Part shown: positions 1-64,000 of the stretch, piece after piece
Numbering within the stretch: position 1 is the first letter of the stretch
Layout: every line of letters begins with the position of its first letter
Origin: Opitutia bacterium
Lineage (GTDB): Bacteria > Verrucomicrobiota > Verrucomicrobiia > Opitutales > UBA953
DNA length: 64,000 nucleotides
Direction: 5' to 3'
NCBI GenBank assembly: GCA_947453335.1
Contig: CANGFP010000003.1
Location: 160,704 to 224,703, forward strand
Position numbers and translations under genes: made by a program
Notes under the pieces: generated by a model
Told to the model about the DNA's origin: nothing
The model's input: the letters and a program-made list of their open reading frames with translations, nothing else
Databases searched by the model: none

Positions 1-771
1 GTCGGCGAGCCGCACCTGCAGCAACCCGATGGTCTCGCCGTCGAGCCGCTGGTCGGCGGCCGCGGCGGCCGCGCGCAAGGCCGCGCAGCTTTCGGTGAGC
101 CGGCGCGCCTGGGCACCCAGACGTTCGTCGGACGTCGCCTCCGCGAAGGACGCGGTCGCGCCGACGAGCCGGGCGGAGAAGGCGGCGGCGCGGGCGGGGT
201 CGGTCTTGGCATGGAAGCCGTCGAGGTCGGCCTCGAGCTCCTGGGCGATCAAGGCGAGGTCGCGGGAAGTCGCGCGCTCGAGTTCCTTCACGACGCGCTC
301 GATCGCGCGTTGGGTCGTGGCGCCGGACGCCGGGATCTCGTCGCGCGCCAGCCCGGCCGGCACGGGGTCGCGCTCATCCCAGAATAGTTCGACCTGCAGC
401 AGGCCGGAGGAAGGGTTGACCGCGACGAGGTGCGCTCGCAGGCCGCGCCGGACCTCCTCCGGCAGGCGGTCGCCGCGCAGCCGGTCCGCGAATCCGCGGT
501 CCTGCAGGGCGGACGGGTCGAGGCTCAGCGCGACCTCAGGGCGCAGGCGGCGTTCGCCGTCCAGCGCCAGCCCGACGGCGGTGACCTGACCGACCACGAC
601 GCCCTGCACGCGCACGGGCGTTCCCGTGGCGATGCCCTGCACGGAGAAAGCCGGACGGAAGACCACGCGCACCAACGGCGCGTTCCAGGCCCGCCACCAC
701 GACCAGAGGGCGACCCCGCACGTCAGCGCGAGGAACGCGAGCAGCACGCCGCCGAGGGCGCGGCGGCTCAT
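1..771 (-). CDS. MlaD/PqiB (MCE) family membrane protein, partial; the C-terminus lies beyond the window edge
   Basis: It is absent from the ORF track because it runs off the edge. The minus frame from the ATG at 771 is open to position 1 (257 codons read by hand, no stop). The N-terminal TM is MSRRALGGVLLAFLALTCGVALW. It is followed by VVFRPAFSVQGIATGTPVRVQGVVVGQVTAV, which is typical of the MCE/MlaD domain. The ATG overlaps the pheA stop (ATGA). Confidence 0.6.
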   Translation of the reverse strand, partial: MSRRALGGVLLAFLALTCGVALWSWWRAWNAPLVRVVFRPAFSVQGIATGTPVRVQGVVVGQVTAVGLALDGERRLRPEVALSLDPSALQDRGFADRLRGDRLPEEVRRGLRAHLVAVNPSSGLLQVELFWDERDPVPAGLARDEIPASGATTQRAIERVVKELERATSRDLALIAQELEADLDGFHAKTDPARAAAFSARLVGATASFAEATSDERLGAQARRLTESCAALRAAAAAADQRLDGETIGLLQVRLAD

Positions 772-1835
772 CCGGCGGACTGCGGGTAGCTGCCCAGCCA
801 CTTCACGACCTCGCAGCGCCCCTTGAGCGCGGCGACGGCCTCCTGGACGGCGGGCGTATCCCAATGACCCGGGAAATCGATGAAGAACTGGTACTCCCAG
901 GCGCGGCGGCGGCTCGGCCGGGACTCGATCCGGATCAGGTTGATCCCGCGGTCGGAGAACGAGCTCAAGGCGGCCTGCAGCGCGCCCGGCTCGTGCTTGA
1001 GCGTCAGCACGACGCTCGTGACCTCCTCCTTCGCGCCGGCCGCGTTGGCGGCGGAGCCGATGACGAAGAAGCGCGTCGCGTTGTCGCGGCGGTCCTGGAT
1101 GCCGCGGGCGAGGATGGGCACGCCGCGCGATTCGGCGGCGGAGGCGGACGCGACGGCGGCCGCGCCTTGGGGCGACCGCGCGACCTGCTCGACGGCGGCC
1201 GCGGTGCTGTCGGTCTCGACCAACGCGGCGGCGGGGACGTGGCGGGAGAGCCAGCCGCGGCACTGCGCGAGCGCGATGTCCTTCGAAAGCACGCGCGTCA
1301 CGTCGGCCAGCGCGCCGAAGCCCACGAGGCACTGCTCGACGGACAACGTCACCTGGGCGACGACCTTGAGCTCGGATTCGGCGAGGAGGTCGAGCGAGTG
1401 GCTGACGACGCCTTCGGTGGAATTCTCTACGGGCACGACGCCGTAGGAAGCCTCGCCGGACTCCACGGCCGCGAAGACGTCGCCGATGGAGCGCAGCGGA
1501 AGCGACGGCACGCTGGAGCCGAACGCGCGCAGCTGCGCCTGCTGGGTGAAGGAGCCCTCGGGCCCGAGGTAGGCGACCGGCTTGGCCATCTGGGCGCCGA
1601 TCGAGAGCGAGATGACCTCGCGGAAGACGGACCGCACGCCGGACGCCGGGATGTTCGGCGCGGCCTCGACGAGCGCACGCAGGACCTGCTCCTCTCGTTG
1701 CGGGGCGTAGACCGGCGCTCCTGTCTTCAGCTTGGCCTCGCCGATGGCGCGGGCGACCTCGAGGCGCTCGCCGAGCAGGCGCAGGATCTCGCGGTCGATG
1801 CGGTCGACCTCGCGGCGGTGTTGGTCGAGGCTCAT
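768..1835 (-). CDS. pheA: Bifunctional chorismate mutase / prephenate dehydratase
   Basis: This is a 355-aa ORF. It has an N-terminal chorismate mutase helix (REVDRIDREILRLLGERLEVARAIGEAK) and a PDT core (PVAYLGPEGSFTQQA, NATRFFVIG). It also has an ACT region with the ESRP motif (IRIESRPSRR). Confidence 0.93.
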   Translation of the reverse strand: MSLDQHRREVDRIDREILRLLGERLEVARAIGEAKLKTGAPVYAPQREEQVLRALVEAAPNIPASGVRSVFREVISLSIGAQMAKPVAYLGPEGSFTQQAQLRAFGSSVPSLPLRSIGDVFAAVESGEASYGVVPVENSTEGVVSHSLDLLAESELKVVAQVTLSVEQCLVGFGALADVTRVLSKDIALAQCRGWLSRHVPAAALVETDSTAAAVEQVARSPQGAAAVASASAAESRGVPILARGIQDRRDNATRFFVIGSAANAAGAKEEVTSVVLTLKHEPGALQAALSSFSDRGINLIRIESRPSRRRAWEYQFFIDFPGHWDTPAVQEAVAALKGRCEVVKWLGSYPQSAG

Positions 1836-2626
1836 GCGGTGGGCTCGGAGGAGGACGCGTCGGCCGGCGGGGACTCGAGCGCGACGCCGGCGGAACCATC
1901 GGCCGCGGGCAGGCCCATCTCGGCATCACCCACCGCGACGGGCGTCGTCGCGCGCGCGATCCATTCGGAGATCTGGGCCGGGGAAAGGACGTCGGAAGCG
2001 GGCAGTTCGCCCAGGGTGCGGAGACCCGTGAAATCGAGGAACTTGTCGGTCGTGCCGTACTGGATGGGACGGCCCGGGAGGTCGGCGCGGCCGGTGACGG
2101 CGACGAGCTCGAGCTCCATCAGGCGGTTGAGGGCGCTGTCGACGGACACGCCGCGGATGGCCTCCATCTCAGGGCGCGTGACCGGCTGGCGGTAGGCGAC
2201 GATGGACAACGTCTCGAGCGCGGCGGGGCTGAGACGCTGCGGGCGCGGCTCGCCGCGGAGCAGACGGACCCAATCGGCGTAGACCGGGGAGATGACGAGA
2301 CGGAACCCCTCGGGCCCTTGGAGGATCCGGCAGGAATCGTTGCCGTCGCGCATCTCGACCTCGAGCGCGTCGACGGCCTCGCGGATCTGCGTCGCGGTGA
2401 GGAGCGTCGGCACCTGGTCGATGATATCCTGGATGACCTCCTGCACCGGCTGCACCGGAGGAGCGGCGGGTTCGGTGCCGGGTTCGCCCGCGGGACGCTC
2501 CTCGGTGGCCTCGGAAGCAGCTTGGGCGTGGTAGCGCTGAACGACCTTCTGGATGTCCTTGATCGAGACCGCCTCGGAGGTCGAGAGCAGCAGCGCCTTG
2601 ATGATTTTCTTGAGGTTGAATTCCAC
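1832..2626 (-). CDS. scpB: Segregation and condensation protein B
   Basis: It is the C-terminal 264 codons of the 623-aa ORF, with an in-frame GTG start at 2626. Matching segments are KALLLSTSEAVSIKDI, SPAALETLSIVAYRQPVTRPEMEAIRGVSVDSALNRLMELELV and GRPIQYGTTDKFLDFTGL. The upstream part of that ORF is a Gly/Ala/Asp-rich shadow overlapping ilvD. The stop overlaps the pheA start (ATGA). Confidence 0.85.
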   Translation of the reverse strand: MEFNLKKIIKALLLSTSEAVSIKDIQKVVQRYHAQAASEATEERPAGEPGTEPAAPPVQPVQEVIQDIIDQVPTLLTATQIREAVDALEVEMRDGNDSCRILQGPEGFRLVISPVYADWVRLLRGEPRPQRLSPAALETLSIVAYRQPVTRPEMEAIRGVSVDSALNRLMELELVAVTGRADLPGRPIQYGTTDKFLDFTGLRTLGELPASDVLSPAQISEWIARATTPVAVGDAEMGLPAADGSAGVALESPPADASSSEPTA

Positions 2627-2697
2627 GGGGAGGAAGGGCGTAAAATTGGGTTGTCGGAAAAGGGGGCGGACGGCAGAGTCGGCCTTCCCACTTATTA

Positions 2698-2711
2698 GGG
2701 GGGTACCCCCC
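2698..2711. repeat. Perfect 14-bp palindrome GGGGGGTACCCCCC in the scpB/ilvD divergent intergenic region
   Basis: It was read directly from the sequence. It is nested inside a 7-bp inverted repeat, GGTTGTC (2649-2655) and GACAACC (2715-2721). Its function is unknown; it could be an operator or a leader structure. Confidence 0.6.
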
Positions 2712-2740
2712 ACTGACAACCGCAGACTTTTCACACCCTC

Positions 2741-4429
2741 ATGAGCTCCCCTGATTGCACCCGCCACCACTCCGCCATCGTCGTCGACGGCCCGGACCGC
2801 GCCCCGAGCCGGGCCATGCTCCGGGCGGTCGGCTTCACCGACGCCGACTTCAAGAAGCCCGTGGTCGGCGTGGCCTCGACCTGGTCGATGGTGACCCCCT
2901 GCAACATGCACATCGACCGCCTGGCCGTGGAGGCCGCGAAGGGCGCGGACGCCGCCGGCGGCAAGGCCGTCATCTTCGGCACCATCACCGTCTCGGACGG
3001 CATCTCGATGGGCACCCCGGGCATGCGCTACTCCCTCGTCTCCCGCGAGATCATCGCCGACTCCATCGAAGCCGTCACCGGCGCCGAAGGCTTCGACGGC
3101 CTCGTGACCATCGGCGGCTGCGACAAGAACATGCCGGGCTGCCTCATGGCCATGGCCCGCCTCAACCGCCCGTCCGTCTTCGTGTACGGCGGCACCATCG
3201 TCCCCGGCCTCTACCGCGGCCAGTCGGCCGACATCGTCACCGTCTTCGAAGCCGTCGGCAAGCACGCCGGCAAGCAGATCGGCGACAGCGAACTCAAGGA
3301 AGTCGAGCAGTGCTCCATCCCCGGCGAAGGTTCGTGCGGCGGCATGTACACCGCCAACACGATGGCCTCGGCGATCGAAGCCCTCGGCCTCAGCCTGCCC
3401 GACAGCTCGGCGCAGCTCGCGAACTCCAAGGACAAGCTCGCCGACTGCGAACGCGCCGGCCAGGCCGTGCTCGAGCTCCTCAAGAAGAACATCCGCCCCT
3501 CGGACATCCTCTCCAAGAAGGCCTTCGAGAACGCGATCACCGTCGTCATCGCCCTCGGCGGCTCGACGAACGCGGTGCTCCACCTGATCGCGATGGCCCA
3601 TTCCGCGGGCATCAAGCTCACCCTCGAGGACTTCGAGCGCGTCGGCCGCAAGGTGCCGGTGCTCGCCGACCTCAAGCCCAGCGGCAAGTACAACATGGCG
3701 CACTTCGCGCGCATCGGCGGCCTCCAGCCGCTACTCAAGATGCTCCTCGACAAGGGCCTCCTGCACGGCGACTGCCTCACGGTCACCGGCAAGACCGTCG
3801 CCGAGAACCTCGCGCACGTCGGCAGCTACGCCGCCGATCAGGACGTCGTCCGTCCCTTCTCCAACCCGATCAAGGCCGACAGCCACCTGCGCATCCTGCG
3901 CGGCAACCTCGCTCCGGACGGCTCCGTCGCGAAGATCTCCGGCAAGGAAGGCAACGCCTTCACCGGCAAGGCCATCGTCTACGAGTCCGAAGAAGCCTCC
4001 CTCAAGGGCATCCTCGACGGCGAGGTCAAGGACGGCCACGTGATCGTCATCCGCAACGAAGGCCCCAAGGGCGGCCCCGGCATGCGCGAGATGCTCGGAC
4101 CGACGAGCGCCGTCATGGGCAAGGGCCTCGGCAAGACCGTCGCGCTCATCACCGACGGACGCTTCTCGGGCGGCAGCCACGGCTTCGTGGTCGGCCACAT
4201 CACCCCCGAAGCCGCCGTCGGCGGCGCCATCGCCATCATCCAGAACGGCGACACCATCGTCATCGACGCCGTGAAGAACGAGATCAACCTCGACGTCCCC
4301 GCCGCGGAGATCGCCCGCCGCCTGCAGGCCTGGAAGCCCTCGCCCTGCAAGGAGAAGCGCGGCGCGCTGGCCAAGTACGCCAAGCTCGTCACCTCCGCGA
4401 CCGAAGGCGCCATCACCGACGCCGACTAG
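2741..4429 (+). CDS. ilvD: Dihydroxy-acid dehydratase
   Basis: This 562-aa ORF looks like IlvD/Edd along its full length. Matching segments are RAMLRAVGFTDADFKKPVVGVASTWSMVTPCNMH, GGCDKNMPG, SCGGMYTANTM and ITDGRFSGGSHG. Confidence 0.97.
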   Translation: MSSPDCTRHHSAIVVDGPDRAPSRAMLRAVGFTDADFKKPVVGVASTWSMVTPCNMHIDRLAVEAAKGADAAGGKAVIFGTITVSDGISMGTPGMRYSLVSREIIADSIEAVTGAEGFDGLVTIGGCDKNMPGCLMAMARLNRPSVFVYGGTIVPGLYRGQSADIVTVFEAVGKHAGKQIGDSELKEVEQCSIPGEGSCGGMYTANTMASAIEALGLSLPDSSAQLANSKDKLADCERAGQAVLELLKKNIRPSDILSKKAFENAITVVIALGGSTNAVLHLIAMAHSAGIKLTLEDFERVGRKVPVLADLKPSGKYNMAHFARIGGLQPLLKMLLDKGLLHGDCLTVTGKTVAENLAHVGSYAADQDVVRPFSNPIKADSHLRILRGNLAPDGSVAKISGKEGNAFTGKAIVYESEEASLKGILDGEVKDGHVIVIRNEGPKGGPGMREMLGPTSAVMGKGLGKTVALITDGRFSGGSHGFVVGHITPEAAVGGAIAIIQNGDTIVIDAVKNEINLDVPAAEIARRLQAWKPSPCKEKRGALAKYAKLVTSATEGAITDAD

Positions 4430-4454
4430 GTCCGGCCACCGCGTCGACCGCCCC

Positions 4455-4490
4455 GCAGGCGAGGCTCCGGCCTCGCCTGCTTTGTTTTTG
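4455..4490 (+). terminator. Rho-independent terminator downstream of ilvD
   Basis: It has an 11-bp perfect stem, GCAGGCGAGGC / GCCTCGCCTGC, with a 4-nt loop. The stem is followed by TTTGTTTTTG. Confidence 0.75.
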
Positions 4491-4521
4491 CCTAGCCGCG
4501 GCCTGGCCGCAACCTGTGCGC

Positions 4522-5739
4522 ATGCCCCGCCCCACCCTGCTCGCCCTCGCGTGCCTCGGCGCCTGCGCGCACGCCTTCGCCGACGCCCCGGAACCGAAGT
4601 TCGAGCGGCGCACCCTCAGGACGGATTTCTTCTCCGAAGGATGCGCCGTCGGCGACCTGGACGGCGACGGCAAACCAGACCTCGTCGCAGGGCCGCATTG
4701 GTACGCCGGTCCGGACTTCCGGGTGCGCCATGCCTTCGCGCCGAACCCCGGCAAGCCCTACGACCCGCTGGGCTATTCCGAATCCTTCGTCCAGCTCGTG
4801 GCGGACCTGAACGGCGACGGCCATCCCGACGTCGTCACGGTCGGCTTCCCGGGCAAGGAGACGTACTGGTACGAGAACCCCGGCGCACCGACCGAAGCGC
4901 CGTGGAAGCGCCACCTCTTCCTCGCCAAGACCGACAACGAATCGCCGCACCTCGTCGACCTCGACGGCGACGGTCGGCCCGAACTGGTCTGCATGTCCGA
5001 AGGCGCGGTCGGATTCGCGAAACTCGACCCGAAGGATCCGACGCAGCCAGCGAAGTTCTTCCCCGTCAGTCCCGCGGACCCTAAGAAATACGCGCGCTTC
5101 ACGCATGGCTTCGGCGTCGGCGACCTCAACGGCGACGGTCGCGCCGACATCCTCGAACGCAACGGTTGGTGGGAGAACCCCGGCCCGACCGCGCCGACGG
5201 GCGCACCGTGGAGATTCCACCCCGTAGCCTTCGCCGCCGGCCGCAACGGCGGCGCGCAGATGCTCGTCGTCGACATCGACGGCGACGGCCTGCCCGACGT
5301 CCTCACCTCGCTCGACGCCCATCGCTTCGGCCTTTCCTGGTTCCGGCAAAGCCGCGCGGCCGACGGCGCCATTAGCTTCACCGAACACCGCATCCTCGAC
5401 GACAAACCGGAGAACTCCGCCGGCGGGCTCGCGCTGGGGCAGATGCACGCCCTCGTCCTGACGAACCAGCTCGTCGCAGGGCGGACCGTCCTCGTCACCG
5501 GCAAGCGCTTCTGGGCGCATGGCCCGAAGGGCGACGCCAATCCCGGCGCCCTTCCTCTGGTCGTCTGGCTATCATGGGAGAAGGATGCCTCAGGCCGGAT
5601 CGTCTTCACCCCGCACGTGGCCGACGACGCCTCGGGGATCGGGACGCAGTTCGCGGTCGCGGACCTCGACGGCGACGGCCGAGCCGAGATCGTGACGGCG
5701 AACAAGAAGGGCGTGCACGTCCTGAGCGAGCGCCGCTGA
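4522..5739 (+). CDS. Secreted FG-GAP/VCBS-repeat (integrin-alpha-like beta-propeller) protein
   Basis: It is the last 405 codons of the 994-aa ORF, starting at an in-frame ATG at 4522. The signal peptide is [20 protein letters not shown]. There are six Ca-binding-type repeats: [60 protein letters not shown] and [12 protein letters not shown]. Confidence 0.8.
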
Positions 5740-5788
5740 CCGGGGAACGGTGTTGCGTCCGGGGGCGGCCGCGGGCACAACCACGGCG

Positions 5789-7366
5789 ATGGCCTCCACC
5801 TTCGACGCTTTCCGCAACCAGCTCCTGAACCACCCCGAGCTCGGCTTCTCCCTGGACCTCAGCCGCGCGCCCGCCCCGGCCGGCTTCGCCGAACGCATGG
5901 CCCCGGCGATGCGTCAGGCCCTGGCCGACATGGCCGCGCTTGAGCAGGGCGCCATCGCGAACCCCGACGAGAAGCGCATGGTCGGCCATTATTGGCTGCG
6001 CGCGCCGGAGCTCGCCCCCACCGCCGCCATCGGCGCCGAGATCACGGCCGCCGTCCGCTCGATCCATGCCTTCGCGCAGAAGGTCCGCAACGGCGAGGTG
6101 CGCGGCCAAGCCGGCAAGTTCACCGACCTGCTGTGCATCGGCATCGGCGGCTCGGCCCTCGGCCCGCAGTTCGTGGCGGACGCCCTCGGCACCGCGCAGG
6201 ACGCCCTCCGCGTGCACTTCATCGACAACACCGACCCCGACGGCATGGACCGCGTGTTCGCCGCCCTTGGACAGCGCCTTGGCAGCACGCTCGCCATCGT
6301 CACCTCGAAGTCGGGCAGCACGCCCGAGCCCCGCAACGGCCAGATCGAAGCCGCGCTGCGCTGGAAGCAGGCCGGCCTCTCCTTCGCGGCCCATGCCGTC
6401 GCCGTCACCGGCGAAGGCAGCCAACTGGACAAGGTCGCCGTCGCGGACAAGTGGCTCGCCCGCTTCCCCATGTGGGATTGGGTCGGCGGCCGCACGAGCG
6501 AACTCGGCCCGGTCGGACTCCTGCCCGCCGCGCTGCAAGGCCTGGACATCGACGGCCTGCTCGCCGGCGCCAAGGCCATGGACGCCCTGACGCGCTCGGC
6601 CGACATCGCCGGCAACCCGGCAGCCCAGCTCGCGTTGGCGTGGCATCACCTCACCGAAGGCCGCGGCACCAAGGCGATGGTCGTGCTCCCCTACAAGGAC
6701 CGCCTCCTGCTCTTCTCCCGCTATCTGCAGCAGCTCGTCATGGAGTCGCTCGGCAAGGAACACGACCTCGCCGGCCGCCAGGTCTTCCAAGGCCTGACCG
6801 TCTACGGCAACAAAGGCTCCACCGACCAGCATGCCTACGTCCAGCAGCTGCGGGACGGCGTGAACAACTTCTTCGCCGTCTTCATCGAAGTCCTCCAAGA
6901 CCGCCAAGGCCCTTCGCCGGAAGTCGAGCCCGGCGTCACCTCAGGCGCCTACCTTCAGGCCTTCCTGCTTGGCTCGCGCGAGGCCCTTTCGGCCAGCGGG
7001 CGCGCCAACCTCACCATCACCCTCCAAAAGGTCGATGCAGCGTCCGTCGGCATGCTCATCGCCCTCTTCGAGCGCGCCGTGGGACTTTACGCTAACCTAT
7101 TGTCCATCAACGCTTACCACCAGCCTGGCGTCGAGGCTGGCAAGAAGGCCGCCGCGGAGACCTTGAAGATCCGAGCCCAAGCGTTGGCAGGCCTGGCCAA
7201 AGCCCCCGGAAAGTGGCTGACCGCGACGCAATTGTGCAAGGAAATAGGACTTGTCGGGTCGGAGGAACTGGTGTTCAAAGTCCTCCTGCACGTTTCGTCG
7301 AACCCCGGCCCTGTTGAACGACAGGAATCCCCGGACCCGGCGAAGACGTCTTTCCGCCATTCCTAA
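5789..7366 (+). CDS. pgi: Glucose-6-phosphate isomerase
   Basis: PGI family motifs are [22 protein letters not shown] and [18 protein letters not shown]. The ORF-track start at 5750 is a GTG, and I prefer the ATG at 5789 (MASTFDAF). The start is uncertain by 13 codons. Confidence 0.92.
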
Positions 7367-7390
7367 CCCCGTTTACCTCCCCACCCCCCC

Positions 7391-8305
7391 ATGAACAAGT
7401 CCGTCAATCTGGTCCTCCGCATCGTCGGCGTCGTCGCCGCGATCGCCGCCTGCGTCTTCGCTTACCTGCTCAAGGGTAAGATCGAAACCGCCACGCAGAA
7501 CACCGCCTGGACCACGACCGATGCCGAAATCCTGGCCAACAAGCAGTTCGACCTGCGCATGGTGGACATCAACACCAAGGCCAAGAGCCTCCTCGAGACC
7601 AAGCGCGCCAAGATCGCCGAACTCGAAGGCAACGTGAAGGACCTCACCGCCGACGTCGCCGACAAGAAGCAGAAGATCGAAGGCCTCACCGCCAACGTCA
7701 CCACCCTCGAAGGCGAACGCGCCGAGCTCACCCGCAAGCGCGACGAACTCAACGGCCAGCTCACCGAAGCCAACAGCAAGAAGGACTCCCTCACCGCCGA
7801 ACTGAACTCCGCCAAGGAAGAACTCGCGAAGGACAAGGAGAAGATCGCCGCCCTCTTCACCAAGGAACAGCTCGACGCGGAGATCGCCAAGTCCAACAAG
7901 GCCGAGGAAAACCGCAACGTCGCCACCCAGAAGTACGTCCAGCTCTACAACTGGACCGTCGCCACGACCGGCAACAAGCCTCCCTACCCCCGCGACCCTC
8001 TCCTCGAAGAGAAGGCCGACACCGTCCAGGTCGAGTTCGGCCCTGAGACCATCAAGACCCGCATCGTCGTGATCGACCCTTCCAAGGGCCTCGTCTCCTT
8101 CTCCGTCGGCGAACTCAACGGCATCAAGCCCCAGGACGGCTACTACGTCCGCATCGGCAGCCAGAACGTCGGCCAGATCCGCGTCGAAGCGGTCCAGGCC
8201 GCCCTCTCCACCGCGCAGATCCTGCCCGGCGCCAAGATCGAAGCCTTCACCCGCGGTGGCGTGGTGACGCTGGTGCCCTTCACCGGCAAGATCGCCAACA
8301 AGTAA
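7391..8305 (+). CDS. Membrane-anchored coiled-coil protein of unknown function
   Basis: This is a 304-aa ORF. The N-terminal TM is LVLRIVGVVAAIAACVFAYLL. It is followed by about 170 aa of heptad-like Lys/Glu/Leu-rich sequence (KIAELEGNVKDLTADVADKKQKIEGLTANVTTLEGERAELTRKRDELNGQL). The C-terminal roughly 100-aa region is beta-rich. Codon usage looks native. Confidence 0.7.
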   Translation: MNKSVNLVLRIVGVVAAIAACVFAYLLKGKIETATQNTAWTTTDAEILANKQFDLRMVDINTKAKSLLETKRAKIAELEGNVKDLTADVADKKQKIEGLTANVTTLEGERAELTRKRDELNGQLTEANSKKDSLTAELNSAKEELAKDKEKIAALFTKEQLDAEIAKSNKAEENRNVATQKYVQLYNWTVATTGNKPPYPRDPLLEEKADTVQVEFGPETIKTRIVVIDPSKGLVSFSVGELNGIKPQDGYYVRIGSQNVGQIRVEAVQAALSTAQILPGAKIEAFTRGGVVTLVPFTGKIANK

Positions 8306-8312
8306 GCCGTCC

Positions 8313-8477
8313 ATGCGTGCCTTCCTCCTCATCGCCGCCACCTTGGCCCTCCTGGGCCTGGTCGGCTGCGAGACGACGGAGAAGCCCATCGACTCCACCC
8401 TGCCGCAGGCCCAGCCGGCCAGCTGGCAGGGCGGGCTGCCCGGTCTGAGCAATCCGGGCGGTTCCGGTTTCCGCTAA
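8313..8477 (+). CDS. Small lipoprotein (54 aa), below the ORF-track size cut-off
   Basis: By hand translation: MRAFLLIAATLALLGLVGC|ETTEKPIDSTLPQAQPASWQGGLPGLSNPGGSGFR. It has a canonical lipobox, L-V-G-C. It starts 8 nt after the upstream stop, and its TAA is 1 nt from the rsmI ATG. Confidence 0.45.
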   Translation: MRAFLLIAATLALLGLVGCETTEKPIDSTLPQAQPASWQGGLPGLSNPGGSGFR

Positions 8478-8478
8478 G

Positions 8479-9207
8479 ATGCCCACGCCGAGCGCAGACG
8501 CACACGGGAGCCCTCGTGGAGCGTCCGGCAGGCTTTGGGTCGTCGCCACCCCGCTGGGCAACCTCGGGGACATCACCGAACGCGCCAAGGCCGAACTCGC
8601 GGCCTGCGACGTCGTGGCGTGCGAGGACACGCGGGTGACGGGCGGCCTGCTCCGGCACCTCGGCCTGAACAAGCCGATGCTCGCCTACCACGAGCACAAC
8701 GAGAAGGAGTTCGCGAGCGAGCTCGCCGACCGCATCGAACGCGGCGCCGTCGTCGCGCTGATCACGGACGCGGGCACGCCGGGCATCAGCGACCCCGGCT
8801 TCCGCCTGACGCGCGAATGCCGCCGCCGGAAGCTCACGGTGACGCCCCTGCCTGGTCCTTGCGCGATCGTGGCGCTGCTCTCGGCGTCGGGACTCCCGAC
8901 CAACGCCTTCCGCTTCGTCGGTTTCCTCGCCCCGAAGTCGGCCGCCCGTCGCCGCTTCCTGGAAGCCGCCGTCGCGGCGGACGAGACCATCGTGCTGCAC
9001 GAGTCGTGCCACCGCATCGGCGACTTCGTCGACGAGATGCTGGAGGTCCTCGGCCCGGACCGCGTGGTCTGCGTGGGCCGAGAACTCACCAAGCTGCACG
9101 AGACGATCCGCACCGCGCCGCTGGGCGAGCTCGTGCCCGCGCTGAAGGCCGGCTCGCTCAAGGGCGAGTTCACGGTGGCCATCGCGCCGGCCGGCTTCGT
9201 GCTCTGA
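8479..9207 (+). CDS. rsmI: 16S rRNA (cytidine1402-2'-O)-methyltransferase
   Basis: It belongs to the tetrapyrrole-methylase-fold RsmI family. Matching segments are LWVVATPLGNLGDIT, CEDTRVTGGLLRHLG, ITDAGTPGISDPG and RELTKLHE. Confidence 0.9.
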   Translation: MPTPSADAHGSPRGASGRLWVVATPLGNLGDITERAKAELAACDVVACEDTRVTGGLLRHLGLNKPMLAYHEHNEKEFASELADRIERGAVVALITDAGTPGISDPGFRLTRECRRRKLTVTPLPGPCAIVALLSASGLPTNAFRFVGFLAPKSAARRRFLEAAVAADETIVLHESCHRIGDFVDEMLEVLGPDRVVCVGRELTKLHETIRTAPLGELVPALKAGSLKGEFTVAIAPAGFVL

Positions 9208-9255
9208 ACGGATAGCGGGTTGACCTGCGGCCCCTACCGGCTGCATCCTTCGGCC

Positions 9256-9867
9256 ATGGCGGGATTCGACGACAGTCTGGTCCGCGAGTTCTTCGAGGTG
9301 AACGGCTTCTACGTACGCCGCGCGCAGAAGGCCGCCGTCGCCGGCAAGCGCAAGCGCGCCGAACCCGAAACGGAGACGCATTTCCGGAACCCACGGCCGC
9401 CGCTGCCCGGCGAACGCGGCTTCCAGCTCTTCGGCTCAGACCTCGTCGGCCTGACGGAGGGCGTAGCCATCGTCCGCGATTGGCACGGCCTGAAGGCCGT
9501 CACGCCGACGGCGATCCGCCGCGGCGACTTCCTGGACTTCATCCGAGAGGACGCCTGCGCCGTCGCCAAGGAAGCGTGGGGCGGCGGCCCGGCGGACGGG
9601 GCGCCCCCGGCCACGAGGATCCTGGTCCTGCCCGGCCTGCCTTCGCAGGAACCGGCGCGCTCGGAAAGCATCCGGCTCCTCCGCGAAGCCGGCGTCGACC
9701 ACGTCATCTCCATCCGCACCGTCGTCGAGAACCTCGTCCAGCACGCCGAGGCGCAGGCCGGACCGGAGACGCCGACCTTGGCCTTGCTTCGCCTGCTCCG
9801 AGCCTACGATATGGTCCGCACCACCCAACTCGAACTGTTCGGCGGCTCCTCCCCTTCCTCCCGGTGA
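9256..9867 (+). CDS. Hypothetical protein
   Basis: The coding-like frame lies between rsmI and lpxA. The ORF-track start at 9220 is a TTG, and the first ATG is at 9256 (MAGFDDSLVREFFEVNGFYV). I recognise no family. Its stop overlaps the lpxA GTG (GTGA). Confidence 0.55.
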   Translation: MAGFDDSLVREFFEVNGFYVRRAQKAAVAGKRKRAEPETETHFRNPRPPLPGERGFQLFGSDLVGLTEGVAIVRDWHGLKAVTPTAIRRGDFLDFIREDACAVAKEAWGGGPADGAPPATRILVLPGLPSQEPARSESIRLLREAGVDHVISIRTVVENLVQHAEAQAGPETPTLALLRLLRAYDMVRTTQLELFGGSSPSSR

Positions 9868-10643
9868 TCCATCCCAGCGCGCAAGTCCATCCCTCAGCGA
9901 ACCTCGCGCCCGACGTCGAAGTCGGCGCGTTCGCGATCGTCGAGGCGGACGTCGTGGTCGGCGCCGGCGGCCGCATCGCGGCGCACGCCATCGTCAAGGC
10001 CCGCGCCCGGCTGGGCGCGCAGGTCAGCGTGGACCATTTCGCCGTCGTCGGCGGCGACCCGCAGGACCTCTCGTTCGACCGGACCACGCCCTCGGGCGTG
10101 CGCATCGGCGACCGCACCGTCATCCGCGAGCACGTCACCATCCACCGCGCCACCAAGCCCGGGACGGAGACGGTGGTCGGCGCGGACGGCCTCCTCATGG
10201 CCGGCGCGCACGTCGCGCACGACTGCGTCCTCGGCGACCACGTCATCCTCGCCAACGGCTGCATGCTCGGCGGACACGTGCACGTCGGCGACCGCGCCTT
10301 CGTCAGCGGCGGCGTCGCGGTGCACCAGTTCTGCCGAGTCGGCGGAGGCTCGTTGACCTCCGGCAACGCGGTGGTGACCGAGGACGTCCCGCCGAACGTC
10401 CTGGCCTACGGCCGCAACGAATGCGCCGGCCTGAACCTCATCGGCCTCCGCCGCCGCGGCCTGCCGACGGAGACCGTCGCCGAACTCAAGCAGGCCTACC
10501 ACCGCGTCTACGCCCCGGGCGGGAACTGCGCCGCCCTCGCGCAGGCCGCGCTCGACGCGGGCGCCTTCCGTTCCGCCGAAGCCGAGGCGTTCCTCCGCTT
10601 CTTCCTCGGCGGCAAGCGCGGCCGCTTCGTCCAGCCCGCATGA
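9864..10643 (+). CDS. lpxA: Acyl-ACP--UDP-N-acetylglucosamine O-acyltransferase
   Basis: It is the last 259 codons of the 387-aa ORF, starting at a GTG at 9864 (VIHPSAQVHPSANLAPDVEVGAFA). It has left-handed beta-helix hexapeptide repeats. The LpxA C-terminal helical domain is present (GLNLIGLRRRGLPTETVAELKQAYHRVY). Confidence 0.9.
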   Translation: MIHPSAQVHPSANLAPDVEVGAFAIVEADVVVGAGGRIAAHAIVKARARLGAQVSVDHFAVVGGDPQDLSFDRTTPSGVRIGDRTVIREHVTIHRATKPGTETVVGADGLLMAGAHVAHDCVLGDHVILANGCMLGGHVHVGDRAFVSGGVAVHQFCRVGGGSLTSGNAVVTEDVPPNVLAYGRNECAGLNLIGLRRRGLPTETVAELKQAYHRVYAPGGNCAALAQAALDAGAFRSAEAEAFLRFFLGGKRGRFVQPA

Positions 10644-11542
10644 GCCGACCGCCCTTAGCGCTGACCTGCGGCGACCCCGCGGGCGTCGGTCCCGAACTCA
10701 TCGAAGGCTGGTTGCGCGCGCATCAGGAGCTCGCCGCGCAGGTCGTACCCATCGGGCCGGCGCGTTGGATCGCTCGCCTCGGGCACGGTCAGGCCGTCGG
10801 CCCGGCGGATTACGAAGCCCACCTTGGGCGGCCCGACGAGACCGGCCAACTGATCGCCCTGGAGGCGATGGAGCTCGCCGCGCGCGGCGCGACCGGTGGG
10901 CGCTTCGGTGGCGTCGTCACCGGCCCCGTGAACAAGAAAGGACTGGCGGACGTCGGTTACACCTTCCCCGGACAGACCGAATTCTTCGCGCACCGCTGGG
11001 GCGGCGACCCCGTCATGGCCTTCGCCGGCGGACGTCTCACCGTCGGCTTGGCGACCTGGCACATCCCGCTGCGCGCCGTCGCCGACACGCTGACCGCCGC
11101 GGACATCCGCCGCACGGCGTTGGCGTTGATCGAGCTCCGGCGCAAGCTGGGCGACGCCCGACCGCGCATCGCCGTCTGCGGCCTGAACCCCCACGCGGGC
11201 GAAGGCGGGCTGCTGGGCGCCGAAGACGACGCCGTCATCAGGCCGGCGGTCGAACGACTCCGCGCCGAAGGCCATGACGTGAGCGGCCCGCTGCCGGGCG
11301 ACACCGTCTTCCATCGCCAATTGCAGGGCGAGTTCGACGCCATCGTGGCGACCTACCACGACCAAGGCCTCGCGCCGCTGAAGGCCATCGACTTCAGCAC
11401 CTCCGCGAACCTCTCGCTCGGCCTGCGCCACGTGCGGACCAGCCCAGACCACGGGACCGCCTACGCCCTCGCCGGCCAAGGCCAAGCCGACCGCGGCAGC
11501 TTCGACGCCGCCGTGCGGCTCGCTTTCGCGCTTTCCGCCTGA
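10640..11542 (+). CDS. pdxA: 4-hydroxythreonine-4-phosphate dehydrogenase
   Basis: The in-frame ATG at 10640 overlaps the lpxA stop (ATGA). Matching segments are LALTCGDPAGVGPEL, VTGPVNK, GLNPHAGEGG, TYHDQGLAPLK and RTSPDHGTA. Confidence 0.9.
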   Translation: MSRPPLALTCGDPAGVGPELIEGWLRAHQELAAQVVPIGPARWIARLGHGQAVGPADYEAHLGRPDETGQLIALEAMELAARGATGGRFGGVVTGPVNKKGLADVGYTFPGQTEFFAHRWGGDPVMAFAGGRLTVGLATWHIPLRAVADTLTAADIRRTALALIELRRKLGDARPRIAVCGLNPHAGEGGLLGAEDDAVIRPAVERLRAEGHDVSGPLPGDTVFHRQLQGEFDAIVATYHDQGLAPLKAIDFSTSANLSLGLRHVRTSPDHGTAYALAGQGQADRGSFDAAVRLAFALSA

Positions 11543-12339
11543 TGCTCCGAGCCCTCCTGTTCCTGCTGGGTTGGGTCGCGGTGGCCAGCGGCACGGAACC
11601 CCCAGCGCGCATCGCCAGCTACAGCCCCGGCGCGACGCAGACGCTGCTGGACCTCGGTCTCGGCGGACGGATCGTCGCCGCGACGCGCTGGTGTCCGCTG
11701 CCGAAAGCCCATCCTGCGGCGCGCGACTGCGATGCCTTCAACCCGGACCTCGAGACCCTGTTGCGGACGAAACCCGACCTCGTGATCCTGCCGCGTTTGG
11801 CGAATCCGCTCTGGGCCGAACGTTGCGAACGCGCTGGCTTGCGGGTACTGGTGCTCCGACCCGAAAGCGCGACCTCCGCCCAACAGGACATCACCAGCCT
11901 CGCGCAGGCGACAGGACGGGAAACCGCCGCCCGGGAACTCATCGCCAAAACGCCGCCGCCGACCAGAGCCACCAAGACCCTCCTGGTGATCTGGGACGGC
12001 ATGATGGCAGGCCCGGACGCCTATGTCGCCTGGCCGTTGAGGCAGGCCGGCTTCGTCTCCCCCCTGGCCACGGGCACTTGGATCAAACTGGACTGGGAAA
12101 CGCTGCTCAAAGCGGATCCGGACGCCGTCCTCTGGGTTGAATCGGCACCCGAAAACCAGCCCATCAGTCCCTCTGAAAAGCACCTCAAAGAACTATCAGA
12201 AATCGTTGGCATAAAAGAACTTAAGTTAGTTAAGTCTAAGCAGGTCTACTCCACCCAAAGCGGGAGCGACTGGCTGCCAGGGAGTGGGTTGGTACAGATA
12301 GCCGAGCAACTGCGAGCCATCAGGAACAACCTTCCCTGA
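11542..12339 (+). CDS. Periplasmic ABC-type substrate-binding protein (BtuF/FecB-like, cobalamin/iron-complex class)
   Basis: This is a 265-aa ORF with signal peptide MLRALLFLLGWVAVASG. It has the family pattern RIASYSPGATQTLLDLGLGGRIVA ... NPDLETLLRTKPDLVI. There is no permease or ATPase partner in the window. The last roughly 60 codons are visibly AT-richer. Confidence 0.75.
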   Translation: MLRALLFLLGWVAVASGTEPPARIASYSPGATQTLLDLGLGGRIVAATRWCPLPKAHPAARDCDAFNPDLETLLRTKPDLVILPRLANPLWAERCERAGLRVLVLRPESATSAQQDITSLAQATGRETAARELIAKTPPPTRATKTLLVIWDGMMAGPDAYVAWPLRQAGFVSPLATGTWIKLDWETLLKADPDAVLWVESAPENQPISPSEKHLKELSEIVGIKELKLVKSKQVYSTQSGSDWLPGSGLVQIAEQLRAIRNNLP

Positions 12340-12408
12340 CCTAGGTAACCTTACTGTTTTCGGGCATTTGACAGACCTTAGAAAAGGTACAGAGTGTAAT
12401 CCTCCACC

Positions 12409-12723
12409 ATGAACACCAAGTTCCTCAAACTCCTCCTCACCTCCGCCAGCGTCCTCGCTCTCGCGGCAGTCGTCTCCTTCGCCGAAGAACCGGCCAAGAA
12501 GGATGGCGAGAAGAAGTGCCCTAACTGCCCTGACGCCCCCGCTCCCAAGGCCTTGATCGTTTCCGAAGAAGCCCCGGCCAAGAAGGACGGCGAAAAGAAG
12601 TGCCCCAACTGCCCCGACGCTCCGGCCCCCAAGGCCCTCGTCGCCGCGGAAGAAGCTCCTGTCAAGAAGGACGGCGAGAAGAAGTGCCCCAACTGCCCCG
12701 ACGCTCCGGCTCCGAAGGCCTAA
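12409..12723 (+). CDS. Small secreted repeat protein with three CPNC (CxxC) modules
   Basis: This is a 104-aa ORF. The signal peptide is MNTKFLKLLLTSASVLALAAVVSFA|EE. It is followed by three repeats of EEAP(A/V)KKDGEKKCPNCPDAPAPKA. A strong terminator follows directly. Confidence 0.75.
   Translation: MNTKFLKLLLTSASVLALAAVVSFAEEPAKKDGEKKCPNCPDAPAPKALIVSEEAPAKKDGEKKCPNCPDAPAPKALVAAEEAPVKKDGEKKCPNCPDAPAPKA
12484..12720 (+). repeat. Three tandem in-frame coding repeats (81, 84 and 72 bp)
   Basis: The copies lie at 12484-12564, 12565-12648 and 12649-12720. In the core KKDGEKKCPNCPDAPAPKA, every nucleotide difference between copies is synonymous (GAT/GAC, GAG/GAA, CCT/CCC, GCC/GCT, CCC/CCG). Confidence 0.9.
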
Positions 12724-12742
12724 TTCCTTAGGAAACTAGCGC

Positions 12743-12777
12743 AAAGGGCGGACCAACTGGTCCGCCCTTTTTGTTTT
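12743..12777. terminator. Bidirectional intrinsic terminator between the CPNC gene and gmhB
   Basis: The sequence is AAA-GGGCGGACCA-AC-TGGTCCGCCC-TTTTTGTTTT. It has a 10-bp perfect stem, with a U-tract on the plus strand and an A-tract upstream that gives a U-tract on the minus strand. The T-run abuts the gmhB stop. Confidence 0.8.
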
Positions 12778-13337
12778 CAGAACGCCAAACCCAGGTCGAG
12801 ACGGACGAATTCCGGGAAGTCCGCGCGGATCGTGAACCCTTGGGCCTCTGCATAGGCGAAATCCTCGGGACGACCAGCGCCGCTCCGCACCGCGCAGGAG
12901 CGGATTCCGGCGTTCTTGCCTGCGTCCCAATCCGTGATGCGGTCGCCCACCATCCAACAACGAGCCGGATCGAGCCCATGCTTGGCGATCATCTCGGAAA
13001 TGAACCGTGGACTCGGCTTACGGTAGACCGAAGGTTCGTCCGGGCGTTCAGGGGCGGCCTTGATCTCAAGGATGCCAGGCGTCGGCAACGCGAGCAATTC
13101 AAGCATCCGGCGATTGCAGGCATGATACTGCGCCCACGTGAATTTACCGCGGTTGATCCCGCTCTGGTTGGTCAGGATGAATAGCCGATAGCCCGCGTTT
13201 AGGCAGGCTTCCAAGGCAGGCTTAACCCCGGCAATCGGGCTGATTTGGTGGACCTCGCACGTATGGTGGTGGTCCTCGATGAGGTTTCCGTCCCGATCGA
13301 GGAAGAGCGCAGGGGCTAAAGCCATGAAAAGAGCCAA
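12777..13337 (-). CDS. gmhB: D-glycero-D-manno-heptose 1,7-bisphosphate phosphatase (HAD-IIIA)
   Basis: HAD motif I is ALFLDRDGNLI. Other matching segments are ILTNQSGINRGKFT, YRKPSPRFI and WMVGDRITDWDAGKNAG. The start could be M1 or M5. Confidence 0.8.
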   Translation of the reverse strand: MALFMALAPALFLDRDGNLIEDHHHTCEVHQISPIAGVKPALEACLNAGYRLFILTNQSGINRGKFTWAQYHACNRRMLELLALPTPGILEIKAAPERPDEPSVYRKPSPRFISEMIAKHGLDPARCWMVGDRITDWDAGKNAGIRSCAVRSGAGRPEDFAYAEAQGFTIRADFPEFVRLDLGLAF

Positions 13338-13427
13338 ACCACCCCCCGCCTAGGCGCAAGCCCTTGAAAGGGGGCTTGACCGAGGGGGGTGGAGGGATAG
13401 AACCGACCCTCATCCCAGCGCAGAACC

Positions 13428-13607
13428 ATGGCCAATCCGAAACGTAAACAGTCCAAGCGTCGCAGCCGCCTCCGTCGTGGCGCCAACCAGTTCCGTGCTC
13501 CCAAGCTCGTGCGTGACGCTGAATCCGGCGCCCTACGCCGCTCCCACCGCGTCGACCCCACCACGGGGAAGTACCGCGGCCGTCAGGTCCTCGACACCGA
13601 GGCCTAA
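13428..13607 (+). CDS. rpmF: 50S ribosomal protein L32
   Basis: It is not in the ORF track because it is only 59 aa. By hand translation: MANPKRKQSKRRSRLRRGANQFRAPKLVRDAESGALRRSHRVDPTTGKYRGRQVLDTEA. The L32 N-terminal signature is present, and the gene order rpmF-plsX-fabH is the classical one. Confidence 0.9.
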   Translation: MANPKRKQSKRRSRLRRGANQFRAPKLVRDAESGALRRSHRVDPTTGKYRGRQVLDTEA

Positions 13608-13637
13608 AGCCTCCCATCGGGCCCTTGCCCGTAGCGC

Positions 13638-14708
13638 ATGAGTGAAGTCACCCAGCCCGTCGGCCATAAGATCGCCTTAGACTGCATGGGTGGTGACCTT
13701 GGTCCTGCCGAAGCCGTCGCCGCAGCCGCCTTGGCGATCCGCGAAGGCATCGTCGGGCCTGACGACACCCTGGTCCTCGTCGGCCACGAGGACAACCTGC
13801 GCCTGTTGGCGATGGAGAGCCGCATCCACAACTCCAAGCGTATCCAGTTCAAGCACGCCCCCGGCGTCGTGAACCCGGACGACGCGGCGATGACCGTCAT
13901 CAAGTCCAAGCGCGACTCCTCGATGGTGATCGCGCTCGAGATGCTGAAGGCCGGTGAAGTCGAAGCCGTCGTCTCGACGGGCAACACCAAGGCGCTCGTG
14001 GCCGCCGGCACCATCAAGGTCCGCACCATGGAAGGCGCCGAACGCCCAGCGCTGGCGGCGATCATGCCCCGCCGCGAAGGCCACTTCGTCATGCTCGACG
14101 TCGGGGCCAACCCCGAAGCCAAGCCCGAACACCTTCTGCACAACGCCGTCCTCGGTTCGATCTACGCGCAGAGCGCGCTGGGCATCGCGAACCCGCGGGT
14201 CGGCCTGCTCACCGTCGGCACCGAGGAAGGCAAGGGCGGCGCGCGCATCAACCGCACGCACACCCTGCTCAAGGCGATGGGCGACAAGATCAACTACGTC
14301 GGACCCGTCGAAGGCTTCGACGTCTTCGGCGACTGCTGCGACGTCGTCGTCACGGACGGCTTCACCGGCAACGTGATCCTCAAGACCTTGGAAGGCCTCG
14401 TCTACATGGTCCGCGACATGATCGGCAGCAAGGTGAAGCGCAATCCGGTCTACCTGGCCGGCGGCATCGCCATGTTCCCGCTGCTCCGCGACCTCAAGGG
14501 CAAGCTCAAGCCGGAACGCTACGGCGGAGCGCCCCTGCTCGGCTTGGCCGGCCTCGTCATGAAGGCCCACGGCTCCAGCAACCGCCAAGGCATCGCCAGC
14601 GCCATCCGCCTCGGCTACGAAGCCCTTGGCCACGGCGCCGGCCGCCGCATGCAGGCCGGCCTGAGCGAGGCAAACGCGGTGATTTCGGCCAACCCCGAGG
14701 TCGCCTGA
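13638..14708 (+). CDS. plsX: Phosphate acyltransferase
   Basis: This is a 356-aa ORF. Matching segments are IALDCMGGDLGP, VSTGNTKALVA, TDGFTGNVILKTLEG and GAPLLGLAGLVMKAHGSS. Confidence 0.95.
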   Translation: MSEVTQPVGHKIALDCMGGDLGPAEAVAAAALAIREGIVGPDDTLVLVGHEDNLRLLAMESRIHNSKRIQFKHAPGVVNPDDAAMTVIKSKRDSSMVIALEMLKAGEVEAVVSTGNTKALVAAGTIKVRTMEGAERPALAAIMPRREGHFVMLDVGANPEAKPEHLLHNAVLGSIYAQSALGIANPRVGLLTVGTEEGKGGARINRTHTLLKAMGDKINYVGPVEGFDVFGDCCDVVVTDGFTGNVILKTLEGLVYMVRDMIGSKVKRNPVYLAGGIAMFPLLRDLKGKLKPERYGGAPLLGLAGLVMKAHGSSNRQGIASAIRLGYEALGHGAGRRMQAGLSEANAVISANPEVA

Positions 14709-14755
14709 GGTTTTAGTGTTCCCTTCCCGCCCCGGCGGGTCTTTTCTCACGGTCC

Positions 14756-15772
14756 TTGATGAGCACTGCCGCGCTATCAGTCTTCATCCGCTCCGTCGGA
14801 GTCCACGCTCCGGAGCGGAAGCTGACCAACGACGACCTGTCCAAGCTCGTCGACACGAACGACGAGTGGATCAAGACGCGCTCCGGCATCTCCGAGCGAC
14901 GCATCGCCGGCGCCGACGAGAACCCCTCGGACATGGGCGCCAAGGCCGCCGCGCAAGCCCTGCGGAACGCCGGCCTCACCCCGGCGGACATCGACCTGCT
15001 GATCGTGGCGACGATGACGCCCGACGTCCCCTTCCCTTCGACCGCCTGCCTGCTCCAGGCCAAGCTCGGCCTGCGCCGAGACATCCCGGCCTTCGACGTC
15101 TCCGCCGCGTGCTCGGGCTTCGTCTTCGCGCTCCAGGTCGGGACCGACATGCTGCGCTCGGGCCGCTACCGCCGCGCGCTCATCGTCGGCGCCGAGAAGC
15201 TCTCCAACGTCGTCGACTGGCAGGACCGCACCACCTGCGTCCTCTTCGGCGACGGCGCGGGCGCGGCGGTGATCGAGACCACGACCACCCCGGACGTCGG
15301 CATCCTCGGCAACCTGCTCGGCTCGGACGGCGGCAACGCCGAGCTCATCCACTGCGTCGCCGGCGGCTCCGCCAAGCCCGCGACCGCGGAGACCCTGGCG
15401 GCCCGCGAGCACTGCCTGCGCATGAACGGCAAGGAAGTCTTCAAGCTCGCCGTGCGCGTCATGTCCGAGTCCTGCCAGCGCGTCCTGGCGCAGTGCGGCG
15501 TCACCTCGGACCAGGTCGCCTGGTTCATCCCGCACCAGGCCAACGCCCGCATCCTCGAGGCCGTCGCCGGACAGCTGAACGTCGGGCTCGACCGCTTCCC
15601 GTCCAACCTGGACCGCTACGGCAACACCTCCGCCGCCTCCATCCCCCTCGCGCTCGAGGAGGCGTGGCGCGGCGGCAAGATCAAGCACGGCGACCTCGTG
15701 CTCCTCGTCGCCTTCGGCTCCGGCCTCACCTGGGGCGCAACCCTCCTCCGCTGGCATGAACCTACCCGTTAA
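14756..15772 (+). CDS. fabH: 3-oxoacyl-ACP synthase III
   Basis: This is a 338-aa ORF. Matching segments are TNDEWIKTRSGISERR, the active-site AACSGF, FIPHQANARI, GNTSAASIP and the C-terminal FGSGLTWGA. Confidence 0.95.
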   Translation: MMSTAALSVFIRSVGVHAPERKLTNDDLSKLVDTNDEWIKTRSGISERRIAGADENPSDMGAKAAAQALRNAGLTPADIDLLIVATMTPDVPFPSTACLLQAKLGLRRDIPAFDVSAACSGFVFALQVGTDMLRSGRYRRALIVGAEKLSNVVDWQDRTTCVLFGDGAGAAVIETTTTPDVGILGNLLGSDGGNAELIHCVAGGSAKPATAETLAAREHCLRMNGKEVFKLAVRVMSESCQRVLAQCGVTSDQVAWFIPHQANARILEAVAGQLNVGLDRFPSNLDRYGNTSAASIPLALEEAWRGGKIKHGDLVLLVAFGSGLTWGATLLRWHEPTR

Positions 15773-16877
15773 GACCTTCCTCGCAGCCTGCTGCCTGCTG
15801 AGCCTCTCGGCCTCCGCTGAACTCGTGCACGTCGACGGCGGCTGGCGCCTCAAGCCCGGCAGCGAAACGGACACCAAGCCCGCGGCGCGCGCCGAAGAAG
15901 TCATCAAGGCCATCGACCACGCCGAGAACCTCGCGATCATGCAGGAGGAACGCGCGGCGCTCGCGCTCTGGACCAAGCTGATCGAGACCGAGGCCGGCAC
16001 GGACGCCGAAGCCGTCGCGCTCCTCGGCCGCGCGCGCCTCTACGCCCGACGCGGCCAGCTCGACAGCGCCGAGGCCGACCTCGACGCGCTCTACAAGGGC
16101 CACTCGAACTTCTCCGGCTTCGGGGAAGCCGTCCAGGCCGCCTTCGACCTCGCGCAGCGTTTCGAGCAAGGCCAGCGACGCTACCTCGGAGGCTGGTTCC
16201 CGTGGTTCAAGGACCCCCTCCACGCCCTGACCATCTACGACAAGATCCTCAAAGTCGCGCCGAACGGACCGCTCGCCGAGGAAAGCCTCATCCACGCGGC
16301 GCGCCTCGCCGCGCGCGAGGACCGCAACGAGGTCTACAACGAGATGCTGGAGCGCCTCGTGAGCGACTACCCGAACTCGAAACACGCGCCGGAGGCCTTG
16401 GAGCGCCTCGCGAAGCTGCGCGGCTCGGAGTCGATGGGCCCGGACTTCGACCAGGCCACCACGCTCGAATCCGCCGACCACTGGCGCACGCTGGCCGACC
16501 AGTTCCCGCAGAACCCGCGCGCGCGGGACGCCGCGGAGCAGATCAAGGCCTTGCGCGACCGCGCCGCGCGCGCCCGCCTCAACCTCGGCAAGTTCTACTG
16601 GTACAAGCGCAACAACCCCGAGGCCGCCAAGCTGATGGCCAACGCCTGCCGCAGCCTGTCGCCGGAATCCGAGGCCGCCAAGGAGGCCGAGACACTGCTG
16701 GCCGAGATCGCCGCGAACCCGAATCCGCCGACGACCATCGCGGACACCCTGCTCGGCCGCTACCCGCGGCCCCGGACCGTCGCGGACGCCAAGCCGACCG
16801 CGGTCGGCGACGACCTCGACACGCTGGGTTTCCGCAAGGAAGCGCCGAAGTCCGCCACCGAAACCGAACGCCGCTGA
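15756..16877 (+). CDS. Secreted TPR-like protein, BamD/YfiO- or YbgF-like outer-membrane assembly factor
   Basis: This is a 373-aa ORF with signal peptide MNLPVKTFLAACCLLSLSASA. It has helical repeats with the (D)YPNSKHAPEALERLA signature, as seen in BamD/YbgF. It overlaps the fabH 3' end by 17 nt. The family assignment is tentative. Confidence 0.5.
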   Translation: MNLPVKTFLAACCLLSLSASAELVHVDGGWRLKPGSETDTKPAARAEEVIKAIDHAENLAIMQEERAALALWTKLIETEAGTDAEAVALLGRARLYARRGQLDSAEADLDALYKGHSNFSGFGEAVQAAFDLAQRFEQGQRRYLGGWFPWFKDPLHALTIYDKILKVAPNGPLAEESLIHAARLAAREDRNEVYNEMLERLVSDYPNSKHAPEALERLAKLRGSESMGPDFDQATTLESADHWRTLADQFPQNPRARDAAEQIKALRDRAARARLNLGKFYWYKRNNPEAAKLMANACRSLSPESEAAKEAETLLAEIAANPNPPTTIADTLLGRYPRPRTVADAKPTAVGDDLDTLGFRKEAPKSATETERR

Positions 16878-17362
16878 TGAACCGCCTCCTGACCGCCGGC
16901 CTCGCCGCCTTCCTCGTCGGCTGCTCCGCGTACCAGCTAGGCGGCCCCAAACCCGCCTTCACGCGCATCGAGGTCTCGCCGATCAAGAACGCCTCGTCCC
17001 GTCCCGGCCTCCAGGCCATCTTCCAGGAGAAGCTCACGGAAGACTTCGGCCGCGACCCGCGCGTCAAGGTCGGCCCAGGTGGCGCCAAGCTCGACGTCGA
17101 AGTCTCGCAGTACCGCCGCGACGGCCTGACGACCAAGTCGACCGACGCCTACAGCTACTCGAGCTACCGCGTGACCGTCTCGGCCCGCTGCACGCTCACG
17201 ACCGATGGCGGCCGCAAGGTGCTCTTCAAGGACCGCGAGTTCACCGCCGTCGCCACGCTGCAGCTCGCGGGCGACGCCGCCTCCGAGGAACGCAGCCTCG
17301 CCCCGGGCCTCCTGAACGACCTCTCCGCCCAGATCCGCGAGGCGGCCACGACCGCCTGGTAA
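16877..17362 (+). CDS. LptE-like LPS-assembly lipoprotein
   Basis: The in-frame ATG at 16877 shares one base with the upstream TGA. The lipobox is AAFLVGC|SAYQLGG. It is about 160 aa of beta-rich sequence (KLDVEVSQYRRDGL ... YRVTVSARCTLTTDGGRKVLF) resembling LptE. Confidence 0.55.
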   Translation: MNRLLTAGLAAFLVGCSAYQLGGPKPAFTRIEVSPIKNASSRPGLQAIFQEKLTEDFGRDPRVKVGPGGAKLDVEVSQYRRDGLTTKSTDAYSYSSYRVTVSARCTLTTDGGRKVLFKDREFTAVATLQLAGDAASEERSLAPGLLNDLSAQIREAATTAW

Positions 17363-17363
17363 G

Positions 17364-18014
17364 ATGCCCGCCCCCGTCGTCGCCCCGTCCCTGCTCGCCG
17401 CGAACCACGGCGAGTTCCTCGCCGGTATCCGCGCGATCGAGGAAGCCGGCCTGACCTGGGTCCACCTCGACATCATGGACGGCCACTTCGTGCCGAACAT
17501 CAGCTTCGGCCCGCAGGTGGTCGCCGACCTCCGTCCGCGCACGGCGCTGCACTTCGACGTGCACCTGATGCTGACGCACCCCGACCGCTTCATCGCGCCG
17601 TTCGCCAAGGCGGGCGCCGAACGGCTCACCGTGCACATCGAGGCCGAGCACGACATGGCGAAGACGCTCGCGGCGATCAAGGCCGCCGGGCTCAAGGCCG
17701 GCATCGCGATGAACCCCGACGGCGACCCGCGCCGCCTGCTCCCGTTCCTCGACGCCGTCGACCTCGTGCTCTGCATGACCGTGTTCCCCGGCTTCGGCGG
17801 ACAAGCCTTCATCCCCGGCGTGCTCGACAGCCTCCGCTTCCTCGCGGACGAACGCCGCAGGCGCGGGCTCGACTTCCGCCTCGAGGTGGACGGCGGCGTC
17901 AACGCCGAGACCGGCCTGCTTTGCCGCGCGGCCGGGGCCGACACGCTCGTCGCCGGCACCGCCTTCTACAAGGCGCCGGACCGCCGGGCCTTCGTCGCGG
18001 GCCTGACCGCCTAA
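17364..18014 (+). CDS. rpe: Ribulose-phosphate 3-epimerase
   Basis: This is a 216-aa ORF. Matching segments are VHLDIMDGHFVPNISFGP, FDVHLM, MTVFPGFGGQAF and VDGGVN. Confidence 0.95.
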   Translation: MPAPVVAPSLLAANHGEFLAGIRAIEEAGLTWVHLDIMDGHFVPNISFGPQVVADLRPRTALHFDVHLMLTHPDRFIAPFAKAGAERLTVHIEAEHDMAKTLAAIKAAGLKAGIAMNPDGDPRRLLPFLDAVDLVLCMTVFPGFGGQAFIPGVLDSLRFLADERRRRGLDFRLEVDGGVNAETGLLCRAAGADTLVAGTAFYKAPDRRAFVAGLTA

Positions 18015-19144
18015 GCCGCCGCGGGCGGCGACGGGTCGGCGCCAAGCGCCTTCTCCTTCTGCAGCCGCAGCTGCCCGCACGCGGCGTCGATGTCGTGGCC
18101 CTTCTCGCGGCGCAGCGTCGCCGTGACGCCCAAGGCGCGCAGCTCCTTGACGAAACGTTCCTGGCGCGTGATGGACGGACGGACCCACGGCAGACCTTGG
18201 ACCGTGTTGTACGGGATGAGGTTCACGTGCGCATGGAGCTCGCGGGCGATGGCGGCCAGCTTCTTGGCCTGGTCGAGCGAATCGTTGATGTCCTCGATCA
18301 GGATGAACTCCAACGTGAGCATGCGGCCATGGGTCCGGGCGAACGTCTTGGCCGCCGGGATGAGCTGCTCCAAGGGGAACTTGCGGTTGACCGGCATGAT
18401 CTGGTCGCGGACCTCGTTGGTCGCGCCGTGCAGGCTGATCGCCAAGCGGAAGCCCAGGTCCTCCTCGGCCAACTTCAGGATCTTCGGCACCACCCCGGAA
18501 GTAGAGATGGTGACCCGGCGGGCGCCGAAACCGAAGCCCCAAGGCGCGTTGACCGTCCGGAGGGCAGCCAACAGGTTGTCGTAGTTGGCGAGCGGCTCGC
18601 CCATGCCCATGACCACGATGTTGTCGAAGGACGCCAGCCCCTCGGCGGCGCGTGCAGGGTCGGCCTGGTCCTCGATGCGGCAGACCTGGACCAGTTGGGA
18701 GACGATTTCCCCGACCGACAGGTCACGCTTCCAGCCCTCCAGGCCGGAGGCGCAGAATTTGCAGCCGTAGGCGCAACCCACCTGGGTCGAGATGCAGATC
18801 GTCCGACGGGACTTATCCTGCCCCACCCCCTCCATCGGAGCCCGGATGATGACCGTTTCGATGAGGGAACCATCCCGGAGCCGCTGGAGCAGCTTCTGGG
18901 TCACGTCCGAGGCCGTTTTCTTGCCCAATACCTCGGTGGCTGAAAAATCGTAATTATCTGACAACCAAGACCTTAAGTTAGCGGGAAGGTTCGTCATCAC
19001 CTCCGGGCTTTCGGCACGCTTGGGGTAGAGCCAAGCAAAGATCTGCCCGGCCCGATATCGCGGGTGTCCAGCCTCGGCTAGGCGGGTGCCGAGACTATCG
19101 GGAGTTTCCCCGTGAATGGAGGGTTTTTCGGGCTTAAAAGCCAT
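18011..19144 (-). CDS. rlmN: 23S rRNA/tRNA (adenine-C2)-methyltransferase, radical SAM
   Basis: This is a 377-aa ORF. The radical-SAM cluster is CISTQVGCAYGCKFCASG. Other matching segments are MGMGEPLANYDN, ISLHG and the C-terminal GHDIDAACGQL. Confidence 0.93.
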   Translation of the reverse strand: MAFKPEKPSIHGETPDSLGTRLAEAGHPRYRAGQIFAWLYPKRAESPEVMTNLPANLRSWLSDNYDFSATEVLGKKTASDVTQKLLQRLRDGSLIETVIIRAPMEGVGQDKSRRTICISTQVGCAYGCKFCASGLEGWKRDLSVGEIVSQLVQVCRIEDQADPARAAEGLASFDNIVVMGMGEPLANYDNLLAALRTVNAPWGFGFGARRVTISTSGVVPKILKLAEEDLGFRLAISLHGATNEVRDQIMPVNRKFPLEQLIPAAKTFARTHGRMLTLEFILIEDINDSLDQAKKLAAIARELHAHVNLIPYNTVQGLPWVRPSITRQERFVKELRALGVTATLRREKGHDIDAACGQLRLQKEKALGADPSPPAAA

Positions 19145-19245
19145 GGGTCAGCGGGTCGTTGCGGCGGGCCGGAGGGGAGGAGCCGAAGCGGCTCCGCCTT
19201 CCTGCTTGCAAGTGAGATTTGTTATGCCCAAAACCACTTTTTGCA

Positions 19246-21210
19246 ATGAGCAACAAGGCCCCCAACCCGCAAGGCGCGAAAATCAACGCCCTGGAGAACA
19301 CCAAGACCAAGGTGGCCGAAGGCCAGACCGGTTTCTGCATCCATCAGGCTTGGGGCATCGGCATCATCCGAGCCTTCGACACCGCAACCAACCGTTTCTC
19401 CGTCGACTTCCCCGAACAAGGCAAGAAGGGCCACGCCATCGACGCCGCCTTCTTCGCCGGCAAGATCGACATCATCGACCCCGCTTCCCTGCTCGCGCAG
19501 GCCTACTCGGACGAAGCCAAGGCCAAGGTCGCCGCCCTCGTCTCGGACGACCCTGCCGGCCTCGTCAAGGCGCTCCTCGCCGAGCTCCCCACGGGCGAAT
19601 GCTCCTCTTACGCCCTCGAAGCCAACCTTGAGCGCATCCATTTCGCCTCCCTGCCGGCCGGCAAGGACCGCGCCACCGCCTTCAAGGCCTGGTGGACCAA
19701 GGGCCGTGCCGCGATCCGCAAGGACCGCGCCATCCTCATCCCTGAGCGCAAGGGCGGCAACTACGCCCTCCTCGAAGCCCCCGTCGACCTCGGCGAAGAC
19801 CTCTTCGCGCAGTACGAGCTCGCCCCCACCTTCGAGCGCAAGCTCGCCCTCCTCGAGGAGCTCGCCGAAAGCGCCTCCGCCGAGACCCGCTCCGCCGCCA
19901 CCGAGGCCAACCTCGCCAAGGTCTCCGGCGACCTCGCGAAGGCCGTCGCCGGCCTGACCGGCTCGCGCCGCGCCGCCAACCTCCCGAAGGTGCTCTGCGC
20001 CATCTGGAACCGCGACAAGTTCTTCCGCACCGCCGTCGAGACCGTCGAGACCTTCAGCCCGACCGCTTCGGACATCATCGCCCTCTGCGACGAGAACGAC
20101 CTCGCCCAGGTCGCGCTCAGCATCCCGCACACCACCGAGAAGATCCGCAACCTCCTCGACCTCGTCCGCGCGCACCACGGCGACAACTGGTCGGAACGCG
20201 CCTTCGACCTCCTCCGCAACCGCGACATCGGCGGCACCAAGAGCGGCTCCGCCAAGCTCGTCTCGGAATGCATCTCCTACCTCTGCGACGCCGGCCTCAA
20301 CGCCCACGTCGGCCAGCGCTTCGCCCAGTGGCTCGAGACCCGTGAGCTCCGCCCGCCGGTCATCATCTGGGTCATCAAGAACCGCGACTCCAAGAAGTAC
20401 GCCGAGATCGTCGCCCCGCTCATCGTCCCGAGCTTCCTCGGCTCCATCCTCGCCAGCATCGACACCGAAGCCCTCGAGTCCAACTCCACGGCCCGCATCC
20501 CGCTGGCCAACGAGCTCATCAAGGACAAGGCCCTCATCGCCGACATCATCGCTCCCAAGGGCGGCAAGCCGGCCGACAGCGAGACCATCTTCGACCTCGC
20601 GCGCATCATGCTGCGCAACCAGGGCTTCGACAAGATGACGAAGAACTCGCTCCTCGCGCGCCTCGCCAAGATCGAACCGCACGTCCAGCGCCTCGTCCAG
20701 TCCCGCCAGGACGATTCGACCGTCGAGAAGGAACTCGTGGTCTCGAAGAAGAGCAAGGAGGCCCGCGAAGCCGAGCTCACCGACATCGTGCAGGTCAAGC
20801 TGCCGGCCGTGAAGGAAGCCATCCAGATCGCCAAGGAGCACGGCGACTTGCGCGAGAACTCCGAGTACAAGATGGCCCGCCAGGACCATGACACGCTGTC
20901 CGCCCGCCGCGCCGAGCTCGACGCGATGCTCAAGAAGGCCCGCGTGACCGACTTCACCGAAGCGACCAACGCCCAGGTCTCCATCGGCTCGACCGTCACG
21001 CTGCTCCGCGAGTCGGACAAGACCGAGGTGACCTACGACATCCTCGGCGCGTGGGACGGCCAGCCGGAGCTGAACATCCTCGCCTACGTCTCCCCGCTCG
21101 CGAAGCAGTTCCTCAACCGCAAGCCGGACGAAGCCTTCACGACCAACATCAACGGCAAGACCGAGAACTGGAAGATCCGCTCGATCCGCCGCTGGGTGGA
21201 CAAGAAGTAA
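19246..21210 (+). CDS. GreA-family transcription elongation factor with a roughly 500-aa N-terminal extension
   Basis: The C-terminal roughly 150 aa form a complete Gre module. It includes the coiled-coil tip motif AKEHGDLRENSEYKMARQD and a CTD (VSIGSTVTLLRESDKTEVTYDILGAWDG). The ORF-track start at 19219 is a TTG, and the first in-frame ATG is at 19246 (MSNKAPN). Confidence 0.8.
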   Translation: MSNKAPNPQGAKINALENTKTKVAEGQTGFCIHQAWGIGIIRAFDTATNRFSVDFPEQGKKGHAIDAAFFAGKIDIIDPASLLAQAYSDEAKAKVAALVSDDPAGLVKALLAELPTGECSSYALEANLERIHFASLPAGKDRATAFKAWWTKGRAAIRKDRAILIPERKGGNYALLEAPVDLGEDLFAQYELAPTFERKLALLEELAESASAETRSAATEANLAKVSGDLAKAVAGLTGSRRAANLPKVLCAIWNRDKFFRTAVETVETFSPTASDIIALCDENDLAQVALSIPHTTEKIRNLLDLVRAHHGDNWSERAFDLLRNRDIGGTKSGSAKLVSECISYLCDAGLNAHVGQRFAQWLETRELRPPVIIWVIKNRDSKKYAEIVAPLIVPSFLGSILASIDTEALESNSTARIPLANELIKDKALIADIIAPKGGKPADSETIFDLARIMLRNQGFDKMTKNSLLARLAKIEPHVQRLVQSRQDDSTVEKELVVSKKSKEAREAELTDIVQVKLPAVKEAIQIAKEHGDLRENSEYKMARQDHDTLSARRAELDAMLKKARVTDFTEATNAQVSIGSTVTLLRESDKTEVTYDILGAWDGQPELNILAYVSPLAKQFLNRKPDEAFTTNINGKTENWKIRSIRRWVDKK

Positions 21211-21233
21211 GCCCACGCCCAGGCGCCCCTTAC

Positions 21234-21265
21234 GAAGCCCCGGTCATCTGGGGCTTCCTCTTTTG
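21234..21265 (+). terminator. Intrinsic terminator after the gre-like gene
   Basis: The sequence is GAAGCCCC-ggtcatct-GGGGCTTC followed by CTCTTTTG. Confidence 0.7.
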
Positions 21266-21297
21266 ACACGGACCGGAAGGCCGTCCAAGGTGGGCCT

Positions 21298-22236
21298 ATG
21301 CCCGACCCTTGGGAATCCCTGCGCCTGCTCGCCGACCCCACCCGCGCGCGCATCCTTTTCCTGCTCGCGAAGGGCGAACTCTCGGTCGGCGAACTCCAGG
21401 AGATCCTCGGGATGCGCCAATCACGCATCTCGACGCACCTGTCTTTGCTGCGCAAGGCGGGACTCGCGGGCGACCGACGCGACGGCAAGCACTCGTACTA
21501 TGCGCTGGCGCCCGACCTGCCGGCCGGCGTGCACCAGATCCTGGAAGCCGCCTTGGCCGCGACCGCGAAGGACGCCACGACGTTGGCAGACCAGCGCGCC
21601 TTCCGCCGCCTCGCGGAGAAGCGTCGGCGCAAGTCGGAACAGCATTTCAACCTCGTCGCCGATCGCCTCGGACGGAACTACTGCCCCGGACGCTCGTGGG
21701 AATCCATCGGCCAGATGCTCCTGCTCCTGGCGCCCAAGGTCCGCATCGCCGACCTTGGCTCAGGCGACGGTACCATCTCCCGCCTTCTGGCCCGTCAGGC
21801 CGAATTCGTCCATTGCGTCGACAATTCCCCTAAGATGGTCGAACTTGGAAGGGAACTCGCTGATAAAGAGGAACTTAAGAACGTCGACTACGTCCTGGGC
21901 GATATCGAGAAAGTCCCCCTCAAGGACCGCAGCGTCGACCTCGTCCTGTTGAGCCAAGCCCTCCACCACGCGGAAAACCCGCGAAAGGCGTTGGCGGAGG
22001 CCTTTCGCATCCTGAAGCCAGGTGGCCGCCTGCTGATCCTGGACCTCAGGGCGCACCGATTCGAAAAAGCCCGCGAGCTCTACGCCGACCGCTGGCTCGG
22101 GTTCAAGGAGAACGACCTGCACGATTGGATCGAGGAAGCCGGCTTCCACCATTCCGAGGTGCGCGTCGTCGCCAAGGAACCCCAGGAGCCTCATTTCGAG
22201 ACTCTTCTGGGCACGGCGGTGAAGTCTTATCGCTAA
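21298..22236 (+). CDS. ArsR-family HTH regulator fused to a class I SAM-dependent methyltransferase
   Basis: The N-terminal part is an ArsR/SmtB winged helix (LRLLADPTRARILFLLAKGELSVGELQEILGMRQSRISTHLSLLRKAGL). The C-terminal part has MTase motif I (IADLGSGDGTIS) and post-I/II motifs (VDLVLLSQALHH, LKPGGRLLILD). Confidence 0.85.
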   Translation: MPDPWESLRLLADPTRARILFLLAKGELSVGELQEILGMRQSRISTHLSLLRKAGLAGDRRDGKHSYYALAPDLPAGVHQILEAALAATAKDATTLADQRAFRRLAEKRRRKSEQHFNLVADRLGRNYCPGRSWESIGQMLLLLAPKVRIADLGSGDGTISRLLARQAEFVHCVDNSPKMVELGRELADKEELKNVDYVLGDIEKVPLKDRSVDLVLLSQALHHAENPRKALAEAFRILKPGGRLLILDLRAHRFEKARELYADRWLGFKENDLHDWIEEAGFHHSEVRVVAKEPQEPHFETLLGTAVKSYR

Positions 22237-22292
22237 AGGCCAATACCCGTAGCCGGAACGGAGGTCATCCGGCCGATTATTGGGAACAAAAG

Positions 22293-22321
22293 GCGGGGAT
22301 AGTGCTTGGCAGTATCCCCGC
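22293..22321 (-). terminator. Stem-loop with a U-tract only on the minus strand; function uncertain
   Basis: The stem is GCGGGGATA / TATCCCCGC with an 11-nt loop. On the minus strand it is followed by CTTTTGTT, and the plus strand has no U-tract. There is no minus-strand gene upstream of it. Confidence 0.3.
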
Positions 22322-22378
22322 AAAACGGCTAGGTTTGCGGGCACCCCACCGAGGCTCCCCTGCCTCAACTAATCTCCG

Positions 22379-25300
22379 ATGGTTACCCAAGAGTCCCGAA
22401 CCTACAAGTTGGCCAAGGCCGCCATCCTTGCCGTCCTGATCGCCGTCATCCCGGCGACGACCGTCCTCCGCGCCCAGACCACGCCGAAGCCGGCGGCGGC
22501 CGCGACCAAGCCCCCCGAGGACCCCTTGGCGGCGCTCTACAACAAGGCCATGGCGGCCATGGACAAGAAGCAGTACGCCGCCGCGCTCAAGAACCTCGAG
22601 GAACTCGAGAAAAAGGCCGCCGCCCTGCCGCCCTTCCTGCAGGCCGTCATCAGCTTCCGCAAGGCCTCCGTCTTCTATTTCCTGAAGGATTGGGCCAAGG
22701 CCGACGCCGAGCTCAACTCGTTCCTGACGAAGTTCCCGAACGGCACCGAGAAGTTCCTGGACGACAACGACAACATGCGCGGCGTCGCCCAGCTGACGCT
22801 CGTCGAAGTCTACGCCAACCAGTCCAAGTGGGACGATGCGCTCAAGCTCCTCCAGGTCCTCCGCACGAACCCCCTGATCCAGCCCAAGGACCGCCTCAAC
22901 GCCTACACCCTCTCCGCCCGCATCGTCGAGGAGAAGGCCCGCAGCGGTTCCGAAGCCGACAAGAAGCAGGCCCTCGGCCAGGCCGTCGGGCTCCTCAAGC
23001 AGGCCACCGCCGGCGGCCTCGGCACGCCCGAGGCCCGCGAAGCCGGCATGCGCCTCGTCGAGGTCTACACCAAGCTCGGGCTCGTCAAGGACGCCGAGCA
23101 GCTCAAGGCCGAGATCGACGCCAAGGGCACCGGCTCGCCCGCCGAGGTCGTCCGCTCCAACTTCCAGCGCATCGAGATCGGCGACGCCCGCTTCGAAGCC
23201 GGCGAGAACGCCGCCGAGCAGAAGGACAAGGACGAGCTCTACCGCCAGGCGCTCGCCAGCTACCAAGGCGCCCTGCGCCGCGCCACCGTCAGCCGCTCCG
23301 TCACCAAGGCCGTCGAGCTGAAGCAGGCCGACCTCGACAAGCTCGTGAAGGAGAACGCCAAGCCGACGCCTGAGGCGACCCTGAAGATCGAGGCCGCCCG
23401 CGCGGAAGTGGAAAGCTTCAAGACCATCCAGGCCGACTTCGAGAAGAACAAGGACTACGACGCCTTCATCTCTTACCGCATCGGACTCTGCCTCCTCGAG
23501 CTCAAGCGCCCGTGGGAGGCCTTCGTCGCCTTCCGCGACATCTTCGAGAACAACCCGGGCTTCTCCAAGGTCTCCGGGGCCTACTACTACTACATCCTCG
23601 CCCTCCGCGAGATCGGCCGCAACGCCGAGGCCCAGGCGAAGTGCAAGGAGTTCCTCGCCAAGTACCCCGACGCCGAGGAGGTCTCGATGGTCGCCGTGAT
23701 CCTCGGACAGATCTCGCAGGACCGCGAGGAGTACGAGGAGGCCATCGGCCACTACAACTGGGCCAAGGCGAACGTGAAGAAGATGGACGCGGCCACGCTC
23801 GAGGAGATCGACTTCCGCATCATCTGCTGCCTGTTCGCGCACGTCGAATGGGACAAGGCCCGCGTCGCGCTCGACGAGTTCCTCGCCAAGCACCAGCGCT
23901 CCTTCGCCAAGGAACAGGCGACGTACATGCGCGCCCTCTGCTGGTTCTACCAGGGCAAGTTCAAGGAGACCAAGGCCGGCTTCGACGAATACCAGGCCGC
24001 CTACCCGAAGGGCGACTTCATCGCCGACGTCCGCTACCGCCAGGCCATCGTGAAGTTCGGCCTCAACCCGCCCGAGGTCGCCGAGACCCTCCGCCTCTGC
24101 CAGGAATGGCTGCGCGACTTCGCCGTCAGCAAGAACGAAGCCATCGTCAACCAGATCCCCGAGGTCCACACCCTCATCGCCGACGCGGAGATCCGCCTCG
24201 CCACCGACCTGGACCGCGACATCGCCGCCGCCGACAAGAACGTCCGCACCAACCCCGAGCCCGCCGCCAAGGCGAAGTACCGCGCCGAGAAGGAGCGCCT
24301 CGAAAAGGAGAAGGAAGGCCACACCGTCAAGGCCATCGACGCCTACGTCGCCGCCGCCCGCTCCGGCCGCACCAACCCCAACGCCCTCGAGCACGTCCTG
24401 CGCGAGCTCGGCAAGCTCCTCCCGGGCCGCGGAGAACACGCGCGCATGCGCGACCTCTACAGGGAGATCTACGACTGGAACCACGCCGACGCCAAGGCCC
24501 TCAACTACCTCTACGAGGTCATCAAGGCCACCGAGCGCATGGGCGACAAGCCCGAGTTCGCCCAGCAGGCCGAGGCCGTGCAGAAGAAGTTCAGCGCCCA
24601 GCTCGCCGCCGCCCGCAAGAAGGTCGACGAGCTCGTCAAGAGCGACGGCAAGCCCGCCGACGTCAAGGCCGCCAAGGACGCCGTCGCCAAGCTCTCCGCC
24701 GAACTCGCCGCCGAACTCGACGTCGTCGAGAAGGCCCGCCAGGCCAGCATCCTCGCCGCCAAGGGCGAGGCCTTGGGCATCCTCTCCGGCGCCGTCGCCG
24801 AATCGATCAACGACCGCAGGCAGGAGGGCTCCGAGAAGCTCATCCTGTTCCTCGCCGAGAAGCTTGCCCGCAAGGTGAAGCGCCTCAAGCCCGGCGCCAC
24901 CGCCGCCCCGGACGCCTACACCGCGGCGAGCGCCGAGGAGGAGATCACCCGCCTGCTCCGCCTCGAGGAGAACAAGGATTCCCTCATCGCGCAGGCCCGT
25001 GGCTTCTTCGCGAAGGGCCAGCTGGCCGCCTTCCTCCGCGACCCCGCCAAGACCGACTTCTACTTCAAGAAGATCTCGGCGAACTACAAGGCCGAGGAGC
25101 TCAGCCCGACCATCCTCGCGATCGTCGGCGACCACATGCTCGCCCGCGGCGAGACCAAGAACTCCGAAGGCTACTTCCAGTACATCATGGAGCACCACCG
25201 CTCCTCCGAGTACGCCGACTTCGGCTTCGCCGGCCTCGCGGAGATCCGTCTGGGCCAGAAGAAACACAAGGAGGCCCTCGAGCTCTGCGCCGAGGCCATC

Positions 25301-25708
25301 GACAACAACGTGACGATGTCGAAGGAGAAGGACATCCGCTTCGTGAAGGCCCGCGCCCTCGCCGAGACCCAGAAGTACGACGAGGCCAAGAAGGAGTTCG
25401 AGGAGATCGCCAAGACCAAGGAATGGAAGGGCGAGACGACCGCCGGCTGCCTCTACTGGCTCGGCCTCATGGAAGAACGCCAAGGCCGCCCGGCCGAGGC
25501 CGTCGGCTACTATCGCCGCACCTACCAGGCCTGGAAGAAGTACGAGGTCTGGTCCGCCAAGGCCTACCTCGGCGCCGCCCGTCTGTTCGCCACCAAGCTC
25601 GACCAGAAGCAGGCCGCCAAGGAAGTCATCGCGGAGATGCTTTCCAAGGACCGCATCAAGGACACCCCTGAGGCCGCCGAAGCCCGCACCCTCTCCGCCC
25701 AGCTCTAA
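22379..25708 (+). CDS. Large (1109 aa) membrane-anchored or secreted TPR-repeat protein
   Basis: The N-terminal hydrophobic segment is LAKAAILAVLIAVIPATTVL. The rest is a continuous array of TPR-like helical hairpins (for example YAAALKNLEEL, WDDALKLLQVL, YEEAIGHYNWA, YDEAKKEFEEIA). It is the first gene of a tightly spaced five-gene plus-strand block. Confidence 0.85.
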   Translation: MVTQESRTYKLAKAAILAVLIAVIPATTVLRAQTTPKPAAAATKPPEDPLAALYNKAMAAMDKKQYAAALKNLEELEKKAAALPPFLQAVISFRKASVFYFLKDWAKADAELNSFLTKFPNGTEKFLDDNDNMRGVAQLTLVEVYANQSKWDDALKLLQVLRTNPLIQPKDRLNAYTLSARIVEEKARSGSEADKKQALGQAVGLLKQATAGGLGTPEAREAGMRLVEVYTKLGLVKDAEQLKAEIDAKGTGSPAEVVRSNFQRIEIGDARFEAGENAAEQKDKDELYRQALASYQGALRRATVSRSVTKAVELKQADLDKLVKENAKPTPEATLKIEAARAEVESFKTIQADFEKNKDYDAFISYRIGLCLLELKRPWEAFVAFRDIFENNPGFSKVSGAYYYYILALREIGRNAEAQAKCKEFLAKYPDAEEVSMVAVILGQISQDREEYEEAIGHYNWAKANVKKMDAATLEEIDFRIICCLFAHVEWDKARVALDEFLAKHQRSFAKEQATYMRALCWFYQGKFKETKAGFDEYQAAYPKGDFIADVRYRQAIVKFGLNPPEVAETLRLCQEWLRDFAVSKNEAIVNQIPEVHTLIADAEIRLATDLDRDIAAADKNVRTNPEPAAKAKYRAEKERLEKEKEGHTVKAIDAYVAAARSGRTNPNALEHVLRELGKLLPGRGEHARMRDLYREIYDWNHADAKALNYLYEVIKATERMGDKPEFAQQAEAVQKKFSAQLAAARKKVDELVKSDGKPADVKAAKDAVAKLSAELAAELDVVEKARQASILAAKGEALGILSGAVAESINDRRQEGSEKLILFLAEKLARKVKRLKPGATAAPDAYTAASAEEEITRLLRLEENKDSLIAQARGFFAKGQLAAFLRDPAKTDFYFKKISANYKAEELSPTILAIVGDHMLARGETKNSEGYFQYIMEHHRSSEYADFGFAGLAEIRLGQKKHKEALELCAEAIDNNVTMSKEKDIRFVKARALAETQKYDEAKKEFEEIAKTKEWKGETTAGCLYWLGLMEERQGRPAEAVGYYRRTYQAWKKYEVWSAKAYLGAARLFATKLDQKQAAKEVIAEMLSKDRIKDTPEAAEARTLSAQL

Positions 25709-25714
25709 CCGACC

Positions 25715-26743
25715 ATGCGTCCCGCAGTCCGCACCCTTCTCACCGCCGCGCTCCTCGGCGCGGCCGCCCATTCCTTCGGCCAGGCCCTCATCTTCAAAGG
25801 CGGCGAACGCTGGGAAGTGAACGACCCCTTCAAGATGGACACGTCCGTCCCGCCGAAGCCGCTCATCGACCCGAAGAAGGGCACGATCAGCAGCATCAAG
25901 GGCACCGTCGTCCGCACCGTGAACGCCGGCGGCACCGACATCGAGTCCACCCGGAAGCTCTCCGAGGTCGAGCGCATCATCTGGCCCAACTCCGAGCGCC
26001 TCGCCGAAGCCCAGCTCTTCGTCAGCCGCGGCGAACCCGCCAAGGCCCTCGACAGCGTCGAACCGATCATCAAGTTCTTCGACGCGTTCAAGAAGACCCC
26101 TGGCAGCCTCTGGCTGAAGGCCTCCATGGTGAAGCTCGACGCCCTCGACCGCCTCGAGAACGACGCCGCCATCGGCTCGTTCCTCGACAACCTCGAGAAG
26201 AACGACGACGGCTCCAACCCCGAGCTGGCCAACAAGATCAAGCTCGCGCGCCTCATGCAGCGCGCCCGCCGCGGCGAACACGACGCCGTGATCGCCGACG
26301 CGACCGAACTCATCGGCAAGCTCGACGACCTCGACGTCCTCGCCCGCCTCCACCTGGTCAAGGCCGGCTCGCTCCTCGCCACCAAGAAGTACGAGGCCGC
26401 GATGAACACCTACCTGCGCATCCCGGTCTTCTACGGCTCGCAGGCCGAACACCTGCCCAAGGCCATGCTCGGCGCCGCCCGCGCCTTCCGCGGCATGGAT
26501 ACGCCGGCCACCCGCGAGCAGAAGCTCGAGGAGGTCTCCAACCGCTACCTGCGCGACCTCATCGCCACGTTCCCGGTCTCCAAGGAGGCCGAGGAGGCGA
26601 AGAAGCTCCTCCCGAAGGAGGACCGCCTCGCCGCCGAAGCCGACGCCGCCAAGATCAAGGACGCGGCCGTGCTCCCCGACGCGCCGGCCAAGCCCGACGC
26701 CCCCAAGGCCGACGGCGCCAACAACAACGACGCCAACAAGTGA
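25715..26743 (+). CDS. Secreted helical-repeat protein with a Pro/Ala/Lys-rich tail
   Basis: This is a 342-aa ORF starting 6 nt after the TPR gene. The signal peptide is MRPAVRTLLTAALLGAAAHSFGQA. It has a short beta-rich N-domain followed by TPR-like helices (KYEAAMNTYLRIPVFY). The tail is PDAPAKPDAPKADGANNNDANK. Confidence 0.7.
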   Translation: MRPAVRTLLTAALLGAAAHSFGQALIFKGGERWEVNDPFKMDTSVPPKPLIDPKKGTISSIKGTVVRTVNAGGTDIESTRKLSEVERIIWPNSERLAEAQLFVSRGEPAKALDSVEPIIKFFDAFKKTPGSLWLKASMVKLDALDRLENDAAIGSFLDNLEKNDDGSNPELANKIKLARLMQRARRGEHDAVIADATELIGKLDDLDVLARLHLVKAGSLLATKKYEAAMNTYLRIPVFYGSQAEHLPKAMLGAARAFRGMDTPATREQKLEEVSNRYLRDLIATFPVSKEAEEAKKLLPKEDRLAAEADAAKIKDAAVLPDAPAKPDAPKADGANNNDANK

Positions 26744-26788
26744 CCTTGCTCCTTTCCTGATCCCAACTATACCACCCCACAGTTCCCC

Positions 26789-27586
26789 ATGAAGAAACTC
26801 CGCACCCCCCTGCTCACCATGGCCTTCCTCGGGCTGATGACCGTCGTCGCCTCCGCCGCCGAAGAAGGCGTCAAGGAGAAGACCCTGCTCAAGCTCTTCG
26901 AAGAAGGCGGTTGGGTCATGTACCCGATCACCCTGGCCTCCGTGGCCATGATCTGGTTCGTGGTCGACGGCTGGATCCGCACGAGCGTCAACAAGCTCTA
27001 CCCCGCCAGCCACGTCACCCAGCTCCGCGACCTCTTCCAGCGCGGCGACTACCCTGGCGCCTACGCGTTCGCCAAGAGCGCCGGTTCCCCGGTCGCCGAA
27101 GTCGTGCGCGCGGGCGTGGCCTTCACCCCGGATGGCAAGACCATGACCGAGGAAGCCATCATCTCCGAAGTCACCCGCATCCAGGGCGAGCTCATGGGCC
27201 GCGCCTCCTACCTCTCCGTCATCGGCGTCTGCACCCCGATGATCGGCCTGACCGGCACGGTGACGGGCATGATGAAGGCCTTCGACAAGCTCGGCTCCTC
27301 CGGCGTGGGCGACCCTTCCCAGCTCGCCGGCGCCATCGGCGAAGTGCTCGTGGCGACCGCCTCGGGCCTCTTCATCGCCATCCCGGCGTTCATCGCCTAC
27401 TACCTGCTCCGCAACCGCATCACCAAGGGCATCCATGACATCCAGGAGATCGTCACGGGCCTCTTCCGCGCCTTCCCCTACGAAGACGTGGCCGGCCGCA
27501 AGATCGGCGACGAGGTGATCTACGCCGCGAAGCCCGACTGGAACGCTTCGGCCGCCGTCGAAGCCCCTGAGGCCCCGCAGGCCTAA
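26789..27586 (+). CDS. MotA/TolQ/ExbB proton-channel family protein
   Basis: This is a 265-aa ORF with a cleavable-looking signal peptide (MKKLRTPLLTMAFLGLMTVVASA). The conserved channel region is LSVIGVCTPMIGLTGTVTGMMKAF ... LAGAIGEVLVATASGLFIAIPAFIAY. Confidence 0.9.
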   Translation: MKKLRTPLLTMAFLGLMTVVASAAEEGVKEKTLLKLFEEGGWVMYPITLASVAMIWFVVDGWIRTSVNKLYPASHVTQLRDLFQRGDYPGAYAFAKSAGSPVAEVVRAGVAFTPDGKTMTEEAIISEVTRIQGELMGRASYLSVIGVCTPMIGLTGTVTGMMKAFDKLGSSGVGDPSQLAGAIGEVLVATASGLFIAIPAFIAYYLLRNRITKGIHDIQEIVTGLFRAFPYEDVAGRKIGDEVIYAAKPDWNASAAVEAPEAPQA

Positions 27587-27619
27587 GGTCCTTCCCACCC
27601 CTAGACCCACACACGAACA

Positions 27620-28060
27620 ATGGCAGGCGGAGGCGGAGGCGGAGACGGGGAACCTGAGTTCCAGGTGGCGCCGATGATCGACGTCCTCCTGGTGCTGCTG
27701 ATCTTCTTCATGTCGATCACCTCGGCCCAGGTGCTGAAGGTCGACAAGAACATCGCCCTCCCCGTGGCTTCCCACGGCGTGAAGCGCGACGACAAGGCCG
27801 CGGCTGGCCTGATCAACATCTCCTGGGACAAGAACACGGGCCAGGCCAAGTACAAGCTCGACGACCGCGAGCTCGACGTGAACGACAAGGACGGCATCGC
27901 GAAGGAGCTCAAGGACCGCAAGGGCACCAACGAGAAGTTCCGCCTGCTCATCCGCGCCGACCGCCAGTGCCACGCGAAGTACATCTCGAAGGCCCTCGAA
28001 TGGGGCGCCGAGGCCGGCATCGACAACATCGCCTTCTCCGGGCTCAACCGCGAAGAATAA
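27620..28060 (+). CDS. ExbD/TolR biopolymer transport protein (copy 1)
   Basis: This is a 146-aa ORF. The TM carries the invariant Asp (FQVAPMIDVLLVLLIFFM). The periplasmic domain includes LLIRADRQCHAKYISKALE. Confidence 0.88.
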   Translation: MAGGGGGGDGEPEFQVAPMIDVLLVLLIFFMSITSAQVLKVDKNIALPVASHGVKRDDKAAAGLINISWDKNTGQAKYKLDDRELDVNDKDGIAKELKDRKGTNEKFRLLIRADRQCHAKYISKALEWGAEAGIDNIAFSGLNREE

Positions 28061-28063
28061 GCC

Positions 28064-28507
28064 ATGAAACAAGCCCCTCAAGAGGCCCCGGCCGACGCCG
28101 GCTTCCAGATCGCCCCGATGATCGACGTGGTCTTCGTGATCATGCTCTTCTTCATGGTGATGGCCGGCGCCGTCAAGGTGGAGCACGAGCTCAAGACGAC
28201 CCTTCCCGGCAACGCCGAGACGGCCAAGGAGACCGAGATGCCCGACGAGATCACCATCGGGGTCTCCGAGAACGGCACGGTCACCATCAACGAGGACCCG
28301 GTCGGCCAGCCGAACGACAAGGCCCTCGAGAACCTGTACAACGAGATGATGAAGATGGCCGCCGCGGCCAAGCAGTCCAAGACGAAGCTGCTCATCACCG
28401 TCCAGGCCGAGGAGGCCGCGAAGTACGAGCGCGTGATCAACGTGCTCGACGTGCTGGCCCGCGCCGAGATCAACAACGTGACCTTCGCGGTCGCGGAGCC
28501 GGAATAG
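28064..28507 (+). CDS. ExbD/TolR biopolymer transport protein (copy 2)
   Basis: This is a 147-aa ORF. The TM carries the Asp (FQIAPMIDVVFVIMLFFM). The periplasmic domain includes LLITVQAEEAAKYERVINVLD. Confidence 0.88.
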   Translation: MKQAPQEAPADAGFQIAPMIDVVFVIMLFFMVMAGAVKVEHELKTTLPGNAETAKETEMPDEITIGVSENGTVTINEDPVGQPNDKALENLYNEMMKMAAAAKQSKTKLLITVQAEEAAKYERVINVLDVLARAEINNVTFAVAEPE

Positions 28508-28528
28508 GCGGTCCGACCTCCCGCCACA

Positions 28529-28553
28529 GGCCGCCGTCAGGCGGCCTTTTTGT
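28529..28553 (+). terminator. Intrinsic terminator after the exbD pair
   Basis: The sequence is GGCCGCC-gtca-GGCGGCC followed by TTTTTGTT. Confidence 0.7.
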
Positions 28554-28597
28554 TGGGCGGGCTTGCCAAGCCGTTCCGGCAGGTTTCACTTCGCCCC

Positions 28598-28723
28598 ATG
28601 AAACTCACCGCCGCCCTCCTGCTCCTCCTCAGCCTCGGCCTCTCCGGCTGCATCATCGTGATCGAGCAGGCCAAGGAAAAGAAGGAAGCCCCGGCCGCCA
28701 CGGCCAAGGCCGACGCCAAGTAA
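28598..28723 (+). CDS. Small lipoprotein (41 aa), below the ORF-track cut-off
   Basis: By hand translation: MKLTAALLLLLSLGLSGC|IIVIEQAKEKKEAPAATAKADAK. The lipobox is L-S-G-C. It lies after the exbD terminator, so it would need its own promoter. Confidence 0.4.
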   Translation: MKLTAALLLLLSLGLSGCIIVIEQAKEKKEAPAATAKADAK

Positions 28724-28748
28724 GCCACGGGGGCCTTCCCTCAGGCGC

Positions 28749-30080
28749 TCAGGCGAAGCCCTGCGTCGAATCCAGCACGCGGCGGACGGCTTCGTAGTCG
28801 TTGCCGATGCTCAGCGGAGCCGGCTTCGGCATCTCGTACGGGAAGACCGAAGCCCGGGCATCGCCGAAGGCCGCCTGCAGGACGTCGGGGAACTTCGCCG
28901 GATGGGCGGTACCGAAGACGACGACGTCAAGGTCCCCGGCTTGGTCTTGCGCGAGCAGGTCCTCCGCGGCCTTCCAGCCGACGGCGGTATGCGGGCAGAG
29001 GACGTAGCCGCCGGCCGCGCGCACGCGGCGCATGGTGTCCAGCGTGGCGGCGTCATCGACGGTGACGGCCGAGACGGCTGGACCGCCTTGGCGCCAGGCC
29101 AGGAGGCGGTCGAGGTTGTTGGGGGCGCCGATGTCCATCGCGTTGGACGCGGTGGGGACGGAACGGCGCGGCTGGTAGCGGCCCGTCGCGAAGAGCTCGG
29201 GCAGCGGCGAGTTGATGTTCGTCGCGGCGACGAGGACGTCCACGGGCAGGCCCATGCGACGGGCGAGCTGGACGGCGCCGACGTTGCCGAGGTTGCCGGA
29301 GGGGACGACGATGCCGAGGCGACGGCCCGCCGCCAGCTGCCGACGGACGTGGAAGGCGAACGGGACCTGCGCGATGAGCCGGATCGGGTTGATCGAGTTC
29401 GCCGTAAGCAGAGGCCCCACGCGGCGCAAGGTGTCGTCGGCCAGGGCGCGCTTCACCAGCGCCTGGCAGTCGTCGAACGTCCCGTCGACCGAAAGCGCGA
29501 CCACGCCGGGTCGGGCGCGGGCGATCTGCGATTCCTGCACCGGGCTGACGCCGATGCGCGGGTAGAGGACCACGGCCCGCACGCCGGGCACGCCGGCGCA
29601 GGCTTCCGTGACCGCGCCACCGGTGTCGCCGGAGGTGGCGGCCAGGATCGTGAAGCGCGGGTGCCCGGCACCCAGCACGTGCGCGGTGACGCGGACGAGC
29701 AGGCGGACGGCGAAGTCCTTGAAGGCCGCGGACGGGCCTTGGAAGAGCTCCAGGACGCGGATGCGGTCGGCGGGCTGTCCCGCGAAACCGGGCGGATGCA
29801 CGAGCGGGACCGGGAAGTCGAAGGCTTCGCGGCAGAGACGCCGCAGCACGTCGGCGCCGAGCTCCTCGCGCAGGAACGGGGCGATGACGGCCTCGGCGAG
29901 GTCGGCGTAGCCGTCGGCGCGATGCGCGTCGAGGAAGCCCGGGGGAAGCTGCGGGATGACGGACGGCACCCACAGCCCGCCCTTGCCGGGCATGGAGGCC
30001 AACAGCACGTCGCGGAGGCCGGCGCGCTGCGCGGGGTCGGCGGTCGAGACGAACTCGAGCTTACTTTTGGGAGAGGACAT
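28749..30080 (-). CDS. thrC: Threonine synthase
   Basis: This is a 443-aa ORF. The PLP lysine context is GPSAAFKDFA. Other matching segments are ATSGDTGGA and VVPSGNLGNV. It lies downstream of thrB in the same orientation, with a 20-nt overlap. Confidence 0.92.
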   Translation of the reverse strand: MSSPKSKLEFVSTADPAQRAGLRDVLLASMPGKGGLWVPSVIPQLPPGFLDAHRADGYADLAEAVIAPFLREELGADVLRRLCREAFDFPVPLVHPPGFAGQPADRIRVLELFQGPSAAFKDFAVRLLVRVTAHVLGAGHPRFTILAATSGDTGGAVTEACAGVPGVRAVVLYPRIGVSPVQESQIARARPGVVALSVDGTFDDCQALVKRALADDTLRRVGPLLTANSINPIRLIAQVPFAFHVRRQLAAGRRLGIVVPSGNLGNVGAVQLARRMGLPVDVLVAATNINSPLPELFATGRYQPRRSVPTASNAMDIGAPNNLDRLLAWRQGGPAVSAVTVDDAATLDTMRRVRAAGGYVLCPHTAVGWKAAEDLLAQDQAGDLDVVVFGTAHPAKFPDVLQAAFGDARASVFPYEMPKPAPLSIGNDYEAVRRVLDSTQGFA

Positions 30081-31014
30081 GGACGCCCTTGGGGTTGATG
30101 CGCGAAACGTACTGCGTGGGCTTGATCGCCACGGAATCGAAGACCTTGGCGACGGCCGCGGCGACCTTGCGGGCGGTGGCCTCGCCTTCGCAGAGCGCGA
30201 AGACGCTGGGACCGGCGCCGGAGATGGAGAAACCGAGCGCGCCCGCGGCGAGGGCTTCGCGCTTGGCGCGGTAGAACTCGGGGATCAGGCGCTGGCGGTG
30301 CGGCTCGGCGATGAGGTCGTGCACCGACCGGCCGATGAGGGCGTAGTCGCTCTGGTAGAGCCCGCAGATGAGGCCGCCGAGGTTCCCGCTCTGCTGCGTG
30401 GAGGTCTCCAGCTGGATGTGGCGCGGCATGATCTCGCGCGCGACCTTCGTGAGGACGACGATGTCCGGGTGCACCACCGCGGCCCACAGATTCGCAGGGA
30501 TCGGGATGTTGTGGACGTCGAGCTCGGCGTTCGAGCGGATGAGCGTGATGCCGCCGAGCAGGCAAGGTCCGACGTTGTCGGCGTGCCACGCGCCGTCGGC
30601 GGCCGCCTCGCCGGCGACGACGAACGGCAGGAGCTGCCGACGGGTCAGAGGCTCGCCCAGGAGCTGGTTGACGGCGAACGCGCCTCCGACCGCGCTGGCG
30701 GCGCTGGAACCGAGGCCGCTGCCGAAGGGCATGCGCTTGTGGATCTCCATCTCGATGCCGACGTCGGTCTTGCCGAGGTGGCGCAGCAGGTCCAACGCGG
30801 CCACGCCGGCGGTGTTCAGCTTGGCGTCGAGCGGCAGGCGACCCTCGTCACCCGTGATCTTGGTGATGCGTAGGCCGGGCTGGGTCGAAGCGCGGACGAC
30901 GATCTCGTCCCCTGGCAGCTCGATGGCGAACCCCAGCACGTCGAACCCGCAGGCCACGTTGGCCACGGTGGCGGGAGAGAAAACACGGACTTCCTGCAGC
31001 GGTTGTTTGGTCAT
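30061..31014 (-). CDS. thrB: Homoserine kinase
   Basis: The GHMP kinase motif is [15 protein letters not shown]. The N-terminus is [23 protein letters not shown] chose the internal ATG at 31014 (MTKQPLQEV) rather than the ORF-track start at 31107. Confidence 0.9.
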
Positions 31015-31078
31015 GACAGCCCCGAAAACGGTGCAGGAAAGACCTTTCGGGTTGCCACCCCACGGGTCAACGGTGAAC

Positions 31079-33043
31079 ATGAGCGTTACCGAGCCTAAAA
31101 TGCCCAAAAGAACTCACCAGTTCGGGTTCGTGACCGTCGCGGCCGCCTCCCCTTCCCTCCGCCTGGGCGATCCGGCGGCGAACGCGCTGTTGGTGATCCA
31201 AGCGCTCGAGAAGGCTGCGGCCGAAGGCGCCGAGATCGTCGTCCTCCCTGAACTTTGCCTGACCGGCTACAGTTGCGGCGACCTGTTCGGCCAACGCACC
31301 CTCCTGCAAGGCGCCTTGAAGGGCTTGGGCCAGGTCGCCGAGGCCACCGCCCGTCTCGGGCTCACGGCCCTCGTCGGACTCCCCCTTGAGGTCTCCGGAC
31401 GCCTCTTCAACGTCGCCGCGTTCGTCTCCCGAGGCAAGGTACTCGGCGTCGTCCCCAAGACCCACCTGCCCAACACCGGCGAGTTCTATGAGCAGCGCTG
31501 GTTCGCCTCCGCCCGGGTCGCCCCGGTCAAGGAGATCGACCTCCTCGGCCAGACCGTCCCCTTCGGCACCGACCTCCTCTTCCAGGCCTCGGACCTGCCG
31601 GATTGCGTGGTCGGCCTCGAACTCTGCGAAGACCTCTGGGCCGTCGAGCCCCCGAGCGGCGCGCAGGCCCTCGCCGGCGCGACCCTGCTCTGCAACCTCT
31701 CCGCCAGCGACGAACTCCTGACCAAGGCGGCCTACCGTCGCGACCTCGTGCGCGCCCAGTCGGCCCGTTGCCTCGGGGCCTACGTCTACGCCGCCGCCGG
31801 CGCCGGCGAATCCAGCACCGACGTCGTCTACAGCGGCCATGGCCTCATCGCCGAGAACGGCGTGGTGCTCGGCGAATCCGAACGCTTCCGTTTCGAGCTC
31901 TCGCTGCTCGTCTCCCAGATCGACGTCGACAAGCTGCAGGCCGAACGCCGCCGCAACAGCACCTTCTTCGGCGCCCCGGCCGCGCTGCAGCCCCGCGTCC
32001 GGACGTTCGAGCTCGGCCACCCCGCCGGCGCGACCCAGAAGCTGCGCCGCCGCTTCAGCCAGCACCCCTTCGTGCCTTCGGACGCGCATCGCCGCGACGA
32101 GCACAGTCAGGAGATCTTCGCGATCCAATCGACGGGCCTCGCGCGCCGTCTCCGCCACACCGGGGCGCGCCACGTCGTCATCGGCGTCTCCGGCGGCCTC
32201 GATTCCACGCTCGCCCTCCTCGTCCTGCTGGAGGCCTTCGGCCGCCTCGGGCTCGACCGCAAGGGCATCATCGGCGTGACCATGCCCGGACCGGGCACGA
32301 CCGTCCGCACGCGCCTGAACGCGCTCAAGCTGATGGAAGCGCTCGGCGTCACCGCCCGCGAGATCCCCATCGGCGCCGCGGTGGAACAGCACCTCGCCGA
32401 CATCCAGCATCCGCCGGGCAAGCACGACGTCACCTTCGAGAACGCGCAGGCCCGCGAGCGCACGCAGGTCCTCATGGACGTGGCCAACCAGGCCGGCGGC
32501 TTCGTCGTCGGCACGGGCGACCTTTCCGAGGCCGCGCTCGGCTGGTGCACCTTCAACGCGGACCACATGTCGATGTACCACGTGAACATCGGCGTGCCCA
32601 AGACGCTCGTCCGCCACCTGGTCTCCTGGGCGGCGCACGCCCGTCACGTCGGCCACGAACGCGCCCTCCTCGAGGACATCGTCGCCACGCCGGTCAGCCC
32701 CGAGCTGCTGCCCCCGGGCGGCGACGGCGAGATCGCGCAGCAGACGGAGATGCTCGTGGGTCCCTACGAGCTCCACGACTTCTTCCTCTACCACGTGGTC
32801 CGCAACGGCTTCCGCCCGGCCAAGGTCGCCTGGCTCGCCGAGCACGCGTTCGCGGGCAAGTACGACCATACGGAGATCCGCCACTGGCTCCGCACGTTCC
32901 TGACCCGCTTCTTCAGCCAGCAGTACAAGCGCTCGGTGATGCCCGACGGCCCCAAGGTCGGCTCGGTCGCCCTCTCGCCCCGCGGGGATTGGCGCATGCC
33001 GTCCGACGCCGAGGCCACGGCGTGGCTTGCGGAACTCGCGTAA
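31079..33043 (+). CDS. nadE: Glutamine-dependent NAD+ synthetase
   Basis: The in-frame ATG is at 31079, within the 891-aa ORF. The N-terminal part is a CN-hydrolase domain ([26 protein letters not shown]). The C-terminal part is the synthetase domain with a PP-loop ([14 protein letters not shown]). Confidence 0.93.
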
Positions 33044-33049
33044 GGGTGT

Positions 33050-34528
33050 TTGCTGGGGGGCGTGACGACTCCCGTACGCACCCATCCCGCCGCCACGCAG
33101 GCGCTGCTCGCCCGTCTGGGCGCCGCCAAGGTCAAGACCGACGAAGCCACGTGCTTCGCGGCTTCCTTCGACAACATGCGCCTGTCCTTCATGCCTGAGG
33201 CGGTCATCCGCCCCGACGTGGAAGACGACATCGGCGTCGTGCTGAAGCTCGCCAACGAACACCAGGTGCCCGTGACCGTGCGCGGCCGCGGCACCGGCAA
33301 CACCGGGGCGTCCTCCCCGATCCGCGGCGGCTGGGTGATCCACCTCGACCACTGGGACAAGATCGAAATCGACCCGATCTCGGCCATGGCGACGGTCCAG
33401 CCCGGCGCGATCACGGCGCGCATCAACGAGCTCGCCGCCGAATACGGCCTCTTCTTCCCGCCCGACCCTTCATCGCTCAAGCACTGCAGCATCGGCGGCA
33501 ACATCGCCACGAACGCCGGCGGGCTCCGGGCGGCCAAATACGGCGTCGTCCGCGATCACGTCTACGCCCTCGAAGGCTTCCTGCCCACGGGCGAGAAGGT
33601 CACCTGGGGCGCCCCGCTGCGCAAGTTCGTCAGCGGGCTCAACCTCCGCGACCTCTGGATCGGTTCCGAAGGCACGCTCGGGGTCATCACCAAGGCCACG
33701 CTGAAACTCGTCAACAAGCCCAAGGCCCGCCGCACGTTCCTGCTGGCCTGCCGCACCGACGAAGGCGCGCTCGAGGCCGCCGCCGCCCTAATGGGCGCGC
33801 GCGTCAACCCCGCTGTCTTCGAGTTCCTCGACACGCAGACCGTCGAGGCCGCCGAGAAGCGCCGCGGGAGCCGCGTGTTCTCCACCGCCGAACTGCACGG
33901 GGTCGAAGCCACCCACGCCATCCTGCTCGTCGAGATCGACGGTCATCCCGCCGCCCTCGCCGAGGACGCCGAGAAGGTCCGCGCCTGGATCGCGAAGTAC
34001 GCCGTGGCCTTCCGCGAGACCGATGTCGAAGCCGAAGCCGAAGCACTCTGGGACATCCGCCGTACCTGCTCGCAGGCGATGTATGCCCTCGGCAACGCCA
34101 AGCTCAACGAAGACATCGTGGTGCCCTTCCGCAGCTACGTGGAACTCATCCGCTACACCCGCGAGGTCCGCGACCGCGTGGGTCTGGCGACGCCGACCTT
34201 CGGCCACGCGGCGGACGGCAACTTCCACGTGCACATCATGTACGACCGCGACAACCCCGAGCACTGCCGCAAGGCCGAGCAGGCCATCCATGAGGTGATG
34301 ACCAAGGTCGTCGCGCTGGGCGGCGCCATCACGGGTGAGCACGGCATCGGCATCGCGAAGTCGCCGTTCCTCCGCCTCCAGCACTCCCCGGCCGAGATCG
34401 GCGCGATGGTCGCGGTGAAGCGCGCGCTCGACCCGAACAACATCCTCGCCCCGGGCCAGATCTTCGAGCCCCTCAACGTGTGGGAGCATCGTCCGGTCAA
34501 GGTCACCCTCGCCTGGGATAAGCACTGA
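33050..34528 (+). CDS. FAD-linked oxidase (GlcD / D-lactate dehydrogenase family)
   Basis: This is a 492-aa ORF. The FAD_binding_4 pattern is VTVRGRGTGNTGASSP, GGNIATNAGGLRAAKYG and GSEGTLGVITKATLKL. The C-terminal part includes GGAITGEHGIGIAK. Confidence 0.88.
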   Translation: MLGGVTTPVRTHPAATQALLARLGAAKVKTDEATCFAASFDNMRLSFMPEAVIRPDVEDDIGVVLKLANEHQVPVTVRGRGTGNTGASSPIRGGWVIHLDHWDKIEIDPISAMATVQPGAITARINELAAEYGLFFPPDPSSLKHCSIGGNIATNAGGLRAAKYGVVRDHVYALEGFLPTGEKVTWGAPLRKFVSGLNLRDLWIGSEGTLGVITKATLKLVNKPKARRTFLLACRTDEGALEAAAALMGARVNPAVFEFLDTQTVEAAEKRRGSRVFSTAELHGVEATHAILLVEIDGHPAALAEDAEKVRAWIAKYAVAFRETDVEAEAEALWDIRRTCSQAMYALGNAKLNEDIVVPFRSYVELIRYTREVRDRVGLATPTFGHAADGNFHVHIMYDRDNPEHCRKAEQAIHEVMTKVVALGGAITGEHGIGIAKSPFLRLQHSPAEIGAMVAVKRALDPNNILAPGQIFEPLNVWEHRPVKVTLAWDKH

Positions 34529-34531
34529 GCC

Positions 34532-35197
34532 ATGGGCCGCACCGTCGTCGTCTTTGATTGGGATGGGGTCGTCGTCGACTCCGCCGTCGCCCATGAACGT
34601 TCCTGGGAGCAGCTGGCGGCCGAGGAACGGCTCCCCTTGCCCACCGACCACTTCGTCCGCGGCTTCGGCAAGCGCAACGAGCTCATCATCCCCGACATCC
34701 TGCAATGGACGCGCGACCCGGCGGAGGTCCGCCGGCTGTCCTACCGCAAGGAGGAGCTCTACCGCGTCATCGCCCGCCAGGGCCACATCCGCGTCCTGCC
34801 GGGCGTCTTCGAGCTGCTCCGCGCCCTTCAGGCCGCGGGCATCCCTTGCGTCATCGGAACCTCGACGCAGAAGGAGAACCTGGCGCTGGCGTTCGAGCTC
34901 TTCGGGCTCGGCGGGTTCTTCCAAGGCGCCGTCAGCAGCGAGGACGTCTCGCGCGGCAAGCCCGACCCCGAGGTCTTCCTCAAGGCCTGCGCCTTGGCCG
35001 GCGGCGACCCGGCGGCTTCCTTCGTATTCGAGGATTCGTTCTCGGGCATCCAGGCGGGCCTCGCGGGCGGCTTCATCACCATCGCCTTGGCGACCACGAA
35101 CACCCGCGAAGCCCTGTCGGCGCAGAAGGCCCACCGCATCGTGAAGGATCTCTCCGAGGTCGACGCCGGTTGGCTCGTCCGCGGACGGCTCGACTGA
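34532..35197 (+). CDS. HAD-superfamily hydrolase (beta-phosphoglucomutase-like subfamily IA)
   Basis: Motif I is VVVFDWDGVVVDS. Motif II is IGTST. Motifs III/IV are GKPDPEVF and VFEDSFSGIQAGLAGG. Confidence 0.85.
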   Translation: MGRTVVVFDWDGVVVDSAVAHERSWEQLAAEERLPLPTDHFVRGFGKRNELIIPDILQWTRDPAEVRRLSYRKEELYRVIARQGHIRVLPGVFELLRALQAAGIPCVIGTSTQKENLALAFELFGLGGFFQGAVSSEDVSRGKPDPEVFLKACALAGGDPAASFVFEDSFSGIQAGLAGGFITIALATTNTREALSAQKAHRIVKDLSEVDAGWLVRGRLD

Positions 35198-35202
35198 GCG
35201 GC

Positions 35203-37191
35203 ATGGAGTTCCGCCTGCATTCCGACTACCAGCCGATGGGCGACCAGCCCGCGGCGATCGCGGCGCTGGACGCCTCGCTCCGGGCCGGGAACGCCCGGCA
35301 GACGCTGCTCGGCGTGACGGGCTCGGGCAAGACGTTCACGATGGCCAACCTGATCGCCCGGCAGCAGCGCCCGACCCTGGTCATCTCGCACAACAAGACG
35401 CTGGCGGCCCAGCTCTACTCGGAGTTCAAGCGCTTCTTCCCCGAGAACGCCGTCGAGTACTTCGTCAGCTACTACGACTACTACCAGCCGGAGGCCTACG
35501 TGCCGCAGACGGACACGTTCATCGAGAAGGACTCGGCCATCAACGAGGACATCGAGCGCCTGCGCATCAGCGCGAGCAGCGCCCTGCTCTCGCGGCGCGA
35601 CGTGGTCGTCATCGCCTCGGTGTCCTGCATCTACGGCCTCGGTTCGCCCGAGGATTTCCTGGCGCTGATGATCCCGCTGCGCCAAGGGCTCGTCATCAAG
35701 CGCGACGAGCTGCTCGCCCGCCTGGTCGCCAACCAGTACTCCCGCAACGACGCCATCCTCGAACGCTGCACGTTCCGCGCCCGCGGCGAGACCGTCGACA
35801 TCTGGCCGGCCTACATGGAGTCCGCCATCCGGCTGGAGTTCTGGGGCGACACGCTGGAGCAGATCCGCGAGCTCGACGCCGTCACGGTGCGTCCGGGCAA
35901 GACGCTCGAGAAGTTCGACCTCTACCCGGCCAACCAGTACGTGACGTCCGCCGCCCGCGTGAAGACCGCGGCCGAAGCCATCCGGGCGGAGCTCGAGGGG
36001 CGCGTCGCGGTCTTCGAGAAGGCCAACCGGCTGATCGAGGCCCAGCGCATCCGCATGCGCGTCGAGCACGACCTCGAGATGCTGCGCGAGACGGGCTTCT
36101 GCTCCGGCATCGAGAACTACTCGATGCACATGGCGGGACGTCGCCCCGGCGAACGTCCGCATTGCCTGCTGGACTTCTTCCCCGAGGACCGGCTGGTCTT
36201 CATCGACGAAAGCCACGTGTCGGTCTCGCAGATCGGCGGGATGTACCACGGGGACCGCGCCCGCAAGGAGAAGCTGGTCGACTTCGGGTTCCGGCTGCCG
36301 TCCGCCCTGGAGAACCGGCCGCTGCGGCCCGAGGAGTTCGACGCCATCTCCGGCCAGACGGTCTACGTCTCCGCCACGCCCGCGCCGCACGAATACAAGG
36401 TCTCGAGCGTCATCGCCGAACAGGTCATCCGCCCGACGGGCCTGCTCGATCCCGTCATGGAGGTCCGCCCGATCCGCGGCCAGGTCGAGGACATCATCGG
36501 CGAGGCCAAGCGCGTCGCCGGGCTCGGCTGGCGCACGCTGGTCACGACCCTGACGAAGCGGATGTCCGAGGACCTCTCTCAGTTCATGCGCGAGCACGGG
36601 CTGAAGGTCGAGTACCTGCACTCCGACATCGACGCCATCGAGCGCGTCGAGATCCTCCGCCGCCTCCGCGCGGGCAAGTTCGACGTCCTCGTCGGCGTCA
36701 ACCTGCTCCGCGAAGGCCTCGACCTGCCGGAGGTCGCGCTGGTCGGCATCCTCGACGCGGACAAGGAAGGCTTCCTGCGCAGCGAGACGAGCCTCATCCA
36801 GACGGCCGGCCGCGCGGCGCGCCATGTCGACGGCAAGGTGCTGCTCTACGCCGACGTGATGACGAAGTCGCTGACGCGGGCGCTGACGATCTGCGGCGAC
36901 CGGCGCAAACGCCAGCAGGCCTACAACCTGAAGCACGGCATCACGCCGAAGAGCACGGTCCGGGCGATCGAGGAGAGCCTGGTCGACGAGGAAGAGGCCA
37001 TGCTCACGGTCGCGGAAGGCACGGACGACCGCGACATCGCGCGCGTGCTCGCCGACCTCGAAACCGAGATGCTGGCGGCGGCCGACGAGCTGCAGTTCGA
37101 GAAGGCGGCGATGCTGCGCGACCAGATCGAGGCCCTGCGCACGGGCAAGCCGGCGCCGGCCAAGCAACGTCGCAAGGGCGGACGGCGCTGA
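35203..37191 (+). CDS. uvrB: Excinuclease ABC subunit B
   Basis: The in-frame ATG is at 35203 (MEFRLHSDYQPMGDQPAAI). Walker A is GVTGSGKTFTMA. Other matching segments are YYDYYQPEAY and the helicase motifs. The C-terminal UVR domain includes ELQFEKAAMLRDQIEAL. Confidence 0.97.
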   Translation: MEFRLHSDYQPMGDQPAAIAALDASLRAGNARQTLLGVTGSGKTFTMANLIARQQRPTLVISHNKTLAAQLYSEFKRFFPENAVEYFVSYYDYYQPEAYVPQTDTFIEKDSAINEDIERLRISASSALLSRRDVVVIASVSCIYGLGSPEDFLALMIPLRQGLVIKRDELLARLVANQYSRNDAILERCTFRARGETVDIWPAYMESAIRLEFWGDTLEQIRELDAVTVRPGKTLEKFDLYPANQYVTSAARVKTAAEAIRAELEGRVAVFEKANRLIEAQRIRMRVEHDLEMLRETGFCSGIENYSMHMAGRRPGERPHCLLDFFPEDRLVFIDESHVSVSQIGGMYHGDRARKEKLVDFGFRLPSALENRPLRPEEFDAISGQTVYVSATPAPHEYKVSSVIAEQVIRPTGLLDPVMEVRPIRGQVEDIIGEAKRVAGLGWRTLVTTLTKRMSEDLSQFMREHGLKVEYLHSDIDAIERVEILRRLRAGKFDVLVGVNLLREGLDLPEVALVGILDADKEGFLRSETSLIQTAGRAARHVDGKVLLYADVMTKSLTRALTICGDRRKRQQAYNLKHGITPKSTVRAIEESLVDEEEAMLTVAEGTDDRDIARVLADLETEMLAAADELQFEKAAMLRDQIEALRTGKPAPAKQRRKGGRR

Positions 37192-38934
37192 TCAGCCGAA
37201 ACGGCGCCCGAGGTCGGCGTCCGTCCATTCCACATAGGTCCGGCGGCCCTTGGGATCGGTCCCGGGCTGCGAGGTGCGGAAAAGCGCCTGCACGAGTTCG
37301 AGCAGTTCGGCATCGGCCAAGGCGTCGCCCTTGCGGCGGGCCTTGTGGACGGCCAGGCGCGCCAACGCGTCGTAGGCCAACGCCGGGCGACCGAAATCGC
37401 CTTCACGGCGGGCCATCTCGGCCAGGAGGTCGCGCAGGAAGGGCAAGGCGTCGGACGGCTCGAGCCAAAGGGGCAAGGCCGCGATGCGCCAGAAGTTGCG
37501 GCCGTATTCCTCGAAGTCGAAACCGGCGTCCTGCAGCAGGCCGAGGCGTTCCTTCAGCACGGCGGCCGGCAGAGGCTCCAGCTCGAGGCTCAACGGGACG
37601 AGCAACGGCTGGCTGACGGGCTTGCGTTCCGAGAACTGGCGCAGGATGCCCTCGTACAAGACTCGCTGGTGGGCGGCGCCGACGTCGAGGATGGCCAGGC
37701 CGGTCGGGGTCTCGAATACGGCCCGCTCCTCGCGCAAGCGGGCCAGGAGACGCCAACCGAGGCGGATGGCGCCGCCGGGGGTCGGCGTGACGGGAGCCGC
37801 GGAAACAGGGAGAGGCGACGGCGTGACGGCCTGGGCTGACCCAACCGGAGCGACGACTTCAGGCGGAACCACGGGCGGGACGGACTGCGGGAAAACCGTC
37901 GGGACGACCGCAGGTATCGTCGTCGCGGGCAACCCCTCGTCCTGCCTCGCCTGCAGGACCGAGAGGACGGACTGGATGAGGAAACCGCGGACGCGGGCCT
38001 CGTCGCGGAAACGCACCTCGCGCTTGGCGGGATGGACGTTCACGTCGACCCACGCAGGATCGATCTCCAGGAACGCGAAGGCCAGCGGGTAGCGGCCCTT
38101 GGGGATCAGCGTATGGTAGCTCTCCGTGAGAGCGAAGGCCATCGTGCGGCTGTCGACCGGTCGGCCGTTGACGACCGTGACCAGGTCCTGACGCGTGCCG
38201 CGGCTGACGCCCGGCTTACCGAGCAGCCCGCTGAGGCGCATGCCATCGCGCTCGAACACCGGCATCAGGCCGACCTCGTCGGCGACCTGACGGCCCCAGA
38301 TCTCGCGCACGCGGTCGAGCAGCGGGACGTTCCCCGGCGAACGGAAGATCTCGCGGCCGTCCTCGCGGAGCAGGAAACCGACCTGCGGATGCGAGACGGC
38401 GTAGAGCCGCACGAGGCGGATGATGTGGGCGGCCTCGGTCTCGTCGGATTTCAGGAACTTCAGGCGCGCCGGAACGGGGTGGAACAGGTTGGCGACCTCG
38501 ATGCGGGTGCCGGGCGCCATGCCGTGTTCGCGCTGGTGCACGACGCGGCCGCCGTTGATGAGCAGCTCGGTCCCGGAAGGGGCGGAGGCGGGCCGCGTCT
38601 GGAGCGTGAAGCGCGCCACGCTGGCGATGGACGGCAACGCTTCGCCGCGGAAACCGAAGGTGGCGATGCGGTCCAGGTCGGCGGCGAGGCGGATCTTGCT
38701 GGTCGCATGGCGCTCCACGCTCAGCAGGGCCTCTTCGGGCGTCATGCCCTTGCCGTTGTCCTCGACGACCGTGAGGGCCTTGCCCCCGCGGGAGAAGTCC
38801 ACCACGACGCGCGTCGCCCCGGCGTCCAGGGCGTTCTCGAGGAGCTCCTTGACCACCGCGGCCGGACGCTCGACCACCTCGCCAGCGGCGATCTGGTTGG
38901 CGACGGTCGGGTCGAGTACGCGGATCGTGGACAT
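37192..38934 (-). CDS. mutL: DNA mismatch repair protein MutL
   Basis: The internal ATG is at 38934 (MSTIRVLDPTVANQIAAGEVVERPAAVVKELLENALDAGAT), which is a GHKL ATPase N-terminus. The C-terminal dimerisation domain is present. The stop abuts the uvrB stop. Confidence 0.95.
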   Translation of the reverse strand: MSTIRVLDPTVANQIAAGEVVERPAAVVKELLENALDAGATRVVVDFSRGGKALTVVEDNGKGMTPEEALLSVERHATSKIRLAADLDRIATFGFRGEALPSIASVARFTLQTRPASAPSGTELLINGGRVVHQREHGMAPGTRIEVANLFHPVPARLKFLKSDETEAAHIIRLVRLYAVSHPQVGFLLREDGREIFRSPGNVPLLDRVREIWGRQVADEVGLMPVFERDGMRLSGLLGKPGVSRGTRQDLVTVVNGRPVDSRTMAFALTESYHTLIPKGRYPLAFAFLEIDPAWVDVNVHPAKREVRFRDEARVRGFLIQSVLSVLQARQDEGLPATTIPAVVPTVFPQSVPPVVPPEVVAPVGSAQAVTPSPLPVSAAPVTPTPGGAIRLGWRLLARLREERAVFETPTGLAILDVGAAHQRVLYEGILRQFSERKPVSQPLLVPLSLELEPLPAAVLKERLGLLQDAGFDFEEYGRNFWRIAALPLWLEPSDALPFLRDLLAEMARREGDFGRPALAYDALARLAVHKARRKGDALADAELLELVQALFRTSQPGTDPKGRRTYVEWTDADLGRRFG

Positions 38935-38936
38935 GC

Positions 38937-39632
38937 TTACTTCGCCTTCGCAGGCACGAACTCCGCCCAGCTCTCGTCGATGGTCTTGCCGCAATGCTCG
39001 GCCCAGACCTTCTCGACGTCCCCGCCGGAGACGCCGGCGAGGTGCAGCTTCTTGACCAGGCCGGGCGAGCGCTTCTCGGCCTGCAGGATCAGGTAGCCCG
39101 TCACGCGGTAGGAATCTCGGGGCTTGTTCTTGGCGGGGTCGAGGCGGATGCCGAACCTGCCGCCCTCGGCCACGCCGAAGCGGACGTAGTCGGCGAGGCC
39201 CTCGGTCATCCAACCAGGGATGCCGCGGTAGCCCTGCAGCACGTGGGTCAGCTCATGGACCACGAGCATCACGTCGTCCTGGTGCCTGGCGGCGTAGCGC
39301 GTCGAGATCGTGATGGCCTTGCCGTTCCAGAAAGCCACGCCGTCCATGTCCTTGAAGCGGATCGTGAGGCGCTTCGGGCGCTTGGCTTCGGCCGTGCCGA
39401 GCAAGGCGGCGACCTTGGGTTCCCACTCCTTGACGAGTTCCGTCGCGCGGGCGGCGAAGGCCTGTAGGTTCGGTTCCTTGGCGGGATCGTCGAACACCAC
39501 CTGCACCTCAAGGGCGCGCGCGGGGGCCGCCGCCGCGGGAGCGACGGCCGGCGCGGCCGGGACGGCGACCGGGGCATCGGCGGCCTGGACGAACGCGGAC
39601 AGCGCGAGCAGGATGGTCAGGGACCGGGGCAT
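38937..39632 (-). CDS. Secreted HExxH metallopeptidase-like protein (basic-secretory-protein-like)
   Basis: The internal ATG is at 39632. The signal peptide is [17 protein letters not shown]. The zinc motif is [11 protein letters not shown] followed by [11 protein letters not shown]. Its stop is 2 nt upstream of the mutL start. Confidence 0.6.
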
Positions 39633-39728
39633 GATGTGAGGAGGATTGGGCCACTCCCCCGCCCCTGCAAGTCGAACAGGCCGAAACCGCGGGATTGCAC
39701 CCGGCCAAAGAGCCGCAACCTTGCGAGG

Positions 39729-41741
39729 GTGCCCAACCGACTGGCCCAAGAGCGCTCACTCTACCTGAAACAACACGCGGGCAACCCCGTGGACTGGTGG
39801 CCGTGGTGCCCGGAGGCCTTCGCCGTCGCGCAGGCCAGCGGCAAGCCCGTCCTGGTCTCGGTCGGCTACTCCTCCTGCCACTGGTGCCATGTGATGGCCC
39901 GCGAGTCCTTTGAGCAGCCCTGGATCGCGGAGCTCATGAACCAGCACTTCATCTGCATCAAGGTCGACCGCGAGGAACGCCCCGAAGTCGACAAGCTGAT
40001 GATGGACGCGGTGCAGATGATCAACGGCCACGGCGGCTGGCCGCTCAACTGCTTCTGCCTCCCTGACGGTCGCCCGTTCTTCGGCGGGACCTACTTCCCG
40101 CCCGAGGACCGCGGACATGGCCAGGTGCCTTGGCCGCAGCTGCTGATGCGGGTTTCCGATTTCTTCCACCGGAGCAAGGCCGAGCTCGCCGCCAACGCCG
40201 ACGCCATCGCGCAGAACCTCACGCACCTGACGCGCGCCCCGGACGCCGATGGGAGCTCGCCCCAGCCGGCCGACCTCCTCGCGGCGGCGAAGCGGCTCTG
40301 CGAACAGCACGACGACACCTACGGCGGCTTCGGCGGCGCGCCGAAGTTCCCCTCGCCGCCGACGCTCGACTTCCTCCTCGCGATCCGCTCCACGGCCGCC
40401 GCCGAACAGGACCGCGCCTTGGCCACGCGGCTCGACGCCGTGCTGACGGTGACGCTCGGCGCGATGGCCCGTGGCGGGCTCTTCGACCAGGTCGGCGGCG
40501 GCTTCCACCGCTACTGCGTCGACCGCGACTGGACCGTGCCGCACTTCGAGAAGATGCTGTACGACAACGCCCTGCTCCTCGGCACCTACGCCGAGGCCTG
40601 GGCCCGCTACCGCGACCCGCTGTACGCCCGCATCTGCGAGGAGACCGTCGCGTGGCTACGGCGCGAGATGCGCCTGCCGAACGGCCTCTACGCCGCGGCG
40701 CTCGACGCGGACACCGACCACGAGGAGGGCTCGACGTACGTCTGGAAGCCCGCCGAGGTCGTCGCGCTGCTCGGCGAGGAAGCCCTGCCCTTCGCGGCCG
40801 CCTACGGGCTCACCGACCAGGGCAACTTCGAGGGCGCCAACATCCCGAAGCTCCGGGCCAAGACCGCCGAACGCGACCGCCTTGCGCCGGCCCGCGCCAA
40901 GCTCCTCGCCGCCCGAGACCTCCGTCCGCAACCGGCTCGCGACGACAAGGCCCTCCTCGGGTGGAACGCCTTGCTGGTCCGTCAGCTCGCCAAGGCCGCA
41001 TGGATCTTCGGCCGCAAGGACTGGTTCGCCCTCGCCGCCGCGGCCGAGGACACGATCTGGAGGCTCTTCGCCACCGAAGGCCCCACGGTCGCGTTGCGCG
41101 CCGTCGCCCATGGCGACGAAGCGACGCTGGCCGGCAACCTGACCGACTACGTCTGGCTGGCGCAAGCGGAGCTCGCCCTCGCGGCCTACGCCTCGTGGGG
41201 CCTGCCCGGGCAGACCGCGCGCTTCTCCGCCCGCGCCCACGCGCTGATGGACGCCGCCGCCACGCGTTTCGCCGACCCGCACGCCGTCGGCTACTTCTTC
41301 GCGACCGCGGACCGCGAGGACCTTTCCGTGCGCCAGAAGGACTGGTTCGACAACGCCGTACCGGCCGGCAATTCGTCGCTCATCCACGCCTGTGCCGAGA
41401 GCCATGCGCTCACCGGCGAGGAGCGCTGGCAGGTCGCGCTGACGGACCTCGCCCAAGCCTACGGTGGCATGGCCCGCAACGTCCCCAACGGCGTCGCGCA
41501 CGCCTTGGACGGCCTGACCCGCCACGCGCTCGGCCTCGCGGTGCTGAAGCATGCCCCTAACGCCGACATGGACCGTCTGCAGGCCGCTTTGTGCGGCCAG
41601 GTAAACACCTCAGCCCACGCGCGTCCCTTCCGCGGACTCCACCTGCAACCGGAGCCCGGAACGGCCGGATTCCAGCTCTGCGTCGGGTCGACCTGCCTGG
41701 CTCCGACGACCGACGTCACGGCCATCGCCGCGGCGCTCTGA
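39729..41741 (+). CDS. Thioredoxin-domain protein of the YyaL/DUF255 (SSP411-like) family
   Basis: Matching segments are [24 protein letters not shown] and [20 protein letters not shown], followed by an (alpha/alpha)6 region. The ATG at 39636 would sit 3 nt from the divergent gene start. I therefore prefer the in-frame GTG at 39729, but the start is uncertain. Confidence 0.85.
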
Positions 41742-41797
41742 TCGTCCCTACTCCGCTCTTGCCCGTCCGGAGGGGCGGAGATTGATTGGGTGCAGCG

Positions 41798-43543
41798 ATG
41801 GCCGACGAACCCTCTTACGTCTACGGTCAGGGCCCGGGAAGCAAACGGAGCCGGCGGATGCTGCTGGGCCTGGTCATCGTCGAGCAGAAGGGCTATCACG
41901 ACCTCAGCTACCGTCCGAACTGGCCGCGCCTGGCCTGGGTGCTGCCGGTGACGGCCTTGGCCGGGTGGCTGCTCAGCGCCGAGGCCTACTACTTCAAGGA
42001 ACGCTACATGGGGGGCATCTCCACCACCCGCCGCGGCGACATGTACCTGTACTTCCCGCAGTCCGTGGCGAACTGGTTCGCCAACCTGCCCCTCACGAAG
42101 GAGGAGGTCCGCCTCCGCGAGCGCGCGAACATCCTCCGGAGCCGCGACGAGTACGGCCGCGTCGCCCATCTCCAGCACAAGGGCGAATACTTCGTCACCG
42201 TCGCCAAGGCCGCCCTCGCCCGCCAGGACTACGCGGAGTTCTCCAAGTACATCGGCACGGGCGCCAACCTCGCGCCGAAGAACCTCGAAGCCCAGCGCCT
42301 CTGCGCCGACCTCTATTTCGCGTTCGGCCGGCCGCTCGATGCGTACCAGATCCTGGAGGAGTCCCTGGAGTTCTCGCTCCAGGACCAACCGCACTTCCGC
42401 TCCTTCCTCTACCGGAGCTTCATGCTGGACCAGGACCAGCGCATCATCGATTGCGCCAAGAAGTACCTGCCCATGCCCGGCCTCGACCCAGGGATCCGCA
42501 GCGACCTCCTGATCGCCCAGACCCAGGCGAACTTCCTCCGCGGCAACTACGCCGAGACCTCCCGCCTCATCCGCGAGCACCAGCTCGACCGCACGCCGGA
42601 GGGCTTCCTGCTCAAGTGCCAGGTGCTCTGGGAAACCGGTGAACGCACCGAAGCCCTGCGGCTGCTGGACGCCGCGACCAGCGCCTACCCCGGCGTCAGC
42701 CGCCTGCTGGAGCTGAAGGCGAAATGGCTGAAGGAGAACGGCAACCTCGCGGGCGCGCGCGATTGCCTCGATCTGCTCATCATCAAGGACCCCGGCAATC
42801 CCGGTCCGGTCATCCAGTCGCTCTTCCTCCTGCCCGGTCCGGAGAACGCCGCCAAGCGCGACGCCATCGTGGCGAAGCTGCTGCGCGACCACGGCCGCAA
42901 CGACCAGGCCATGCTGGAGCTGGCCCAGTACGCCAACGACAGCCTGCAGCCTGCCCTGACCGGCCGGCTCCTCCAGTGGGCCGACGACCATCGCTTCCCG
43001 ACGCGCCTCAAGTTCGCGCTCACGCACGCCGAATGCCTCATCAACGCGGACCAGGCCCACGCGGCGGTCATGCTGATCGAGGGGCTCCTCCGCCAAAGCG
43101 ACCGCGAGCAATGGATGAACGAGACCCGCATCGCCTTCGACGCGCTGAGGACGATCGGCTACTTCGCCGACGGCCAACCGGAGATCGGGCTCATCAACCT
43201 GCGGCGCCTGATGCAGAACAAGAACGTCCCGCCGCAGCTCCTCGTCGCCTCGGGCCGCAAGCTCATCGCCGCCAAGCGCTTCGTGGAGGCCAACGAGATG
43301 CTCATCGCGGCGCACCTGCAGAACGAGTCCAACCAGTCCATCCTGCTGCAGATCGTGCAGCTCAAGCTCGCCCACCCCGAGATCGCCGGCGACCTCGAGA
43401 CCTACCTGCGGCGCCTGATGGCCACGCGTAAGCCGCCGCGCGACGTCCTCGAGGCGGCCCTGCGCTGCGTGGGCTCCGACACTTTCCTGTTCTCGGGCGA
43501 CCGCGAGCGGCTGCTGTCCGACCTCGAGAAACTTCTCAACTAG
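41798..43543 (+). CDS. Membrane protein with a TPR-like helical-repeat domain, function unknown
   Basis: The first ATG is at 41798; the ORF-track start at 41786 is a TTG. The TM is WPRLAWVLPVTALAGWLLSA. It is followed by helical repeats (YAEFSKYIGTG, PLDAYQILEESLEF, RTEALRLLDAA). Confidence 0.65.
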   Translation: MADEPSYVYGQGPGSKRSRRMLLGLVIVEQKGYHDLSYRPNWPRLAWVLPVTALAGWLLSAEAYYFKERYMGGISTTRRGDMYLYFPQSVANWFANLPLTKEEVRLRERANILRSRDEYGRVAHLQHKGEYFVTVAKAALARQDYAEFSKYIGTGANLAPKNLEAQRLCADLYFAFGRPLDAYQILEESLEFSLQDQPHFRSFLYRSFMLDQDQRIIDCAKKYLPMPGLDPGIRSDLLIAQTQANFLRGNYAETSRLIREHQLDRTPEGFLLKCQVLWETGERTEALRLLDAATSAYPGVSRLLELKAKWLKENGNLAGARDCLDLLIIKDPGNPGPVIQSLFLLPGPENAAKRDAIVAKLLRDHGRNDQAMLELAQYANDSLQPALTGRLLQWADDHRFPTRLKFALTHAECLINADQAHAAVMLIEGLLRQSDREQWMNETRIAFDALRTIGYFADGQPEIGLINLRRLMQNKNVPPQLLVASGRKLIAAKRFVEANEMLIAAHLQNESNQSILLQIVQLKLAHPEIAGDLETYLRRLMATRKPPRDVLEAALRCVGSDTFLFSGDRERLLSDLEKLLN

Positions 43544-44447
43544 CCGGCGTCGGGGCCGGGCGGTCGGTGAGGTCGAAGTTGGCGGCCGCGCCGAGGCGCG
43601 TGCCGTCGGGCAACCAGGCGCCGCGGCTGCAGCCTTGGCGGATGAGCTCCTCGGCTTCGGACGGAGACTGCACCGCCACGGCCATCGCGAGGCCGGTCGC
43701 CTCCAAGGCGCCCGAGGCAAGGGCCCGGACCGGCGCGGGCAAGGTGACGCATTGGCCGGTACGCGGGTCGACGAACTGCGTCTGCTGGCGTTCGTTGGAT
43801 TTGCTGGCGAGGGCGAAGCGGCAGAGGTTCATCTCCTTGTCCTTGCCGAGACCCATCCGCCAACCGTTGGCGTCGCCGGGCGGGTCCAAGGCCAAGGCCA
43901 CGCCACCGCCGGCCAGGATGAGCGCGCGGTGGATGCCCCAGCTGTTCTCGAGCATATCGGAGATGCGGTCCACGGCGAGGCCCCGGATGACGGCTCCGAA
44001 GTCGACGCTGGCGCCGGCCTTGACGCAGGTGAACTCCGTGCCCTCGAGCTTGAAGGAGGCCCCGCGGAAATCGTTGTAGACCTTGGTCCATTCGGCGTCG
44101 TCGGGATTGAACGACGGCGTGCCGCGGGCCTCCCAGTAGCGGAAGAGCGCGCCAGCGGTGACGTCGAAAGCGCCTTGGGATTCCTCCTTCAAGGCCTGGG
44201 AGAAGTTCCAGAGCGTCTGGAAGTGTTCGCCCACGGCCACCAGGGCGCCGTCGGGCATGCCGTTCACGCCGGCCAGCGGACCGCTGTCGTGCCGGGCGTC
44301 GACCTGGAAGTCGAGCTCGTCGATCGAGTAGAAGATCGATTCCGCGGCGCGCTCGGCGTACGAGCGGTCCTCATCCGCGATGCGGATCCAGAAGCGCGTG
44401 CCCATGGCCTCATGGGAGAAGTTGTGGATGACGTTGCGTTCGCTCAT
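43536..44447 (-). CDS. apbE: FAD:protein FMN transferase (ApbE family)
   Basis: The internal ATG is at 44447 (MSERNVIHNFSHEAMGTRFWIRI). ApbE blocks are AFDVTAGALFRYW and ASVDFGAVIRGLAVDR. I see no signal peptide or lipobox. Confidence 0.85.
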   Translation of the reverse strand: MSERNVIHNFSHEAMGTRFWIRIADEDRSYAERAAESIFYSIDELDFQVDARHDSGPLAGVNGMPDGALVAVGEHFQTLWNFSQALKEESQGAFDVTAGALFRYWEARGTPSFNPDDAEWTKVYNDFRGASFKLEGTEFTCVKAGASVDFGAVIRGLAVDRISDMLENSWGIHRALILAGGGVALALDPPGDANGWRMGLGKDKEMNLCRFALASKSNERQQTQFVDPRTGQCVTLPAPVRALASGALEATGLAMAVAVQSPSEAEELIRQGCSRGAWLPDGTRLGAAANFDLTDRPAPTPAS

Positions 44448-44463
44448 GGGAAAAGGGGCTGCA

Positions 44464-45900
44464 TCACCATTCGCCGAACATGTGGGGGATGTCCACCTTG
44501 TTGGTGGTGTCGACCAGCACCCAGTACCATTCGTCCCGGCGGAGACGTAGCCTAAAGGTCTGGTAACCTGGTACGGCCGGACGGCTGTCATCATGGGCCA
44601 CCAAGATACGGACGGGCGCGCGCTCGGCCCCATCGAACTCGCCGTAACCGACTTGAAACGCCCGCAGGTAATAGGGTAACGGCCAATAGTGCCCACCGTC
44701 GACGGCGACATAGAACGGTTTTCCGGGATGCGCCTTCTGCCACGCCTGCTGGTACTCGCCGACGTCCTTTGCCAAAAGCACTCCGCGGAGGCTGGTCGGC
44801 GTATGGGGCTTCAGCGTGAACGCGCAGGCGAGGACAAAGACCGTGGCGGCGGCGAAGGACGCAGCCCACGTGAACACGCGGCGCTCCGCCAACAAAGGCC
44901 AAGCCAGCGACAGGCTCAGGCAGACAGGCAGGAAGAGCAGCCACGGGGTCTTGTAGGGCAAGGCCAGGTGGAAGAGGAAGCATCCGACGGAGGCGGCGAG
45001 AGGGACGTCGTTGGCCGAACGCTGGCCACCACGGACCAGCCGGATGGCCACGAGAGCCGCCAGCCAGAGCCCGACGGCCCACCAGTAGCCGGGATTGGTT
45101 TGGATAAGCGTGTCGTCATTGCCGGACGCGACCGCGAACGAACGCCAGAACTGATGTCCCCACGCGACCATGCCTGCCCAGTCGGTGAAGAGCACGGTCT
45201 GCAGGCTGATCCAGACGACGAGAGCTCCGACCGTGGCCCAAGCGACGCGACGCCAGGTCAGGGTCTCGCGAGCGAAGACGAGCAGCGCCAGCAGCAAGAT
45301 GCCCAAATAAGCCACCGCCGTCACCTTGCAGGCCAAGGACAGGCCGAAGGCTGCGCCGGAGAACACGGCCCACCACGCAGGGCGGACAGCCTCAGCCGAA
45401 CGATTCCACAGGAGCACACCCCACACGAAGCCTGCCACGAGCAACGGCTCCTGGATGAAGTAGTGTCCAAAGTAACAGCCGGCCGAGCCCATCAGCAGCA
45501 CGAAGGCAGCCATCCAACGGGTCGGCCAAGCGACATCGCGCAGGCAGAACGGCGCCGCGCAGACCAGCAGGTAGAAAAGGAACGGCACGAACCGGAGATC
45601 GCCTTCGCTCGCGTCATCGAACTTCAGGCCGCGTACGGCGAACACCGTCTTGGTCGCGACCGCCAAGGCCGGGCCATGGAACTTGTCCTGGTTCTCGCTA
45701 TACGGGATCCCGGAGGCCGAATCCTTCGCCAAGGACCACTGCACGGCCTCGTCGGCATGGACGCCTGGCGGGATATCCTGAAGCCCGTCTGGGCTAACCG
45801 GGGAATGCATGATCATGCCGACCCCCGTCACCAAGATCATCCACCCAAGCACCAGCAGGATGGCCAGTCCGACCCAAAGGACTTTGGCGAAACGCCCCAT
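44464..45900 (-). CDS. Polytopic membrane protein, GT-C-type glycosyltransferase-like (ArnT/PMT/TIGR03663-like)
   Basis: This is a 478-aa ORF with about 10 hydrophobic segments followed by a soluble C-terminal domain (FYVAVDGGHYWPLPYYLRAF). The family assignment comes from the architecture only. Confidence 0.6.
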   Translation of the reverse strand: MGRFAKVLWVGLAILLVLGWMILVTGVGMIMHSPVSPDGLQDIPPGVHADEAVQWSLAKDSASGIPYSENQDKFHGPALAVATKTVFAVRGLKFDDASEGDLRFVPFLFYLLVCAAPFCLRDVAWPTRWMAAFVLLMGSAGCYFGHYFIQEPLLVAGFVWGVLLWNRSAEAVRPAWWAVFSGAAFGLSLACKVTAVAYLGILLLALLVFARETLTWRRVAWATVGALVVWISLQTVLFTDWAGMVAWGHQFWRSFAVASGNDDTLIQTNPGYWWAVGLWLAALVAIRLVRGGQRSANDVPLAASVGCFLFHLALPYKTPWLLFLPVCLSLSLAWPLLAERRVFTWAASFAAATVFVLACAFTLKPHTPTSLRGVLLAKDVGEYQQAWQKAHPGKPFYVAVDGGHYWPLPYYLRAFQVGYGEFDGAERAPVRILVAHDDSRPAVPGYQTFRLRLRRDEWYWVLVDTTNKVDIPHMFGEW

Positions 45901-45903
45901 GTG

Positions 45904-46326
45904 TCAGACTTCGCCGAAGTGGCGCTGCAGGGCCTGCTTGATCTCGAGGGGCACCAAGGCGGCGGACATCGGGCCCTGCCCTTCCCGCCACGCATAGACG
46001 GTCGTGAGCTTGCCCTTGGCGACGGCGCGTTCGCCGACATGGGCGTCGAAGAGCCAGACGAGCTTCTTGTCGCCGATCTCGGCGGGCGTCAGCGCGACCT
46101 TGACGACGTCCTCGCGGTAGATCGGGGAAAGGAAGTCGCACTCCACGCGGACGCGCGGGAAGCCGGTCAGCTTGGCGCCTTCGGCCTTGAGGAACGGCAG
46201 GTGCAGGTGGCGGAAGAGGGCCTCCTCGGTGGCCTCGACCCAGAAGAAGATGGTCGAGAAATGCACGATTCCGGCGGCGTCGGTGTCGGAGAAATGCGCG
46301 CGGTATTCGGCCGTGAAGGTCACCAT
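45904..46326 (-). CDS. Acyl-CoA thioesterase, 4HBT/YbgC hot-dog family
   Basis: The matching segment is YRAHFSDTDAAGIVHFSTIFFWVEATEEALFRHL, which fits the YbgC/FcoT-type DTD..G.V.H motif. The ATG is at 46326; the ORF-track start at 46338 is a TTG. Confidence 0.85.
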   Translation of the reverse strand: MVTFTAEYRAHFSDTDAAGIVHFSTIFFWVEATEEALFRHLHLPFLKAEGAKLTGFPRVRVECDFLSPIYREDVVKVALTPAEIGDKKLVWLFDAHVGERAVAKGKLTTVYAWREGQGPMSAALVPLEIKQALQRHFGEV

Positions 46327-46371
46327 GACCTTATGCAAGCGAAGTCCCCTGCTGGTGCAACCGCCAAGGCG

Positions 46372-47439
46372 TCAACGAGCCCGGCGACCCGACCGCAACC
46401 AATGGACGTCGACCGCGGCCCCGCCGGAAGCCTCCACGCAGCGCTGCAGGAAGCCCTGGGGAGGCTCCTGGATGGAGAAGAGGTAAAGGCGAGGCCCCTG
46501 CCCCTGCTCCGCCTTGCCGAAGGCCTGCAACCACTGCTCCTGCCAACGCCCCTTCGGCAAGGCATGTCCGACCCGACGGAAGGAGCTATCGGAATAGATG
46601 AGCGAGGGATGGCCTTTCTGCTTCTCGTCATAGACGCGGATGCCGTCCTGGAAATCCGAGAAGACCACCAACGCGTCGTACTTCTCGACCAGCAGCCGGT
46701 CGAGCCAAGCCCCCAGCGAACCTTTTTCGCAGGCGGCGCGCAGACGGGCCTGCAGCTGCCGACCGGCAGGCGTCAGTTCCGCCTCCACCGTCTGGGTCGG
46801 AGCCTCGGTCAGCCGCGGCGGCTCCCGATGGAAGTTCCGACCGTGCACGATCGTCTCCTCCAGCGCCACGACCCGGGCCCCGTCGAACTGGAAGACGTCG
46901 GCGTCCGGGTATTGCTTCCGGATCTCCGCCGTGACGCGGGCCAAGTACGGCCGCATCGAACCGGAGCAGTCCAGGTAGACGGCGACATGCTGGGCGCGGA
47001 TCGTCGCCCCCATGACGGGTTTGCCGACGAAGCGTTGGGCAGCCCCCGCGGGGCCACCGAACCCTTGGCCGCGACCGAATCCCTGCCCGATGGCGCCGCT
47101 ACCCTTCGCCCCGGCCGCGGGACCCGCGGCGTTCCCGGCCACCGGGGGCAGGCTGGGCAACGTCACGGCCGCGTTCGGATTATCCACCGTCAGCCGTGCG
47201 TGAGGCCGGAAGTTCGCCTTCGGCTGGGCGCGCACCGTGTGCTCCTTTTCATCGGCGGCGCCTTGTCCGGCGGGCGCCACGAAGACCGACGGGCCATCCG
47301 GACGCGCCGACGGCGGCGGGGACCGGAACACGATCCAACATGCGGCCAAGACCAGGCCGACGTGCAGCAGCAGGGACGCCAGCAAGCTGCGCCATGAGCG
47401 CGCCCGCGGGCGCTCGCGCGTGAAGGAAGGAGGAGCCAT
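46372..47439 (-). CDS. TonB/TolA-like SxxxH-anchored protein with a VWA-like C-terminal domain (paralog B, 355 aa)
   Basis: The TM is SLLASLLLHVGLVLAACWIVF, which contains S-x-x-x-H. It has a Gly-rich linker (GSGAIGQGFGRGQGFGG). Conserved blocks shared with the upstream gene are FVGKPVMGA, AVYLDCSGSM, YDALVVFSDFQDG, GQGPRLYLFS and CVEASGG. Confidence 0.75.
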   Translation of the reverse strand: MAPPSFTRERPRARSWRSLLASLLLHVGLVLAACWIVFRSPPPSARPDGPSVFVAPAGQGAADEKEHTVRAQPKANFRPHARLTVDNPNAAVTLPSLPPVAGNAAGPAAGAKGSGAIGQGFGRGQGFGGPAGAAQRFVGKPVMGATIRAQHVAVYLDCSGSMRPYLARVTAEIRKQYPDADVFQFDGARVVALEETIVHGRNFHREPPRLTEAPTQTVEAELTPAGRQLQARLRAACEKGSLGAWLDRLLVEKYDALVVFSDFQDGIRVYDEKQKGHPSLIYSDSSFRRVGHALPKGRWQEQWLQAFGKAEQGQGPRLYLFSIQEPPQGFLQRCVEASGGAAVDVHWLRSGRRAR

Positions 47440-47530
47440 GCCACCGCAGTGGCCCAGGCACCGTCCAGCGACAAGCCGACGGACCTAAGGGCCATTCCCT
47501 GAGGCCACGACCCGGCGGAACCTTGGAGGC

Positions 47531-48880
47531 TCAGCGGGCTGGCTTGAAGGTCTTCGGGGCGACCGGATCGGTCGACATCGCCTTGTCGCCGGCCATCGCC
47601 GGATCATCCATCTCCGGCGGCGGCTGGCCACCCGTGCGGAGCCAGGTGACCATCTTGACCTGCCCTCCGGAAGCCGCGACGCATTTGGCGAGCAGCGGCT
47701 GGGGCTCCTGTTCGGTCGAGAAGAGGTACAGACGCGGACCTTGGCCGTTCTTGGCGGCCGCGAACGAATTGACCCACTCCTGCTCCCAGGCCTTCTCGGC
47801 CGGCTTGCGGTTGTCGGCCCCGCGGGCGATGTCGGTGCGGATGCCGTCGTAGTAGACGATCGGGAAGCCGCCGCCCTGGACGTTCCTGTCGGCCTTCTCG
47901 CCCTTCATGCGGTACTGGGTCACGCCATCCTCGAAATCGGAGAACAGCACCAGCGCGTCGTAGCTCTTCTGCATGCGCATGATGTCGAGCCAAGCCCCCA
48001 CGGAGCCCTGCTTGAAGTTGTCGTCGTACTTCTTGAAGATGTTCTTGCCCGAGGCCGTCAGCTTCTTGACGTCGGTCTCGCGCGCACCCGTGCCGAAGGT
48101 GCGGATCGGCTGGCCCTTGAAGCGCTCGCCGCCCATGACCACGCCGTCCTGCACATAGGTGAAGATCCCGTTGTACATGTAGACATCGGCGTCCGGGAAC
48201 TGCCGGCGGATGGCCTCCTCGACCTTGTCGAGGTAGGACGTCATGGAGCCCGACGCGTCCATGTAGACGGCGATGCGTTGGGCGAAGATCTTGGCGCCCA
48301 TGACGGGTCGTCCGACGAAGTTCTTGCCGTTGCCGACGCCGATGCCGATGCCGTTGCCGATGCCGCCGCCGGCGCCGCCGCCGAAGCCCTTGGAGGAGCC
48401 GCCGGACAGCATCCCGGAGAGCATCGAGGCGTTGCTGGAGACCTGCATGTCGGGCAACGCGATGGTCGCGGTGGAGCTCTTGGACGTGATGCGCGCGGCG
48501 TTCTTCGCCAACGTCTTCACGTTCTTCATCTTCACCTTGGTCTCGTAGTTCTTGGCCTTGTCGCCGGCGCTGCCGCCGCCCGCGCCGGTCGCGAACGCGT
48601 TCGGGTCCTTCTTCGCGGAGTCCTTGGTGACCGAGATGATCAGGAAGGCCGCGATGAGGACCAGGACCGTGTGGATCGCCACGGAGACGATGAAACCCTC
48701 GCCGCCGAAACGGCTCCAGAACGACCGCTTGAGCCGACCGGACCCGAGGGTCGGATCCTCGAGCTCGAACGCCTCTTCCTCATACCCCTCCGTCGCCGCC
48801 AAGTCATCCTCGGGCAGCGGCGGAGGCAAAGCCTCATGGGACTCCTCGGGCGGAGGAGGCGGGGGGGTAGCGTCGGTCAT
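47531..48880 (-). CDS. TonB/TolA-like SxxxH-anchored protein with a VWA-like C-terminal domain (paralog A, 449 aa)
   Basis: The N-terminus is Pro/Glu-rich. The TM is GFIVSVAIHTVLVLIAAFLII, which contains S-x-x-x-H. It has a Gly-rich linker (GFGGGAGGGIGNGIGIGVGNG). Conserved blocks are FVGRPVMGA, AVYMDASGSM, YDALVLFSDFEDG, GQGPRLYLFS and CVAASGG. A GGAGG lies 9 nt upstream of the ATG. Confidence 0.8.
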   Translation of the reverse strand: MTDATPPPPPPEESHEALPPPLPEDDLAATEGYEEEAFELEDPTLGSGRLKRSFWSRFGGEGFIVSVAIHTVLVLIAAFLIISVTKDSAKKDPNAFATGAGGGSAGDKAKNYETKVKMKNVKTLAKNAARITSKSSTATIALPDMQVSSNASMLSGMLSGGSSKGFGGGAGGGIGNGIGIGVGNGKNFVGRPVMGAKIFAQRIAVYMDASGSMTSYLDKVEEAIRRQFPDADVYMYNGIFTYVQDGVVMGGERFKGQPIRTFGTGARETDVKKLTASGKNIFKKYDDNFKQGSVGAWLDIMRMQKSYDALVLFSDFEDGVTQYRMKGEKADRNVQGGGFPIVYYDGIRTDIARGADNRKPAEKAWEQEWVNSFAAAKNGQGPRLYLFSTEQEPQPLLAKCVAASGGQVKMVTWLRTGGQPPPEMDDPAMAGDKAMSTDPVAPKTFKPAR

Positions 48881-49016
48881 GGCCTACGACCTCCATCATC
48901 CCGTGCGCGGATGGTGCTTCAAACCCTTTTTAGGCCGCCGGGGGCTCCTGCGCAGAAGCCTGAAAAAAGGGCTTGCGACCGCTCCCCACTGCCCTTCTCC
49001 TCCACCTCCCACTGAT

Positions 49017-49094
49017 TGCAGGGTGGAGCAGCCCGGTTAGCTCGTCAGGCTCATAACCTGAAGGTCGTAGGTTCAAATCCTACCCCTGCACCCA
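49017..49094 (+). tRNA. tRNA-Met (anticodon CAU), with encoded CCA; a tRNA-Ile2 (lysidine) identity cannot be excluded
   Basis: The cloverleaf was folded by hand. The acceptor is TGCAGGG/CCCTGCA and the D stem is GAGC/GCTC. The anticodon stem is TCAGG/CCTGA with loop CTCATAA. The T arm is GTAGG-TTCAAAT-CCTAC. The discriminator is C, followed by CCA. It lacks the three consecutive G-C pairs of an initiator anticodon stem. Confidence 0.9.
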
Positions 49095-49234
49095 ATTTCA
49101 AGTCGTTCCTAGACAGAAAGTTAAGATCGAGGTCATTTCCCTGATCTTTCTGCTTGCCAAAGCAGGACCTTTAGGAAGGATATTAATCATTCAATTTGTC
49201 CTACGGGGCAATGGGGTAAGTAAGATAAAGCAGT

Positions 49235-49281
49235 AAAAAACAGCCGGCTTGCATAGGGGTATGCAAGCCGGCTCCTTTTTT
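49235..49281. terminator. Strong bidirectional intrinsic terminator (tRNA-Met on the plus strand, pilC on the minus strand)
   Basis: The sequence is AAAAAAC-AGCCGGCTTGCATA-GGGG-TATGCAAGCCGGCT-CCTTTTTTG. It has a 14-bp perfect stem with U-tracts on both strands. Confidence 0.8.
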
Positions 49282-49362
49282 GGGGGACGCGAACGGTCCC
49301 CCGACGAAACGGCCCGGGCACCTTGCGGTGACCCGGGCCGTCGCGCGTCGGACGGGATCGGC

Positions 49363-50610
49363 TCAGCCGCCGCCGGTCATCTTGGTGATGAGCGCGATGA
49401 GCGGGAGGAACATCGCGAGCACGATCGTGCCGACGACCACGGCCAGGAAGACGATGAGCACCGGCTCGATGATCGAGGTCAGCGCCGTGACGGCGTTGTC
49501 GACCTCTTCGTCGTAGATGTCGGCGACGCGGTTGAGCATCTCGGGCAGCTGGCCGGTCTCTTCGCCGACCTGGATCATGGAGGTGACCATCTGCGGGAAG
49601 ACGCCGGTCTGCTCGAGCGGCACGGACAGCGGCTCGCCGTCGCGCACGCGGTCATGCACGCGCTCGAGGGACTTGGCGATGACGACGTTGTCGAGCGTGT
49701 CGCGGGTGATCGTGATCGACTGGAGGATCGGCACGCCGGAGGCCATCAGCGTACCGAAGGTGCGCGCGAAGCGGGAGACCGAGACGATCTGCACGAAACC
49801 GCCGACCTTGGGGAGGCGGAAGACGATGCGGTCGAAGATCTCCTTGCCCTTCTCGGTCGCGAGCCAGACCTTCAGGCCGTAGTAGATGCCGAAGACGGCG
49901 ACCGGGGTGACATACCAGAACTCGGTCAGCGCCTTGGAGATCGCGACGACGAACTGGGTCAGGGCCGGCATGTTGGTCTTCTGGCCGTCGAGGAGCTTCT
50001 GGAAGGACGGCACGACCTTCACCATGAGGATGTACACGATGACCACGGCGACCGTCACGACGACGCCCGGGTAGACCATCGCGGACTTCACCTTCTTCTG
50101 GATGCGCTGGGCCTTCTCGCGGAACTTGGCCAGACGGTCGAGGACCTTGTCGAGCACGCCGCCCGCTTCGCCCGCCTTCACCATGTTGATGAAGAGACGG
50201 TCGAAGACCTTGGGGTGGGCCTGGAGGGCCTCGGAGAGGTTGTTGCCCTGCGAGACGCTTTCGGCGATGTTCGCGAGGACTTCCTTGAACGCCGGGTTGC
50301 GCTCCTGCTTGTGGATGAGCTCGAGGGCGCGGAGGAGCGGCAGGCCGGCGACGATGAGCGTCGCGAGCTGGCGGGTCATGATCGTGACCTCCTCCTCGGA
50401 GACCTGGGCGCCGAAGCTGAAGCGGGACTTCTTCGGGGCGGAGGCGGAGGCGACCACGGCCTTGGCGGCGCCGCCGTCGCCGGCGAGCGTGGTCACCATG
50501 AGGCCGCGGGCCATGAGCTTCTGGCGCGCCTGCTCGTCGCTGGCGGCTTCGATCTTACCGGAGGTCTGCGCGCCGTTGCGGTCGATCGCGCTGTACTTGT
50601 ATTCGGGCAT
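49363..50610 (-). CDS. pilC: Type IV pilus / T2SS platform protein (GspF/PilC family)
   Basis: This is a 415-aa ORF with two T2SSF repeats (LATLIVAGLPLLRALE ... and TFGTLMASGVPILQSITI ...). It has three TM segments and the C-terminal MFLPLIALI. Confidence 0.93.
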   Translation of the reverse strand: MPEYKYSAIDRNGAQTSGKIEAASDEQARQKLMARGLMVTTLAGDGGAAKAVVASASAPKKSRFSFGAQVSEEEVTIMTRQLATLIVAGLPLLRALELIHKQERNPAFKEVLANIAESVSQGNNLSEALQAHPKVFDRLFINMVKAGEAGGVLDKVLDRLAKFREKAQRIQKKVKSAMVYPGVVVTVAVVIVYILMVKVVPSFQKLLDGQKTNMPALTQFVVAISKALTEFWYVTPVAVFGIYYGLKVWLATEKGKEIFDRIVFRLPKVGGFVQIVSVSRFARTFGTLMASGVPILQSITITRDTLDNVVIAKSLERVHDRVRDGEPLSVPLEQTGVFPQMVTSMIQVGEETGQLPEMLNRVADIYDEEVDNAVTALTSIIEPVLIVFLAVVVGTIVLAMFLPLIALITKMTGGG

Positions 50611-50631
50611 GGGGATGGGGTTTGGAAAGGG

Positions 50632-52314
50632 TTAGGTGTACTTGAGGACTTCCTCGATGGTCGTGTGGCCGTCGAAGATGCAGCGGAGGCCGTCCTCGCG
50701 GAGGGGGCGCATGCCGACCTCGATGGCCTTCTGCTTCAGGACGAGGGTCGGAGCGCGCTGCGTGATCATCGTGCGGAGCGAGTCGCTGATCGTCATCAGC
50801 TCGAACAGGCCTTGGCGGCCGCGGTAGCCGGAGCGGCTGCACTCGGGGCAGCCCTTGCCGAAGTAGAACTTCTTGTTGGCGATCTCGAGGGCGTCGACGT
50901 CGAGCATGTTGATGACTTCCTTGTCGGGCTCGTAGGCCGTGCGGCAGCCCTTGCAGATGCGGCGCAGGAGGCGCTGGGCGAGCACGCCTTCGAGGGAGGC
51001 GGAGATGAGGAACGGCTCCAGCCCCATGTCGATGAGTCGCGTCACGGCGCCCGGGGCGTCGTTGGTGTGGAGGGTCGAGAGCACGACGTGGCCGGTCAGG
51101 GAGGCCTGCACGGCGATCTGGGCGGTCTCAAGGTCGCGGATTTCCCCCACCATGATGGTGTCGGGGTCCTGACGGAGGAAGGAGCGCAGCGCCGCGGCGA
51201 AGGTGAGGCCGACCTGGTGGTTGATCGGGACCTGCATGATGCCTTCGACCTCGTACTCGACGGGGTCCTCGGCGGTGAGGATCTTGACGTCCTCGGTGTT
51301 CACCTCGCGGAGCGCGGAGTACAGGGTGGTCGTCTTGCCGGAACCGGTCGGGCCGGTGACGATGAAGATGCCGTTCGGGCGGTTCACCATCGCGCGGATG
51401 CCTTCCTTGATGTCCTCCTGCATGGAGAGGGCGTCGAGGCTCAGGTTGACGACGGTCTTGTCGAGGATTCGGAGCACCACGGATTCGCCGAACTGGGTCG
51501 GGAGCGTGGACACGCGCAGGTCGATGGCGCGGCCGCCGATGGTCGTCTTGATGCGGCCGTCCTGCGGGATGCGGCGTTCGGCGATGTTCAGCGCGGAGAG
51601 GACCTTGACGCGGGCGATGACGGCCGAGGCGAGGTTCTTGGGCGGCGGGGCCATCTCGTACAGCGAGCCGTCGATGCGGTAGCGGATGCGGAACTGGTCC
51701 TCGAAGGGCTCGAAGTGGATGTCGGAGGCCTTGGCCTTGACGGCTTCCTGCAGCACGAGGTCGACGAAGCGGATGATCGGGGCCTGGCTCGCGGCGGCGG
51801 CGACGTCCTCGTCGTTCGTGGCGGCGGCGGCGCCTTCCTCGAACTCGCCGAGGAGGTCCTCCATCGAGGTCGCGGAGGCTTCGCCGTAGACGCGGACGAC
51901 GGCCGTCTCGACGGCGTCGGGGTCGGCCACGGCCAGCTCGATGTCGCGCTTCAGGATGAACGTCAGTTCGTTGATGGCCGCGGAATTGAAGGCGTCCTTG
52001 GCGACGAGGGTGAGCTTGCCGGCCTCGTCGGCGACGGGCACGACCATGTACTTGTGCGCCTGCGCGGGCTTGAGCGTGCGGGTCAGCTCCTCGCCGAGGT
52101 CGGCGGGGATGGCCGAGTAGTACTGGACCTGGAGGTGGTCGGCGATGGCCTGGAGCAGGCCCGGACGGTCGGCGAGGCCGGCGTCGATCAGGCTGTCGGC
52201 GTAGGACTTGCCGGTGCTCGCGTGCGACTCCCAGATCTCGTCGGACTGGGTCTGGTCGACGAGGCCGGCTTCGAGCGCGATGTCGCGGATGACGTCACTG
52301 TGGTCTTCAAACAT
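50632..52314 (-). CDS. GspE/PilB-family secretion ATPase (second assembly-type paralog)
   Basis: This is a 560-aa ORF. Walker A is [15 protein letters not shown]. The Asp box and Walker B are [10 protein letters not shown] and IMVGEIRD. The His box is [14 protein letters not shown]. The tetra-Cys motif is CKGC...[12 protein letters not shown]. The N-terminal helical motifs are [13 protein letters not shown] and [15 protein letters not shown]. Confidence 0.93.
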
Positions 52315-52335
52315 GGGGAATGGTCGGGTAAGGGG

Positions 52336-53409
52336 TTATTTCTTGGCGGCCCCGGGATTGAGGCGGGCGCGCATCATCTCGGAGTCCTGGCAGTAGTTCA
52401 TGACTTCCTCCTCGGAGACCTTGCCCTGGTTGAACAGGGCGAGGAGGTCGGAATCGAGCGTGCGCATGCCGCGGCCGCCGCCGGTCTCGATGTCGGAGGT
52501 GATCTGGAAGGTCTTGTTCTCGCGGATCTTGGCCGCGATGCCGTCGGTGCGGACCATGATCTCGTACGCGGCGACGCGCTTGTCGTCCACGGTGCGCAGG
52601 AGGCACTGGGAGATGACGGAGACGATGGAGGAGGCGAGCTGGACGCGGATCTGGTCGCGCGCGCCGGCGGGGAAGGCGTCGAGGATGCGGTCGACGGTGC
52701 GGGCGGCGCCCGTGGTGTGCAGCGTGCCGAAGACGAGGTGGCCGGTCTCGGCGGCCGACACGGCTGCCTCGATGGTCTCGAGGTCGCGCATCTCGCCGAT
52801 GAGGATGACGTCGGGGTCCTGGCGGAGCGCGGCGCGCACGCCCTCGGCGAAGGTCGGCACGTCGTTGTGCACCTCGCGCTGGGTGACGACGCAGCCCTTG
52901 TGGGCGTGGTAGTACTCGATGGGGTCCTCGATCGTGACGATGTGGCCGTCCTCGTTCTCGTTGATCCAGTTGACCATCGAGGCGAGGGTCGTCGACTTGC
53001 CGGAACCGGTCGGGCCGGTGACGAGGATGAGCCCGCGCGGACGGCGCAGGAGGTCCTTGATCATCGGGGGCAGGCGGAGCTGCTCGAGGGTGAAGATCGC
53101 CGAGGGGATCAGGCGGAGCACCATGCCAAGCACGCCCTTGCCGCGGTAGACGTTGACGCGGAAGCGCGCCTTCTTGTGGAAGGAGAAGCCGAAGTCGCAG
53201 CCGCCGTCGCGCTTCAGGCGCTCCAGCTGGTCCGACGGGGCGATGGAGGCGACCAGGGCCTGGGTGTCTTCAGGCGTGAGGGCCGGGCCTTCGATCGAGA
53301 CGACGCTGCCGCTGACGCGGAGGCTGGGCGCGCGGCCGACGTGCAGGTGCAGGTCGGAGGCGCCATTCTCGATCATGGCTTCCAGGAGCTGGTTGATCTC
53401 GTACGCCAT
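52336..53409 (-). CDS. pilT: Twitching-motility retraction ATPase PilT
   Basis: This is a 357-aa ORF with no N-terminal GspE_N domain and no Cys motif. Matching segments are [45 protein letters not shown] and [11 protein letters not shown]. It also has the PilT-type IAAKIRENK helix. Confidence 0.95.
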
Positions 53410-53416
53410 GGCGCGC

Positions 53417-55132
53417 TCAGATGACGTCGTCGGCGACGGTGGCGCCCATGACCTCCTCGATCGTGGTCATGCCGGAGGCGACCTTGCGTTGGCCGTCCTC
53501 GCGCATGGTGCGCATGCCGGCCTCGCGGGCCTTGCGGCGGAGGTCGACGAGGTTCGAGCCGGAGTAGATCATCTCCTGGATCTCCTCGGTGATGACGAAG
53601 AGCTCGAAGACGCCGCGGCGGCCCTTGTAGCCGCGGTCGCCGCACTTGGCGCAGCCGGCGCCCTTCATCGGGGTCGCCCCGGCGATGTCCTGCTCGGTCA
53701 TGCCGATGGTGTAGAGCTCCTTCGCGGTCGGCTTGTAGGGTTGCGCGCACGACTGGCAGACGCGGCGCACGAGGCGCTGGGCCAGCGCGCCACGGAGCGC
53801 GGCGGACACGAGGAACGGCTTCACGCCGATGTCGACGAGACGGGTGACGGCGCTGACGGAGTCGTTGGTGTGGAGGGTCGAGAACACCATGTGGCCGGTG
53901 AGGGCCGCGTTGATGGCGATTTCGGCGGTCTCCAGGTCGCGGATTTCGCCGATCATGACGATGTTCGGCGCCTGGCGGAGCATCGCGCGGAGCGCGGCGG
54001 CGAAGGTCATGCCGACGTCGCGCTTCACCTGCACCTGGTTGATGCCGGCCATCTGGTACTCGACCGGGTCTTCGACGGTGATGATCTTGCGGTCGGGCTT
54101 GTTGATGTAGTTGAGCGCGGAATAGAGCGTGGTCGACTTGCCGGAACCGGTCGGACCGGTGACGAGGAAGACGCCGTCGGAGCCGGAGATGAGGCCCTGG
54201 AACTTGGCCTGGTCGTCCGCGAAGAAGCCGAGCTCGGGGAGGCCGAGCTTGAGGCCTTCCTTGTCGAGGATTCGCATGACGATCGACTCGCCGTAGACGG
54301 TCGGGAGGACGGACACGCGCAAGTCGATGTCGCGGCCGCCGGTGCGGGCCTGGATGCGGCCGTCCTGCGGGATGCGCTTCTCGGCCAAGGAGACCTCGGC
54401 CATGAGCTTGAGGCGAGAGATGACGGAGGCCTGCAGGCGCTTGGGCGGGCCCTTCATCTCCTGGAGCACGCCGTCGATGCGGAAACGCACGCGGAAGCGC
54501 TTCTCAAGGGGCTCGAGGTGGATGTCGGACGCCTTGCGGCGGATGGCGTCGACGATCAGCGAGTTGACGTACCGGATGATCGGGGCGTCGTCTTCCTTGG
54601 CCTCCCCGCCCTGCGGGAGCTCGACGGAAAGACCGTCCTCCGAAGCCTTGCCGAAGACGTCCTCGTACGAGACGTTGACCTGGCCGCCGCTGTAGCAGCG
54701 GGCGATCGCGTTGCGGAGCTCGTCCGGGGGGGCGAGCTTCGGGTTCAGCGTGAGCTTCAGGACGCGCGAAAGGGAATCGAGGGTCTCGGTGTCGAGCGGG
54801 TCGGCGATCGCGACGAGGAGCTCGACGCCGTCCATCTGCAGCGGCAGGAGGTTCGAGCGCTCCGCCTGCTCGCGGCTGACGAGCTTCAGGAGCTCATCGG
54901 CCGGGGAGACCTGCGAAAGGTCGACGACTTCCATGTCGAACTCGACGCCGAGGGCCTCGGTGATCTTCGCCCAGGTGACCTTGCCGGTCTCGACCAGTTT
55001 GGCCAAGGCGAGGGTATCGGGATTGGCATCCGGGGTCGCGGCCACGGCCGCGCGGGCCTCGGCGACGTCGCCCGCGGAGACGAGGGCTTTGTCCTGGATG
55101 AATTGGATGACGAAATCGTCGGCGGTCGTCAC
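53417..55132 (-). CDS. pilB: Type IV pilus assembly ATPase PilB (GspE family)
   Basis: This is a 571-aa ORF with a GTG start. The T2SSE_N domain includes [44 protein letters not shown]. Other matching segments are [27 protein letters not shown] and [14 protein letters not shown]. The tetra-Cys motif is CQSC...[12 protein letters not shown]. Confidence 0.93.
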
Positions 55133-55245
55133 AGTAGGGGTATCCTTGGCGGAAGATGGGGTGAGGGATGCGCCTCTCTGGGACAGAGGAACACGGGAGT
55201 CCTGAAACCTAAATCACACCCCCTCTTCGGCAATCGCAAAAGCGG

Positions 55246-55836
55246 TCAAATACTGGACTGAGCAGCGACCGAAAGCTGGTCTACCAAGCGACGGACCTGC
55301 GCTTCCAAGGCCGCGCGGTCCCCGTCGTTCCAAAGGACGTAGTCTGATTTTGCAACCTTATCAACTACAGGCATTTGCGAATTAATTCTAGCCATGGCAT
55401 CGTCCCGCGAAAGGCCGCGTTGCTCGAGTCGCGCCAAACGGACCTCGTCGGAGCACGCGACGCAGATGACGCAATCATACTGGGCCTGCAGGCCCTTCTC
55501 GAAAAGCAGCGGAATCTCGACGACGTGATGACGCTGCGGATCGGCGACGGCAGCCGCACGGAGCCGCGCGACTTCCGGGTGCAGGATGCCTTCCAGGAAG
55601 GCGAGCTCGTCCGGGGCTCCGAAGACCCGCCGGCCGATCCACGCACGGTCCGGCAAGCCGTCCGGCCCCAAGCAGGCCCGGCCCCACCGGGCGACCAGCC
55701 GGCCCACGATGTCGGGCCGGACGAGGACCGACTTCGCCAACTGGTCGGCGTCGACGACGTTGAAGCCGAGCTGAGCGAACACGGCCAAGGCGGCGGACTT
55801 GCCGCAGCCGATGCCTCCCGTGAGCCCTAGGACCAT
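55246..55836 (-). CDS. coaE: Dephospho-CoA kinase
   Basis: This is a 196-aa ORF. The P-loop is LGLTGGIGCGKSA. Other matching segments are VDADQLAK and EIPLLFE. Confidence 0.92.
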   Translation of the reverse strand: MVLGLTGGIGCGKSAALAVFAQLGFNVVDADQLAKSVLVRPDIVGRLVARWGRACLGPDGLPDRAWIGRRVFGAPDELAFLEGILHPEVARLRAAAVADPQRHHVVEIPLLFEKGLQAQYDCVICVACSDEVRLARLEQRGLSRDDAMARINSQMPVVDKVAKSDYVLWNDGDRAALEAQVRRLVDQLSVAAQSSI

Positions 55837-55874
55837 GGGAGCAGGCTAGGCCGGCGACCGACGCAGGGCAAACC

Positions 55875-57850
<1,976 letters not shown>

Positions 57851-57854
<4 letters not shown>

Positions 57855-59308
57855 CGGGGGAGGTCAGAAATTAAGCAGGGCCCAAGCCAAGTCAACCGGA
57901 GAGCCCCCTTCAGCGGACCGGTCAGTCGCGCGGACTGCGCGGGCGACAGGCCGGGCACCCAATGGATCGCCTCGTCGACGAGGACGACGGGGAGCGTATC
58001 CCTTTGTCCAACGGGGATTTTCCGGTTGATGAGCAGGTCCGAAAGCTTGGCGGTCCCCGGCGCGCCCAACGGATGGTAACGGTCCCCGTCCACCCGCCCG
58101 CGCCAAGCCAACGTCGCCGAGGGTGGGACAGAGAGATAGGCCATGGTGGAGGACTGGATGTCACCCCGGGACAGTTTTTCCCAGAGCTCGTCGTCCACGT
58201 CGACGCGTTCGGCGAGCAAGCCGCTTTCGCCATCGACTTGGCCAAGCGCCAACGGGCGAAGACTCGGTCCATAGGGCTCCGGGGTCTCGGCAGGCAGGCT
58301 CAGCCGTCCACCTTGATGGACGACGCGGCGCGCGAGCAAGGTGGCTTGGGTCTCGCGGCCGTCGACGAGCGCGGAGATGAGCGCTTCCAGGGAGGCGCCG
58401 CTGGCCGCGGCCAAGCCATGCGCCGAAAGGAAAGGCGCCAAGGCCGCGTGCGCCAAGGCCCGTGGGCGACCACGCAACGCGAGGGTCGGCAAGGAACCGT
58501 CGGGCCGCAGGCCGCAGCCAAGTTCGTCGGCCCAGGCCGTCAACGCAGCTGCGGCTTCCTCGAGGTGACGGGCCGAGGCGGCGAACCCCTGCGCATACGA
58601 CGGACCCAAGGCCTCCGCCCCACCCTGCCCCAGCCACGCGCGCACGCGGTTGCGGACGGCGACCGGCTGCTGGTTCGTGGCGTCCTCGCGCCATGGCAGA
58701 CCGGCGGCGGCGAGCGCGGCGAGCAAGTCCTGCTTCGTCAACCGCGCGGCGACCAACGGACGCCAATGGACGTGGCCGGCGCGGAACGGCTGCCAGGCAC
58801 GCGGCGCGGCCAACCCGGCCAACCCGGCGCCGCGCGCCAAACGCATGAGCATCGATTCGGCGACGTCGTCGAGGTGATGCGCGGTCGCGACGACCCGGAT
58901 GCCCAAGGCGGCGCGCTGGGCCGCGAAGAAGCCCTGTCGGGCCGCCCGCAGTTCCGCTTCGGTCGCCGAGCCCGCGGCGGCGCGGAGACCAGCGACGCAC
59001 GGAAGGCCGAGGTGCGCGCTCAGCCGCCGGACGAAGGCCGCGTCGGCGGCCGAGGCGTCGCCGCGGACGCGGTGGTCGAAGTGCAGCACGCGCAGCCGCG
59101 GACGCAACGCAGGGTCGGCCCACAGGGCGACGAGCAGGTAGACCGAATCCGCGCCGCCCGACACCGCCACGCCGAGGGGCGCGTCGTCATCCGACCTAGG
59201 CGCCGGCAAGCGCGGCCAAGCCGCCACGGCGGCGCGCAAGGCATCGAGGTTCGGCAGGTCCGGGCTCACGACGCGAACATAAGGCCCGTCCCTCCCCTGC
59301 CAACCCAA
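57851..59308 (-). CDS. tilS: tRNA(Ile)-lysidine synthase
   Basis: The PP-loop is VAVSGGADSVYLL. Other matching segments are LHFDHRVRG and ATAHHLDDVAE. The C-terminal part includes RYHPLGAPGTAKLSDLLINRKIP. The start at 59308 is a TTG, so the start is uncertain. The stop overlaps the ftsH start (ATGA). Confidence 0.88.
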
Positions 59309-59315
59309 AGCGGGC

Positions 59316-60584
59316 TCAGAACGACAAGGTTTCCTTGCCGTACCAGCGGCGCAGGGCCTCGGGCACGCGTACCGTGCCGTCGGGCTGCAGGTTGTTCTCG
59401 AGGATCGCGGCGAGCACGCGTGGCAGGCCGAGGCCCGAACCGTTGAGCGTGTGCACGAACTCTGGCTTCCCCTCCTTCGGGCGGAACCGTATCCCCGCGC
59501 GGCGGGCCTGGAAATCCGTGAAGTTGGAGCAGCTCGAGACCTCGAGCCAGCGCTTCTGGCCGCCGGCCCAGACCTCGAGGTCGTACTGCTTGCTGTGCGA
59601 GAAGCCGATGTCGCCGGCGCAGATCAGGAGCACGCGGTACGGCAGGTCCAGCTTCTGGAGAAGACGCTCGGCGTCGCCGCGCAGGAGCTCGAGTTCGGCG
59701 AAGGACTGGTCAGGGTGGACCCACTTCACGAGCTCGACCTTGTCGAACTGGTGGAGGCGGTTGAGGCCGCGGACGTGCGCGCCCCAGCTGCCGGCTTCGC
59801 GGCGGAAGCACGGCGTGTAGCCGCAGCGCTTCACGGGCAGCGCGGCCTCGTCCAGGATCTCGTCGCGGAAGAAGTTGGTCACCGGCACCTCCGCCGTCGG
59901 GATCATGTAGAAGTCATCCGTCTGCGCGTGGTACATCTGGCCTTCCTTGTCGGGCAGCTGGCCCGTCGCGGTGGCGCTCGCGGCGTTCACGAGCAGCGGC
60001 GCGTGGACCTCGGTGTAGCCATTGGCGCCGGCTTCCTCGAGGAAGTACTGGATGAGCGCGCGCACGAGGCGGGCCATGTCGCCGACGTAGAACGGGAAGC
60101 CCGCGCCGGTGACCTTCACGCCGCGTTCGAAGTCGATCGCCTTGCTGAACCAGGCGATGTCCCAGTGCGGCTTGGCGGCGGCGGAGACGAGCTTGGCCTG
60201 GTCGCCCCACGTGGCGACGACCTGGTTGTCGGCTTCGGTGCGGCCTTCGGGCACGGAGTCGTGCGGGATGTTCGGCACGGAGAGGGCGACGGCCTTCATC
60301 TGCTCCTCGGCCTCCGAGACCTTCTTCTCGAGTTCCTTCACCTTGGCGGAAGCGGCCTTCATCTCGGCGACCTTGGCCTGGAACTCCGGCGACCCCTTCG
60401 GCATGGCGGCCATCTCCTTGTTCGCGGCGTTCTGCGCGGAACGCGCGACCTCGAACTCGGCCACCGCATGGCGGCGGGCCTCGTCGGCGGCGAGCACGGC
60501 GTCGAGGTCGACCTGGAACTTCTTCCGGGCGACGCCCTTGCGGACGAGGTCGATGTTTTCGCGAAGGAACTTGGGGTCCAGCAT
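59316..60584 (-). CDS. serS: Seryl-tRNA synthetase
   Basis: This is a 422-aa ORF. It has an N-terminal coiled-coil arm (MLDPKFLRENIDLV). Class II motifs are FRREAGS, GLNRLHQFDKVE and NGSGLGLPRVLAAILEN. Confidence 0.97.
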   Translation of the reverse strand: MLDPKFLRENIDLVRKGVARKKFQVDLDAVLAADEARRHAVAEFEVARSAQNAANKEMAAMPKGSPEFQAKVAEMKAASAKVKELEKKVSEAEEQMKAVALSVPNIPHDSVPEGRTEADNQVVATWGDQAKLVSAAAKPHWDIAWFSKAIDFERGVKVTGAGFPFYVGDMARLVRALIQYFLEEAGANGYTEVHAPLLVNAASATATGQLPDKEGQMYHAQTDDFYMIPTAEVPVTNFFRDEILDEAALPVKRCGYTPCFRREAGSWGAHVRGLNRLHQFDKVELVKWVHPDQSFAELELLRGDAERLLQKLDLPYRVLLICAGDIGFSHSKQYDLEVWAGGQKRWLEVSSCSNFTDFQARRAGIRFRPKEGKPEFVHTLNGSGLGLPRVLAAILENNLQPDGTVRVPEALRRWYGKETLSF

Positions 60585-60628
60585 GCCCCGACTTTGCCTA
60601 ATTCCCCCGCCCTAGGGCAACGGGGAAG

Positions 60629-61351
60629 TCACCGCCGCAGGTAAATTCGTCCGGCCAGATAACGGGCCAACCAGCCGGCCTGTGCCCGGTCGCCGCCGGT
60701 CCCCACCCGCAGCACGTCGCCCGACCGCAGCTTCAGGAGACAGGCGTAGGTCGTCTGATACCCGCCTTTGCGGCGACTGGTGTTCTCCTCCACCTCGGCG
60801 GAGACGACGTCGAGCCACGGCACGGACTTCGTCCAGTAAAGCCCCAGACCTCCTTTGCGGATGCGCAAGCGGCCATCCTGGCCGGATTCCACGACGACCC
60901 GACCGAAGGTCAGCATGAAAGTCAGGCCGAAGAGGAAGCAGGAACCCACGAGGAAGGGCAGTCCGAAGAGCGACATCACCCAATCGAACTTCCCGGCCTT
61001 GATCTGCGAACCATAGATGCCGCCCAGGGAACCACCGGACCAGAAGAGCATGAAGGGCCAGAGGAACAGCGCGGCCCAGCTGCGCGTGGATGACTCGACC
61101 CGGAAGCCGGTCAAGGACTCCGTGAGCCGGAGTCCCTTGGGCGGAGCAGACGAATCGGGCGGGCGTTTGGCCAAAGGCGTCGCCGCACGACAAGCCTCGA
61201 CGGTCGACGTACGCTCGCAGAGGCGGCAATAGGCGAGGTCGCCGGCGGGCGTGATCTCCGACGCCAAGATAGGCAGGCCGCACTCGGGGCAATGGATCGT
61301 CACCGGACGCAGGCTAGGTCGCGGCGGCGGGGCGGCAAAGAAAAAGCACAT
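60629..61351 (-). CDS. Zinc-ribbon membrane protein, function unknown
   Basis: This is a 240-aa ORF. The N-terminal 4-Cys ribbon is CPECG...CRLCE. It has three hydrophobic segments (WAALFLWPFMLFW, VMSLFGLPFLVGSCFLFGLTFMLTF). The C-terminal part is a beta-rich soluble region. I recognise no family. Confidence 0.6.
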   Translation of the reverse strand: MCFFFAAPPPRPSLRPVTIHCPECGLPILASEITPAGDLAYCRLCERTSTVEACRAATPLAKRPPDSSAPPKGLRLTESLTGFRVESSTRSWAALFLWPFMLFWSGGSLGGIYGSQIKAGKFDWVMSLFGLPFLVGSCFLFGLTFMLTFGRVVVESGQDGRLRIRKGGLGLYWTKSVPWLDVVSAEVEENTSRRKGGYQTTYACLLKLRSGDVLRVGTGGDRAQAGWLARYLAGRIYLRR

Positions 61352-61391
61352 CGGCGGACCGATGGGCTTCTCGAAGACGACCTCGCGGCGC

Positions 61392-61826
61392 TTAGATGCG
61401 GACCGCGGCAGGCGCGAAGACTTCTTCGGCGCGGAAGAAGCGGCGGATCTCGGCGGCGGCGGCCTCGGGGCTATCGGAAGCGTGGCAGACGTTGCGCATC
61501 ATCTCGGTGCCGAAATCGCCGCGGATCGTGCCCTTCGGGGCGACCTTGGAGTTGGTCGGACCGAGGAGTTCGCGGACGCGGGCGATGACGTTGCTGCCGC
61601 TGAGGACGGCGATGATCACCGGACGGGAAGACATGAAGGCTTCGATTTCCGGGTAGAAAGGCTTGTCGGCGACGTGCGCGTAATGCTCGCGGAGCTGGGC
61701 AGAGGATAGACGGGCCAGCTTGCAGGCTTGGACATCGAAGCCGGCGGCTTCGAAGCGGCCCAGGACGGTGCCGCAAAGACGGCGCTCCATGCAATCGGGC
61801 TTCAAGATGATGAGGGTCTGTTCCAT
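61392..61826 (-). CDS. ndk: Nucleoside-diphosphate kinase
   Basis: This is a 144-aa ORF. Matching segments are TLIILKPD, GTIRGDFG and the active-site NVCHASDS. Confidence 0.96.
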   Translation of the reverse strand: MEQTLIILKPDCMERRLCGTVLGRFEAAGFDVQACKLARLSSAQLREHYAHVADKPFYPEIEAFMSSRPVIIAVLSGSNVIARVRELLGPTNSKVAPKGTIRGDFGTEMMRNVCHASDSPEAAAAEIRRFFRAEEVFAPAAVRI

Positions 61827-61920
61827 AGCGTTACCCTCCGAGGAGAGGGTCGTTCAGTCTTCGGAGTACCCTCCCCTTTGACAAGCCAGAAAAGGCGTGA
61901 AAACCTTCAAATAACGGGGT

Positions 61921-62409
61921 TTACCCCCTATAAAGCAGGCAAATGGCGTGCACCGCGAGGCCCTTGCCCTCGCCTAGCGCATCCATGCCCTCGTTGGTGG
62001 TCGCCTTGATGCCCACCTGCGATGGCTCCACGCCGAGGATGCCCGCGACGCTGGCGCGGATGGCCGGCACATGCGCCATGATCTTAGGCCGCTCGCCGAT
62101 CAAAACCAGGTCCACATTGCCGACCTTCCAGCCCAAGGCGCCTGCCTCGGCCACGGCGCGCCGGGCGATGATCGCCGAATCCATGCCCGCCAAGGTGGCG
62201 TCGTGGTTGGGGAAATAATGGCCGATATCACGCAGCCCCGCCGCGCCCAAAATCGCGTCCGCAACCGCATGCAGCAAGACATCCGCATCGGAATGCCCAT
62301 CCGGACCCACGTCCGACGGGATTTTCACCCCACCCAAGATGCAGGGGCGACCAGCCACCAGCGGGTGGATGTCGTAACCGAGGCCGACGCGAATCTGGTT
62401 CGGGTTCAT
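61921..62409 (-). CDS. ispF: 2-C-methyl-D-erythritol 2,4-cyclodiphosphate synthase
   Basis: This is a 162-aa ORF. Matching segments are RVGLGYDIHPL, GHSDADVLLHA, DIGHYFP and KATTNEGMDALG. Confidence 0.95.
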   Translation of the reverse strand: MNPNQIRVGLGYDIHPLVAGRPCILGGVKIPSDVGPDGHSDADVLLHAVADAILGAAGLRDIGHYFPNHDATLAGMDSAIIARRAVAEAGALGWKVGNVDLVLIGERPKIMAHVPAIRASVAGILGVEPSQVGIKATTNEGMDALGEGKGLAVHAICLLYRG

Positions 62410-62509
62410 GGGCGTTATTTAGGCGAGAAAGCGGCCAAAGGAAAGACTTTGCACAAAACCCTTGAAACGCCGTCCTAGAGAAGGCATTTACAAACCAGTC
62501 AGTTCGTTA

Positions 62510-62584
62510 GGCGCGGTAGCCAAGTGGTAAGGCCGGGCTCTGCAAAAGCCCCATGCGTCGGTTCAATTCCGACCCGCGCCTCCA
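62510..62584 (+). tRNA. tRNA-Cys (anticodon GCA), with encoded CCA
   Basis: It was folded by hand. The acceptor is GGCGCGG/CCGCGCC. The anticodon stem is GGGCT/AGCCC with loop CTGCAAA. The T arm is GTCGG-TTCAATT-CCGAC. The discriminator is T, followed by CCA. Confidence 0.92.
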
Positions 62585-62592
62585 GTTTAAAC

Positions 62593-62630
62593 AAGAAGGG
62601 CGTCCCGGATCGGGACGCCCTTCTTCTTAA
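62593..62630. terminator. Bidirectional terminator between tRNA-Cys and argG
   Basis: It has a 15-bp perfect stem, AAGAAGGGCGTCCCG / CGGGACGCCCTTCTT, with a 3-nt loop. Both flanks are T-rich (CTTAA on the plus strand, GTTTAAAC on the minus strand). Confidence 0.75.
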
Positions 62631-62645
62631 GCGCTCCGGCGGACC

Positions 62646-63902
62646 TTAGCGGACCGTCTTGCTGAGGTTGGCGACGCCGTTGACCTTGGAGTTCACGCGC
62701 AGGCGCAGGCCGTTCAGGCGGATGAAGCCGGTGGCGTCGTCCTGGTTGTAGGCCTTGGTCGGATCCGCCTCCATCGTGGCGATGTGCGGGTTGTACAGCG
62801 AACGCGGGCTCTTGCGGCCGGCGACGTAGGTGTTGCCCTTGTAGAGCTTCACGCGGACGGTGCCGGTGACGTTGCGCTGCGACTCGGTGATGAGGGCCTG
62901 GAGGGCGAGGCGCTCCGGGGCGTACCAGAAACCGTTGTAGACGAGGGTCGCGTAGCGCGGGACGAGCGAGTCGCGGAGGTGCATGACCTCGCGGTCCATG
63001 GTGAGCGACTCGATCTGGCGGTGGGCGAAGTGCAGGATGGTGCCGCCCGGGGTCTCGTACACGCCGCGGCTCTTCATGCCGACGAAGCGGTTCTCGACCA
63101 TGTCGACGCGGCCGACGCCGTGGCGGCCGCCGAGCTTGTTCAGCGTGCGCATGACGCCGAGGGGATCGAGCTTCTTGCCGTTGACGGCGACGCAGTCGCC
63201 CTGGCGGAACTCGAGTTCGACGTACTCAGGCTTGTTCGGGGCGTCTTCCGGGGAGACGGAGAGCTTGAACATCGCCTTGTTGGCCGGGGCGAAGGCGTCC
63301 ATCCAAGGGTCTTCCAGGATGCCGGCTTCGTAGGAGATGTGGAGGAGGTTGCGGTCCGAGGAATAGGGCTTCTTGGCGCTGGCTTCGACGGGGATCTTGT
63401 TGTCGGCGCAATAGGCGATCATCTCGGCGCGGCCCGGGAAGTCCTTGCGGAAGGCCTCGTTGCGCCAAGGCGCGATGATCTCGAGGTCGGGGGCGAGGGC
63501 GGCGCAGGTGAGCTCGAAGCGGACCTGGTCGTTGCCCTTGCCGGTCGCGCCGTGGGCGATGGCGGTGGCGCCTTCCTTGCGGGCGATCTCGACCATGCGC
63601 TTGGCGATGAGCGGGCGCGCGATGGAGGTGCCGAGGTAGTACTGGCCTTCGTAGATGGCGCCGGCCTGCATCATCGGGAAGATGAAGTCGCGGGCGAACT
63701 CGGCCTGGAGGTCGTCGACGTACAGCTTGGAGGCGCCGGTCTTCATGGCCTTCTGCTTGAGGCCCTTGAGCTCGTCTTCCTGGCCGATGTCGGCGCAGAA
63801 CGCGATCATCTCGGCGTTGTGCTTGTCCTTGATCCAGGAAAGGAGGACGGAGGTGTCGAGGCCGCCGGAGTAGGCGAGGACGATTTTCTTCTGCTTGCTC
63901 AT
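62646..63902 (-). CDS. argG: Argininosuccinate synthase
   Basis: This is a 418-aa ORF. Matching segments are [26 protein letters not shown] and [10 protein letters not shown]. Confidence 0.97.
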
Positions 63903-63922
63903 GATGTGTTGGGTAAAGGGGT

Positions 63923-64000
63923 TCAGCCGCGGTGGGCGGCGAGGTGGGCGAGGATGGCCTTCTGCACATGCAGGCGGTTCTCGGCCTGGTCGAAGATGAT
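63923..64000 (-). CDS. argF: Ornithine (or N-acetylornithine) carbamoyltransferase, C-terminal 25 codons only
   Basis: By hand translation of the edge fragment: [25 protein letters not shown]. The (V/I)[12 protein letters not shown] tail is typical of OTCase-family enzymes. Its position upstream of argG fits. Confidence 0.6.

Follow-up and report, generated by a model that had tools for sequence, protein, structure and literature searches.

Two adjacent genes, here called A and B (Table 1), probably encode inner-membrane-anchored, periplasm-spanning vWA force transducers that would act as functional analogues of TonB and TolA; the probability of this reading was put at roughly 0.6. Most likely they are the transducers of a motor whose genes also lie in the window (the whole 64-kb stretch of DNA that was analysed), now placed elsewhere in the genome. 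To our knowledge, TonB and TolA are the sole well-understood routes from the proton energy of the Gram-negative inner membrane to the periplasm or outer membrane. A third class, whose head is of a metal-dependent adhesion type, was put forward in 2025, its function being left unassigned. These SHLS-TMH 'vWA force transducers' come from Tichowtungia aerotolerans, where their genes adjoin a TPR-tolQ-tolR-tolR motor, and from other bacteria of the PVC (Planctomycetota-Verrucomicrobiota-Chlamydiota) superphylum; they are predicted only, with no phenotype reported (PMC12204202; Mol Biol Evol 2025, msaf138). The initial annotation had regarded the architecture of A and B as not known to be characterised. 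It is indeed experimentally uncharacterised, but it had already been described in that paper, so that A and B are not new in architecture and add to the class predicted in 2025. The locus contributes a large Opitutales subfamily that lacks annotation and keeps its predicted MIDAS site intact; its value is the definition of a testable system, the mechanism being predicted only.

Table 1. Positions of genes, protein segments and other features in the window
Feature	Position	Strand	Details
Gene A	47531..48880	-	ORF, 449 aa; cytoplasmic N-tail (1-59), TM anchor, disordered linker, vWA-like head, short C-tail
A, single TM helix	48623..48703	-	residues 60-86; helix in AlphaFold2 model
A, Ser66-x3-His70	48671-48685	-	inside GFIVSVAIHTVLVL; followed by conserved L73 and A77
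A, Gly/Ser-rich disordered linker	48326..48622	-	residues 87-185; pLDDT <50 (AlphaFold2)
A, post-TM motif	48575..48610	-	KDPNAFATGAGG; residues 91-102; consensus DPxxFATGxGGG; candidate 'motor/stator box'
A, linker motif	48443..48493	-	RITSKSSTATIALPDMQ; residues 130-146; R130 invariant, L142 and P143 at least 90% conserved
A, vWA-like head	47630..48325	-	residues 186-417; pLDDT >90
A, D208-A-S210-G-S212	48245-48259	-	MIDAS-type, plus T269
A, S314-D-F-E-D-G319	47924-47941	-	MIDAS-type residues
Gene B	46372..47439	-	ORF, 355 aa; architecture of gene A with short N-tail
B, TM helix	47323..47391	-	residues 17-39
B, Ser22-x3-His26	47362-47376	-	inside SLLASLLLHVGLVL
B, linker motif	47146..47196	-	RLTVDNPNAAVTLPSLP; residues 82-98; counterpart of RITSKS...LPDM in A by alignment
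B, vWA-like head	46387..47037	-	residues 135-351; pLDDT 94.4, pTM 0.92 (head modelled alone)
B, D157-C-S159-G-S161	46957-46971	-	MIDAS-type residues
B, SDFQDG	46642-46659	-	head motif
Genes downstream of A/B	43536..46338	-	co-directional, tightly spaced or overlapping
4HBT thioesterase	45904-46338	-	Pfam 4HBT, 24.1 vs 20.6
Multi-pass membrane protein	44464-45900	-	478 aa; no family match
ApbE	43536-44450	-	Pfam-matching part
tRNA-Met(CAT)	49017-49094	+	between gspF and gene A
Bidirectional terminator	49242-49273	.	14-bp stem; between gspF and gene A
TPR protein	22379..25708	+	1109 aa; Pfam TPR families; first gene of candidate partner motor module
Secreted TPR-like protein	25715..26743	+	342 aa; Mul1B-like, sub-threshold
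ExbB/TolQ-like proton-channel subunit	26789..27586	+	265 aa; PF01618, E 5.5e-25
ExbD/TolR-like subunit 1	27620..28060	+	146 aa; NCBIfam tolR/ExbD; best match Tichowtungia ExbD1
ExbD/TolR-like subunit 2	28064..28507	+	147 aa; best match Tichowtungia ExbD2, 39% identity, E 2e-30

Membrane anchors and coupling module

Both ORFs were recovered as annotated, and their description as tandem paralogs was confirmed by BLASTP (35% identity over 356 columns, E 3e-62). Gene A had more than 799 homologs, none of which was named or carried a Pfam domain, and gene B had 367, labelled just 'hypothetical', in Opitutae/Verrucomicrobiota. The proposed layout of transmembrane helix, linker and folded head matched the AlphaFold2 models. 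The quoted transmembrane strings with Ser-x-x-x-His, the Gly-rich linkers and all quoted blocks of the C-terminal domain were found in both proteins.

The Ser/His pair was not a chance match. It was present in 117 of 120 A-type and 115 of 120 B-type proteins (232/240 homologs), and a six-frame scan of the whole window found S-x3-H within a hydrophobic segment solely in A and B among ORFs of at least 120 aa. A TonB-like gene or a further S-x3-H anchor was not seen in the 64 kb. An alignment of 81 sequences from both paralog families, the check that had been suggested, showed conservation of the helix Ser and His and of DxSxS: residues H70, D208, S210, S212, D315 and D318 were invariant, and S66, L73 and T269 were conserved to at least 90%. 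The canonical SHLS spacing (S-x3-H-x6-L-x3-S) was half present in A and B, S and H being in place and the L and S positions differing. Positions H+7 and H+11, the equivalents of TonB L27 and S31, were Ala77 and Ile81 in A and Ala33 and Val37 in B. The A/B family conserved S-x3-H-x2-L-x3-A instead, as did the Tichowtungia family, and the helix of A aligned with the Tichowtungia transducer helix that bears S31/H35.

Similarity to TonB and TolA was confined to the anchor. The anchor region of B weakly matched the TolA N-terminus (TIGR02794, positions 2-57 only, E 0.13), with 11.5 bits against the equivalog cut-off of 59.45. As had been claimed, the C-terminal domain was neither TonB_C (PF03544 / TIGR01352), which was absent from A and B in Pfam and NCBIfam at E up to 10, nor TolA domain III, which was likewise absent from both in these collections.

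The only PDB sequences matched by the linker of A were artificial Gly-Ser linkers. Its post-TM motif aligned with residues ~55-60 of the Tichowtungia proteins (D-A-x-F-S-G), termed the stator box in the supplement of PMC12204202; by this alignment the motif may be a stator box in function, and no beta-strand was predicted in it. A and B both carried the post-TM F-x-G motif and the second linker motif R(I/L)T...LP(D/S)(M/L), and a motif of the form R(I/V)T(S/T)..A..LP(D/E)(M/L)P was common to all motor-adjacent transducers. Comparison of the A/B and Tichowtungia families by hhalign gave a probability of 96.9% (E 1.3e-10). The match took in the transmembrane helix, the two linker motifs, the Gly-rich residues and beta1 and supports a homologous coupling module; the heads of the two families did not align (hhalign probability 3%).

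vWA-like heads

Heads of 220-230 aa were confidently folded in the models of both paralogs, residues 190-417 of A having mostly a pLDDT >90 (AlphaFold2). The proposal of a VWA-like head with a MIDAS-like DxSxS agreed with the fold search, in which VWA domains came top for both paralogs with weak scores. The VWA domain of CLCA1 was the best PDB match of both heads (probability 0.90-0.93; for A, E 6.8e-3 and probability 0.93). The list for B was enriched in VWA folds (CLCA1, Rpn10, ANTXR1/2, vWF-A1, the TFIIH p34-p44 complex, Sec23 and Ku), all at E of at least 0.018. TM-scores were 0.35-0.49, and neither head had a Foldseek match at E <=1e-3. No Pfam or NCBIfam model covered the heads, and no Pfam match rose above threshold. 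The closest match, of B to VWA_CoxE, reached 12.1 bits against a gathering threshold of 26.4 (E 0.13), and A had no match to Pfam VWA. Of the distant relatives, at most 5 of 62 reached Pfam VWA, VWA_2 or VWA_4 at E <0.01.

In both models beta1 ended in DxSxS and beta4 in SDFxDG, and the order of strands and helices and the placement of DxSxS...T...D fitted VWA. The MIDAS pattern was complete (D208, S210, S212, T269, D315 and D318). The motif had been given as DxSGSM; DxSxSM was conserved, but strict DxSGS was not, the fourth residue being K, N, R or Q in many A-type proteins. On these motifs and weak fold scores, the heads appear to be divergent vWA-like domains with a predicted MIDAS metal site.

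The candidate motor

The ExbB/ExbD genes at 26789-28507 had been named as a possible partner. They are a candidate motor, not a generic Ton motor, and belonged to a specific TPR-x-ExbB-ExbD-ExbD module. In a comparison with the Tichowtungia transducer locus, the module at 22379-28507 was collinear with it and similar position by position (ExbB, ExbD1 with ExbD1, ExbD2 with ExbD2, and TPR). The TPR protein was collinear with Tichowtungia TPR938 (31% identity, E 8e-22). The window's ExbB was 34% identical to the vWA-associated ExbB of Tichowtungia (E 3e-38) and scored under both the tolQ and the exbB equivalog cut-offs. Because modules of this type carry transducers in other PVC bacteria, the idea of a motor-coupled anchor was strengthened, and the interpretation of the initial annotation is partly supported.

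Genes A and B lie 18 kb from the module and on the opposite strand. Behind the window's ExbD2 gene comes thrC, in the opposite orientation, and a transducer gene is absent there. The same was found in the window's own clade, where none of 58 related metagenome loci had a transducer behind the motor and thrC stood there on the opposite strand instead. No ExbB gene occurred within 10 kb of A/B in 82 genome loci, and a motor was absent near more distant A/B relatives in six independent contexts.

More distant motor loci gave a different arrangement. Eleven metagenome loci were counted (ExbD2 51-60% identical, at least 1 kb of downstream sequence), and in seven of them one or two genes with the N-terminal module of A and B came directly after ExbD2. 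With the A/B family HMM these genes gave E 1e-11 to 2e-19, their matches being confined to the N-terminal module (positions 10-176 of the 388 in the HMM). The ~150-aa module was found on proteins directly behind ExbB-ExbD-ExbD genes whatever the head, which was VWA, PA14 or an alpha-toroid (prenyltransferase-like); the same coupling module thus appears, from sequence, to carry heads of other types. Motor-transducer linkage is loose in general, because the motor was an orphan in 4 of the 11 distant loci as well. The locus suggests that transducers are separable from their motor and would therefore be missed by gene-neighbourhood surveys. Since 64 kb of the genome were visible, other motors or transducers may be present beyond them.

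If A and B are coupled to this motor, as we infer, the Ser/His helix would dock onto the rim of the pentameric ExbB and the post-TM motif would touch the periplasmic domains of ExbD1 and ExbD2, by analogy with ExbBD-TonB and TolQRA. Driven by proton flow, the motor would pull the tether, and the MIDAS head would use a metal ion to grip an acidic residue on a partner in the periplasm or outer membrane. The two distinct transducers may pair with the two distinct ExbD subunits. For the physiological output, envelope-associated import or remodelling are guesses.

A broader reading is put forward tentatively. What defines the family may be the N-terminal module of ~150 aa with its Ser-x3-His helix, F-x-G box, R(I/V)T...LP(D/E)MP motif and Gly-rich tether. 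Such a module could be a portable 'plug' for a PVC-specific motor (TPR / Mul1B-like / ExbB / ExbD1 / ExbD2), with canonical VWA, the divergent MIDAS-VWA of A/B, PA14 and a prenyltransferase-like alpha-toroid as interchangeable heads. Opitutales would then have one orphan motor and several dispersed transducers, by analogy with one ExbBD serving several TonBs, and the whole might be a third PMF-driven envelope machine.

Comparison with known transducers

Like the Tichowtungia transducers, A and B are tandem diverged paralogs from the PVC superphylum, with a single Ser-x3-His transmembrane helix, a disordered linker of ~100 aa, a vWA-type head and a TPR-x-ExbB-ExbD-ExbD motor in the window. In Tichowtungia the tandem pair comes after the TPR-tolQ-tolR-tolR locus, a position that is frequent in PVC bacteria and not obligatory (PMC12204202). 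A and B are not motor-adjacent, and this separation was fixed across the whole clade. They also keep the full DxSxS MIDAS, in place of which D-A-(S/N)-K-x-M is found in the Tichowtungia family, and their heads are shorter (~230 versus 320 aa).

The unlinking of A and B from the motor resembles that of tonB, for which it is frequent (PMC12204202). They differ from TonB and TolA in having a spacer that is rich in Gly/Ser and predicted to be disordered, where a Pro-rich or helical one would be expected, and in that binding by the head would involve a MIDAS metal site in place of beta-strand addition. The second vWA family of the same paper consists of heterologous TPH-vWA pairs beside tolQ-only loci, for which a 5:2 motor drive was proposed. 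These are also membrane-tethered vWA proteins in pairs, but they have an ExbD-like trans-pore helix whose Asp is conserved and lack Ser/His, whereas A and B have Ser/His and no transmembrane Asp, and the window's motor brings two ExbD subunits of its own.

Alternative functions and genomic neighbourhood

A and B could instead be passive periplasmic vWA scaffolds or adhesins tethered to the inner membrane, similar to BatA/BatB of the Bacteroides/Leptospira aerotolerance operons; they would then bind a partner in the periplasm or envelope through the MIDAS and need no motor. The conserved helix Ser/His would serve oligomerisation or membrane positioning. BatA/BatB are likewise membrane-anchored bacterial VWA proteins with a MIDAS and with TPR proteins in their loci. 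In this reading's favour, the full set of MIDAS residues points to ordinary binding of a ligand through a metal, genes of the A/B type never adjoin a motor, and weak matches pointed to VWA_CoxE and, for one motor-adjacent relative, to BatB. However, BatA_N, the MoxR and DUF58 partners and significant Pfam Bat matches were absent, and the anchor is TonB-like, an invariant His in a single-pass helix being a hallmark of TonB/TolA (PMC12204202). The whole 150-aa N-terminal module shared with proteins adjacent to ExbB-ExbD-ExbD is also hard to explain for a scaffold, and we consider this alternative unlikely.

The downstream genes probably share an operon with A/B. One of them had been annotated as a YbgC-type thioesterase; it has the 4HBT fold, but fell far under the cut-offs for YbgC (TIGR02799, 30.5 bits versus 141.35) and for YbgC/FadM (TIGR00051, 28.9 bits versus 68.7). 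The membrane protein described as 'GT-C' had no family match whatever, while ApbE was confirmed by Pfam. The order A/B-thioesterase-membrane protein-ApbE was kept in Opitutales loci, not around more distant relatives. This conservation, the tight spacing or overlap of B and the three genes and the distant YbgC/FadM likeness of the thioesterase would fit a role of A and B in a maturation pathway for envelope lipid, glycan or redox components, in which the vWA heads recruit substrate or enzyme; motor coupling is compatible with such a role. Several distant relatives were also found near envelope-lipid genes (psd, fabG-acpP-fabF, lpxK, heptosyltransferase). Against it, the membrane protein was missing in loci L001, L018 and L020, the neighbours were not kept around distant relatives or motor-adjacent homologs, and the thioesterase scored below the YbgC cut-offs. 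Maturation is regarded as less probable still than the scaffold function.

Upstream, the order GspE-PilT-GspE-GspF-A-B was found in most Opitutales loci with upstream sequence, down to ~45% identity in A, and bitopic proteins bearing periplasmic domains are typical parts of T2SS/T4P platforms. That A and B are accessory assembly-platform or alignment subunits of this type IV pilus / type II secretion-like machine is nevertheless very improbable: they are set apart from the pilus genes by a strong terminator and by a tRNA-Met gene on the other strand, the gspF-A adjacency is not specific because close relatives share the synteny of the entire region with tilS, ftsH, coaE and mutL, pilus genes were absent from seven contexts (six distant members and one solo third paralog), and homologs of the N-terminal module adjoin motors, not pili.

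Possible relation to MUL1

For the preferred reading of A and B as motor-driven transducers, a weak link to a known uptake system was given by the 342-aa protein encoded upstream of the window's ExbB. It matched NCBIfam Mul1B at E 3.4e-5, and its counterpart at the matching position in locus L165 did so at E 2e-5, both sub-threshold (23 and 23-24 bits, cut-off 75). Papers citing Davey et al. (2023) describe MUL1 of Akkermansia muciniphila as a 'periplasmic protein complex'. The gene mul1A (Amuc_0544) is called a mucin-transport gene (PMC12570417), and MUL1 synteny is reported as absent in aquatic Akkermansiaceae (PMC13174399). The proposed 'plug' machine is possibly related to this glycan-uptake complex. 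If the weak Mul1B link is true, the system could be relevant to how Verrucomicrobiota take up polysaccharides. Members of this phylum are important in the gut and for the turnover of carbon in fresh water; the source of the window was a freshwater Opitutales bacterium.

Genes A and B and their conservation

A and B are adjacent paralogous open reading frames separated by a gap of 91 nt. They share 35% identity (E 3e-62) and can be aligned from the TM helix to the C-terminus. The G+C content of the window is about 68%, and the long opposite-strand ORFs overlapping both genes are ordinary high-GC artefacts. All sequence features quoted for the pair in the initial annotation were present, and the layout proposed there (anchor, linker and VWA-like head) was supported by models, conservation and fold ranking, the fold scores being weak. 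In the AlphaFold2 model of A, calculated from an 81-sequence alignment, residues 60-86 formed a helix, pLDDT was below 50 at residues 87-185, and residues 190-417 formed a compact alpha/beta domain in which most pLDDT values exceeded 90. A separate model of the B head reached a pLDDT of 94.4 and a pTM of 0.92.

A six-frame scan of the 64-kb window showed A and B to be the sole ORFs with S-x3-H within a hydrophobic stretch. The same motif was present in 232 of 240 homologs, which bears out the signature first seen in the two anchors. Invariant positions across both paralog families were H70, D208, S210, S212, D315 and D318, and S66, L73 and T269 were at least 90% conserved. The DxSGS motif named initially was retained at D208, S210 and S212, but its fourth residue varies in the A family, and the metal-site motif is D-x-S-x-S-M.

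Hundreds of homologs were found for each protein, all unnamed and without a Pfam domain, in metagenome-assembled genomes (MAGs) of Opitutae/Opitutales and other Verrucomicrobiota, mostly from freshwater. Only 186 clusters were matched at E <=1e-3 in an exhaustive search of 1.84 billion representative proteins with a head-only HMM; the head family is small and lineage-restricted. Most full-length members of these clusters again carried the helix '...G-x-x-x-S-x-x-x-H-x-x-L...FWVVS', and 'Puniceicoccales' was the sole taxonomic label obtained for clusters of distant A/B relatives.

Coordinates of features in the window and in fetched loci of related genomes and metagenomes (L-numbers)
Feature	Position	Strand	Remark
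A, ORF, 449 aa	47531-48880	-	
B, ORF, 355 aa	46372-47439	-	
TPR1109 - 342 aa - ExbB/TolQ-like - ExbD - ExbD	22379-28507	+	motor module
342-aa secreted TPR-like protein	25715-26743		just upstream of ExbB
Positional counterpart of 342-aa protein	L165:5709-6758		
gspE (GspE-like, 571 aa), pilT (PilT-like, 357 aa), gspE (GspE-like, 560 aa), gspF (GspF/PilC-like, 415 aa)	49363-55132	-	upstream of A
Terminator, perfect 14-bp-stem hairpin	49242-49273		T-runs on both strands
tRNA-Met(CAT)	49017-49094	+	between gspF and A, opposite strand to them
Polytopic membrane protein, 478 aa	44464-45900	-	no Pfam/NCBIfam match
Genes after ExbD2 with PA14 or alpha-toroid heads	L163:10405-11886, L164:1473-3977, L165:9652-10893, L168:2440-4095		
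Transducer paralog, 781 aa	L089:809-3154		Tichowtungia aerotolerans CP047593.1
Third member/fragment between A and B	~12,100-12,900		most of L060, L062, L064, L070, L072, L074, L076-L079
Third member/fragment, other positions	L060 10,100-10,800; L076 9,200-9,900; L078 2,400-3,000		
Solo A-like paralog	L023, L026, L029, L033, L034, L036, L038-L044, L056, L058		

Head domain

Neither A nor B matched a Pfam or NCBIfam family significantly. The best Pfam match, VWA_CoxE, lay on the DxSGS strand with an E value of 0.13, below significance, and NCBIfam gave only a tolA N-terminus match, also at E 0.13. Among PDB sequences, a profile search matched artificial Gly-Ser linkers only and was uninformative. 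The VWA-like fold assigned to the head at the outset was not reached by family searches but came out on top in the fold comparison. For both paralogs the best PDB match in Foldseek was the CLCA1 VWA domain (probability 0.90-0.93), and the list for B was rich in VWA proteins (Rpn10, ANTXR1/2, vWF-A1, the TFIIH p34-p44 complex, Sec23 and Ku). The full-length A model and then the head-only B model gave the same weak VWA ranking, with E values of at least 7e-3, TM-scores of at most 0.49 and no match at E <=1e-3. A few distant relatives reached Pfam VWA, VWA_2 or VWA_4.

The models placed DxSxS after beta1, SDFxDG after beta4 and a conserved Thr between them; this predicted order is the MIDAS arrangement. 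The head was concluded to be a highly divergent vWA-like domain whose MIDAS pattern is intact and would form a putative metal site.

Relationship to the vWA force transducers

The architecture, initially thought to be uncharacterised, has been in the literature since 2025 as a prediction, under the name of vWA force transducers (Mol Biol Evol 2025;42:msaf138; PMC12204202). The class, which has no reported phenotype or assigned function, occurs in Proteobacteria, Planctomycetes, Verrucomicrobia, Bacteroidetes and Rhodothermaeota (PMC12204202). Two tandem transducers of Tichowtungia aerotolerans are printed in the supplement of that paper, and the same Tichowtungia protein was recovered at 100% identity together with its family and its locus (TPR904 - 110 aa - vWA781 - TPR938 - 262 aa - ExbB - ExbD - ExbD - vWA476 - vWA474). 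In this locus, two large TPR genes that precede the motor flank a third transducer paralog, which has its own subfamily of about 760-790 aa in Kiritimatiellales.

When the profiles of the A/B and Tichowtungia families were aligned (hhalign), the match had a probability of 96.9% and an E value of 1.3e-10 over A residues 61-214. The aligned region comprised the Ser/His helix and a post-TM D-x-x-F-x-G motif, at the site of which PMC12204202 places the stator box, followed by an R(I/M)T...A...LPDM motif, a Gly-rich stretch, 'NF(V/F)G' and strand beta1. When restricted to the heads, hhalign gave no alignment between the two families (probability 3%). Where A and B have DxSxS, a degenerate D-A-(S/N)-K-x-M is found in the Tichowtungia family. 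Within the vWA force transducers, A and B make up an Opitutales subfamily that is new and unannotated, and they stand out by the intact MIDAS pattern and by their separation from the motor.

Motor module and its relatives

The motor module of the window is collinear with that of Tichowtungia and alike position by position, with identities of 34% for ExbB (E 3e-38), 31% for ExbD1 (E 4e-14), 39% for ExbD2 (E 2e-30) and 31% for TPR1109 versus TPR938 (E 8e-22). In a tblastn search of the window ORFs against the Tichowtungia locus, the matches were the motor module, the TPR protein and one unrelated radical-SAM gene; A and B were not found by this search. The module is flanked upstream by greA-like and methyltransferase genes and downstream by thrC/thrB on the opposite strand, and is therefore a motor without a transducer of its own. 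The 342-aa protein and its counterpart in L165, a distant ortholog, both matched the NCBIfam model 'Mul1B family putative transporter subunit' below threshold (E 3.4e-5 and 2e-5; 23-24 bits with a cut-off of 75). Because of these two sub-threshold matches, there are hints of a relationship to the Akkermansia mucin-utilisation locus MUL1, a lead and not a finding; mul1A (Amuc_0544) of Akkermansia is described as a mucin-transport gene (PMC12570417).

When metagenomes were scanned with an ExbD2 alignment, 80 loci were obtained, 58 of them close (ExbD2 at least 73% identical to that of the window) and 22 more distant (51-60%). The close loci had the order GreA-like - methyltransferase - TPR - 342 aa - ExbB - ExbD1 - ExbD2, and thrC followed on the opposite strand in the 42 with at least 1 kb of further sequence. 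The co-location with exbB/exbD looked for after the initial annotation was not found in the close loci or in the window: neither the A/B nor the Tichowtungia HMM matched in any of the 58, and the window motor lies 18 kb from A and B. The distant loci retained the module order where the upstream sequence suffices. One or two genes matching the A/B HMM (E 1e-11 to 2e-19) stood directly after ExbD2 in 7 of the 11 distant loci with at least 1 kb downstream; the other four were orphan motors with no transducer at this place.

Only HMM positions 10-176, which correspond to the N-terminal module, were matched, and these modules showed a succession of motifs identical to that of A, B and the Tichowtungia proteins. 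The heads were a canonical Pfam VWA domain (L158 and the first gene of L165), PA14 (second gene of L165) or a squalene-cyclase/prenyltransferase-like alpha-toroid (L163, both genes of L164, and L168). As judged by these alignments, the conserved unit is probably the motor-associated N-terminal module carried by A and B. The observation of different heads on one module goes somewhat beyond the published description.

As A and B carry this module and a motor of the cognate type lacks a transducer, the simplest reading, with a probability of about 60%, is that they are relocated transducers of the window motor. A parallel is tonB, which is often unlinked from exbBD (PMC12204202). By analogy, the Ser/His helix would dock on ExbB, the F-x-G motif would contact ExbD and the MIDAS of the head would capture a partner. 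That A and B are only passive anchors appears unlikely; the missing co-location speaks for it, and the Ser/His helix and the motifs shared with genes next to motors speak against it.

Genomic surroundings of A and B

The terminator and the opposite-strand tRNA gene separate gspF from A, and A and B therefore form their own transcription unit; the hairpin could end transcription of the tRNA gene and also that of gspF, which converges on it. Three tightly spaced or overlapping genes follow B. The first is a 4HBT thioesterase well under the cut-offs for YbgC, the type initially assigned to it; the GT-C label of the 478-aa membrane protein, which is missing from L001, L018 and L020, was not confirmed, and ApbE was recovered by a family match. 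The order gspE...gspF-A-B-thioesterase-(membrane protein)-ApbE was kept in 82 loci, fetched with flanks of up to 10 kb, wherever the flank suffices. The flanking housekeeping genes are likewise conserved, so that this is synteny at the level of the clade and not a specific linkage of A and B to their neighbours. None of these neighbours was shared by the solo third paralog or by more distant relatives, for which six contexts were compared. That A and B act in one pathway with the downstream operon is rather improbable; such a pathway would be compatible with motor coupling.

The pilus/secretion motor genes form a compact set downstream of coaE and ftsH that related loci keep; genes for a pilin, a secretin or PilMNO were not seen in the vicinity. 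A role as a pilus accessory, or a link to a type IV pilus or T2SS, was rejected as very improbable despite this conserved adjacency, as the terminator and tRNA gene intervene and distant relatives do not share these neighbours.

In some Opitutales lineages, A and B are separated by a shorter third member of the family or a fragment, and some A-type proteins have a head insertion of about 100 aa (the homolog P0246 has 660 aa). An extra solo A-like paralog with 55-57% identity to A occurs at an unrelated locus in many genomes; its neighbours in L026 (phosphonate ABC transporter, phytase-like, SASA polysaccharide esterase and alginate lyase genes) were uninformative. Some public MAG records with Opitutales-type loci bear the titles 'Akkermansia muciniphila', 'uncultured Enterobacteriaceae' or 'uncultured Klebsiella' (L005, L023, L046 and L072); these look like wrong taxonomic labels on metagenome bins from freshwater or other sources.
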